Assembly (NCBI GenBank): GCA_964247055.1
Contig: OZ176053.1
Span: forward strand, 12,338,001-12,402,000
DNA: 64,000 nucleotides
From: Paragordius varius
Lineage: Eukaryota; Animalia; Nematomorpha
Reading direction: 5' to 3'
In this document: piece after piece, positions 1 through 64,000 of the stretch
Layout: every line of letters starts with the position of its first letter
Numbering within the stretch: the first letter of the stretch is position 1
Program-made: the position numbers and the translations under genes
The notes under the pieces: generated by a model
Told to the model about the DNA's origin: nothing
Databases searched by the model: none
Seen by the model: the letters and a program-made list of their open reading frames with translations, nothing else

Positions 1-594
1 GGTACCAAAAAACAAGGTTTATTTTTTATTACATTTGTTTTTACATTTTTAGACCAAATGTTAAAATTTTATATATTACTATAAGCTTTTAATAAAGTAT
101 ATTTTTACAAATTTAATGTATGTGGACAATTTGTTTAACTATTTTTTAATAAAAAAATATAAAACTATCTGCTGTTATCTAAATGAAATTTCTAAATTAA
201 GCATAAAAAATATATCACTGTTCGTTTTTCTTGGAAAAAGTGTTAAATTATTATGGCAAAATGGTTAATAGTGTAAAGCCGGGACGTTCAACGCTCGGCC
301 CTCCAAAATATGCGCGGCGCGCGAAATATATAGAAATCCATAATTTGCAAAAAATTGTCACAGAATTTGATAAATTAACATTACTTAAACAAATTTTCTA
401 TGAATTATTAAAAAAACAATGTTATATTTTGTTTGCATTTACAGTCTTATGTTTTGAAGTTAATCAAATAAATATTAATGCCCATATTTATTTCGAACGC
501 GACACGTCGTATTTTTGAGTTGAAATTAGGGTTCGCGAAACTATTTGTGTTAAGCACTCAAAATATTAATGTTTAATATGAGAAAACATTAATA

Positions 595-3500
595 TCAAAG
601 GATTTTTGACAAATAAGAAAAAATATTTACATGTTTATTGACTTCATCTCGATCACAAATGCGGAAAGGGCAATCCCGACCCACAATACCGATCTGACAA
701 TTCTAAAAAATGGGTAATAAAATACATTTGCAATATTGATGGTGTTTATTTAAACCAAAAAATTATTTTTTATAATTTTATAAATAATTTAATAATCTAA
801 CATATCCATAAGAATTAATAATAACACTGGACAACAAATTTTTCTGCCACTCGAGTTTTATAAATTTTCTGATATTTAGTATCATTTTAACAGTAAATCT
901 GAAATAAATATTATAACTCGTTGGAAGAATTTTGTATTATTTCATTTTTTTGATTATGCGCCCTCTTTATCAAAATTTTACTAAAAAAATATTTTTCTTT
1001 GAAAATATACAAGTAATGGCCATTTGTAATATATCATTCGAAAGAGTAATAAAAACTCTATAAAATTCATACTAATATGTATTACATCGACAGTTAACAT
1101 TGGACACAAAGAGCGACAGACGCGCGAAGCGAGAGCATTTTTTTTAATTATTATATTTTTAAAACTAATGGATGAAAATAGCTCAAACTTTGTTTAGATG
1201 GTGATGAATGTCCAAAAAAGATAACACAAGAAAGTTTTTTTGATTAAAACATTTTTTTATTGCTTTTATGTCACTCAAAACAACCATTTTTAAGTTTTTT
1301 GTTTTTTTAAAAATTACCATCTCATAAATATTAATTTATTTTCTTTATATGGCTGATAATTTCGAAATTTTAAAGATATAAATAAAGTTTAAGGTATTTT
1401 TGATCTTTTATAGCCATTATGTAATAAATTTACAGTTATAACTATGCATTTTAGTATCCACTAGGTAAAATATTTATGATAATAATAATTTTTATTAAAA
1501 AAGCAAACCAAAAGCTTTTTCAAACATTTTTTTAAAATCAAATATTAATATAACCCTAATAATTATATTAAAATAATTTATATGATTTTCAAATTAGTTT
1601 GTCTGTGAAAATTCTTGACTTATTTATGGATTGAAAATTTCGACCATTTAAATCCAAATAACTTTTACATCCGATTGATTTAAATTACTTCCTACCATTT
1701 AAAAGATGCAGTTTTTTGCGCTCTTTCGAATGATATAAAATACATGGCTTCATATCTAAAACTTTTAATTTTCGAAATTTCGAATTTAATGTTAAATCGG
1801 GGCCAAAAATTATCGATAAACTCTAATATAAAAAAATTCTTCCATGCTAGACCAATTTTCTTTTCAGATATACTAATTATGTACTTTAATGAAATAAATT
1901 TTAAATTTACAAGAATGGCAGTTAAAAAAAGTTAAAATTTGTTGTCTAGTGTAATATATTCCACTATATTCAAAAGTAAATTCCAAAAAAATTAAAAAAT
2001 ACCTTGTCATTCAATTCAATTTCAACAGGGAGCGTGTCTTTAAGCGCTTTTATAGCATGCTTAATTAATCCATCCAAATCACCTGATTTAATCATAAAAT
2101 AAATTTTACAATTAACAGCTAAAACCTCCAATAAAGTTGTTTGTAATTTAACAATAATTTTATGAGCAAAACATTAAAAATGCGTTAAATGTATTTTATT
2201 ATTCTTACATCCTATAAAGTAAATTCCAAAAATTTTAATATAAAATCAAATTAGTAGCTTCTAACAATTAGTAATATCATTCAAATGCTTTTCCAAATAA
2301 GTGCGCGCAGCTTGACTCCGGGACCCAATAGCCATACTTTTGCAATCATAATAATTAGCGGATGGGCAGATTTGAAATATATGAGGTCCAGCGCTCTAAT
2401 GTCACATGATATTATTAATAATATCGGCAAAAAAAAACATATCGTTTTAATTATTTTTTCACAATACATTAAATATATTCTAGAATTGGGGTAAAATTTA
2501 ACGTGTTTTTATATAAATTAACCATTTTTTTAAAAAAACATACAAAAACCTAATCCACATGTATTAATAGCACCAAACCCGAAAACAAATATTTTTAGGG
2601 TTTAATATTTGCGAATTTTCAAATTAAAAACAAAATTTGATAAAATCGATATAAATTTAACCTTAAAGTATATATTTCTAGATATGAAGATAATACATAC
2701 AATTAAAACGATTCACTTACATCATAACCACAAACCAATAATCCTACCCCGTAGGGACGGCGACCATATCTTTGCGTGTTAACTTGCATCTCTATATTAA
2801 ATTAAAAAAACAATTTTTAGTATTTTTGCATCAAGGGAAAGTAAAGCGTAATTTTTTGAAAATGAAATATCTATTTTTGGAAAAAAAAATTAAAATCAAA
2901 TCAAAAAAATCTAGATGTAGTTTTTGATAAATGAATTTATATTTGGAAAATCATTTAAGATCTTAAAACTTTTGGTCGTCAGTTTTTAAGCCATTTTACC
3001 TATGGTCCAGGTTAGTTTTTTTATCAAAAATTTATTTTTTTAATTTTATTTAGTTTTACACTTTTTAATAAAATTATATTTCTTGAATATTTAAATTATG
3101 GAGACCGATGTATAAGATAAAAGATAAATATTTTATTTAGAGTGGAAACTATTTTTGATCCTCAATTTTTTATAAATCCTCTATAACTGATTCAATTAGT
3201 TTAATGAATACCTTGAATCATTCAAAACCTAATCTTTTTTTGAAAGCTCCGAAAATAGAGATAAATGGAAAAACGTATTATCAAAATTCACATATAAAAG
3301 CTTTTCTAAATTCGGATCAAATAATATTTTGTGAAAAAACAGTAATCTTTTAATTTCTATGATTTGTCCTTAATTAAATTTTACGTAAATAATATTATTT
3401 AATAAAATATAATAATTAAGTAAAATGAATCTATAAAAAGTTTACTGTTACAAGTCATGCGAACCAATCTTTCAAGTGGCATGGGATTGCAATGTTCATA

Positions 3501-3941
3501 ACGATATTCCAAACATTCATTTAACATATATTTACTATGATATAAGAACACCAAATTTTAAAACATTAAATTTATAAAAAATAATTACTCAAACTTACGT
3601 TAATATTTTTCCGTCCGCAGTTAGGCCAGCAATAGAAACGCCGAGGTTATCATCGATTTCAAAAATTTTCTTTTGATTGCTTGAAAGTTCAGAAGTTGAC
3701 CTCTATAATATATAATAAAAGCAAAAAACTAACCATAAGAGCAACTATAACTGCATGAGTCTTATTCTTAACACCAACTGTACTGCTACCTTGTTTAACA
3801 GCCTCCATGGCATATTCAATTTGATGAATACGTCCCTTAAAAAATTAATAATTTTATTTTACTTGTGGACTTAGAACTGTAACATCGCTATCATAATGAT
3901 TTCGAAACTGCAAAAATAAATTAAATATAAAATTTAACCAT
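595..3941 (-). CDS. PSMA1: Proteasome subunit alpha type-1 (alpha6), 9 exons, about 243 aa
   Basis: Manually spliced exons: 3939-3941 (ATG only), 3863-3907, 3734-3835, 3599-3702, 3446-3534, 2721-2791, 2266-2395, 2003-2082, 595-702. All introns are GT-AG with consistent phases (31, 27, 31, 64, 654, 325, 183, 1300 nt). The translation contains [46 protein letters not shown] and [35 protein letters not shown]. The C-terminus is uncertain because there is a possible extra donor at 630. Confidence 0.93.
825..1951. mobile_element. Non-autonomous DNA transposon, Chapaev3-like, in PSMA1 intron 8
   Basis: 18-bp TIRs CACTGGACAACAAATTTT / revcomp CACTAGACAACAAATTTT (1 mismatch), flanked on both sides by TAA (822-824 and 1952-1954). 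CAC termini with a 3-bp TWA duplication are characteristic of Chapaev3. No ORF inside. Confidence 0.7.
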
Positions 3942-4019
3942 ATTTTTTTGTACAATGCGGATTATGGGATGTTTTAGTGAAGTGAACGAACGATATTTAA
4001 ACTTTTTTTAAATTTGGAA
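3942..4019. promoter_or_regulatory. Putative bidirectional promoter between PSMA1 and BUB3
   Basis: Only 78 bp separate the two divergent ATG codons (3941 minus, 4020 plus). This is inferred from gene geometry; no motif was identified. Confidence 0.6.
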
Positions 4020-7000
4020 ATGACAACTGAAACTTGGATAGCTCAACCACCGGCAGATTTAATATCACACGTCGAATTTCACCCGATAAATAATAACTAT
4101 ATATTGGCATCTTCATGGGATGGATGTTCCTATATTTATGATTTCAATGATCCGACAGAACAACTCGAAGCCAAATTTGATCACAAAAATCCAGTTTTGT
4201 CATGTTGCTTTCAGGTTTTTTGGTTTTTTACTTCAGGATAGCTATAATTTTGCTATTGGAAATTTAGATGGTTTCCTACTTGTATATGACATCAAAAATA
4301 ATAAAGGTAAATTTTAAAATATTTTTGTTTTAAAGCCTTCTCTGATTTTAATATTCACTGATAATCATATTGCAGAACATATTTTGGGTTGCCATGACGA
4401 TGCCATAAATTGTGTTGAATACTGTCCGACTCTCGGTGTTTTTGTCACAGGCAGTTGGGATCAATTTGTTAAGATTTGGGATCCTAGGGAAGAATCTTCC
4501 CAAAATCAAATAACTTTGCCTCAAAATAGCAAGGTTATTCATCACTAAATTTTTTACATTGCATTTTAAATCAGTTACCGGTTATTCATAACTTTTTGTT
4601 CGGGAAATTAACCAGTATAAAAGTACTAAACTATTTACCATGTAAAATGGTTATAAAACTTGAATTTAACACTTTATTACCTTTTGGGTTAGTTTTATAT
4701 TCCAGAGCGATATAGAATTGGAAATCTTAAAAAGTATTTAGGGTATTAAGCCGAATTTAAAAATGTGATTTTTTTAGCCTTTTAGGCGTTATAAAAATGT
4801 AAAAAGAATCTTCAACTTAAATATTTTTGCCGCCATTTTTTTAAAAAAAATTTGAATTAATGCAACGGGTAGTTGGATGTATATTATGGTTAGAAAGTGT
4901 AAAAAATAACTTTAAAAAGCTTCCAGGTTACATTTTATCAGCAAAAACTTGATATTTTGATTGTCATATCAGCTGTTATTCTTTTCGATCGTGTCGTTGA
5001 GGTATCCCAATTTTTGGCTCTAGAACTCACAAAACTGTTTAATAATATAAGTTTTATCTAAAACATGAGAACATAGTGTATTTACAAAATTGAGCTCTGG
5101 AATATATGCATTTTAATGGTTGATGATATCACACTCTATTAGGGCAATTCGCAACACAGTGTTGTGAAAGTTTTTTTCGCTGCTTTGATCGACTTAACCA
5201 AAATGTGTTAAATAAACGGTTTAATATTTTACTTCTATAACGATGTTTTATATATCAACGGTAAGGGCTCATTAGAATATAACTTTATATTAAAACTCTC
5301 TCACATTCGATTTTATATATTTCCTATTATAGAGAAATGGCCCCAAGTTTTTTAGATTTATTTTTAGCCTCCCATAAAGCTATTTTTCCTACTTATAATT
5401 CATTTTTAATTATCTTAAAATATAGTGTCAAACTCTTTTTATTCAGATATTTTTGTTTTGTGACCATACCTTTTTTTATAAAAAGCGATTTATTTTCTAA
5501 TCTTTCCTTTTTTGCAAAAGATGTTTAATTCTCCAGACCATAAATTTATATTTTTTAGGTGTATACCATTGCAATGTGCGATCAAAAAGTTATTGTTGGA
5601 ACATCTGAGCGTAAAGTTAATGTTTGGGATTTAAGAACGCGAAAATTGGATCAGTGTCGAGATTCAGTCCTTAAATATCAAACGAGACAAATTAAAACGT
5701 TCCCTGACAAACGGGGATTTGTGCTTAGCAGCATAGAGGGTATTATTAAAAATTTTGCGAAAAAGAAATGATTTTGACTTTTATAAAATATTTATTGTAC
5801 TGGATGTATTAATAGAATATTGAGGGCTATATCGTTTGTAGAGATTTGTGAAACCTATAAAATTATCAAACCATTTTGTCTCTTATCACAATTCTTTCAT
5901 GTTATCCAATTTTTCTTATATGAATAGTTTTTTTCATACATTTAATGTTAAAACTGTTACAGGATTAATATTTGAGTATTTTAAGCCATTAAAAGCAATA
6001 TAATATATGTCATTTAAAGAATATATGTCAATCAGTAGCAAGAAATTTTAATTTTACTTAAAAAAGGTATCACGTATAGATTCATTGTTACAAAGTTAAT
6101 AAGTGTATCTATTAAATGTTTTAAATTTGTTATTTTGGTAGGGCGTGTTGCAGTTGAATATCTCGATATGTCCCCCGAAATCCAAAAGAACAAATACGCT
6201 TTCAAGTGTCATCGCATTAAAGATGATGCAAATTGTTCAGAAAATGTGTATCCAGTCAATGCCATAGCCTTCCATAAACAATACAGTACATTTGCTACAG
6301 GTTTGTTTAGTTTAAATTTTTTATATACCAAAAGAGAATTTATGTCTAAAGGTAAAACTACTAAAATTCATTGCGGAATAATGAAAAACGGAATGATTTT
6401 TTAAATTATATAATTTTTGAAATTATTTACTATTGATTAACATTTTTAAACTATTTTGGATGGATAAAGTTGAAAAAACCACATATATATGCTAGTAAAA
6501 GTCGCAATATCGATTTCCTTCATCATTTTCTTTTCCAGTTTTGATAATCTTATCCCGCGCATTTTTTATCAATAAATTGAATATCTAAGTTGTTGTTGTT
6601 TAACAATAAGTTCTGATGGTATATTATCGTAAACTATCTAGCTTTTTGTGAAATAGTTCTTTATCAATACAATCTGTTTTTACCAGTTTGGGATGTTGGA
6701 AACGCTTATTAATCTTTTTGTTTTAGTTGAGGACGTCTGGGTTTATTGTTTCCAGGAAAAAAATATTTTTAATATCTGTATATCGATTTAAGTTTATAAC
6801 AAACATAACTATTCATCAATAAAGTTTCCCATTTGACGGTGTACCTTGGCTTTATAACAAACTTGAAACTTGTTTTATATGAGATAATTTATAAAATTTT
6901 ATAGGAGGATCTGATGGTTATGTTTACATATGGGATGCTTATAATAAAAAACGGCTTTGTAATTTTCCACGGTAATTATTATGAATATCACTAATTACCA

Positions 7001-7455
7001 ATTAAATATAATAAAACAATTTCATGTTAAAGTTAGCCCTTTTCTTTCCATATTAATATTTTTTAATAATTATTATATTTACTGTTATAAACAAAAAATA
7101 AATGCTAACCATTTTTTTTGAAACCAATTTTATCCATATTTTTTGTTTGGTTTAAACTCAAAAATGGTATATAATAAAAGTTTTTTGGTATTTTAAGTTG
7201 TTTTAATTTTACTGTATTTATTCTTTCAGGTATCCAAATCAAATTGTTTCGCTAGCCTTTAGTCATGATGATAAATATTTGGCTATTGCGTCTTCCCACC
7301 TACATGATATCCCTCCGGGTTCTTCAGACACCTCAGAATCTCAATCAACCGATAATAATAATAATAATACATCCTCCAAAGATAAAATTTTGAATGATAA
7401 ATTAAATCGCATTTTTGTTAGGGAAGTCACTGATAAAGAAACTAAACCACGATGA
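4020..7455 (+). CDS. BUB3: Mitotic checkpoint WD40 protein BUB3, 7 exons, about 351 aa
   Basis: Exons 4020-4214, 4237-4306, 4376-4533, 5559-5739, 6142-6300, 6905-6971, 7230-7455. Introns are 22, 69, 1025, 402, 604 and 258 nt, all GT-AG and in phase. Motifs include VTGSWDQFVKIWDPR, SVLKYQTRQI, SSIEGRVAVEYLD, KYAFKCHR, ATGGSDGYVYIWD and IFVREVTDKETKP. Confidence 0.95.
4690..5110. repeat. Copy of an unclassified dispersed repeat family (BUB3 intron 3)
   Basis: Shares GGTATTAxGCCGAATTTAAAAAT, TTTAGCCTTTTAGGCG, CCAGCAAAAACT and AAAATTGAGCTCTGG blocks with about 52480-52810, 55240-55540, 58550-59020 and 63470-63700. Boundaries are approximate. Confidence 0.6.
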
Positions 7456-8390
7456 AAAATTAATTTTTTTACCAATCTTATGCAACTGAATATAGTTTTG
7501 TAAATTGAGTTATGTTTATTACCACTGTGATCATGCGCATTTATGTTATCTTTGATTTTTATATATAAAGTTTAGATAATAACCTCTGAGAGATATTTGA
7601 AATTGGTATTTGATTTCAAATATATTAATTGTATCTTCCGAAATGAAACGGTTAAAACTTATATTTCTATATAAGATTAAACATATGTGGCTAACCGGTT
7701 CGTTTTTAGGGGAGATTAATATTCTGATTGAAATATAATTGTTTAAAATTAAAAAATAGTCGTCTTTTATATAAAATTTTGGGAGAATATAAATGCAATT
7801 CATATTTATTATATATTTAGACATTATTTGTGGGTTAATTTAATATTTTGTCTTAGCTAGGAGAATCGTTTCTACTATATTCGATTGCTATTTTAGCTTA
7901 AGCCGCCATAATAAACGCAAAAAAGTTTAGGTAGATGATAAAAATTTAATAGACTTAAAAATTTAATAGACTAGATTTTCACATAATAATTTTTTGAACA
8001 TGCTTTAAATAGCAAATTTTAAGGATATTATTTAGTTATTGCTGTATAAATTTTTATAAATTTTAAATTTACATTTACTATTCGCTATTGTTGATTTAAA
8101 AAAAGGGTTATCAAGTATGATTTAAATCTTTTGGAAACACATATTTAGTGGTGGATAACCTCTTACATTAATATTAAGGTAATTATCATATTAAGTATAG
8201 TTTATTTTACTTTGGCTTGCGTTTTTTATGCATTTAGGGTCTCAAAGTCTTTTAAAAATAAATAGTTATATATTTATTATTTTATCCAAAAAAAAAATTT
8301 TAATTTGGGCTAAATTTACGATATGGTTTATATTTAGATAAATAATTTTCAAAATGACTCGTAAGTCTAAAACTAAGAAAACCCTTTTAA

Positions 8391-9259
8391 TACTTCGATT
8401 CAAACTGGGATATCTAAACAGACTAAATTTGAGTTAGGATTTTTAAACAACTGAAAACCGTCCCAATTTAAATTTATGCTTCCTAATAAAATTTATATAA
8501 ATATGCCAAAATATCTCATTAGAATTTTGTTTTGAAAAAAAACTCCATGTCAAACTACTTCGACGCCATTTTTATTTTACAAAATTTTGGCAAAATATCG
8601 TCTTCTTTTAATTAAGGGAAATTAAAGCTAATTTTTTGTTTTAGGTACATCTAACATTGATAGAAAAAACGGTTTATTTTATATTATTTTTCATTTTACC
8701 ATTGCACACATGGCACGTAACTAAACTTTTACCTCTCGGTTTTAGCTTAACATTTGGATACAACACATCCATTTTAGTCCTTCGATGCAAATATAATTTA
8801 AAAAATATGGAATGAATTGAAACCATGGGAAAAATATGCACATTTATGACATTATGATCCGAAATATATAAAAAAGTTTATTCAAAAATACTTGATATTA
8901 CTTATCTTTAGTTAAAACCTCAAGATAAAAATTTAGTCAACATGACATGTGTGCTTTAGCTAAATTTAAAAATAAGACAAAATAAACCACTTTTTCTGTT
9001 TCTATCAATGTTAGATGTAATTTAAATGAAAAATTATCCTTCATTTTGGCTTTAAAATCAATAAACAAGATATTTTGCAAAAATGTTGTAGAATAAAAAT
9101 GGCATTAAAAAAAATTATTAAGATAATTCGGATTATTTATATAGTTTTATTAGGATAGAAGCATAAATTTAAATAGGGACCGTTTCTTTCAGTGGTTTTT
9201 AAAAATTTCAATTTAAATTTTATCTGGGGTATTTAGATACCCCAATTCGAATCGAAGTG
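8391..9259. mobile_element. Foldback-like non-autonomous element (long imperfect palindrome)
   Basis: Ends TACTTCGATT / AATCGAAGTG are flanked by TTAA. The arms stay reverse-complementary inward over about 350 bp (e.g. TACATCTAACATTGATAGAAA near 8647 versus TTTCTATCAATGTTAGATGTA near 9000). Related fragments occur near 9400, 57750-57930 and 58210. Confidence 0.65.
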
Positions 9260-10342
9260 TTAAAATAATTAATATCAATCATTTTTGAATAAAAAATTTA
9301 ATATACTTCGGTTTATTATGCCATGGGTTCAATACCTTCCATATTTTTCAAAGAATTTAATTTTAAACAGGCCTAGGGTATCCAACTACCCCAATTTTAA
9401 TCGAAGGACTTAAATATTCGTGTTGTATACAAGTGTTAATCATTCTTTTTATTAATTAAATTTTCATGAAATTTTTGTGCTTGCTTTAGATAATATTAAT
9501 AATATTTTATCATCACCTATCTCTCTAACGAGATGTCTTACAGGCTATTAATTAGCTAAAAGGGGATTTAATTTATAAGTCTATTGAAATGATGAGATCT
9601 TTTATATTTTATCTCCAAATTTTTCGAAACACATTACAACAGACTTGTAAATATTACTCTTCAATCATCGAAAAGAGCAATAATAGCTCTCTTCTATATT
9701 TGGGGTATTAAAAATTTTTTAATATTAAAAATCTCAAAAATTAAATTAATTCCTTTAAAAAGATACTTTTAAGTAAATCCTAATTAAAACTTCCCTTATA
9801 GGTTAAAAAATGAGTCATTTAATGCTATTTTAGGCTTAAAAAGGGGCTGATATAATTTTAGCAGTATATATTTATTAGATTTCCCATTTGTACCCTATTT
9901 CTGATTCGTGGTAATTAGGGAAATTAAATTCTAAGTACATTTTTATTATTGTTTATTATTGATTTTCAGTACACACACACTTTCTCTATGGGTTCATATC
10001 TATCCTATTCTATCCTCCCATCCTATTTTTGTTTAAATTATTATTTATTAATCTCAAATGTACTTTGCCCTGATTACATATTTTTTAGCATGGTGTATAG
10101 TATATTAATAAGGAAAAGAGAGAGTTCGTTTCAATTTTATTAGTATATATTTAAAATTATATGTATAACTCTAAAACACAATAATATCGTTTTAATATGA
10201 TGAAATTAAAATGGAGTAAAAAATCTAGAATTCTAGGTTGTACTCTCTCTATATATATTTAGGGTATTACTTTGTTTTCTAAAACGAGCTCCAATCATAT
10301 TGATTATATTATATATTTATTGGGGGTACATTCATTTTCTAA

Positions 10343-13300
10343 TCTATATATTTATAAAAATGGAAAATGCTGGCTTTGTGATCTGGTACAGGAAAACCGG
10401 TAGACCCAATCAAATCCAAATATCGAAAAAATATAATCATTAATAAATGTCCCGACAATAGCTTCGCCCTTTTTTTGGAATAGGCCCCCAGTTCGGGCCC
10501 ACCCCGTATGAAAAACGGGTTTTTTTTGAAAACAGAAGTCCACAAAATCGTGTTTTTGAGACAATTTTCCGGAGAACGTGTTGGACCATTCAATTTCAAA
10601 TATGATTTTTGTTTACTTATTTTCGATTGCGCCGAACATAGCCGAGCCACTTTTTTGTTTTAGGCCCTCTTTTTACCCGCTCCCCCCGTAAAATGCCACC
10701 TTTTTCAAAAAACAAAGTCCACAAAAATAATTTTTTAAATCGATTTTTCGCCCTAGGTATGAGACCGTAAAAATTCAATAAAGATTCCGCGTATTCCCTG
10801 TTAAAAGGCAAAAATTTTAGTCTACCGTTTATTTGATGATGGCTGCTTGGTAAGGAGCTACCTGCTAAAAACTGATTTTTCATATAACTTTGTGATCTGT
10901 TTCCGGAAAACCGGTGAACCCAATCAAATCCAAACATCGAAAAAATTTAATCATTAATAAATGCCCCGACAATAGCTTCGCCCTTTTTTGGAATTAGGTC
11001 CCCAGTTTGGGCCCACCCCGTGTGAAAAATGGGTTAAGTCAATTTTTTGGAGAACGTGATGGACCATTCAATTTCAAATATGATTTTTGTTTACTTATTT
11101 TTGATCGCGCTGAACATGGTCGAGTCACTTTTTTGATTTAGGCCCTCTTTTTACCCGCTACCCCCGTAAAATGCCATTTTTTTCAAAAAAAAACAAAGTC
11201 CACAAAAATATTTTTTTGATTGTATTTTTTTGTCCACGGTATGAGACTCTAAAAATTCGAGAAGGTTTTTTCGTATTGCCTGTTAAAAGAAAAAAATTTT
11301 AGTCAAGCGTTTCTTTGATGATAACTGCTGAGTAAGGAGTATCTATCATATGTATAGCATGTTAAAAGATATATGGATATTAATACATTATTTATCCTCA
11401 TCTATATATTTATAAAAATGGAAAATGCTGGCTTTGTGATCTGGTACAGGAAAACCGGTAGACCCAATCAAATCCAAATATCGAAAAAATATAATCATTA
11501 ATAAATGTCCCAACAATAGCTTCGCCCTTTTTTTGGAATAGGCCCCCAGTTCGGGCCCACCCCGTATGAAAAACGGGTTTTTTTTGAAAACAGAAGTCCA
11601 CAAAATCGTGTTTTTGAGACAATTTTCCGGAGAACGTGTTGGACCATTCAATTTCAAATATGATTTTTGTTTACTTATTTTCGATTGCGCCGAACATAGC
11701 CGAGCCACTTTTTTGTTTTAGGCCCTCTTTTTACCCGCTCCCCCCGTAAAATGCCACCTTTTTCAAAAAACAAAGTCCACAAAAATAATTTTTTAAATCG
11801 ATTTTTCGCCCTAGGTATGAGACCGTAAAAATTCAATAAAGATTCCGCGTATTCCCTGTTAAAAGGCAAAAATTTTAGTCTACCGTTTATTTGATGATGG
11901 CTGCTTGGTAAGGAGCTACCTGCTAAAAACTGATTTTTCATATAACTTTGTGATCTGTTTCCGGAAAACCGGTGAACCCAATCAAATCCAAACATCGAAA
12001 AAATTTAATCATTAATAAATGCCCCGACAATAGCTTCGCCCTTTTTTGGAATTAGGTCCCCAGTTTGGGCCCACCCCGTGTGAAAAATGGGTTAAGTCAA
12101 TTTTTTGGAGAACGTGATGGACCATTCAATTTCAAATATGATTTTTGTTTACTTATTTTTGATCGCGCTGAACATGGTCGAGTCACTTTTTTGATTTAGG
12201 CCCTCTTTTTACCCGCTACCCCCGTAAAATGCCATTTTTTTCAAAAAAAAACAAAGTCCACAAAAATATTTTTTTGATTGTATTTTTTTGTCCACGGTAT
12301 GAGACTCTAAAAATTCGAGAAGGTTTTTTCGTATTGCCTGTTAAAAGAAAAAAATTTTAGTCAAGCGTTTCTTTGATGATAACTGCTGAGTAAGGAGTAT
12401 CTATCATATGTATAGCATGTTAAAAGATATATGGATATTAATACATTATTTATCCTCATCTATATATTTATAAAAATGGAAAATGCTGGCTTTGTGATCT
12501 GGTACAGGAAAACCGGTAGACCCAATCAAATCCAAATATCGAAAAAATATAATCATTAATAAATGTCCCAACAATAGCTTCGCCCTTTTTTTGGAATAGG
12601 CCCCCAGTTCGGGCCCACCCCGTATGAAAAACGGGTTTTTTTTGAAAACAGAAGTCCACAAAATCGTGTTTTTGAGACAATTTTCCGGAGAACGTGTTGG
12701 ACCATTCAATTTCAAATATGATTTTTGTTTACTTATTTTCGATTGCGCCGAACATAGCCGAGCCACTTTTTTGTTTTAGGCCCTCTTTTTACCCGCTCCC
12801 CCCGTAAAATGCCACCTTTTTCAAAAAACAAAGTCCACAAAAATAATTTTTTAAATCGATTTTTCGCCCTAGGTATGAGACCGTAAAAATTCAATAAAGA
12901 TTCCGCGTATTCCCTGTTAAAAGGCAAAAATTTTAGTCTACCGTTTATTTGATGATGGCTGCTTGGTAAGGAGCTACCTGCTAAAAACTGATTTTTCATA
13001 TAACTTTGTGATCTGTTTCCGGAAAACCGGTGAACCCAATCAAATCCAAACATCGAAAAAATTTAATCATTAATAAATGCCCCGACAATAGCTTCGCCCT
13101 TTTTTGGAATTAGGTCCCCAGTTTGGGCCCACCCCGTGTGAAAAATGGGTTAAGTCAATTTTTTGGAGAACGTGATGGACCATTCAATTTCAAATATGAT
13201 TTTTGTTTACTTATTTTTGATCGCGCTGAACATGGTCGAGTCACTTTTTTGATTTAGGCCCTCTTTTTACCCGCTACCCCCGTAAAATGCCATTTTTTTC

Positions 13301-14011
13301 AAAAAAAAACAAAGTCCACAAAAATATTTTTTTGATTGTATTTTTTTGTCCACGGTATGAGACTCTAAAAATTCGAGAAGGTTTTTTCGTATTGCCTGTT
13401 AAAAGAAAAAAATTTTAGTCAAGCGTTTCTTTGATGATAACTGCTGAGTAAGGAGTATCTATCATATGTATAGCATGTTAAAAGATATATGGATATTAAT
13501 ACATTATTTATCCTCATCTATATATTTATAAAAATGGAAAATGCTGGCTTTGTGATCTGGTACAGGAAAACCGGTAGACCCAATCAAATCCAAATATCGA
13601 AAAAATATAATCATTAATAAATGTCCCAACAATAGCTTCGCCCTTTTTTTGGAATAGGCCCCCAGTTCGGGCCCACCCCGTATGAAAAACGGGTTTTTTT
13701 TGAAAACAGAAGTCCACAAAATCGTGTTTTTGAGACAATTTTCCGGAGAACGTGTTGGACCATTCAATTTCAAATATGATTTTTGTTTACTTATTTTCGA
13801 TTGCGCCGAACATAGCCGAGCCACTTTTTTGTTTTAGGCCCTCTTTTTACCCGCTCCCCCCGTAAAATGCCATTTTTTTCAAAAAAAAACATGGCTTTGT
13901 GATCTGGTACAGGAAAACCGGTAGACCCAATCAAATCCAAACTTCGAACCCCCCCCCCCAGAAGTCCGAAGGACTTCCTCGGGCTGCGTAGCAGCACGAG
14001 ATTCACGCTAG
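10343..14011 (+). mobile_element. Non-autonomous Helitron-like element with internal tandem array (3 x 1058 bp + 495 bp)
   Basis: Starts A|TCTATATATTTATAAAAATGG and ends hairpin (13978-14000) + 7 nt + CTAG|T. The 5' TC terminus recurs at 10343, 11401, 12459 and 13517 (period 1058). No Rep/helicase ORF is present. Confidence 0.85.
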
Positions 14012-15630
14012 TCATCGATAAAAAGGGATCCATATATTTTTTTTCTTTATAATTTCATCTCCTCCTACATTATATAAAGAAATTTAATTTACTTAAATAT
14101 AAAATAGTGATTTCTTACAAGACAAATTTTCCCGTATATTAAGAATTTTTCGAAAATAAATATATCGAATATATTTCTAAATTGCATTATGGTTTTATTT
14201 TTCTATGAGTTTTATTTTGTAGTTTAGAATAACCCTAAAGTATATCAAAACGGTTACGAATTCAACCAATACTTTATATAGTTGATTTTATATTAAACTT
14301 ATATTGCATTCAATCACGTAAAATATATAATTATTCTTAGAGATTAACATAATTTTTGGACCGCTAATGGAAAAAAAATGATCCAATCTGTACTTTAAAA
14401 TTGTTAAATAACGACCTATAATAATATTAATGGAAGTATTCTAAAATACCTCTATGTTTTAGCCATATTATCAGTCAAATAATTAATTGGTTGGTGGAAA
14501 AAAATTCAGACCTTATACTTTTTTTCTTCACTGATTAAAAGATTTTTTGATAAATATAATTGTAACTTGTAAAAATAGCTTTATATTTTACACAATAAAA
14601 TTGGGTCATTTGGTATAAGATATTCATTACTATACTCTGATTCATAAATGTTTTTAGTATTTAGTTCATGAGCGATTTTGAATATATCCTAAAAAATACT
14701 TAAGGAATTCGGAAACCTTTTTAAAAGTAAAAAAATCTAATCGTTTTTGAGCCAAACGGTTTTAAATAAAAAGAGAAACTAAAAATAAATCAATTCAGGA
14801 AATTATTCATGCATTCATTCTTGACTTCTAAGAACATGTTATTAAGAACTAGATTTAAATTTAGTAATATATAATTTAAACAAATTATCCCTATTTTTAT
14901 TATTAGGCTATGCAATTCAATAATTTTAAAATTTTGCGATATTTTTTGTCGATAATGATTAGTATTTCTTATTAGGGTTGTAATATCTATACCTTTTCTT
15001 GGATTGTTTTATGTTTATAAATTGAGCACAAGCTTAATTCAAAACTATTTTTCGTCGATTGTGATATTTCTTGGGGCCGAATTCGGGGTCAATCCATAGA
15101 CTCAAAAAAATAAATCAGTGTGTTTATGTGGCATTAGTAAGGTTTACAATATAAACTGGAGATCCCTGTGGCATTTTTCACAAAACGGCTAAAGAGTTAT
15201 ATCAAATTTATTAAGTTATATATATATCGATAGGAATTATAATTTGTTATATTTGGCATTCAAGCTTTCCATTTTTGCCAACTACTTTTTGGATTTTCCC
15301 GCATTGGATTTTTAGGGATTACCCTCATTTTGGGGTGATTACTATTATTAGAAAGTTTATTTTATATGGGTACGAGTGTTTAAAAAATTATTAAAAAACT
15401 TAAAGCTTATTTAGCTTAAAATAAATATTAATTTTAAAAAAATAAACACTCTCCTTTTAAAAAAACAAATGGGTATCTACGAAAAATATAAAGCAGCTTT
15501 GTTAAAAGAATTTTATTTTAATCTTTTAATCACACTTGTTGATAATTTCCCAAAACAGAATAACTTTTAAACCATATTTAACGCCAGGTAATATTTTACC
15601 AACCTAACTCTTGAGATATTGCAAAATATA

Positions 15631-15868
15631 CCATTTACAATTCAAATTCACCCTCGAACAAAATTCCCCTCGAACAATTCAAATTCACCCTAAGTGTTAT
15701 TAAACTAATATAAAATTATTATCAATATGAAATATATTATTATGGCATAGTTTTTAATTTTTTATTATTTTAATTCTAAATAACTAGTTTGTAATCTTTA
15801 AAAACACATACTTTATTTTTGTTTTGAGGGGGAATTTGAATTGTTCAAGAGTGAATTAAAGTGTTAAT

Positions 15869-15870
<2 letters not shown>
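15631..15870. mobile_element. Small TA-flanked MITE (Tc1/mariner-type signature)
   Basis: TA|CCATTTAC...GTTAATGG|TA, with subterminal AATTCAAATTCACCC repeats mirrored on the right by GGGGAATTTGAATT. Confidence 0.5.

Positions 15871-15899
<29 letters not shown>
15871..15899. repeat. (TA)n microsatellite
   Basis: About 14 TA units directly abutting the MITE end. Confidence 0.9.
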
Positions 15900-15901
<2 letters not shown>

Positions 15902-18900
15902 TTATATCCAAAAATGTGAAACTTAAACTGTCACAAAAATAAAATAGTTTTTACTATTTACCATTAGTCTAAAAGCGGAATAATTTTGAATATGGATTTT
16001 TTAGCTATTTTATAAATGCAAATAATTTTTTTTGAGAATTAAATAATGACTTATCTCGCAAAATTATACGACCCTAAAATTGGCCCACATTTATACTGTG
16101 CCGAATATCTACGGAGAATTGTCTCAAAACACGATGGATAAAATTACGAAATTTAATAGATATTTTCCGATCGAAAATTATGCGAAAATTATTTTCAATA
16201 TTCTAATCCAATGGTACTCAAAATGCAACCCTAAGAGTCCTTTTTTATGGTCTTGAATAATTTATTTTTAATTATAATTCTCCTATTAATTTATATCGGT
16301 ATTTTATGAACGCCCTTAAGACAAGATAAACATTTTTAGCGGCCCTTTAAAATTTTTGGTGAGGGAATGTGTTAAATATTCTTTATTTGGAGAAAATCAT
16401 ATTGCATTTATAAGATATTGATGGATTATGACCTTGATAGATGGCTTAAAAGGCTATCAGACTGGTTAATATCTTTTTACCGGGCAAATATTCCCACTTA
16501 TTATGTAACTTTTTTGGATTGTATTGTTAATTAGGGAATATACAGAAATAAATTACTTAAATTTCGGTAATCAGGAGTTATTGAATTAGAAAAAATAAAT
16601 ATTTAAATAATATTTAAAAAACTGATTTGCCCAAATTTAATTAAAACGCTCTTTATTACGTGAAAATAATTTTGAGACTGTAATTTATGACTTAGGTTAT
16701 TACTCAAACATAAATAAGCAAATATATTAACATAAAATGTATGTCGACCATTTAAATTTCTCAAGCCAACACATAAGGTAAAAAAGAGTTTTAGAAAAAA
16801 ATGCCTAAAGGCGATTAAAATTTACTATGAACTGACCCAAAATTGAAATTCATGCATATCAAGTAAAGAAAAATATAAAATAAACTCTTGTACCAGACCA
16901 CTATATTTATGTTTTTCATTACACATATGAAATTTTATGTTTATGTACTAAAAATAAAAAACCACAAAAAGGGGCGAAGAACTACACCACAAACTGTTTT
17001 TTATCTCCTCTTTTGTTTGGTGAGCACAATACATTTCTTATTACTATATGTAATCCAACTTCATCCACAGTATTACACATAAAGGAGTAATGTTAAATTG
17101 GGCTGGTTGGCTGGATGCCTATCTAGCTAGCTAGAATTTTTTGAATTATTACATATGCACACTTATACCGTAAGTTGGTATCATGACTGATTACAATTTC
17201 AATCTTAAATTTAAAAGTTAAATTAAATTAAACAATATTAATGTAAATGTTTTTTATAAAAGCATTAGAAATTATTTTAGATGTGAGATAAAAAAAGCCC
17301 CACAACAACACACATCCAATGTTACCGTTCAATCACACAAACAATGTTTACTTATATATGTAATATAGGTTCTTCCCATAATTTTTGCTTAAAAGTTACC
17401 CATCAAATGTACTAAGTTTACTAATAAATTTTTTATGGTTTTGTTCCACTTCAAATTCAACAAATTCATATTCTAGTACATATTATGCAATCTAGAATTT
17501 TTTTAAGCTTGTACTTTTTGGCAAGGGTAATGTTAGTTGGGTACAGAACAATATTTTTTAATTTGAGTACATTGTCCCTATATTTTTTTATTTTATTCAC
17601 ATATTAATTTTTAATTTTAGCACAAAGTAGAAACGAAATTTTTTTCTTATGGTTGTTGATTGTTTTTCTCGTATACATATATATGTTTTAAAACCCATTA
17701 GAGTACATTAAATTACTTAGAATTTGTTGACAGAATACAATTCGATTTTTGGATTCATAAGGTTAATTTGCACATTTAGACTTATTTTTTTTAACAAAAT
17801 GCTATGTTTATCTACAAAATCGTTATGTAATGTTTGTTAAATTATAAAATGACTATTCAATTACAATTTTGTAGCGCATGTAACCTTAACCTTTTACCTT
17901 GATTTTATCGATAATCACTCAATAATTTATATATTTTTTAATATTATTAATGTAGTAAAAAAATAATATATTTTTTTCTCATTAAATGATTAATATATGT
18001 ATATATTTAATTATTGTTTTTTTGACTATTTTGGATGAACAAGACCTAGTTTAACATTGGCGGTTATGCAAAAAAAATTTGAGGACGATAAAGAAAAGTG
18101 AAATCAATATTTTAAGGTTGTTGCTATATTTTATGACTTATATTTCTATAATAAAATTATTGATTGATTAACTTAAAGTTAAATAATGATATAGGGTATT
18201 CGATCAGTATAATATTAACACATTATTTTAAATTTTTATAAATAAAAAAAAGATGCAAAAAAATCAAAGGTCACATCCTACTTTTTACGTTTTTTATTTC
18301 TATTCCCTCGACTAAATATATTTTTTCATTGTCACGCAACCTTTGTGGGGGAAAATCGAAAAATATAATTGCAATTCATATTTGTGATTTAACAAAAACA
18401 AATCCTTAAACATCGCATATATTCTAAATTGATCATTAAGGTATTAATTTTCGGTGGTTTTAAATAATATTTTAAATAAAATTTAATTGTGATTTTTAAT
18501 CAGGCTAATATAGCGCCTCAAAATTTTATAGGATAACAGTGTTTATATCAAATATTTTTAATAGCCCTTCTTTTGTAAATCAATATATATTTATAAATAT
18601 CAGAAATGTCACTAAACTGAAGCATTCCACTGTTAAACAGGGTCTAAACTTTATTGATTTTTCTATACCCTTTGTGTTGACCCTTTCTCCACAAGAACTA
18701 TATATAAAATATATATTTCACATGGCTTTCTAATGTTATTTATAAAAAAGGCCTGACTCTTAATTGTTTATTTTTTGGCATTCGTAGGATTTCAATAGTT
18801 TATGCTTTTTATAATTGACTGGGGGGATTGAATAGAAAATTTAAATTTACAAGTTTGAAATAGTCTAAAAATAAATAATTTTGAAAATGGTATAATATTT

Positions 18901-21900
18901 ATTTCCTGTTTCTTATATAACGTTTGAAAGCATCTTTTTGCTTGAAGTAACCCTGAATGCACATTAATCTTGACAAATTATTGTAAAGGAAAAACTTTTA
19001 AACTTAAACATTAGTTGTGCCACTTGAAACTTTTTAAAAGAGAATATCTCATAAACACTTATCATACTATACTTTATAAATAATAACGGATTGATATAAG
19101 ATTTTTCCCAATATCCATCCAATACTTATAAAAGTACACAATTTTACCAAAATATAGAGAACATGTTCTATGTCATGGTCGCATCCTGTACTTTTTTTTA
19201 TAAATAATCCATTTTTATTGAAGTGCTTTATGATTTCTCTATTGTATATTCTCACAACTTTATTTTATTCAGGGAAAGTTTTGAGTGAAAGTAATAACAA
19301 TAATCATTCTTAATTTTATTATTTTTAGGTTTATTAGGATTAAAGATTGCTAAAATGAGGAAATGGATAAAATGTAATACACATAAATGTTTAAATGAAA
19401 TGTAATTTAAGCATATATTTTCATTTTTTGTTGGCATATAATTTTGTGTGAATATCTGTAACTTTTGAAACATAAAAAATAAAAAAATTGGGACGAACTA
19501 AATTGGTTAAGTAATTAAGGGAGGTACGGTCCATTCAAAATGCGAACGTTCATTATTCTAAATTTTTAGGTATAGTAGTTATGTACAACTTTTATTATGA
19601 TTATCTTTGTCATTATTATTAAATATTTTATAGGTTAAGTGTCAGTAAACTCAGTCGCTTGTAATGAGAAACGTGATTGAGGGAAATACAAAAAAATTAT
19701 ATGTTAAAATTGTTTAAAGTCATTAACTCTGTACTCCGGCTCTGCAAAAAAATGTGAGGTATAAATAATGAGAATTCAGGCAAAGGAAAGACAAATTTCC
19801 AGGTCATATACATTCATATATATTTTATCGCTAAAACATTGCTTTATAGTTAAGTAATGAAAAGGAATTGAACTCAGGAATGAACTATATGTGAAAGTTC
19901 TTAAGTTAATATCACACACACCATTATACCGATTCAGGTAAAAAAAGTGAAACTATGCAATGTAGTAAACATAGTTTGTTCCTTAATTAATGAGTCATTG
20001 CATTGTGCATGGCATGGCAGAAAAATTCTTTGATGCATTATTATAGAAATAGGTACATCATTTTTAATTTATTATGTAAACCTCAAAATTTGGGTATTAC
20101 GGCAGCGATAGTTTGCTAACTTAATGCTTTAAAATGTAAACCCGTTTTTTAGCTTAGAGTTTATTGCATACCAAAACAAAATTAAAGCTCTAAGTAACGT
20201 ATTTTATGGTCAAATCTTCAAAAATACGCTAATTAACTGTAAATATTATCGTTGGACCTTTTACATTTTTAATATTTAAGTTTTGTCGATAATTGAGATT
20301 TTACGCATAAATGAATAAAAATTAAAAATCTAAATTATATTTTAAAATCTAGATTTGGCATTTTAAATATAAATTAGATTCCGTCAAAATTTAAATCATA
20401 TTCTGATGATTATGTAAAATTTAAATTTTTTTGTTTAAAATTTAACATGCCTAATTGGAATATTTTTATTAACTTTTGATTTTAGTGACCAGAAATTAAT
20501 TGGATTAAGCTAATACTAGCTTGCAAAATAAAACAAAAAATGTGTATTAGCATGTTTAAGTAATCGGCTAACATAGAAATACATATTTTTACTGTTTTAG
20601 TATCTTCCATTTGTTTGCATATTAAACTTGCATTTAGTTTTCAAATAAGGTATATGTAGGATGAAGTTTTTTTAACATTATTATAATATACCAATAATAT
20701 CTTGCATATTTTCTCATGATCATTAATTGAAGGTATACACATATATATAATATTTACTCTAAAAGTAAAATTAAATCAAATCATATATATACATGGATAA
20801 ATTTTTAATCCTTTAACTTGTATATATGTATATAAAACTATTACATTAGTAAAACTAGATATGATGGAAAAAAATGGAGTAGAGTACCTTTTGTGATGTG
20901 AACTTCATTTGTGTTTATGTATTGTGTAAAAATAGTACATTCGCAGGCAGAGTTTAGGCAGCATTTCTCCCCCTTTCATACAACAAACATACAGAGAGCA
21001 AAAATAAAAAACTTTCTCTTTTTATCAATAAGTACATATTGTGGTTTTTTAACATTAGATTGCTACAGACAAACTATGCGTATACACATAATCTTAACCT
21101 TCTCTATATATATATATGTATAAAAGACACAGGGTTCTTTAGCACCAATTGTGGTAAGAATGTGTGCATGATTACAATTTATAAATAAATATAAATATAT
21201 CTTTATAAAAAATAGAATCCCTCTCCTAATTATTTTCATGAACTACATATATAAATAAATAAAAATTATATATTTATATTTATCGAATTTATATGTGCAT
21301 GGCTTCTTAAAAATCAAATAATCAACACAATGTATAAGTACATATCTATATTTAAATCTGACCACTAATAAAGTGATTATCTTATTCTGATTTTAAAAAT
21401 TAATTCCAGTCTCCCAATTGAGTTACTTGTTAATTCGATTCCCAATATATTCCTAATATTTGAAAAGTTACTCTTTGTCCCAAAATAAAGTATATTGCTT
21501 AATTGTTAATAAACTTGAATTTAATTTTATTTTTTAGCCTAAATTTTAATTTTACAAGTTTTCCCACAGTAATAATTGGAAACAAATGAATGCTATTTTC
21601 TTTGTAATCCTAGAATAGGATAACTTATTTAATAAATTGCCTAAAAATAACCGATATAAATCATTTTTTTATGTAATTGTAGGAAGTATTAACCATTGTT
21701 CAATTAAAATATTAAATCTTATCCTATCATTATAACATTCATTGTCCATTTTTTATGTATATATATATTATATAAATTAGGTATAAAATGAGGAATAATC
21801 CTATCTACAATTATACGATTACATAATAGGAGATATTATCTGAATTATATAATTTTATGTTTGAATGGATGGTCAATCATGGAATTATAAATATTTACAT

Positions 21901-23831
21901 AACTAATAACTTGACCTTTATTCCCTCTGTTCCTCTTCAATGCCATGCCATTGCTGATATTGTCCATTTTGTAAACATTTGATCATTTTTACTAACACTC
22001 AGAATATCGTGTAACCATTTTCTTCTTTACATATAAGGCACCACCTAGTTAAATCGTTTTTGTTAACATTATAACTTAGATTTTAAAATGACCTAGACCT
22101 TGACAAAGTTTATATATATTATACACTAATATAATTTTGAAATAAAAGCAGGCTGGGCATAAGACTCGTTAAATTTCAAGGCTATCCGTAGTTAAATTTC
22201 AAAATTGAAAATCAGGAATAAAAATGCTATTGGTTTTTTTTCATGTTAAAATGCACCAATTTTGGTTAATTGAGTAAAAATATATACCATTTACCGTTTT
22301 TTATGTTTATATTTTAACGTATTATTTTAAATTAAACTAATTATTAATCCTACTTGCTATTTATTATATGTAATTTCTCATATCGCACACGCAATCAAAA
22401 AAATTATATGTAACGGCAATGTTAACTATTATAATACGTAAATCACCTTGATACACTTTTAGCTTTTTTATGTTGTATATATGGACATATAACATTAAAA
22501 ATAATATGGTTTGTTTTAATACCAACGATTGCATAAATATTGATTATTTTTTTTCTCGTTTTTAAACACCAACCACACCAAAAAACAACAAAGAGTAATG
22601 TAAGCTTTATAAAATAGTTTTTTTGTCATGTTGTCCTTAAACAAAAAAGAATGGTATTTGGTCAACTGTATATCCCTATACAGAGTAATACATTCAGGCA
22701 AAAACATTAAATAAGCCATTTAACCTTGTATAGTATAATAATGATGACGTTTATTTCCATTTATCGTTTTTTTTTCGTACTTGGTGTAGTTAGTTATATG
22801 AATTCTAACCGCAGTCGATGCTAATATAAATTTTTGCCTTTAAATTTTAAAGTGTTCAACACACTCTTTTAACATTAGATAAAAAGTGGTTAATGTGGTT
22901 TTTGGTAGGTATAACCTTCAATTTACTTACCTACCTACCTTCCTACCTTTCTAAAACTTTCATATAGTTAAATATAATCAATATATAATTACATTTTTAT
23001 TGATGATGATTAATGTAGCATATTTTTTAACAGTATATATGTCCATTTTTATTTTAGCCAAGATCATAAGAAGTTTTGCGGCCGCAAATTTTTGCCTATT
23101 TTTTTAAGTTTTTTTATAAATTTTTGATCGACCTTAAGATATTTTAATTACCTTTTTTACATTTAGTCAAAAATTTTGATTATGTTAAGACACGCTTTTG
23201 CTGACATGCTAGTTAAAATTTCACGGACACAACTTTTATTGTATAATAATAAAGGTCACAAGAATAACTTTTGCAAATACACGCAAAAAGGTTAATATGT
23301 AATTTATCTTAATGATAACATGATTGGTTTTGGTCTGATTTTTTGATATTCAAATGGTTTTTTAATAAATTTATATTTAATAATTATAATTAATGAATTT
23401 GATAATGACCTTTATCGTGTATAATAAGATAGTGATATTTATGTTACTATCTAAAGGTAAATTATGATGCTGACTGGCTATCTTTATTTGCAGTGTTTTT
23501 GTACTTTTTTTTCACTTTTAAAAATTTTTAATTTATTTTTGTTTTTGAATATGCTTTATGACGCATGTTTATACATTTTCTCATATTTAAAATAAAATTT
23601 TAAATTGGTCAAACGTTTTGATTCTCTTTGCGCGACAAATTACTTTCAATTTTATATTTTAAATAAAATATGGATGATATATTCAAACTCTTCTCTAAAC
23701 AAATGTTTTAAATTTTTTGCATTCGTTTAATTTTAGTGTATGTAATGGAAAAATGGAAATATAATATCTAAATATCCAACCAATTAAACACACTATTAAC
23801 CAGAGGAAATCAATGTTCCCAAAAAATTGAA

Positions 23832-26800
23832 ATGTTAGCGATGATGGATGTCCAAATGTGTGTCCCCAAAAAGGGACCAACCAATAATGATAGTAATATA
23901 AATACTTCAATAAATCCCACTGGCAAAGGTCAAACCGACCTCTTTAATATGAATAATAATAATAATAACCTTCATCTAAATAAAAATTTGATCTCTACTG
24001 ATCACGATGTAAAAAATGATGAGATTAATAATAAATGTTTGACTACTTTTTTGAGGGAAAATGGGTCATTTCCCACAATGGTGTCAAGCGATAACCACCA
24101 TCTAGCTATTCAAGGGCACCCTTTCCCCATAGGTGTGTCAGGTCAAAAAAATCAAACAAACATTGTCCAAACTTCACAAGATGACCTATTGCAAACAACG
24201 ATTGGCCCAAAAATTTGGGGTGAAAAGAATAATTTAGCTGCTTCAATTGTTACATCTTCATCGTTCCCATCAATACTCCTCAATGGTTTCCCAAACGATA
24301 ATAGCAATAATTCCTCAAATTCAAATGATATTATAAATGACCAGCTTAAAAGGTCATCTGGCATTATCAATAATAATAATAATATTAACTTTATAAAACA
24401 ATTGTCTGCCCTTCAAGATCATCAACAAAAACAATATCAATTATGGCTGCTAAATTCATTGAGTCAAAATAATCTTATGATGAATCCTTCACTTGATGCC
24501 AATTCCAATCAGCGGATAATTAATCAATACCAAAAGCTTTCGGAAATGTCGTCGCCGGACATTAACTTATTACAATGTCTGAAGGCTAACCAATTTACAC
24601 CAGCATTTAACTCCTTAAATGGCACGCAATCTTGCAGTAATGAGCAATCATCCGTTTTGGTCAATGGTGAAGCCACTACAAACAAGGTAAATCAATCTAC
24701 CACACCATTATCTATTCCTACAAATAATTCCATGATGATGAGAGGCCCATTGCTCCCTGGCACCATGTATTCAGAAAAAAGTATGCTTGAATTTTTACAC
24801 GGGAAATTGAATAACCATCACTACTCGATCAATAATAGTAGTATTACATTATCATCATCACTATCGAAAAAACCGTTTTTATTGGGTTGTCCTGTGCCCG
24901 CCTATAACTGCGATGATTCATCGTATCACACAGGATCTTTGGGTGGTGGACCACCGAGCAAAGACAGTAGTTTGGGTGAAACGAGTGTCTTGAGTGCGGA
25001 TATGTCACCTCCGTCTTCGTCCAATCCCTCCATCCATTCTCCCGGCAGTTCGCTGAGCCCCAAAAATTTGAATGATCCTAAAACTCGTAACACAAACCAT
25101 GAGATTGCCACAAATTGTACGGATAAATCAAACTTAGAACCTGGTAAGCACGTTTTTAATTGATACAGTAAAGAGGCATATATGTAAAGGTCAAAGGGTT
25201 TTTTGAGCGGTGTAAACAGAGAATTTGAATATAATAAGAAAGTAATAACTGTCAATTTAACATATGTATAAAAATAAAAGCAAAATATCTCTATTCGCCA
25301 ATTAATTTACCCTTTTAACCAATAATATGACTCTTTAATCCGAAAAAATATATAATGCAAAACTAATTTCATAAATTTTTTTAGAAGTTAACACAAATCA
25401 TATCAATCGGGGGAACTCAGTGATATGTACAGATAACACGACGACAAATATGCCCAATGAAACCAATTGCGATCAGCCTCAAAACACATCATCCACAACA
25501 AGTCCATTCCACGCTCCATATCTTAATGGTTCATCCATCTTAACCAACTCAACAAACGCATATGATAAACCCTTAAATTTGGGTAACGTTTTAAATTTAA
25601 AAAGTATTTAGTGTAAAGTTATATATAAATCAAAACATATTGTATATTGCTACAAATATTAATTTTTGGCACATATACTATTTTACTGTTCCCAATTTTA
25701 TGTTCATACTTTTATCGAGTTTGCTGTACTTTTTATCTAATTAATTTTAAAATATATATATATATATATATATTATTTATACTAAGGTACTTGTATTATT
25801 GATTAAGGAGTACTCTAACCTCATTTTTTGCGTACTTAATTATTTTTTTAAAAGAGAGTTAGTTAATTAGTTAGCTTAGTTAAATTATATTTATTATATT
25901 TTCGAAATAATAATAATATAATAATAATAATCAAAAAAAGGTACATGAACAAATATTTGCCAATCAATAATATAATACTATATATTTAAAAAAATTCGCA
26001 CATAAAATTAGAACTCTCACACACATATATATAACTGCGCAAATAACCTATTTAATATCTATATTAAAGAAGAATTTATATTATAGTGGTCAAAAGTGTG
26101 TTAAGAAATGACCTTTCAAGACTTATAGAGGTTAAGTAAACTATGTCTTGGCCCCTATTTTGGTTGTTTGCTTTGCTCAAATAAGATTTAATTTAACATG
26201 CATGTTCCATTTATCATTAAAACCATTACCTAGTCAAAAATTGATAAAATTAATAGTTTTATCCAAAATTTTATGTTAGAATTTGATGGCACAAGTGTAC
26301 TTTGTCGAGTTTGTGGTGATAAAGCTAGTGGTTTTCATTACGGAGTCCATTCATGTGAAGGCTGTAAAGTAAGTCAATTAAATTATAGGTATATTTTTAC
26401 AAAAAATCGGAAATTGGGATCAATAGATAAATATCTATGCTAAATAATTTTATGAGTAAAAATAATGATAGAAAGGCTACTGCATGATTTGAGTATAATT
26501 AATATTGAACTTGTATCGCATTTTTTTATTATCATTATATATATATGTTTTTTATTCATGACAGTGAAAAAAAATAAAGTTTATGCATAAATTATACATG
26601 TATAGAAAATAAATGTGTAAGCATTGTTATAATTATCTTTCTAACAAAATCACCTTTTAGCTTTTGCTAAATAAATGCACAGAAAAAATATATAGAGTGT
26701 AAAAAGTGAAATTTTTCTATTTCTTTGCTATTTTCCAACCTGAATTGTAAAAAAAGTTATTATTATGGATTAAACATTGTATGACAATCACACGTACTAC

Positions 26801-29800
26801 TATTCCATCCATATTTATAAATTATAAAAGAAAAAACTTTTTTTTACTAACACATTGTAAAAAGGTGGTAGAATTTATTATTTTTTACCTGTAAAATTTA
26901 ACAAAAATACACAGACACGAAAACCAAACATGATTGTAGAATATATACTGTTATATCTCTCCTCCGCAAAGTGTAAGCTATAAAATGTGTTTTTCTTCAA
27001 TATTGTAGTGTTAAATAACAATATATATATATATATATATATATTAAAGGGCAACGATCTAACACAATTTTGGTGCAAATTAATTATTATAAAACCTACA
27101 ACCGTTTTTTTAATGTGTTTTGTGTTAAGTGTGGTACATTTTAAAAATTGAAAAATGAGCTTAAATTTGAAATAGTTTAATTATTTTATGTGCTGGTTCT
27201 TAAATATATAATATTTTATCTAGGGTTTTTTCAGACGAAGCATTCAACAAAAAATACAGTATAGACCGTGTCTCAAAAACCAGCAATGTAGTATCCTTCG
27301 AATAAACCGAAATCGATGTCAGTATTGTCGGTTAAAGAAGTGTATAGCTGTAGGCATGTCACGAGATGGTATATCATACATCTAAAAATTAACAAATTAC
27401 TTTTACTAGTGAAACTAATGGGTTAAATATATATTAGCGAATTCTAAAATATTCATTAATTGAGAGTCCTTATCTGATATATAATGATTAAAAATTTTTC
27501 GACTCTTATTTATTCAATCATATCAACCTTGATTTATATCATACAAATTTATAGAATCTTCAAAAGAATTAGGGATTTAAGGCAGGGTTGTCCAACACAA
27601 ATGGCGTGGCGGGTCCCATTTCAACTTAATATGGACATTCATTATAAGGTTTCAGTAAGACTGTAGAATGCAAACACGATATAACAATTTCTTCTAATTC
27701 TTGCCAATTATATAGACATATTTAGAAAACATGCGAAAAAATATCAATTTTACAAATTGTGAACTTTATTGAGTTTCAAAATTTGCAGGCCGCACATCAA
27801 GTATCGGAGAGTTTCATGTTGGACACCCCTAATTTAAGATATCTAATTTTTTATTTTAACCCGAATAGTAAGCATTACTGTTACAAAAAAATTAAACACA
27901 CAGACAACTCTTGATTTTTTAATATGGTGTAGCTGTTCGCTTTGGTCGTGTCCCTAAACGAGAAAAGGCCAAAATTTTGGCCGAAATGTGCCGAGTCATA
28001 AATTCAAAATCCTCTTCCACTACTGCCAACAGTGCGAACCACGAGTCGGCGAACAACATGAATTATACTCATAGTACAAACGGTGTGATGAATATTGTTA
28101 ACAAAAATATACCGCAAACTTTTATGGATGATGGTACCACCTCCTCAATAGATGTGGACAAAACGATGTTAAATGCGAAAAATAATTCGCCTGAATTATT
28201 ATTTGATAATCCCAGACAACAGGGAAATTATCAACAGCCTTCGGTCGGCCATCAAAGATTTACTGAAATTCTAAACTTGATTTATAATGCATATGTTCAC
28301 ACCAATCTTAACGAATACATTTCCAGTTTGAATTTAACGAAAGAAAGGATCCCCTATAAAGTAATAATAATAATATCGATTCTTAGTTAGTTAAAAATTT
28401 TACGTCCAATTTTAAGTAAAGGATGTATTATTTGATTTACAATATCTATTTAATATTCCACTTTGATATTATTATAGACTTGTCCGATAAGTCTATTTTT
28501 CTGTGAAAGCATGAAAGACTCAGCCGGAACATCGATTTCTAACGCAAATTTTACGAAAGCCATCCACCAAATAGTTGAATTTGCCAAACAGATTCCAGGG
28601 TTCATTACGCTAGATCAGGAAGATCAAATCACATTATTAAAAGTATGGCGAAAAGTTTTTATCTCAAAAATTTTACCATTCCTTTCGTGAATTTATACAT
28701 AATATTTTGTCATTTTTTAGACCGGTGTTTTTGAGGTATTATTGATTCGACTCAGCAAACGCTTAAATCCAAATCAAATACAAATGGTAAATTTTATATT
28801 TTAATTATTATTATAATAAAACATGTTAAAATTACATACAACCAACTCATTGATAAAACAGTTGATATCAAATTACACGACGGCTTTTGTCTCAACGGCC
28901 CTCAATGAATCATATATGGGATTGAATCAACTTTTATTCACTATACTGCACAATTTCGTTCATCAAGCCAATGAAACACCACAAAATGATATAGAAACTG
29001 CGCTTTTATGTTGCCTTATTCTTGTCACTCCTGGTTTATATATATTTATAATAGCGCATGCATAGCGAAAATACAGTAAAAACAAAATACATTCGATAAA
29101 TTTGAAATTGAAATGATATTTTTGAATCAGTAAATATAATTTTAAGGGTGTGTGCCTTATAGACAAAATATAATTTAACTATTATTCATTAAGATATAGG
29201 TGTAAACTAATTTAATTATACACATATTTCTTAGAACGTATTGGTATAAAGTATCCGGATCAAGTTTTGAGGCTTCAATCTGAACTGATTCAACTTAGCA
29301 AATGGTTTTTTGTAACTTGTCAACCACCTGTTAATAGCACTAATGAAATGGCTAACGTTACACCATTCGATAGTTTTACCCATAAGATCGGAGAAATAAG
29401 GCGTGTCAATTCACTTCACTCAAAACTTTTATGCTTTAAAAATAATGAAGCACATGTGCCTATGGAAAATCGCATACCATCTTTAGACATGGTAAAAATT
29501 TGATCCTAAAAAACGGTGTAAATTAATATGCGACTATAAATTTCTATATAACCGTTTTATTGTTTTTAGGCAAACGATATGGATTCGAAACAAGCACCGA
29601 ATGTGACAGACCCATATGGTAAAATGTCTGTACTACGGAGTTTTCTCAAAAAAGATACCAACTCTCTGCAAAATTTAAATGTGACGATGAATGAAACGGA
29701 CATTGTTAAAACGCCCCAAACATTTCATAATTGTTACTCTTCTCCTGTTAATGTTGTTACATCTCCTAACAATATCAACAAGGGGAGTAGCAATGATGTA

Positions 29801-30454
29801 TGTAAAGGGAAATCTTATAGTAATATGGTTGCATTTAACGCAAACCAACAAAATTTCCTACTGCCAAAACAAAATGCGATCTTGAGTGCATTTTTATCCT
29901 CTATCGGATCTCATCATTTAAAACCGTCTTGCACATCTAACTCAATAAATATTCCATTGGTAATAGATTCTGTTAAAAATGATAAAGGCACAACAAGCCC
30001 TGAGAAGTTTAGTTTAACTGACAACATAAAAGATGTACCCAAGTTACCAAGGCGATGTAAATCCTCTTCTCATATCATTGATAAATATGGACGTCTAAAT
30101 AACAACTTACCCAAAACTAAAAGAAAACTTAATTCCCCTATGAACATGGAACAACCCAATAGTCCTATTAATGCGAAAAAAGTAAAAAAGGCTGCATCGC
30201 CAAATTATATTAATTCAACCAAGAAAGAAATGATCGCAAAATGGTTGAAATCATCTGTATATACCATGGATTTAGGGTTAAACCAAAAAGATAGTCAAAC
30301 TCCCAACGGTTTAACCAATAAAGCACAACAACAAGCTTATCCTATTGATGGATATGGCGAACGTAAAAGTATGTTATTGCATGTTATAGAACACGAAACT
30401 AACTTATTACTCAATGAAAATCAACCGCTGGATCTTTCTAGAAAAAAGCGTTAG
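23832..30454 (+). CDS. E75: Nuclear receptor E75 / NR1D (Rev-erb) family, 10 exons, about 1238 aa
   Basis: Exons 23832-25143, 25385-25582, 26280-26368, 27224-27368, 27933-28360, 28478-28642, 28721-28786, 28862-29033, 29235-29491, 29570-30454, all in phase. The [93 protein letters not shown] is nearly identical to E75. The LBD contains [11 protein letters not shown]...DQITLLK and [10 protein letters not shown]. The first-exon start is uncertain. Confidence 0.9.
27583..27831. mobile_element. hAT-type MITE in E75 intron 4
   Basis: TIRs CAGGGTTGTCCAAC / GTTGGACACCCCTA with an 8-bp TSD ATTTAAGG / ATTTAAGA. A sister copy is at 55769. Confidence 0.8.
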
Positions 30455-30587
30455 AATGATTTTAATTACAAGCACACCCACATTTCTATAAGGCGTGGTG
30501 TGTCCTGTTCCTACTTTTTTTATTAATGATTGATCTCTATTGTATTTACTCAAATTATAATAATACTGAGGGGAAAATTGGTACCCT

Positions 30588-30590
<3 letters not shown>

Positions 30591-30628
<38 letters not shown>
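30591..30628. repeat. (CA)14(TA)n compound microsatellite downstream of the E75 stop
   Basis: Read directly from the sequence. Confidence 0.9.
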
Positions 30629-30631
<3 letters not shown>

Positions 30632-31429
30632 TGGTATAATTTTTATTAAATATTGTATATATTGCATTTAAGCCAAATCAACCCAAAAGTATTACTTTTT
30701 CCTAATATATATTCAATGTATTTATTTAAATGGAAAAGTCATTTATTGGAGACTTTTAGCTGATTGGGATTGGATTTCTTATCTTTATATATAATAAAAT
30801 ATATTTTCAATCAAGTATAATCAACCCTATTAACCATTTAAAGTCAACAAATATTTTTTAAAAAAATATCTTTCAATGTTAAAGTATCAAATATAAAATT
30901 GGTATTAATTTACATTTAAAATGGTTTTTGTAGATGTTTAAAATATTTATATAGCAAAAGAAAAAACAGTATTTAAATCTAATGTCCCAATCAGCCCAAG
31001 TAAACTTTCAAGTGACATTAAATATTATATGATAAAAAATTGTCGATTTTTTGGGTCTTATAACAAGGGAATATGAATATACATTTATCTATCTTTTGTG
31101 CATTTATTTTGTGATTTCTTCTAACTTATGAAATATTTTATATTTATTATGATACATAAGTGGAATGAATACATTTTTTGTATATATAATCATGAATGAT
31201 TTTTAATTAATTGATATTATATAATTTATGATGTGTTGAAACTTACTTTTTTTATTGCTTAAATTTGTATTTTGATTTGATTCCGATAACACCCATATTA
31301 ACGCAATCCTACAAAAGTATTATTTTTTGATTTTACATTTATGTTTTTGATCTGATTAAAATATAAATATATATTTTATATTGATTAATGGCAATTGATT
31401 ATGTAGTTTATACCTTCCAGTTTGTTCAA

Positions 31430-31745
31430 TTATTGGTAGCAGCTGTTGTAACAATTTGATTGCTATGGTTTGATTTTCGATTCATCCTCTATTCCTCCTC
31501 TACTTTACCTGTTATAAGCTCTTAAACTTTTAAATCCTGATATTATTCTCGAGGAAGGAGTTTATATTACAGCATGAGCAAATGTATATGGCTAGTTTTT
31601 TATTAAATATTGCCAAATGGCATATAGTAGAAAGAGCATTATTGACTAATGGCTGTAGAAAGCGAAAGAAATGAAAGCTTGCCAATATATTACCATTCGA
31701 CGTATATGCTATCTGGCAATAATTAATGAAAAACTAGCAGCGTCT
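31430..31745 (-). mobile_element. Highly decayed LINE 3' fragment (RTE-like)
   Basis: The minus strand reads LITGKVEEE*RMNRK, resembling the IxxGKVEGKRGRGR tail of RTE ORFs. There are many stops. Confidence 0.3.
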
Positions 31746-31750
31746 ATTTA

Positions 31751-31977
31751 CAGTCATGTATCCTTTATTTTATCAAAAATTTATTTTCTTTCGTTAAATG
31801 GGTATAATTTATTTGGTAAAGAATGGAAAAAACAAGAGCTCTATGGTATTAACAATATCATATTCAAAAAAGTATAGAATTACCATAGAGCTCCTGTTTT
31901 TTCCATTCTTTACCAAATATTTATGCCCATTTAACGAAAAAAAATAAATTTTTGATAAAATAACGGATACATGACTG
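31751..31977. mobile_element. Tc1/mariner-type MITE, near-perfect hairpin
   Basis: TA|CAGTCATGTATCC...GGATACATGACTG|TA, with about 97-bp inverted arms around a short spacer. Confidence 0.8.
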
Positions 31978-32919
31978 TACTCATACTGTATCAAAAAATA
32001 TGGTGGGTTTAACTTTATTAATATTTTAATTTTAAAATCTTTTCAATTATTTTTCTCTTGCTCCAAACTTGGAAGCATTAATATACTCTTCATTGTTGTC
32101 CAAAGTTTGACTATTTTGATTTTTAGTTTAATTATGTCACATGATCACCATATTTTGTTGTACTCATAATTTTTGCATCCCTATTGCTATTCTTCGATGT
32201 CTAGATCAAATGGGATTGAATTAAATTAAATACACACCCAATCATGCAGATAAGAGGAATTATAATAATTGATAGTCTATTATATGTTGTATAACGAGAT
32301 TTGCCAATATTACCAAGTTTTTGTACGGTGGGTTTGTGGGAAAAAAATAATAATGTACCATGTTGACATTGGCCGTGTAGAGAATAAAGAAAATTCATAT
32401 TCATTTATAAATGCGTCGACTATAATCTGATCAATTTGAGTTAACTCCTCAGTTAAGCCCCACCCCATGTGAAAATATGTGTTATATATATACAAGTCCC
32501 TAAAACTCGTGTCTTATGAGACATTTTCTGGAAAAAGTTTAGGCCATGCAAATTCAATCATATCTTTTTTCAGGAATTCATATCGTCGGTTACTTTTTTG
32601 AATTAGCCTCTGTATTTAACGATTTACGCATAAAAAACATTTTTCCCCCAATAGACCAATTAATATCAATCATAGTTCATGTCTCTTGTAAAAAAAATAA
32701 ATTAAGGTTAAGTTTTTTAAATTGATCTATGGGTAAGGCCATTTGGAAAATGGACAAGTTTTCTTTAATTTTAACACAATAATGAGAGCTAAATAATAAT
32801 ATCAAAAAAATTCTAAAAAATGGATATTATGCTTGAAATTTTAATTTGTGGCCAAATTTTGTTGAAGCGATTTTTATGATTGTTTTAACCATAGTGGAAA
32901 CGATATAGAACACTTGAAA

Positions 32920-33187
32920 CAGTGGTTCCCAACAGGGGCCGTAGAAAAATCTAAGGGGGGCGCGAAAATTTTGAGAATATGTTTAAAAAATAAAAGATTT
33001 CAGGTGCAAATTACCAAGATTTGTCATACATATAAAAAATATTTTAAAAATTGCAAGTGCAAGGTTCTCATTGATTGGAATTTTTATATTATAATAAATT
33101 TTACATTTATCTTGGATTAATTAAAACGGGGGCGTGAGGGTTTTTTCAATTTTGTGGGGCGTGAACAAAAAAAGTTGGAAACCACTG
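32920..33187. mobile_element. hAT-type MITE
   Basis: TIRs CAGTGGTTCCCAAC / GTTGGAAACCACTG. Flanks CTTGAAAC / CTTAAAAC resemble an 8-bp TSD, with a one-base overlap ambiguity. Internal GGGGCGYGA motifs. Confidence 0.75.
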
Positions 33188-34386
33188 CTTAAAACATCAT
33201 AAAAACACATTTTCATAATACAATACACCGTTTTATGTGAAGTATCTTAAAGCCCGAATCAATTAAATTTTGCCATAAATTAAATTTGAAGGCAATTTAA
33301 TTCTTTTTTTCAAATAAACATCATTTGTGTCACAAATTAGCATATATATTTCAAAATTTCTAACGCCCTTCTTCGGAATTATTAAATTTATTTTAATTAT
33401 AATACCATTTTAGAGGGGTCTTAAAATTGGGTCTTTTAAATTATATAAAATCATGAAATTTTTAGTGACGTTTTTAGAAATGAAGCATTAAGCTTTCACT
33501 CAAAAAGTTTATGCCAAGTTTTGCGTTCCGATATGAAGACTTTATCACAAAATTGTATAAAATGATCCCACTGAAAATATAATCAGATAAAACTAATGTA
33601 ACGATTATCATGGTGCTTTTTGGGCCATATGAGGTCTGCAACCAAGTCACTATCACTTTTGGCTAATTTCTTCATATCAATGGAAAAGTTTGATCATATT
33701 TTGTTAATAAATTTTATCTGGTAAACAATAAATGCTTCATTCCAAATAATATCACTAAGATATATCATAATCTATATAAGAATAACATGATTTTTATAAA
33801 AAATTGAATTTTAGGTGGACCCTAAGAGTCTCAGACCCGTCCAAAAGGACAAGTTCTCTCAAATAAAAGGCCGAAATCAAGATTTTTGAAGAAACCCTAA
33901 GTTTTGATATCAAATAAAATTTAATCGAAAAAAATAGTATTTTGCTTTAAAAATTAATTTATGGCAAATTTTTGGTGAAGCGAGTTTTATGGTATTTTGA
34001 AGCATCGTGGCAATGGTATAAAATTTAAAATATTATTAAAAAACTTTTTTTATAATTTCACAGTGTACAAAAATACCATGATGAATATGTATGTATTTCG
34101 GATATATATGTGGTTTCACTGTGTAATTACACCCTTTAAAACACCTTTCAGAACCTTAAAAAATGTATGAACCAAAGTTCTAACTTTTTTTAAAATTTTA
34201 TTAGATCAAAATTCTCTCGATCTATTTAAATATTTATTCTAAATATTCGGCAAAATTCCTTGTTACATATCTAATAAATAAAGTACTCAATTAATGATGA
34301 AAGTTTTACAAATTTATCCTCTTATATCATGAATATTACTAATAAATTTTTTTCTGTCGATTTTCGACTGATCTCATATGTAATTT

Positions 34387-34824
34387 ATGAAAACAGCTGC
34401 CGAGCTCAGAGACGAATTTATTTGGTCAGTCAAAAACGGTGATATAGAGAGAGTTAAACATTTTATTAAATCAGAGGTTTGTTTTTAATTAAGTTTAGTT
34501 TGGTGTTAATGAAGATTTAAAAGGGCGTTTACCCATTCATTATGCTGCCGACTTTGGACAAGAAAATATTGTAAAATATTTAATCGAGAATGGATCAGAT
34601 ATAGATGTATGTAAATTTTACATTTTAGGCATACGATAAACATGGAATATCTCCATTGTTAGCGGCTACTTGGGAAGGCCACACAAATATTGTTAAAATT
34701 TTACTGGAAAACGTAAAATTTAAATAAATTTTAGGGTGCTAATAAAAACGTTTTGTCACCGCAAGGTTCCACATTGGTCGATTGTGCTGACAAAATGGAT
34801 ATTAAACAATTGTTAAAATCCTAA
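34387..34824 (+). CDS. MTPN: Myotrophin (V-1) ankyrin-repeat protein, 4 exons, 123 aa
   Basis: Exons 34387-34476, 34499-34606, 34629-34712, 34735-34824, separated by three 22-nt phase-0 GT-AG introns. Product: MKTAAELRDEFIWSVKNGDIERVKHFIKSE-FGVNEDLKGRLPIHYAADFGQENIVKYLIENGSDID-AYDKHGISPLLAATWEGHTNIVKILLEN-GANKNVLSPQGSTLVDCADKMDIKQLLKS. Confidence 0.93.
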
Positions 34825-35124
34825 AAAATTATGTGATAGTGATGCATTTATTTTTTTATACAATATTTATTAAATAAATTATTTTTATATTATATGATAT
34901 TTCTTTATATTTTTTAATACATATATAATAACCTGTTGGATTTTATCTTCCTATCTTTAAGGATGCGTAGGACTTTTAAGGCTCTTATCGAAAATCGATA
35001 ATTTAGGTAGTTTGTGTGTGATATATTCAAATTTATTTTTTCATCTCCCTATATAGTAATGCTACTCCCTTAGATTTCGAGTATTCAAATTACTTATGTA
35101 AATTTTATAATTTAATAATCATTA

Positions 35125-38100
35125 ATGGGTATTTTATTACGGGCCAGTGGCTTAAGTTTAATGAAAAATTTGTTGTATCTCATAATCATTTTATCATATA
35201 TTGGTTTACTATCCTTTTCCAAAACTACAAACGATGATTTTTCCTTGGAATTGCGAATTCCATCGTTTACGGCTGAACACGTAAGTTAAAAACGCTTTTA
35301 ATCTAAAACATTTAGGCTAATATGTATATGTGCCATGGAATCAAAATCAATTACTTCGAACCACTCTACATAAGTATTTTTATTGGCATAAATGATTAAA
35401 TTTAATAGCTAAATTTGTTGCGATCGATGAAACCCATAATGCTCATCATATCCTTCTTTATGGATGTGAAGAACCGGGTTATCCTCTCCAAGATTCTGAA
35501 AATATTTGGTAATTTTTATGTTAACTTTATTTAAAAAAACTTTTACCCATACATTTTATCTTTTAATAAACAGTATCATAATAGATTTCTCAAAAACAAT
35601 TGTTTTTGATTGTTATTGCTGGACGCAAGATTGTTATTATTTCATTTTTATTTTGTTGAAAGTGTAAAATGTAACATATAAACAGCCATTAAAACTTTAT
35701 AATATTTTGGTATGTTTTGCCAAAACTTGCTTATATTTAGTGATTTTTTTTTAATAATTTCAAATTTAATATTTAATGCCATCCTTTTTGGATGGGTTCT
35801 TATCAGTTTTTAATCATATAAACAAAGATTTTAGCTGACTTTATTTAATTTTGTCTAATCAAATGCTCCAATTTTATGAATCGATTTACTTAATTGAAAA
35901 TTATTGAGCATTTAAGACGCTGTATCTGAATTCCATTCCTTTGTTCCAAATGCAGTTTATTAAATCTTTTTTTATTTGATATGACTTTATAAGTTTAAGT
36001 TAAGCGGTCTTAATTGAAAGTTAGCCGATGTGAGCCCCTCATTATTTTATGATTAAAGTTTTAATGTCAATTTTTTAGGCCCTGCGGAGAAATGACTAAA
36101 AGCGATGAAATACATTACCCAATTTGCAAAAAATCACCAAAGATTATATATGCTTGGGCTAATATGGCACCTGAATTAAATTTACCACCAAGTAAGCAAT
36201 ACCTAATAATTACGATTTTAGTGTTTTTGCCCGTTTTTTAAGGTTTAATGAGACATCGATGTAAAAATTAAATGCAATATATTCTATATAATAATAGACA
36301 CTGGATTTAAAATTGGTCCTGGCACAAAAGTCAATTCCCTAGTTATGCAAGTCCATTATCTGAAGCCAAGTATTTGAGATAATATCTAACTTAACTACCA
36401 TTTAGGTAAAAGCGAAGATAATTCTGGCATTAGGATGCAATTGACAGATAAATTGTATGTATCTTCCTTTATTAAAATGTTATTTAATTATTGTTTTATT
36501 TTCGTTTTAGCTTGCCCCAAGAAGCCGGTATCTATTTGCTGTTAACTGGTGGCTTTATATTACCTAATTCTTATGGTATATTAAATTTATTTATTTAAAT
36601 ATAATTACCGGTTCTGAATTAATGCTAAAATATACCCATTATAAATTGATTTATAAAATAAATCTCCCATAAATTTGTTGTCTGTAGTACAATGAATAAA
36701 TAGTTAATCGACAATTTCTAATGATATGTGAAAACCTCCAATATTAGTTACAGTTTTTAGATCTCTTCGAAACTTTATCATTTGGCGATATTAATTTTGT
36801 ATGTATCCCAACGTTATTTGGGTATTGCAGTCTATAATGGTACAGTTAAGTTAAACAAAGTTACTAGAATACTACATGCATCGCGTACTTTAATATTTGA
36901 TCCAATTTTAAAATCTATTCCCTTTAATATAATATATTAAGGATAATAATTGTGTGAAAAATTAGGGCATTGTGTCATTTTTTATATTATAGTAAAAAAA
37001 ATAACGCTTATGAAACTCCATAATTTTTTTGAAAAAAAAAACAGATCAAAGAGGGATATTTCAATTTTTGTGCATCCTTGCAAATGGGACTTTTTAATCA
37101 TAGATATATTTTTAATTCTAAGCTTACACATCTATTTCCACAAAGAGAGCTATTATTGGCCATTTCAGTTAAATGAAAGGGTATTTACTTTTTTCATTTT
37201 TATGAGTTACGATTTTGAAAAAAAGTACAGTGAATAATTAAATATGTAACTAATAAAATCATAAATCTGATACATGGCATGTATATTTAATCCCCTACTA
37301 TTCATTAAAATTTATCGATAATAGCTCTCGTTACTGTATTCATAGAGATTACTAAATCATTTATTATAGATGCCTATTTATGCGCACAATTTATCCAAAA
37401 AAATATTCTTTTTTTACAAATAGTTGTTAAACTAGCACAAAAGACGCTTAACTGTAATATCATAAAAATATTAAAAGTATAAATACTTACCATAAGGTAC
37501 ATTTAACAAAATGTTTATTATGTAAAAATATTTTTTCTTAAAACCTTATTTTAGAATCGATGGAAGCAGCTTGTTCCATAGACCTTGATGTCAAAATTCA
37601 TCCTTTCGCTTTTCGGGCCCATACCCATAAATATGGGTATTTAGTTTCGGGCTATGTCGTTAAAAACGGACAATGGATAAAGTTGGGTGAAATATCGCCT
37701 CAATTGGAACAAGTCATTTTAACCAACTAAATTTTAGATGTTTTATCCAGTCAAAAATCAAGTTACCATTGAAAAAAATGATATTTTGGTATGATACATT
37801 TAATTTAAATTTCATCTTTTATGCTTAATGCCCAGCAATCGTTTAACAAAATAGTTATTTTTGACCTAAAAGGCGTGATGGTATAGTAGGTAGGGGGCCG
37901 GACTTAAACTCTGCGTGCCAGAGTTCGAACCACAAAACTACGCAATTTTTCCATCATCACTGTCAGCCCTGGGCAGGCGAGTGTTAAAGCCTTCACATGT
38001 CCGGATACAAATTTAAGTCCTTAACCTTTAATAAAAAAAGGAAAAAGGAGACTCTAACTGTATATTTTATTTTGAACTAAATTTATCATTTATTTTATAG

Positions 38101-39176
38101 GCTGCCCGATGTCTCATGAACAACACAAGCCCAAACATTGTGTTTATAGGGTATAATTTATATTTAACTTTTATTTTATTCAACGAGCATATGAAAGCAA
38201 GGGTAGTGTGTTTATAATAACGAGTATACATGGTCATATGATCTTTAGATTTACAGAATTAAAATATTTATTTTTTTGTGATAACTAAATCATCAATTGA
38301 TTTGGTTTACAGTCAAACCTAACCTTTTTGTCGTAAAAGAACAATGTTTCGTAGGATGTTTTAAAGGTTTTTAATATTAGAAGGCAACCTAATTTACAGT
38401 ATTATATAATTCATTAAATATGTATTCGATCCTTTAAAAATGAGAAATAACCGTAGTATGCATCATTAAATTATTATATACCGCCTTTTCCACCAATTTA
38501 AGAAATTTAATATTTTTAGGCCCACTGATGATGATGAAATGTGTAACTTTTACCTCATGTACTATTTCCAAGTCGACCGCTATAAACCCAATCAGGAATC
38601 TTTATTGGGTCAACAACAATGTTTCACACCGGGGCCTCCGTATTGGAGTTGGAATAGCTCAAAATCTTTTACAGATTCGCACAATTATTACAGTAAAAAT
38701 TAAAATTATGATAAAGACAAAGCGTAAAAACTAAGACAAATATTTTTTATCAAAGGACAACCATATTTTCTAACCTTAATAAAAAAAATTATTCATCGTT
38801 TTTGGTTGCAAAATATGGATATATATTTAAATTGTAATTATATAGTTTATGTAGGAAAAAATAGGGTTAAAAAAATATTTGTCCATTGATTTTACGTTTT
38901 GTCCGTATAATATTCATGTTTATTTATTTTAAAAAAATATTAACGAAAATACCCGTTACAAAAAGAGAATTAATATTTATCATATTGCATATGATTTCTA
39001 AATATATAAATGATCCAAAAAATTTTTATAAACCAGCAATTTTAAATTTATTTTGATGCACAAATTAATTTTTTGTAATATGATGATTGTATAATTACAA
39101 TATAGGTTCGTATCAAACAAATAACTACAACAATGATAATTTACTAATAAATGAAATTGAAGATGAAGAAGACTAA
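35125..39176 (+). CDS. PHM: Peptidylglycine alpha-hydroxylating monooxygenase (monofunctional PHM), 11-12 exons
   Basis: Exons 35125-35280, 35316-35373, 35409-35508, 36079-36191, 36298-36369, 36406-36454, 36511-36575, 37555-37712, 37738-37788, 38101-38150, then 38520-38703 (stop) or 38520-38692 plus 39106-39176. Hydrophobic N-terminal signal-like segment. Copper-ligand motifs AHHILLYGC, QVHY, FRAHTH and EMCNFY are present. Confidence 0.9.
37872..38045 (+). mobile_element. tRNA-derived SINE-like insertion in PHM intron 9
   Basis: A-box-like TGGTATAGTAGG, B-box-like GAGTTCGAACC and a degenerate cloverleaf, followed by an unrelated GC-richer body and an A-rich tail. Confidence 0.55.
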
Positions 39177-39471
39177 TGCGGAAAAAATATACTTTCCTGA
39201 AATTAATCATGATTTCAAATATAATAAAAATAAATTTTGATTGAACTCAATATCTTTCAAATATTTTTTGATATGCATACTTGTAAGTTAACCGTTTTTG
39301 TCACTTATATAACATAATAATAATTAAATGATAAGTGTGTAGCTATAAAATACAAAGTATATACAACATGTACACTATATATCATGCATAATAAAACTGA
39401 AATATTAAATGGCACAATTATTCAACATATATTTATACAGTAATGTAATGTTTCAAAAGTGTGTGTATTGA

Positions 39472-42400
39472 TTAGAGTATAGGGTCCTGGGTCCAACCCA
39501 CTAATTTTCGCTCAAACAATAACTCATTGATTGATTTGTATTGTAAATAATCTCCCACCTAAAATAAAGACAAAAAAAGATTAAATTAGGTATTTAAGTT
39601 TGCGATTCCATGATAAAAAGCATTTTAAAGAGATACGGACTAAATGTGAAAAACAAATAAAAATTTTGTTTTCAAAAAGAAAACCACCAAAAATTCAAAA
39701 TTTTAGTTTTTTATATAATTTATTTTGCCAAATATGGAATAAGGATGGATATTAATTATTTTACATTTTGTGAACATAAAAGTTATATTAAATATCAAGG
39801 TTTGGAAAAGTAAGGCTGTTTTTACAAATATTATTCTTCTAGTTTTTGAGCTTTGTCTGCATAAAGTTAATTTTTACTCCATATATAATTATTTAGGGTG
39901 AAAATAACTTAAATATAATTACATCATTTGCCGTTACATTCTGTTCAGAGGGTTCATTTTCTTTTAATATATTTTCAGGATTATTATTGTTGGTGTTGTT
40001 TCTATATAAAGTTATAAATGGTATATTAGTTTCATCATTAGTTATTGTTCCCATTGTCGGAAACATAGAGGGGGAGGGGGTGGAGGTATATGAATCAATA
40101 TGAGCAATAAATTCTGGACTTTCTTCATTTTCTGTTGGATGTTCTTGACCTGTTTTAATTGTATCCTTATTCTGTTGATTATGTAATGATGGTGACAAAG
40201 GCGCCGCCAAATACTTTGGAGGGAATTGAGATTTAACCAAACCCCTTAAAACTTTACAGGATTCGAGAGAGAAGACAGACTCCCCTTCACACGGTATCAG
40301 GTTAGACATGAAACATTCATTAGCGTATGCTGAAATATTCAGGAAATTTTGAACCAAAGGTTGGAAACTATCAAGAGTACATTGGGTAAACACGCCAAAA
40401 TCAATCAGTTTAATATAGGCCGTAAATATGAGAGGAGTTGTCCCATTTTGTGACAATATGTCTGCCGCCGTTTCATTGAAATTTTCGGGTGTTGTTTCAA
40501 ACGGGATATGCTGATAAATTTGGAGAATTTCGGCACGGTACCAAGAACCCATAATGTTTGCTGAACAAAACATCCCAACTATATAAAATAAAAATGAAAC
40601 ACATAATTAAATAAACCACAAACTAATAGAATTATTATGGGGTTTGTTAAACGAAATCGAAACAGCCATTGAGTAATAAAAATGTTGCTTACTTTGCAAA
40701 TATTTCCATTCCCTATCTTCAGCACCACTGAAAGTGCACAGATAAACGTTATGAAATTTATAAAAATCTAATCTAAAGCAACCCTTAAGCTTATTTAATC
40801 ACAGCAAACTAGCAATGTAATAAGCTTCAATAAACATAATCTAATTTTTGTCTAAAATATACACGTTAGTATACTTGCAATAAAAAAAAAGACAATAAAT
40901 TCCTTAAGGAAACAAAATAATCGCAATATATAAGGTCCACATAATCATAAGAAATGTTCTATGTCAGTGAAGGTTTAAACTCGACTATATTATTTATATA
41001 CATTAATACACAATTCTTCTAAATATGCGGATTAAAAGTGGTATATCCTAATATTAAACCAGATAAATTTAGGCAAAAATTAAAATAATTAATATAATGC
41101 GCGACCTAAAAATGTTACTAGTGTTTATTTATTTAAAAATATTCAACACAATTTAATTAATTTATATGTATGGCACAAAACTTGTGGACTATATGAAGTA
41201 GGTTAAATAACATTCATGATGACATATCTAAACCAGTCTATGGCCGTAATAATTAATTTTATTATATGATATATGATAATACAATTTTAATTACCTTAAA
41301 AAGCGTCTTTAGTGTATGTAAAAAGTTTACATTTTTATGCAAAGAATAAAGTTAATAATTAGCTAGAAAATTAATAGAAATAAATATTTTATTCATTTTA
41401 GAGAATCTAATCTAATATTAATAATAAAAGATGTTATATATTTTTTGCCTGGTAATAATTTACTTGCAAAAATTTGTGCAAATTTTTAGTAACTTTTTTG
41501 GACTTTTCCCAGGACTTAAAATCTATGGATAGAACTTAATAGTCAAGTCTATAAAAAACATACAGCTTAGTAATTAATATTATAAAAATTTGATATCAAT
41601 ATCTCAAAATCTATTAATTTGATAGTTTAGAACAAGGGTGCCCAATACGCGGCCCGCAAAAAATTTGAAATTTGCAAAATTTTACTCTCAAAAGATTTTT
41701 CTAATAAGTCAACCCAATTTGCAAAAATTAAATAAATTGTATTGTGTTGGTGTTCATTTGCGGCTGGCGAAGATATTCGTTTTGGACAACCTTAAAAATC
41801 CAATTTTTTTGACAGCTAATGAAGTTTTTTATCATTTTACATTTTGGCAATTATAATTACTCACGTAATTTATGAAAGACTCCCTGGAATCGATAACTAA
41901 ATTAAAAAGTAATCAAGCATGTGTTAAAATTTTTTACCAGATGGCGAAAAGGGTACCAATTCGATGGAATCGTAAAAGGCATTCAAAGAATCGTGCAAGA
42001 TTCGTAATTCCGTGAGGGCAGCGAGTTGATGAACAAAAATATGACCAGTAGATTTTATCCAGCTCACGTGGATTAACGAATCAGACGGAAAGAAAATTGA
42101 TTTTTTGCAAGATATGGTTAAATTCAAATCCATAGGCATCATAGGACTGACCAAAACATTCGATAAATCGATTGTAGGATAGTCAGGGATGGGAAATAAT
42201 TCACGTATACTGTTTATTAAGACTTCTAATCCTGCATAATCGCCTATAAATAGTTATGCATTAACTCAATTAATGTACCTTCAAGGAAAACAATGTTACA
42301 ATCTTTTTTAAAATTGTGCGGAGCGACAAAAACACTCCCATGTCCAACTAGCCTATTTAATCGTTTAATGTTGCGACCACCCTTTCCAATCAGCTTTCCA

Positions 42401-42624
42401 ACAAACCTACTTTCAATTTCAAACGCGTAGGTAAAGGTTGTAGAAAAGTTGAGGGCGGCATCCTCATCATGTATTAACTAAACATAAAAAATAATTCAAA
42501 CCTCATTCGACCGTGAAGATAAAGTGCCATCAGATATCAATTCCGAACTATCATTGTATGATTCAGTCAATGACAAAGGCATCAATTGAGATGCCAAAAT
42601 TGTATCGCCCATATAAAGTTCCAT
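39472..42624 (-). CDS. KH + Tudor domain protein, AKAP1/spoonbill-like, 5 exons, about 456 aa
   Basis: Exons 42502-42624, 42279-42477, 41938-42243, 39923-40578, 39472-39558; introns 24, 35, 1359 and 364 nt. KH motif FEIESRFVGKLIGKGGRNIK, GHIFVHQ, Tudor core VGMFCSANIMGSWYRAEIL...KLIDFG and C-terminal SINELLFERKLVGW match the AKAP1 architecture. Confidence 0.8.
41633..41794. mobile_element. Degenerate hAT-type MITE in AKAP1-like intron 3
   Basis: CAAGGGTGCCCAATACGCGGCCCGC start and GCGGCTGGCG...TTGGACAACCTT end. No clear TSD. Confidence 0.45.
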
Positions 42625-42962
42625 TTGGGAAAAAACAAATAAATTTAAATATATATGGAACTACGTTTTTACTATTATATTTAAATAATAATTCGATTTA
42701 TAATTTATATAGGGGACAATGATTCTAACCTGTATTTTAAACAATTTTTACTAGATATATAACTTCGGATACAACTGAATTTCCAACTAGCATGTTAATC
42801 ACAGGAAATGTGGTCCTACACGTGTTAATAAACGATGAACATAAAAATGTTATCACATGCGAATTTATTTTACCTCAATGGAATGGATTAGCGCAAAAGC
42901 TGAATAAACAATTACGAAAATGTTTATTTTAACAGTATATTATTATTGATATCCAATAATTT

Positions 42963-43646
42963 ATGGATAATTCCAAACAACCTTTTAATATTAATGTGTT
43001 GGAAGATAAATTAGTTCAATGCAATCTCAACAAAAACATACATTTGCTGGAATATTTGGAAGCTTATAGTGAGATTAAAAAGTTTTTCCAATTACTTGGC
43101 AGGTTGTTTGTCTTCATACAACAAGACATCCAAAATAAAATAATTTTACTTTTTAACTTCGCTACGGATGATCCTATTCATTACGAAACAATTTTATCCA
43201 TGGTCAATTATGAAATTCTCAGTGCTAATCTTTCCCACAAAGAGTTAGCAAAAAACGATGTAGCCATTGGAAGCAAGATTTTTCTGCGACTCCATAGAGC
43301 CTTTAATTTTTTCATTGATTTCTTGGATGGGATTGTCAAATATGAAAATCCGGAAAGTGATTTTAAATTATCACCTATTGCTCAAATTTCTTATAATGCA
43401 ACACTGTCCTCATATCATCCTTGGGTGGTTAGAAAAGCGGTTAATTTAGCGGTGTGTGCTCTACCGACCAAAAATCAACTTATGGGTGAAATTTTTCTCG
43501 CCAGAAATGCAAATGATGAGGCAAATGACCCGAAAGAATTGTTAGATTATGCTCGAAATAAATTAAAATCGATTATAAAGGAAGCCCGAGAAATTTACTC
43601 CAAAAATCAGGCTATTTATCAAAGTCATAATTTATTAAATATTTAA
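42963..43646 (+). CDS. GLTP: Glycolipid transfer protein family member, intronless, 227 aa
   Basis: Single ORF with YLEAYSEIKKFFQLLGRLFVFIQQDIQNKI, GSKIFLRLHRAFNF and YNATLSSYHPWVVRKAVNLAVCALP, typical of the GLTP fold. Confidence 0.88.
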   Translation: MDNSKQPFNINVLEDKLVQCNLNKNIHLLEYLEAYSEIKKFFQLLGRLFVFIQQDIQNKIILLFNFATDDPIHYETILSMVNYEILSANLSHKELAKNDVAIGSKIFLRLHRAFNFFIDFLDGIVKYENPESDFKLSPIAQISYNATLSSYHPWVVRKAVNLAVCALPTKNQLMGEIFLARNANDEANDPKELLDYARNKLKSIIKEAREIYSKNQAIYQSHNLLNI

Positions 43647-43876
43647 TAATTTGTCTATCTAATAATGCGTCTCTCATATCTAGTCAAATGTAAAAATAAT
43701 ATATGGTATTTATTTTTGTCTATCTATATATAATTTATATTATAAAATTATTTTCTGCATACATTTTGTACAATACATTGCCATGCCCAAACACCTCTTT
43801 TAAAATCACACACAGACAGATTTAGCCAATGATATTATTTTATTAATAAATTAATAAAATAAAAAATATAATGATA

Positions 43877-46800
43877 TCACATGATATTGAGTATATCTTT
43901 GGGAGCGAGGACGTGTTTAAAAACGTTTGAAAGCATTTCATAACGAGATGTTAGAAATTGGTAATCACCAACCATTATGAGTTTATGTTTTGCGCGGGTG
44001 AATGCCACATTTAGTCGTTTAATGTCGCTAAGTATATCGTCGATCCTTCTAACTTTTTTCTTGGGGCTACCGGAAGCATCTAATGCTGCGGCTTGTTTCG
44101 TGAATGAAAAGATTATAACCTCTTTATCCTTGCCTTGGAATTTGTCAATCGTGCTACATTCTATTTGTTCGTGAGATGATGGCAAACATTTGGTGATTGC
44201 TTCAATTTGATCATTATATGGAGCTAAAATAGCTAACTTATTCAGGGGGAATATGTGTGATCCAATACATTGTAATGCATCGACTATAGTATGTATCACA
44301 TAAACTTCAGTTAGGTTTACCGTGTTTTGAAGCACCGATGATTTTGGTGTCACATTTTCCTTTGCCCTTAGTATCTCGGCAATTCCTGAAAGTTTATCCT
44401 GGCTCACCCCATTTTTTGTATCCAAAAAAATGATTGAACGTTCGATTATGGAATCAAAAGCAAGCGATAACCAGCGGGGTGTTTTTAGATTTAACAAAGC
44501 TTCCATTACAGCTGGATCAATAGTTGAATACGCAGAGAGGCTTGTCTCATCACATTTGAGTTGGAAATCGTAGATGAGATGGTTACTAAGTTGCAGGATG
44601 CGTTTATTCATACGATACTGTGTGGTTAATTTACAAATGTTAATGAGGCTAATGGAGTAGTTATCTGTTTTCATATCCCTAGCTGCCACCACCAAATCTA
44701 TCAAATGTTGGAACAAACTTTGATTTCTTAGGTGAGAGGAAGAATGCATAGAATTACTCCTAAATATGGGAGTTAGTTGTGCCGAATCCCCAAACATAAC
44801 TGAAACATGTGCCACATTAAATAACGGTCCTAAGGCTAATGGTTCACTAATTTGAGAAGCTTCATCCATTATGCACACATCATACCTTAATTTTTGGGCC
44901 ACTAAATCGCTAGTAAAAGACAAAAAAAAGATTTAATTTAAACATTAAAAAAAGTTTAGCTATACATTTTTAGAATTTAGCCAAAACAATTAAAAAATTA
45001 CTAAATAATAAAAATATTATATCAAAATGATTAAATTTGAAAAAAGGGAAAGGAAAAACACGCTAAATGGATATTGTAAGAATGAAGTGCAAGTCAAAAT
45101 AAATGATTGGTTTTAAAAATCACTTTCTGAAAAGTAGATAAAATTTTATAATTTACAAAAAAACATCAGTCAAATTTACCACTACAGCACGCCCCTCTAA
45201 TATGCTTTTCTCCATTTCTCTTTCCCCTTGTTCTATTTAATAGCATTTCCCCTTTTTAATATAAAATTATTTTAAATTTTGTCAAGTATTTTTTGTGTTT
45301 ATTGTACTTGCAAAAATTGGCACACGTCGTGCCAAATATAGAGCATGATTGTAGGACATTTATTAAGGCTGTTAATAGATCACTGATGACAACCGCTTCA
45401 GCTTTTTTTGCCGATTGCGCTTTTTTGATTCGGTTCTCTAGCACATATTCGTGTAGTTGGGAATCAATTTTTTGACTATTCGTAGAACCAAATCGAACAA
45501 GAGAATTTTTTATATCATCATCAAGCGCAATTAATCGTTTAAATATGTTATCTATGGCAGAATTTGTGTGAGAAACTATCAGGCAAGACTTCCCAAGTTT
45601 CAGCGCAAACGCATGGATGAGATGTATAATGGTTTCAGTTTTACCAGCTCCGGGGTATCCTTCAACCATCAAAATACCTTGGGACATTTCACAAGCCTGG
45701 CGTATAACGTCCCTTTGTTCACTATTAAGTTCTTTCTCATACAAAGTGTCAAAGTTTAGGGGCGTTGCTCTTTGCTTCTCCAGTTCTGAAGAATTTGTAG
45801 ACTGGCGTGATAATTCGTGGTGTATAACCATATTCCGTAACATAGTGGACTCGAGGGATGGTTTAAATAGCTGCAACACATTCCCAAATCCAGCATAAAG
45901 CAAAGAAGTTGTAATTGAGTATTGGATTTGTGTCGTAGCGGTATTCAAGCGTGGATTAACCTCTTCCCACAGGATTTCAAACCAGTCTTTGAAATATTTT
46001 ACGTCTTTGGGCGTTAAATGTTTCGTATTTTGTAACCACATTTCAAATAATTCATGTGGGATGATATTTTTGTCAGGCGGCGTAGAAAAAAGTTCCTCTA
46101 TATCTTCAATAGGATTTTCATCAAACAAATCGGTATAGGTATTATCTATTACAGTATCCATGTTGTTACTACTTTGTTGTGGCTTATTAATGTGACTCAA
46201 ATGCGTTTGGCGTTCAATTTGGCCCACAAGTGCACACGTAAAAAGTTGAGGACACCATCGACAAACCCTGGCATTATTGATCGGTTCAGGTATGGAAGTT
46301 ATATAATCGCTTCTCCAATCCAGGTGTGATGCAAGCAAATTCCTTCGCTCTAGGAGAGCTCTAATATGATGACTAGAAGCTTTGTCAAAACTATTTTTAA
46401 CGAACCTACAAACGATATCAGGAGGGGTATTGTGTAATTCTTGACTATAATTTTCGGTGCATGATTTTCGATTGGCGTTGAATTCTAAAGGGTAAAAAAC
46501 TGTAATCAGGGATCTGAAGCAATGAAAATATATTTCTTTAAATCCGTTTCCATGTATTTTATTAAAAAAAATAGTTTGTTTGGACAAAACGAAATCCGCT
46601 ACGCAAAGATTTTTTAACAAAAAAGTTTTGGTTTTGATTCCGTGCTTTTTTTATTAAATATGATTCATTTTCTGTTGTTTTTGTTTAAATGGTTTCAATA
46701 AAACAACCCAATTTTAAATAAATTATTAAAAGCTGAAACCTAAATAAAACCTATGAAATATACTTTTACAATGCAAAAAAATATATTAATAAATAAGGTG

Positions 46801-49168
46801 TGTATATATATTAAACAAAAATAATCACAATGTAAATTGATTGAATTTCGTTCTAAAACTGTTTTGAATTGTGTTTCAGGTGTCGCAAATACGGTTTTTA
46901 CGATTTATTTAATATAATTAACTTTAGCTAAAATTTATCATAGATTAATTATTAAACAAAAAAACCTTCCCCATCAAGGTACAAAAGGTATGATGGATAA
47001 TTCATTCGATTGCTTGTGGTAGTTTCATTTTTCTTAACATATTCTCGTAACAGGTGTTGATATAACATGACTTGGCCTTCATGTTCAACGCCATTTGTCA
47101 TTTTCCCCGTTTTGAGTTCCAAAATGATGAGATCTTTATTATCGTCTGAAACAACCAAATCAATTATGCCTTTAAGTCCAAGCGTTTCAGACGATATACT
47201 AATTTCTCGTCCGTAAACTTTTGAGTATTTGAGAAGGGGCATTTTTGTCGAATCTGCTGATGGTGTTTTTTGGAAAGGCAAATTTTTAGCATACGCAGAA
47301 TAATAATGATTTTGTCGCCATTTGATGATTGCAGGGATACGAGCCCTCAATTTGCGTTTAGTTTCAATGAGTGAGCTATCACTATTAAAAGCTTCAAAAA
47401 GGTAATTGACATTTGTAAATTCTTCATCTATAAGACGATTCAATAAAAGCGTTTCTTGTTCGGGTTGCAGACAGGTGTCAATGGTTGAGATCAAATAATT
47501 TTGGAAGACATTATGAAACATTTTCCCGTAAATTAAAGGGTTAACACCATTGAAATTGTCATATAACGTTTCTAAAACATAAAATAAAATAATTGCGAGT
47601 GTTAAATAAATAAAATACTGTTGATGCTACAAAAATTAAACAACATCCAGAAAGTTATTATGATTATAACTTTTATCCTATTCAAGCAAGGTACAAATAG
47701 TTTAAAATTAGAAATCAATCTAAAAATGTATAAACGCAATAGATACTTTCACAAAATAAATTCAAATGGATACAGCGTCAAAAATAATCTAATATAAATA
47801 AAGCTTCCTTAATTTAAAATTATATTTGTTAATTTCAGAAAATAATAGAATTCAAATAAAAATTTACAGTGAAATTAAATTTATACGGACAAAACGTTAA
47901 AATATAAAGACAATTTTTTTCAAGACAACCATATCTTTTAAATCTTGAATTTTTTAATATGAATCATTGTTAAAGATTGTTATAAATCAATTACATTTTC
48001 TTCAATGATAATTAAATAATTTATGAGTTGCTTTATTCTAGCTATAGTACCATTTTTTGTGTATTATTAACGTCATTATATATATTTCAAAGGTTTATTC
48101 TAGGATTCGAAACGAAAAATGGCGTTTAAAGTTTTAATAAAAAACCTTGTATAACTTACTTTATTTTGATTTTAATAGGATTACGACCCTTTAAAAAGTG
48201 TTACGCTTCCGGTATACGTTTTTTGAATAATAGTTTTAAAAATAAAGCGTAATAAATAAAAATTTATGATGTTTTTTTGACAATACTCTAAAAAAGATAT
48301 AATTATATTTTTGATCGTAGACCCGCGTTTTAGTTTAAACAGTAAAGGAAGGTCTCAGGGCTTAGTTTACGATTCCTGCTTAATAATTTTATGGTATACC
48401 ATATTTGTAGTATTATATCATAAGATTATATATTTTAATTATTATTAAAATTAAATTTTACCAGCATTGTTGCTTCCCACTTTGTATCTTTTGACATCCG
48501 AAATAGTTCCATTAGTTGTATTCAAAAAATTTAAGACAGATTTTCTTAAACATAATAGGGAACTGGTTATATTTGTGCATGATATTTTCTTTAAAGGATT
48601 TTCAATGATTGTTACAATTTTTTTGGCAATATGTAATTCAAAAACTAATTTATCTGAGAGTATAACACATTGTGATTTTGGAATTTTGTCAACTGTATTT
48701 TTAGCTTCGTTAATTATATATAGTTGATAATCTTCATTTATATTTTCTTTGATTATTATGGATACTATAATGGTATTATGTTTGATATCATTATCGCTTA
48801 ATATGAAATTATTCGGGATGAAAAGAGCAATATTTTCGCCCGAGTAATGCTTCTCAATATGAAGCTTTTGGATTTTTAAATTCGAGCAATTAAAAATCGG
48901 AACATAAAATATATCCTGGAGTTGAAATAGGTTCTCATTTATATTTTGAATTATGTGTCTGGCCAAAATAAGAGATTCGATTTTAAACCCACTTAATTTT
49001 ACATCTAAAATAATTAAGATAAACAACTTTGGTGAAAGTATCTTGTCAACTTATTTTGCTTAATAATTTTATTGAATTTCGGAATGATAGGATTTTCAAT
49101 TTGGGTATTTTTGAATGGGTAGCCAGAACACATGGTAACTTAAATATTGAGCGTGTATCAGATGGCAT
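43877..49168 (-). CDS. DNA2: DNA replication ATP-dependent helicase/nuclease DNA2, 5 exons, about 1158 aa
   Basis: Exons 49051-49168, 48462-49004, 46966-47571, 45308-46484, 43877-44909. Nuclease motifs GIIDL, ELKTG and QVMLY; Fe-S cysteines (LCLRKSVL, CRWCPQLFTC); Walker A EGYPGAGKT; helicase motifs DEASQ, TIDKFQGKDK and RLNVAFTRAK. The start codon is tentative. Confidence 0.9.
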
Positions 49169-50299
49169 TGTAATACTTTGGTGATTAAACCAAAAAAGGT
49201 GAGAAATAGTATATCAACGAATGCGTCTTATACAAGGTAAAAATAAATATGTGATTAACATTTTAAATAATTGCACAAGGATTTTAAAACAAGACGAAAA
49301 TCCGGAAAAGGTGTGGGTATCGAAATCCAAAAGTATAAATAAAAGTTTTTATGGACCCGAATAGAATCAAACCTGTTTTATTTAGCCTATCAAGCCCCCG
49401 CCGTGTAAAAAGTCCCAAAAATGATACATAACAACTTTATAGAAAACTTTAAGACCTATTCAATTATAAATATAAAAAATTGTGTTACAAATGCCTACTA
49501 TATTTAGCCCCTTTTTTATTATTCCTCTGTTAAGCACTCTTCTTTTAAAACGCTAATTTTAGCACACTGCGTCGCCCATAACAATTAAACTTATTATTTG
49601 TTCAGGTTATTGGATTGTTTAAAAACAATAGTGGTGTGGTTTTTGTTATATTCCGTATAAAAGCAAAAATGGTTATAGATGGCGCTTTACATCATCCGCT
49701 GAATAAGTCGCTGCCAGTCATATAAATGCATCATAAAAACGTGGCTTAGAACTTTCAGAAATCTATTAGACAATACAGGTTTAATGAGTTATTTAAGAGC
49801 GGCTCGTTAGAGCACCACCCCCTTTGTAAAACACGCCATCGAGTTAAAAGGACGTTTCTTGATGGCACGTTTTCTGAAATCCTATAAAACCATATAATTT
49901 ATATTAGATTAAAAGCAAAAAATTAATTATCCGCTGTTTTTATATTGAGCCCCGGCTCTGGTTTCCACCTAATACGCTACCATATAAAAATAATGTTGAT
50001 AAACTTTTACGTGGTAGTTTTCGGCACAGACAAAAAATAATTTTGGTTAACTTCTTATTGAATATTGGGTAGGGCGTTAGCTGCTTTATACTAATGCACT
50101 TTTATATAATAACTTAACTTTGAAGGATTTTTTTAATAAGCTTGTGATATAATCCGTGTAAGGTAAAAAATACAGCCCAGTGCCCGTTTTCAATTAGTAA
50201 GTAGGGCCTCCTATCCTAAAATATGCTTTATTATATAAAAACGTAGATTTACAGAAAACCAAAGGTTCAAACTAAAAACAAAAGACAAGAAACCAAACA

Positions 50300-52425
50300 T
50301 AAATGGAAATTTGTTCGCAAATGTCAAAATATTTCCAGGTGATGATTGCGGGGATCACAACCTCCTAAATGCCAGAATTAAACTAAAAATTAACAATAAA
50401 AACAAAAATATACATAACGACAATAATTATGAATTCCAAAATATCTGAACCCTTTATGTTATTAACAAACATTGCATTACTGGAATCTATAAAGGAATTG
50501 AACACTCATGACTGCTTGAATTACATAAAAACTAAAATTGACACTATTTTACAGAAACATCTAATTAAGAAACCAAAGAAAAAGATTACTTATCTTTCAT
50601 CAGCTGCCCTCGATATTGCCGAAAAAAAGATGTATAGCCAAAAACAATCCCAATCAAAAGAAGCTTTATAACAAATCAAATAAAGAGTTTGCTAACAAAT
50701 TGATATATACGCATATTACGATAATCTTTGCGATGAAATGAAAAATAAAAATAGAAAGGGTATAAACATTTTCACCTCGGTCAATTAAACTATTGCAACA
50801 AAAATATATTTATAAAGGCCCTAAACTTGATTCCAATGGGATAGAAATTACTGAAAAACATAAAATAATTAAGAGGTGGAAACAATATTCCAAAGACTTT
50901 TACAGTGACTCAAACGTCACACATTCTCCCCATTACATCCCCATAGACTAACCACCCATCCTAGAAAGCGAGATCCTCAATGCAATTAGATCCCTATCTC
51001 GCAACAAAGCCTTGGGATATGACGACATCCCTGTAGAAATACTAAATTACATTCTAATAAAAAAAACTTACAATCGTTTATCAAAAAATATTTTAATCCG
51101 GCATCTGGCCAAACAATTGTAAATCTCTACTTATACCGATTCATAAAAAAGGCCATCCTAAAATATATGCAGCAATTACCGAATAATAGCGCTTATATCG
51201 CAAACCTTAAAAATATAATTAAAAATATTGTATTATAGATTATTATCTTAAGTTGAGAATAACATCCCACAAAATCAAGCTGGTTTTCGGCAGACACCAT
51301 ATCTGCAACCTTTGATTTATCATGGAAAAATATATGCACAACAAACCATTTTATCTTTGTTTTATTGATTACACAAAAGGCTTTGACAGGATAATTCACA
51401 ACACACTATGGGAAGCCATGGAAAAAATTGGCACAATATCTGGTCTCATTCAAATAATAAAATTTTTATACAGCAACACTTAGGCATGTATTTAAACAGC
51501 AAACGGTGCCTCTGATTGGTTTTCTGCAAATAGGGGCGCCCGGTAGCATCCTTTCACCACTATTATTCAATATCTACACCGAACATATCTGGTCCAAGTT
51601 AGATACTCAGAATCATATCGGTATAAAACTAGGCGGAAAAATGATTAATAACCTTAAATACACGGACGACGTCCTACTTGCTGACTCACATTACGATTTA
51701 CAACGCCTTCCGGAAAAACTACATCTTGAGAGCCAATTTCATGGCCTCGAAATTGAGTTGACAAAAACCAAAGTCATATTAAATGACACCACATGCTCAA
51801 TCAAAATCGAGCACTGTATATAAACACTCGACAACTATATATATATATTTAGGAGTCGAAATTAATAAAAAAAATAATACAACACCTGAAGTTAAAGGAG
51901 GACTAGCCATAGCCAGGGCTAAAATGAAATCATATCGCAAGATATGGTTTTTACGAAAAATAACCAAAACTTCCAAAATAAAAATTTTTAAAATAATATC
52001 CCCAATTGAAACTTATGGCTGTGAAAGCTGGGTATGCAAAACAAAAAATTATACCAACTTTTGAGCAAACCTGTTAAAGAATACTACTTGGTAGAAAATG
52101 GACGGACAACTCTAATTAATGGATCCGCAATACAATCAACCCTAAGATTACATTACTTTAAATGATAACAAAACGGAGATTAGGTTACTTTGGCCACGTC
52201 ATCCGCAACAAGAATTTGGAGAAAACAATCATGCTGGACCTGGTAGAAGGTAAATGTAAAATAGACATACCCAGAAAAAGATGGTTAAAACAATGAACAG
52301 ATGACAATTACCTTACCCTTCTCCAATCTGATCAATTTATCCTTAGACAGCCGCTCAGAAAATTTGTCAACTAAGTCCAGCAAAAAGTTGAATATTAACT
52401 AGGCTGTCATTCATCATTCATTTAT
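50300..52425 (+). mobile_element. Decayed, 5'-truncated RTE-clade LINE
   Basis: Frameshifted remnants: endonuclease end NVKIFPGDDCGDHNLLNARIKLKI, NKALGYDDIPVE, GSILSPLLFNIYTE, NNLKYTDD, YLGVEI, ETYGCESW, LGYFGHVIRNKNLEKTIMLDLVEGK. 3' tail TCATTCATCATTCATT. Confidence 0.85.
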
Positions 52426-52908
52426 AAATATCAATACTTTACGATCTTTTGAGTAGTTTTGAATATCTTAAAAAGTTTTTAAGGTATTAGGCCGAATTTA
52501 AAAATATGCTTTCTTTAGCGTTTTAGGCGAATAACATCTAATAATTGTAAAAACGCCGCTATTTTTTTTTCATATTTTTTAACACTTTATTACCTTTTTA
52601 CTTTTTTGTCCTAGTTTACCCTTTGGGGTAGTTTTAAATCCCAGAGCTCATTTTTGTTTAAAGTTTTGTAAGTTATTTTAATCAAAATTTAATTATCGAT
52701 TGTACTCATGTATTGATGATAAAGCCTAATTTTTACAGTTTTGATTAGTCTATGGGACAGTCCAAAACTACATTGAAACGAACACCTTATATTAAAATCA
52801 AAATGTATCTATGTTTTGCTCGTAAAATGTAGTCTGAAAGCTTTTTAAAGTTAATTATTTACATTTTTTAACCATAATATACATTTGCCTGTTAAATTAG
52901 CCCTAAAT

Positions 52909-55137
52909 CAGTGGTACTCACCAAAAAAATTTGACGGGCCAAATAAAATATATTTTTTCGATGGCCATGAACCTTATAATGGCAATTATTCCATAGCTAT
53001 TTGACACATATGCACATATTTATACTCAGCACGAAGAATATTTTGTGGATCGCATGAAATCCAGCTGAAAACTTGTTTTGCACCATCTAATTTAAATTAA
53101 AATATTTTGCTATCAACATTTATTTTCATATTAATTAATAATTTTTGGCGAAATTGGTTTCTCACACAGGCCATTCTTAATAAGTCATCCATATGTCTGT
53201 CTGTATTCTTGACATACTTCATTTTTGAATATGCCGTCTTACACGTGTAAGTTGAAGGAAAAACAGTTAGGATAACTTGAGCGCATCTTTTATATCTTCA
53301 TATTTATGGCACATATTGGCAAAACTCTGCATTTCTTTTTCTCCACGATTTCCCTAGAATATAGCCTCTAAATTGGAATCATTTTTAAAATCTACGGATT
53401 CAATGATATGCGCCTGATCAAACCGAAGTGCTTAAATTGCTTAATATTGATATATCCATATGCCATAAATTTTCGAGTTTTAAGCATTTTTTAATATTTC
53501 TTAATTCTTGAAATTTGAATTTCGTCTCATTGGATAAAAATGTTAAATGATTGTCTATTATTAACCGTGGTAAATTCCATATTTTCTTTATGAATCGTTT
53601 TAATTTTATGAGTAATGTCACAAAGGTAGGCTAATAAAACCCACCATTCGTCACTATCTTCCTCGTCAAACTTTCTGTTATCTTTTATAAATAATATAAT
53701 TTCATGTCTTAAAACAAAAAATCTGTTTAATAGCCATCTCACAGCGGTGTACAAACGAATATCAAACTGACTGTGGATCTTTCAGAAGGTTTTTGAATTT
53801 ACGGCGGTTGAATTTGCCACAGATGTGATTAGCTATATCCACAACCGTTTTAATTACTGTGATGGATTCATCTTTTACACGCGTAACCAAATTTCGTTGA
53901 TGAATAAAGCAGTAAAAGGAAATATTTTGATTATATTTGTTTTTCGAAAGAACTTTGTTTATTCCAATCATAGAGGGACAACCATCTGTGCAGATCTAAA
54001 CCATTTTTTTCAAAGATATACCATTATTAATAAAAAAAGTGCTAATTATTTCGAAAAAATCACTTCCTTTCGTGGTATTATTCATTAGTAAAATTTTTAA
54101 ATATTCCTCGCTGATTATGTTGTTGTAAAATCTCAAAGCACATAAAGTTGTTGAACTAATATTGCTAGAATCAATAGCAATACTACTATATTTGCACTTT
54201 TTCAGAACAAATGTTTTGTAAAAAATATATTTAGACATATCTTCAATGCTTGAAGCACATGTTGAATCAGAAAGTTAAAGTTGTTTTTGCCTCATGATAT
54301 GATCTTTATTATGGAATTTATCAAATCAAAAAGTGCAATTATTTATTAGACATTCTTTTTAGTTGGAAATCTGTAAACGGTTTTATATATTTTCCTAAAA
54401 TATAGCAAATTTAATACGAAGCTAATGTTACAGCTTTTTCCTGGGATAAAGCTATGGACATAATAGATTTTTCTTTTTGGTATAATTCCTTAATCTTTTT
54501 ATATTTTTCGTTTCTTTCCTCATGATTTTCTGGTATTTTACGAGAATGATGGATTGTAAAATGTGTTTCAATTTAAAATTATGTTGTCCTTACATACAAG
54601 GGAGGTAACAACATTTTTATTTTAAACGACAAAAAATTTATCTTCTTATTCTTTTAGCTTATACACGTTTTTTAGCATTAGATGTCATCCTTCAATTTAT
54701 GTGTAAATATTATGCAAATATTTTCAAAAAAATAAGAATATGTTTTCACTTATGCAATAAAAAAACAGGTCGAAATTTAATGAATGAGAATGAGTTCGGA
54801 TAGCAATGAAAAGAATATGTATATGCAAGTTTGGATGAAAGGCTTGCTTAAATACGATGGAATGCAATAAAAATTTCAAATAGAAAAGAAAATAATATAC
54901 AGAAACAACGTGTGCCAAAATTTTGAAATCATTTTAATGTAGGCAATTTTTTCTAATTTTGGGTAAAAAAAATTAACAAAATTTTATCTAAAGAAAATAA
55001 ATTAATATTAAAATAAGCGAATATGTTTATGTGTAATTTAAAAATTCTTCTAATAAAAAAATAAGTATCAATATGGCCATAGGGCAATTTTAAAGCACTC
55101 TTTGGGCCGCATGCGGCCCGCGGTTTGAGTATCACTG
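52909..55137 (-). mobile_element. hAT DNA transposon (Buster/Charlie/SPIN-like) with decayed transposase
   Basis: TIRs CAGTGGTACTCA / TGAGTATCACTG, TSD-like CCCTAAAT / GCCTAAAA, subterminal GGGCCGCATGCGGCCCGCG. Minus-strand remnants CFIHQRNLV and TAVRWLLNRFFVLRHEIILF. Confidence 0.85.
53130..54700 (-). pseudogene. Fragmented hAT transposase
   Basis: Short ORFs 53996-54238, 53762-53971, 53527-53754 and 53418-53621 in shifting frames carry successive hAT transposase motifs (SIAIDSS, CFIHQ, VRWL). Boundaries are approximate. Confidence 0.75.
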
Positions 55138-55768
55138 GCCTAAAATATTCAAATTTTAAATAACTCTTGGATATAAAATACTACAAAAGGTAATGTAGTA
55201 TTAAATTGCCAATCCTAAAGGCATATAAATGTATATGATGATTAGATAATGTAAGTAATAACTTTTAAAAGCTTTTTTCGTTCCATTTTACCAGCAAAAA
55301 CTTAATATTTATTGATTTTAAAATCAGCTTAGTTAACTCTGTTTAGAACTGTCTCAATTTTAGATTCTAAAAGTCACAATGAAAAAATACATGCATTTTT
55401 ATCTTATACGGGAACATTATGCTTGTTAATAAATTTTAAGACTTTAAAACAGTAGCCTATTTACAAAATTGAGCCCTGGGATAAAACCTACCCAAATAAG
55501 TCATCGCCAAAAAAAGTGATAAGATCATAGTGTTAAATACATATATTGAACTATATTATATCAGTAGATTTTATCAAAAATTTTAATGAACATGACATCG
55601 CTAGCTTAGCGGATTTTTCAATTTCAACAATTATAAATATTTTATAAACTTTTATAGCCTAAAACAATCAGGAGCCTGACCTATTATCAGAAATTATTCT
55701 AGCATATTAAAATCCCTTGATTCAACCTTTAAGTTTTTTCTTGGCGTTTTTTTCTTATTATTACTCTG

Positions 55769-56046
55769 CAGGGGTGTTCAACACAAATGGCTTCGAGGGC
55801 CACGTTTTAACTAAAAATTTGGGCGGGCCGCATTTGAAATATACATTGGCATGATAAATATTTTATTAGATTTCAGACACAAGACTGTAAAATGCAAACA
55901 CAATTTAACAAGTTTTCAATTTGTTGTTAATACAGACGTATTCTAAGAATTTGTTTATAAAATATCAATTGTTCTTTTGTAAGCATATTTTTGCAATCAT
56001 AAATTCCCAAACTTTTCGCGGTCCGTACATATTGCATGGGACAACA
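55769..56046. mobile_element. hAT-type MITE, same family as 27583-27831
   Basis: CAGGGGTGTTCAACACAAATGGC start and a shared internal AGACTGTARAATGCAAACAC. The right end is eroded. Confidence 0.65.
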
Positions 56047-59000
56047 TTTTTGCAAAATATCGTTTTTAATTATAACTCTAACAATATCACATCTTAATTA
56101 ATCTTAAACAGAATATGTGGTTTATTTTGCATTATTATTATATTTAGATAATGTCCACTGTCATTAAGGGTCTCATAAAATAAATAATAGATTTTTTGAA
56201 TAAATCTAACATTTTGGTTAATAAATGTTATATAAGTGATTTCCACCTGGTTCAATTTTATTCCGTTTTGAAATATTTGATCGAAAACAGTCATGATATC
56301 GCTAGTTATCGGACTGAAATGAATGTGGCTCCTTAATAGATAAACTAGATTTTAAAGGAGCTCATTAGTAGGCGCTATTTATTTTAAAGCTCAATGAGGG
56401 GGATGTAATTAAAGAAGGCTTTACTATATAACATGATTAAAAGAAAGGTCTTTTTTACATTTTATTATAATTTAAATTATATCTCTCAATTTTGTGCTAA
56501 AATTATATATTTCACCTGTTTTATAGAGTAAGAATGGTTGAAATGAAGCAGATTTAAGAAATGAATATTATAAATATTGATCTTAAACAGTCGTTTGCAC
56601 ATAATATTATGAACTAAAAAATCAACCTTAAACGTATGTTCAATATTTTTAGTTAAAAGTTATAAAAATTGAGGATAGAAACAAACTACTACTATTTTTC
56701 TTTGAGATAGAATAACAAATTAAATATAAAAATTTATTATTTAAAGATACTTATCGCTTAGAAAATTTTGATTTGCGTCTTGCCTTTTTAAATAAAAGAC
56801 TAATATCATCTTTAATCGGTTTTCCCTCAATTTTTGCCATAATTTTTTTATATTCGATTTTGTTCTTGGCTGATTTGGAATCGTTGTTCTGCAAAAATAT
56901 TTATTTATATTATACACTATGCATTCACCATTATTAAGCAAAAATGTTATGCATATAATATATTAAAATATGAAAATTTAATATTTTAAAAATTATAAAC
57001 ATTAAAAAATTACTTTTAATATGTTTTGATTGAGCTTTTGATTCAATTTTATCCAACCTTGATAATCATTTGAAGCAGGCAGACCTTTTTTTCTTTTTGT
57101 GTTCTTACTGTTAGTGATAATTTTGTGATAAAATATTTCTTCTTCTGGTTCGTTCAAAGACATGCCGTTTTATACCTACACATTCTCACATGGTTATTTA
57201 ATATTTTTGATTATAATTATATAATATTGAATTATAAAACCTATATTTTGGTTTTAAATGACTGCAAACAAAATTTTTTATCTATGGTTTTTGATCGTGT
57301 TAATTATATATACTATTAGTTGAGTAGGTTGTGTAGGGGAAATATATAAATTGAATTATAAATAATGTCTGTTTTATATAAATTATCAAAACGTAAGTTT
57401 TATAAATATAATCAAGAAAAATTAAATTTTAATGTTTTAATTATCCACTTTCTTTGGAAGAATTGCTAGCCTAGTTATAAAATTACAAAATATTTATCCG
57501 ATAAATTAACTAAACGTAATTTTTATACATATAATCAAGAAAAATTAAATTTTACTATCTTAATTAGCTATTTTCTTTAATTTGTTTTGCAAACGCATTA
57601 TTGAAAATTATATTTTATAAGAGTTTTTGGGGATTATAGTTTTGAGAAAGCTGTTGCGACTTTTGTGACAACTTTTCTTAATCAGAAGATGGCAAAATTC
57701 GGCTAAATATTTTTTTGCCATAAGGCAAATGTTTTCTTATTTAACTTTTTGATTCAAATTAGATATCCAAATAACCCCCGACAAATTGGCTATTTTCAGA
57801 TAACTACTGAAAAAACGGTTCCAATTTAAATTTATCCTTCTGTCCTAAAAAAATATATATAAATAATCCAAAAACTTTAGTTTTGGGAAAAAAATTCCGT
57901 ATCAAACTACTTTGACATTTTTGCAAAATCGTGTTAATTCGATTCCAAGCATAGAAATAAGTTTACTATTTTAGTAAAATAACATTTAACATATGACCAG
58001 AAAGTGGTATATTTTAAATAATTTTTATATTTAGTTAATGCACATTTCATGTTGGCTTAATTACAATTGGGTTTTACCTCTGAATAAGTATTATCAAGTA
58101 ATTTTGAAATATTATATTATATTTCGGCTCATTATTATATAAAGGCAAACTTTTGCCATGGCTTCAATTTATTCCACAATTATATAAATTTCAACAAACA
58201 TCGGTACTCCAATTCGAATCGAAGGACCGAAATGAATGCGTTCTATCCAAGTGTAATATCACTATTTTATTATAAACTCTCAGTACGCACAAAAAATATC
58301 CTGATGACTATATTGAAAAATGTATCAGGTTTCGCATACATTTTTAGAATTACGACTGATTAAAAAAAATAAAAAAAGCAAATCATAATATTTATAATAT
58401 TTTTATTTCATGATGGGGGTATGCCTTTCTCCACTAAAATGGACTAATTCTCTTTAAAAAACGTTATGCCGAGATTGCGCAGCCAGATTTAACACTCCAT
58501 TTTGGTGTGGTTTTATATCACACCATTTTAAATTTGAATATTCTATAAAGTATTAAGGCAATGAAGCCGAATTTAAATATATGCTTTCTTAACCTTTTAG
58601 GCATACTATATAAAAAATTTGAAAAAGATGATTGTAAAAAAACCCTCATATCAAACTTTTTACCGCCATTTTTTCTATAATTTTTTTTATATGCTAATCC
58701 AATAGGAAAATGTATATTATGGTTAAAAAATGTAAATAACTTAAACAAGTTTTCAGACTACATTTAACCAGCAAAAACTAGATATATTATGATCTTAATA
58801 TCAGGTTTCGTTTCAATGTAGTTTTGGACTGTCCCAATTTTAGACTCTAGTCACAAAACTGTAATTAATATGACCTTTTTGGTCTAACACATGGTAACAA
58901 TATTTGAGAATTTTTTAATTGACATAACTTTTAGAACTGCAGTTTCTTTCCAAAATTGAGCTCTGGGATATAAAACTACCCAAATGTGTAAACTAGGACA

Positions 59001-60488
59001 AATGTGAAAAGGTAATGAAGTGTTAATATGCTAGTTTAAAGCATCAAAAAAATTAAAAGCACAGTTTTGTTAAAAAATTTAGGCGTATTTCTTGGTATTT
59101 TGAAGCATAGGAAAATGATATGAAAACCTTATAAATTATGAAGACATTTACACTTCCAGACCCCTTCACCTTTTTGTCAGCTGACATAATGGGGTAGTTT
59201 TTAAATCAACTACTGCTTTCAATTATTTTAGTTAAAATATAATTATCAAACATTTTTTGTAAAACGGGCTTTACAACATAGATTATTTAACTAATTTGTA
59301 ATAGCCCTAGTTAAAAAGTATCTAAATATAAATAACAAAATATTAGAGGTGTTTTCTTTATATTTAAACTTAATTTTCGTTAATAAGGTATTTCGATTTC
59401 GCCGAATTACAAATGTCTACCCCCTATAATACATTTTTAACGCAGTAATATTAGGCTGCAATTATATGTGAAATTGTTTTGGATAAATAATTAATATCAA
59501 TTATATAATTTTATTTTAAATTATGCGTATCTACTAAATAAATATAGCTCGAACTTCCTTCAATTGAAAAGCCGCTGATTTTTATGAATAATCCATATGT
59601 TGTTAAAAGAAGCATTTATTGACACAATTTTTCAGCTATACGACAAAATAATAAATATTTAGCCACTAGAAGTTACACAAGATATTTTTTGAATTATTAC
59701 AAATTACTAACTATATAAATAATGCGTTTAAAAACCGTAGAATTTATTTGAATATTGTGTTATATCATCGGTACTTTTTAGGATGTTTGAATAAATATGT
59801 TTTGCGGATAATTATTTCGTAAAAGTAATAGAGCTAGGGTTACCGCACGCGGTCGGCAGGCCTCCTGTCGCTCTCCGCTATTGCCCGGGCTACATTCCAA
59901 AAACTACGAAATCTATGCATGATACATTTTTATAATAACATTGTGTCTTTTACTGCCGATTTATTGTTATTTACATTCATTACTAATAGATTAAATTTCA
60001 TGAACACCATCAATAATAATTCGTTACAAGATGTTCAATTTTTTTAAATGCTTTCAAAAACAGTGAATATAGACCACATTATTTCCGTTTTTTAAAAAAC
60101 GGTTTGTTGTCTTATTTATAAATAAATGGATGAAATTAACTGTATATTCCTTCGCATCCACCATGCATTAAATATTTTCGAAGAACACCGCCTAGATTAC
60201 CATCTATATTAAAAATTATATAAATTTCATCAGTTTAAATATGTAGACTTTATTGAAACTAAATCTTGACGATTTCAAAAATTTGGGCAACGAAATAGTC
60301 AGCTTTTATATGGTGAAATTAATAATATTATAGCCAAATATGTTTGATAATTTATTCATCTGCGATTTCGCTCATGTTTAAAAATACTAAAGGGATCCAA
60401 TTTTTTGGCGTAAGTTAAATAATGTTTATAAATTCATTTAATGGAAATAAAAACTAACCGTTTTGTATGTGGCTGAAATTCTAATTAA

Positions 60489-61798
60489 TCTATATATTTA
60501 TAAAAATGGAAAATGCTGGCTTTGTGATCTGGTACAGGAAAACCGGTAGACCCAATCAAATCCAAATATCGAAAAAATATAATCATTAATAAATGTCCCG
60601 ACAATAGCTTCGCCCTTTTTTTGAAATAGGCCCCCAGTTCGGGCCCACCCCGTATGAAAAACGGGTTTTTTTTGAAAACAGAAGTCCACAAAATCGTGTT
60701 TTTGAGATAATTTTCCGGAGAACGTGTTGGACCATTCAATTTCAAATATGAATTTTGTTTACTTATTTTCGATTGCGCCGAACATAGTCGAGCCACTTTT
60801 TTGATTTAGGCCCTCTTTTTACCCGCTCCCCCCGTAAAATGCCATTTTTTTCAAAAAAAACAAAGTCCACAAAAATACTTTTTTGATTGTATTTTTTTGT
60901 CCACGGTATGAGACTGTAAAAATTCGAGAAAGATTTTTCGTATTGCCTGTTAAAAGGCAAAAATTTTAGTCAAGCGTTTCTTTGATGATAGCTGCTGAGT
61001 AAGGATTATCTATCATATGTATAGCATGTTAAAAGATATATGGATATTAATACATTATTTATCCTCATCTATATATTTATAAAAATGGAAAATGCTGGCT
61101 TTGTGATCTGGTACAGGAAAACCGGTAGACCCAATCAAATCCAAATATCGAAAAAATATAATCATTAATAAATGTCCCGACAATAGCTTCGCCCTTTTTT
61201 TGAAATAGGCCCCCAGTTCGGGCCCACCCCGTATGAAAAACGGGTTTTTTTTGAAAACAGAAGTCCACAAAATCGTGTTTTTGAGACAATTTTCCGGAGA
61301 ACGTGTTGGATCATTCAATTTCAAATATGAATTTTGTTTACTTATTTTCGATTGCGCCGAACATAGTCGAGCCACTTTTTTGATTTAGGCCCTCTTTTTA
61401 CCCGCTCCCCCCGTAAAATGCCATTTTTTTCAAAAAAAACAAAGTCCACAAAAATATTTTTTTGATTGTATTTTTTTGTCCACGGTATGAGACTGTAAAA
61501 ATTCGAGAAAGATTTTTCGTATTGCCTGTTAAAAGGCAAAAATTTTAGTCAAGCGTTTCTTTGATGATAGCTGCTGAGTAAGGAGTATCTATCATATGTA
61601 TAGCATGTTAAAAGATATATGGATATTAAAACATTATTTATGGTAATCTATATATTTATAAAAATGGAAAATGCTGGCTTTGTGATCTACAGGAAAAACG
61701 GTACACCCATTCAAATCCAAACTTCGAACCCCCCCCCCCCCCCCCCAGAAGTCCGAAGGACTTCCTCGGGCTGCGTAGCAGCACGAGATTCACGCTAG
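60489..61798 (+). mobile_element. Second copy of the non-autonomous Helitron-like family (2 x 579 bp + 152 bp)
   Basis: A|TCTATATATTTATAAAAATGG at 60489, 61068 and 61647. The 3' end (GAAGTCCGAAGGACTTC, CTCGGGCTGCGTAGCAGCACGAG, ATTCACG, CTAG|T) is identical to copy 1. Confidence 0.85.
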
Positions 61799-64000
61799 TA
61801 TTAAATAAAATTATTTATCATAATGTTTTTCCATGTACCCGAGTATCTATACAATGATTAAATAAAAAAACATTAATGACTATTTAAGCTTTATTTGTAT
61901 CTAGATTTATTATGTTCCCATAAATTTATAATCCATAAAAATATCCTAATTTATGTATATTTAGCAACAAAAAGATTGTTGAATAAGTTTTTGCCGTGAG
62001 CTTATATAAGATTCGTTTGTTTTTAGTTTTAACCATTACAATCAAGCGATTAATATTTTCAATTTTTTGAAATATTTATTTAATCCATATTTTTATGTTT
62101 TTCATTTAACATGTGTAGAGTAGCCATTAACCTAAGTAACGATAAAATAATTTCGTTCCACATTGGGTAACTGCTTATCCCACGCCAAATTATAATAATT
62201 GAAAAATTAGTAAAGGCGCTCCCAATTTCATTCTACATTTTTAATGAAAATGTTATAAATCAGAAAAAAATTTCGCTATAAAGGTATCACTTTTTACCGT
62301 TTGAGATAGATTTTACCCTAGAGCAAATCCAAATTAAAAATAATATAATACGAGGCCAAATTTATAAACATGGTAGGAGTCGAATTTTTTCAAAAAAACC
62401 AAAAATTAAATTGAATTAACTATTTTTTGCCGCCAATTTTTTCGATCTTTTTTAATTAAAATTTTGCCTTCTGGTTACATAGAATATCAATGTCAGATAA
62501 GGTGCTCAATCTTACATTTAGAATCAATGTCATGTAAGGACAAAATTTAAAATTAGCTTCAATATATTCTTAAATAATTTCAGATTGTAAATGGGGTCTT
62601 CAATCACCCCATTTTTAATTATGAAAGACATGTTACAAAAGTGTTGGAAGAAATTGGGATGTAACAACGGTTTGCGTTTGATATTGGCTATTATTGATTT
62701 TTTATGCCTTAAACTTAATTGAATCAAACTTCTTTAAATATATTATAATTTACAGTAGCGTATGGCATAAAACAATATTATTCCATAAAAGAATAAAAAA
62801 ATGTTTTTTTCAAAAAACATGGGGATATTTATGGAAATGTGTATATACAACTAGGCTTATTTTTTTAAAAAAATATTTTTTTATTCTTTTATAGTCTAAT
62901 AATGTTTTATGCCATACGATACTGTATATTTGCTCGATGTAATCCAAATCATAAAAAATCGTGAATAATTATAAACATTTTACTCGTTTAATACTTTAAG
63001 ATTATCCATATCTTTGAATTAAAAACTGCACTTTTTCATTTGCAAAAAAAATAGTTCGAAAACGAATATATATTCAAAAACAGTATTTTAACCTTCATAA
63101 GCTTCAGTTTACCTTTAAATTTTTCAAAATATCCCTTTTGTATTTAAATTGCTGAGTGATTAAAAATGCTTTCATAAAAAATGTATTTTAAAATGAAAAT
63201 CATAAACAAAGGGTTCGACGTTAAGTAAATACATATGTTTCTGAAAAACACCTAGGAGTAATTGATTTATGAAATTATTTTTTTGGAAAGCCATAAATAT
63301 TCATTTACAATTGTTTCATTACAGAAAAAACCAAGCAAATAAACCGTTAAAAGTATAAAAGACTATAATTTTTATAATAACATTTCATGACCTTTTGGGG
63401 TATTTTTATACCGCTTAAACAATTAAAATTTAATTATTTCAAAAAACATTATTATTGGGCCATATTTATAAATATGCTTTCTTTAGCCTTTTAGGCGCAT
63501 GATACCAATTCTTTTTTTAAATTGCAATATTATAAAACATTGTCTCAAACTTTTCCGCCGCCATTTATTTGGATTTTACTGGATCGCTAATTCGACAAAC
63601 AATTAACTTTGGAAAATTTTTAAATAACATTTTATCAGCATAGATTTTAATATCAGCGGTTTCGAATTCGGGACCATAGAAGTTAATAAACTGTAAAAAT
63701 TATGGTTTGTTATCCAATAGAGGAGAAAGGGTTAGAAAATAAATTATATTGAAACAACTTTTAACGGATGAGTAGTTTGTTTACGGCTTTAATGTCATAA
63801 TTTACTAAAAATGAAAACATAATGAAATGTTAAGAATGGCATTTTTAAATTGATTTTATTTAATAGAACCAATTGTTTTGATCGCAAAACCGGATAAAAA
63901 TATTAATTGTTCAAACATTTTCAATAAATATTGTGTTAGAAAAGGATAATAAATATAGCTAAAAATTAATTGATAAATAGCTTTTTAGGTCCTTTTCAAC

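What the first reader, a model, noticed from the sequence alone, without database searches (positions are those of the whole stretch)
34387..34824. Myotrophin gene interrupted by three introns of exactly 22 nt
Seen: GTTTGTTTTTAATTAAGTTTAG (34477-34498), GTATGTAAATTTTACATTTTAG (34607-34628) and GTAAAATTTAAATAAATTTTAG (34713-34734). Each is 22 nt and phase 0, and retaining any one leads to an early stop. Removing all three gives a complete, collinear 123-aa myotrophin. Established: most animals have minimal introns of about 45-90 nt. Introns near 20-30 nt are known from ciliates, nucleomorphs, microsporidia and, among animals, mainly dicyemids. Inference: this animal has a spliceosome able to excise introns at or near the lower size limit, with 22 nt as an apparent floor.
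Basis: partly seen in the sequence, partly recalled or inferred. Interest (0 to 1): 0.88.

Follow-up and report, generated by a model that had tools for sequence, protein, structure and literature searches.

The report
Myotrophin gene with three 22-base introns
A small, intact myotrophin-like gene in what is probably a horsehair-worm genome is split by three 22-base GT-AG segments that are almost certainly real introns, one more case of a tiny-intron class so far published for only two other animal groups, but I could get no RNA to show the cutting.

Summary
At 34387-34824 (+), four open pieces in three different frames are joined exactly by removing three 22-nt GT..AG segments. The result is an ATG-to-TAA reading frame of 123 codons.

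The first piece matches solved myotrophin best. The last aligns weakly with its C-terminus at the right spacing. The middle two are ankyrin repeats.

This is the only such three-segment chain in the window, with none in reversed controls. Ten tiny introns of 22-31 nt sit in six genes here. One in PSMA1 is confirmed by gap-free alignment to solved proteasome chains. Ordinary introns of about 70-1,000 nt lie beside them.

The nearest relative found is the horsehair worm Gordionus.

Splicing itself is not shown: the three RNA runs gave no contigs.

Introns under 30 nt in animals are already published for dicyemids and myxobolid cnidarians (PMC13644364). I found no report for Nematomorpha.

This scan has already noted the same class many times on other DNA of this genome. 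"22 nt as a floor" is not established; other windows report 21.

The parts
34387..34476 (+). Exon 1 (ATG, 30 codons): N-terminal capping helix of a myotrophin-like protein
   Evidence: Translation. The best solved match is myotrophin: query residues 9-27 align to 1myo 4-22, E 0.006-0.007.
34477..34498 (+). Intron 1: 22 nt, GT..AG, phase 0, 18% G+C, A at 7 and 8 nt from the 3' end
   Evidence: Keeping it gives a stop after 3 codons.
34499..34606 (+). Exon 2 (36 codons): first full ankyrin repeat
   Evidence: Pfam Ank_2, Ank and Ank_3 above their cut-offs, E 5e-7 to 1e-6. Ankyrin and DARPin matches.
34607..34628 (+). Intron 2: 22 nt, GT..AG, phase 0, 18% G+C, A at 7 and 9 nt from the 3' end
   Evidence: Present in DNA form in a contig of run X3.
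34629..34712 (+). Exon 3 (28 codons): second ankyrin repeat
   Evidence: Pfam Ank E 4e-4, 20.9 bits against a cut-off of 21.1. Ankyrin matches.
34713..34734 (+). Intron 3: 22 nt, GT..AG, phase 0, 9% G+C, A at 7-9 nt from the 3' end. It splits the ankyrin turn motif between LLEN and GANKN.
   Evidence: Present in DNA form in a contig of run X3.
34735..34824 (+). Exon 4 (29 codons plus TAA): C-terminal cap
   Evidence: Aligns to myotrophin 1myo residues 91-117 of 118. The match is weak (E 1.1), but the spacing from the exon 1 match differs by a single residue.
34873..34878 (+). AATAAA, 49 nt after the stop: likely polyadenylation signal
   Evidence: Pattern position. Its function is inferred.

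Best explanation
This is a working single-copy gene for a myotrophin/V-1-type protein: a 123-aa ankyrin-repeat protein, known in other animals as a regulator of actin capping protein. It sits in an AT-rich, transposon-rich animal genome whose nearest sequenced relative is the horsehair worm Gordionus.

Its three 22-nt segments are ordinary U2-type GT-AG spliceosomal introns shrunk to near the physical minimum. The likely working (inferred): the 5' GT(A/T) site, a branch adenosine 7 nt before the 3' end and a 3-4 nt T-run before AG are read across the intron itself (intron definition). That leaves only about 15 nt between the 5' site and the branch point.

The same genome also splices introns of hundreds to thousands of bases. 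The tiny introns are therefore a separate size class, mostly near gene starts, and not a by-product of a compacted genome.
For: Shown:
- Exact GT..AG boundaries at codon borders. Removal gives one ATG-to-TAA frame of 123 codons, and each exon sits in a frame shifted by one.
- Exon 1 has myotrophin as its best solved match. Exon 4 aligns, weakly, to the myotrophin C-terminus. The spacing between the two anchors is 68 against 69 residues, which fits only if all 66 nt are removed.
- Exons 2 and 3 are ankyrin repeats.
- Exons are 31-37% G+C against 9-18% for the segments.
- It is the only such chain in 128 kb of two strands, with none in reversed controls.
- Sister cases in the window: PSMA1 has introns of 31, 27 and 31 nt. 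The exons either side of the third align without a gap to solved PSMA1 residues 17-49 and 51-84, and the one residue in between is the exon's last.
- BUB3 has a 22-nt intron after an exon that matches solved Bub3.
- Tiny introns of 23-25 nt lie in a PHM-like gene (named from recalled similarity), a KH-Tudor gene and DNA2.
- An A lies 7 nt from the 3' end in all five introns of 22-25 nt in MTPN, BUB3 and PHM.
- Organism: the DNA2 helicase exon is closest to Gordionus DNA2 among 1.84 billion representatives, and is its sister in a likelihood tree, SH-aLRT 99.
- The Gordionus DNA2 model itself starts with introns of 39 and 41 nt followed by introns of 0.2-22 kb.

Published precedent that animal spliceosomes can do this: PMC13644364.
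Against: There is no RNA evidence. Three RNA-labelled runs under the same species label laid no contig on 33001-39000 even at 85% likeness, so transcription and the exact junctions are unproven.

I could not run the whole spliced protein against the databases, because it has no reference and I did not type it. The myotrophin assignment therefore rests on exon-wise matches, one of them weak (E 1.1).

I did not find the Gordionus myotrophin gene, so conservation of the intron positions is untested for this gene.

The link to Nematomorpha rests on one gene at 42% identity on long branches.
Confidence: 0.85

Rival explanations
1. The locus is a dead or silent copy, a pseudogene. The three segments are short insertions that are never removed, so no full protein is made.
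For: No transcript could be found in the RNA-labelled runs.
Against: Three independent insertions would each have to be 22 nt, start GT, end AG, fall exactly between codons and be much more AT-rich than the exons. Meanwhile the four exons keep open frames, a start, a stop, ankyrin consensus and a poly(A) signal. The same kind of segment interrupts PSMA1, an essential gene with no second copy seen in the window.
Confidence: 0.05
2. The gene is spliced, but with other junctions than those proposed, for example nearby alternative GT or AG sites or exon skipping. The true introns would then not all be 22 nt.
For: The sequence is AT-rich and has other AG dinucleotides inside intron 1. The DNA2 5' intron in this window can be read as 20 or 23 nt.
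Against: Only the proposed boundaries keep the frame and restore the ankyrin motifs across the joints. The chain scan over lengths of 20-24 nt returned a single solution.
Confidence: 0.05
3. The segments are not removed from RNA but from DNA (germline-limited sequences cut out in somatic cells, as in ciliates), or they are assembly artefacts.
For: None directly. Programmed DNA elimination exists in some nematodes (own knowledge).
Against: The ends are GT..AG, not the TA..TA typical of excised DNA elements. A second data set under another label carries segments 2 and 3 in the DNA. No DNA contig with the joined form was seen (table 5).
Confidence: 0.02
4. The genome is not a horsehair worm but a dicyemid or myxobolid. 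In that case the finding is simply the published phenomenon.
For: My first guess from the AT-richness and the 22-nt length. The published medians are 22 bp in two myxobolids (PMC13644364).
Against: DNA2 groups with Gordionus, next to a clade that includes Drosophila. The piece is over 10 Mb long. Introns of hundreds of bases, one holding a high-copy repeat, are common here, unlike the compact genomes described in PMC13644364.
Confidence: 0.03

Closest known systems
Ultra-short introns of myxobolid cnidarians (Thelohanellus kitauei and Myxobolus rasmusseni, median 22 bp; Henneguya salminicola, 27 bp), PMC13644364
   Same: An animal lineage with GT-AG introns of about 22 nt, a reduced 5' site (little beyond GTA/GTT), a few A residues shortly before the 3' AG as the likely branch site, and a parasitic lifestyle.
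   Different: In myxobolids the tiny size is the genome-wide median in compact genomes. Here the tiny introns share genes with introns of about 70 to 1,000 nt in this window. The lineage is a bilaterian close to Gordionus, not a cnidarian.
Dicyemid introns (Dicyema japonicum; PMC6736024, PMC13644364)
   Same: A bilaterian parasite with introns under 30 nt at conserved positions and weak splice-site motifs.
   Different: Dicyema has a small, reduced genome in which short introns are the rule. The DNA2 tree here points to Nematomorpha.
Short-mode introns of parasitic flatworms (Gyrodactylus salaris modes at about 32 and 58 bp; tapeworm bimodality; PMC4040987)
   Same: The length distribution has two or more modes, with the short class concentrated at the first intron positions of a gene and long introns in the same genes.
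   Different: The flatworm short mode is about 32 bp or more. Here the class reaches 22 nt, and unchecked notes on other windows report 21.
Gordionus montsenyensis, the nearest sequenced relative (10.1101/2023.06.26.546503)
   Same: About 27% G+C. A gene start with small introns followed by very long ones: DNA2 has 39 and 41 nt, then 0.2-22 kb.
   Different: The Gordionus small introns seen are about 40 nt, not 22-31. The paper does not discuss introns.
Myotrophin / V-1 (solved structures 1myo, 2myo, 3aaa)
   Same: About 120 aa. N-terminal cap helix, two full ankyrin repeats and a C-terminal cap in the same order and spacing.
   Different: Five extra N-terminal residues and one residue fewer between the anchors. 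Binding to actin capping protein is untested.

Membership tests
U2-type GT-AG spliceosomal intron | GT at the 5' end and AG at the 3' end | tested here: met
   All three segments.
U2-type GT-AG spliceosomal intron | Removal restores one open frame that is collinear with homologous proteins | tested here: met
   The frame is 123 codons. The N- and C-terminal anchors to solved myotrophin are spaced 68 against 69 residues. The whole-protein alignment was not run.
U2-type GT-AG spliceosomal intron | Branch-point adenosine followed by a pyrimidine run before the AG | tested here: inconclusive
   All three have an A 7 nt from the 3' end followed by TTT or TTTT. In sequence this AT-rich that is weak evidence. 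The branch was not mapped.
U2-type GT-AG spliceosomal intron | Excision from the transcript | tested here: inconclusive
   I laid three RNA-labelled runs (X8-X10) on the stretch and got no contigs. That is neither support nor refutation.
Myotrophin / V-1 family | Small protein (about 118 aa) made of a capping helix, two ankyrin repeats and a C-terminal cap | tested here: met
   123 aa. Pfam ankyrin matches on exons 2 and 3. Exon 1 has myotrophin as its best solved match. Exon 4 aligns to residues 91-117.
Myotrophin / V-1 family | Significant full-length similarity to known myotrophins or orthology | not tested
   The spliced protein has no reference and I did not type it. The exon-wise E-values are 0.006-0.007 and 1.1 only.
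Animal lineages with introns under 30 nt (as defined in PMC13644364) | Real introns shorter than 30 nt in conserved genes | tested here: met
   Eight segments of 22-27 nt in six genes of the window. A 31-nt sister intron is confirmed by gap-free PSMA1 alignment. All of this is without RNA.
Animal lineages with introns under 30 nt (as defined in PMC13644364) | Genome-wide median intron length under 30 nt | not testable with these tools
   Only one window is readable. Within it, introns of about 70-1,000 nt are as common as tiny ones, so the median is probably not under 30.
Nematomorpha (origin of the genome) | Conserved genes group with known horsehair worms | tested here: met
   The DNA2 exon has Gordionus as its best hit: 160.6 bits against 128.7 for the next. 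It is sister to Gordionus with SH-aLRT 99. This is one gene, on long branches.

The most novel reading that the evidence does not exclude
Horsehair worms (Nematomorpha) are a third, independent animal lineage with spliceosomal introns under 30 nt. Unlike myxobolids and dicyemids, they keep this class (about 21-31 nt, mostly near gene starts) side by side with kilobase introns in a large, transposon-rich genome. Extreme intron shortening would then not be a side effect of genome compaction, and one spliceosome would routinely handle a 5'-site-to-branch distance of about 15 nt.
Probability: 0.75. Interest if true: 0.75.

Novelty: new member of a known kind. Interest (0 to 1): 0.6.

Why it matters
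Textbook and annotation practice treat about 30 nt (often 40-50) as the lower limit for animal introns, and most aligners and gene finders discard shorter gaps. A recent survey of 51 animal genomes found introns under 30 nt only in myxobolids and one dicyemid, and tied them to small parasite genomes (PMC13644364).

If the horsehair-worm reading holds, this gene and its neighbours show the same extreme in a large genome full of long introns. That separates intron miniaturisation from genome shrinkage. It also offers a system in which tiny and long introns of the same transcript can be compared.

In practice, genes such as this myotrophin are likely to be missed or broken by standard annotation of these genomes. 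That could inflate reported gene loss in Nematomorpha.

Tried and rejected
- **RNA test.** My single run search was made with kind 'any' on 10 kb. It returned RNA-labelled runs only by species label. Laying three of them at 85% likeness gave no contigs. This is a dead end, not evidence of silence.
- **First guess of organism.** I first guessed a dicyemid or myxobolid. I dropped this after the DNA2 search and tree and on seeing long introns with repeats.
- **Naive open-frame census.** A census of all GT..AG pairs was no better than the reversed control. A motif-filtered list was still noisy. Only homology-anchored introns were kept.
- **Protein searches.** Searches with GLTP and with the 46-aa open frame around exon 2 found nothing.
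- **Atlas search.** A search with exon 1 gave only generic ankyrin clusters.
- **Gordionus myotrophin by synteny.** The 58-kb Gordionus DNA2 locus holds no relative of the window's myotrophin, GLTP or KH-Tudor genes, and no DNA similarity.
- **Rfam and tRNA scans.** Both found nothing in the window.
- **Literature.** I found no paper on the myotrophin gene's exon structure.
- **Left out.** Any search, fold or exact look-up with the whole spliced 123-aa protein. It has no reference and I did not type it.

Full report
**1. The observation**

- An ATG at 34387 opens 30 codons.
- A 22-nt GT..AG segment follows (34477-34498), then 36 codons.
- A second 22-nt segment follows (34607-34628), then 28 codons.
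- A third follows (34713-34734), then 29 codons and TAA at 34822-34824.

All three segments lie between codons. Because 22 is one more than a multiple of three, each exon lies in a frame shifted by one from the exon before it. Joined, the four pieces give 372 nt, or 123 codons. Keeping any one segment runs into a stop within a few codons.

**2. Is it more than chance?**

I scanned both strands of the window for ATG-to-stop chains with these properties:
- three GT..AG segments of 20-24 nt that break the frame;
- exons of at least 25 codons;
- at least 110 codons in all.

The scan returns this gene and nothing else. The two reversed control sequences return nothing. Ten block-shuffled windows gave three chains in all, counted before the frame-breaking filter.

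The exons have 31-37% G+C, the three segments 9-18% and the flanks 21-24%. AATAAA lies 49 nt after the stop.

A contig of a second public data set (X3, another organism label) lies on 34593-34900. It carries segments 2 and 3, and its one differing letter listed (34839) falls after the stop. The segments are therefore present in DNA and are not an assembly artefact.

**3. What the gene is**

Pfam finds ankyrin repeats in exons 2 and 3. Among all solved structures, the best match of exon 1 is myotrophin: residues 9-27 align to 1myo 4-22, E 0.006-0.007. Exon 4 aligns to 1myo 91-117 of 118. That match is weak (E 1.1) but lies in the right place.

The two anchors are 68 residues apart in the spliced product and 69 in myotrophin. 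This fits only if all 66 nt are removed.

The third joint rebuilds the ankyrin turn motif (LLEN followed by GANKN), seen directly in the translation.

I could not run the whole spliced protein through the database tools, because it has no reference and I did not type it. Full-length orthology is therefore inferred, not tested.

**4. The same class in neighbouring genes**

| Gene | Strand | Tiny intron(s) | Support |
|---|---|---|---|
| PSMA1 | - | 31 nt directly after the ATG (3908-3938), 27 nt (3836-3862), 31 nt (3703-3733) | |
| BUB3 | + | 22 nt (4215-4236) | first exon matches solved Bub3 |
| PHM-like monooxygenase (named from recalled similarity, not a tool match) | + | 25 nt (37713-37737) | |
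| KH-Tudor gene | - | 24 nt (42478-42501) | |
| DNA2 | - | 23 or 20 nt near its start (49005-49027) | |

For PSMA1, the exons on either side of the third intron align to solved human PSMA1 at residues 17-49 and 51-84. The one residue between them is the last of the upstream exon, so there is no gap. This is the strongest single proof that such segments must be removed exactly.

BUB3 continues with an intron of about 69 nt and then introns of roughly 0.4-1 kb. In the PHM-like gene the tiny intron is followed by introns of about 310 and 370 nt.

An A lies 7 nt from the 3' end in all five introns of 22-25 nt in MTPN, BUB3 and PHM. In the longer ones the A lies further back. PMC13644364 describes the same trend for myxobolids and Dicyema.

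The last exon base before the intron is G, T and C in the three myotrophin introns. The 5' signal is therefore little more than GT plus A or T.

**5. RNA**

My single run search listed RNA-labelled runs only by species label. Three of them, laid on 33001-39000 at 85% likeness, gave no contig at all. Transcription and the junctions are therefore unproven. I regard this as the main gap.

**6. Whose genome**

The window has about 28% G+C and lies on a piece longer than 10 Mb.

Notes of earlier agents suggested a horsehair worm, and I tested this. The DNA2 helicase exon (43877-44920, -) was searched against 1.84 billion representative proteins. Its best hit is DNA2 of Gordionus sp. m RMFG-2023, at 160.6 bits and 42% identity against 128.7 bits for the next. 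In a likelihood tree of 46 sequences the two are sisters with SH-aLRT 99, next to a clade that holds Drosophila.

The branches are long, so the animal is a distant relative of Gordionus. This rests on one gene.

Gordionus has 26.9% G+C (10.1101/2023.06.26.546503). Its DNA2 gene model starts with introns of 39 and 41 nt, followed by introns of 0.2-22 kb. That looks like a longer version of the same architecture.

**7. How it most likely works (inferred)**

These are U2-type introns recognised across the intron. The elements are a minimal 5' site, a branch A at position 16 of 22, and three or four T before AG. That leaves about 15 nt from the 5' site to the branch point. This is far below the usual animal minimum, but within what other eukaryotes and two animal groups manage (PMC13644364).

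The same transcripts carry long introns, so both modes must be handled by the same cell.

**8. Comparison with what is known**

Introns under 30 nt in animals are published for Dicyema and for myxobolid cnidarians. A survey of 51 metazoan genomes found no other case, and predicted that more would turn up (PMC13644364).

Parasitic flatworms show a short mode of about 32 bp concentrated at the first intron positions (PMC4040987). This is the closest parallel for the position bias.

None of the horsehair-worm genome papers I could search mentions introns.

The finding is therefore a new member of a known kind, not a new kind. This scan has already recorded the class many times elsewhere in this genome. 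This gene adds a clean, fully tiny-intron example but no new principle.

"22 nt as the floor" is not established. It is the minimum among the well-anchored introns of this window. Other windows report 21 nt (unchecked), and one intron here can be read as 20 or 23 nt.

**9. Verdict**

| Question | Answer |
|---|---|
| Observation | Confirmed |
| Interpretation | Partly supported: real introns very likely (about 0.85), floor claim not supported, no RNA |
| Novelty | New member of a known kind |
| Interest | 0.6 |

Noticed in passing
window 3599-3941 (-): The 5' end of the PSMA1 (proteasome alpha-1) gene carries three tiny introns of 31, 27 and 31 nt. The first comes directly after the ATG. The exons flanking the third align gap-free to solved PSMA1 residues 17-49 and 51-84. 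Later introns of the gene are several hundred nt.
   Followed up: yes
window 4020-6400 (+): BUB3 gene, head-to-head with PSMA1 and about 80 nt from its start codon. It has a 22-nt first intron (4215-4236), then an intron of about 69 nt (phase 1), then introns of roughly 1 kb and 0.4 kb.
   Followed up: partly
window 37801-38200: A tRNA-like, SINE-looking repeat inside a 310-nt intron of the PHM-like gene. Contig depth in run X3 is about 2,200 against about 4 for single-copy DNA, so it is a very high-copy element.
   Followed up: no
window 37542-38700 (+): PHM-like copper monooxygenase gene, named from recalled similarity and not from a tool match. It has a 25-nt intron (37713-37737) in the middle of the gene, not at its start, so the tiny class is not strictly confined to 5' ends.
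   Followed up: partly
window 39893-42660 (-): KH-plus-Tudor gene (TDRKH-like) with a 24-nt phase-0 intron at 42478-42501 near its start.
   Followed up: partly
window 43871-49139 (-): DNA2 nuclease-helicase gene. It has a candidate 23- or 20-nt intron at 49005-49027 and an intron of about 330 nt between 44923 and 45256. The gene spans about 5.3 kb, against 38.7 kb in Gordionus.
   Followed up: partly
L001 3001-3260: The Gordionus DNA2 gene model (CAK9292388.1) begins with introns of 39 and 41 nt. The 39-nt one is in frame and stop-free, so it could be a model artefact.
   Followed up: partly
window 42963-43646 (+): Single-exon glycolipid-transfer-protein gene (Pfam GLTP, E 7e-34). It had no relative sharing short words in the 5.8-billion-protein index, which shows how divergent this proteome is and that it is absent from that collection.
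   Followed up: partly
window 10339-13824 (-): Four repeats, about 1,058 nt apart, of a pair of overlapping ORFs of roughly 103-106 aa. This is the tandem array another first-stage note calls Helitron-like. G+C there rises to 34-36%.
   Followed up: no
window 33001-39000: RNA-labelled runs filed under the same species label as the best DNA run (X8-X10, 19-30 million letters of contigs) hold nothing from this 6-kb stretch, even at 85% likeness. The label may cover a different species, or these genes are weakly expressed in the sampled stage.
   Followed up: no
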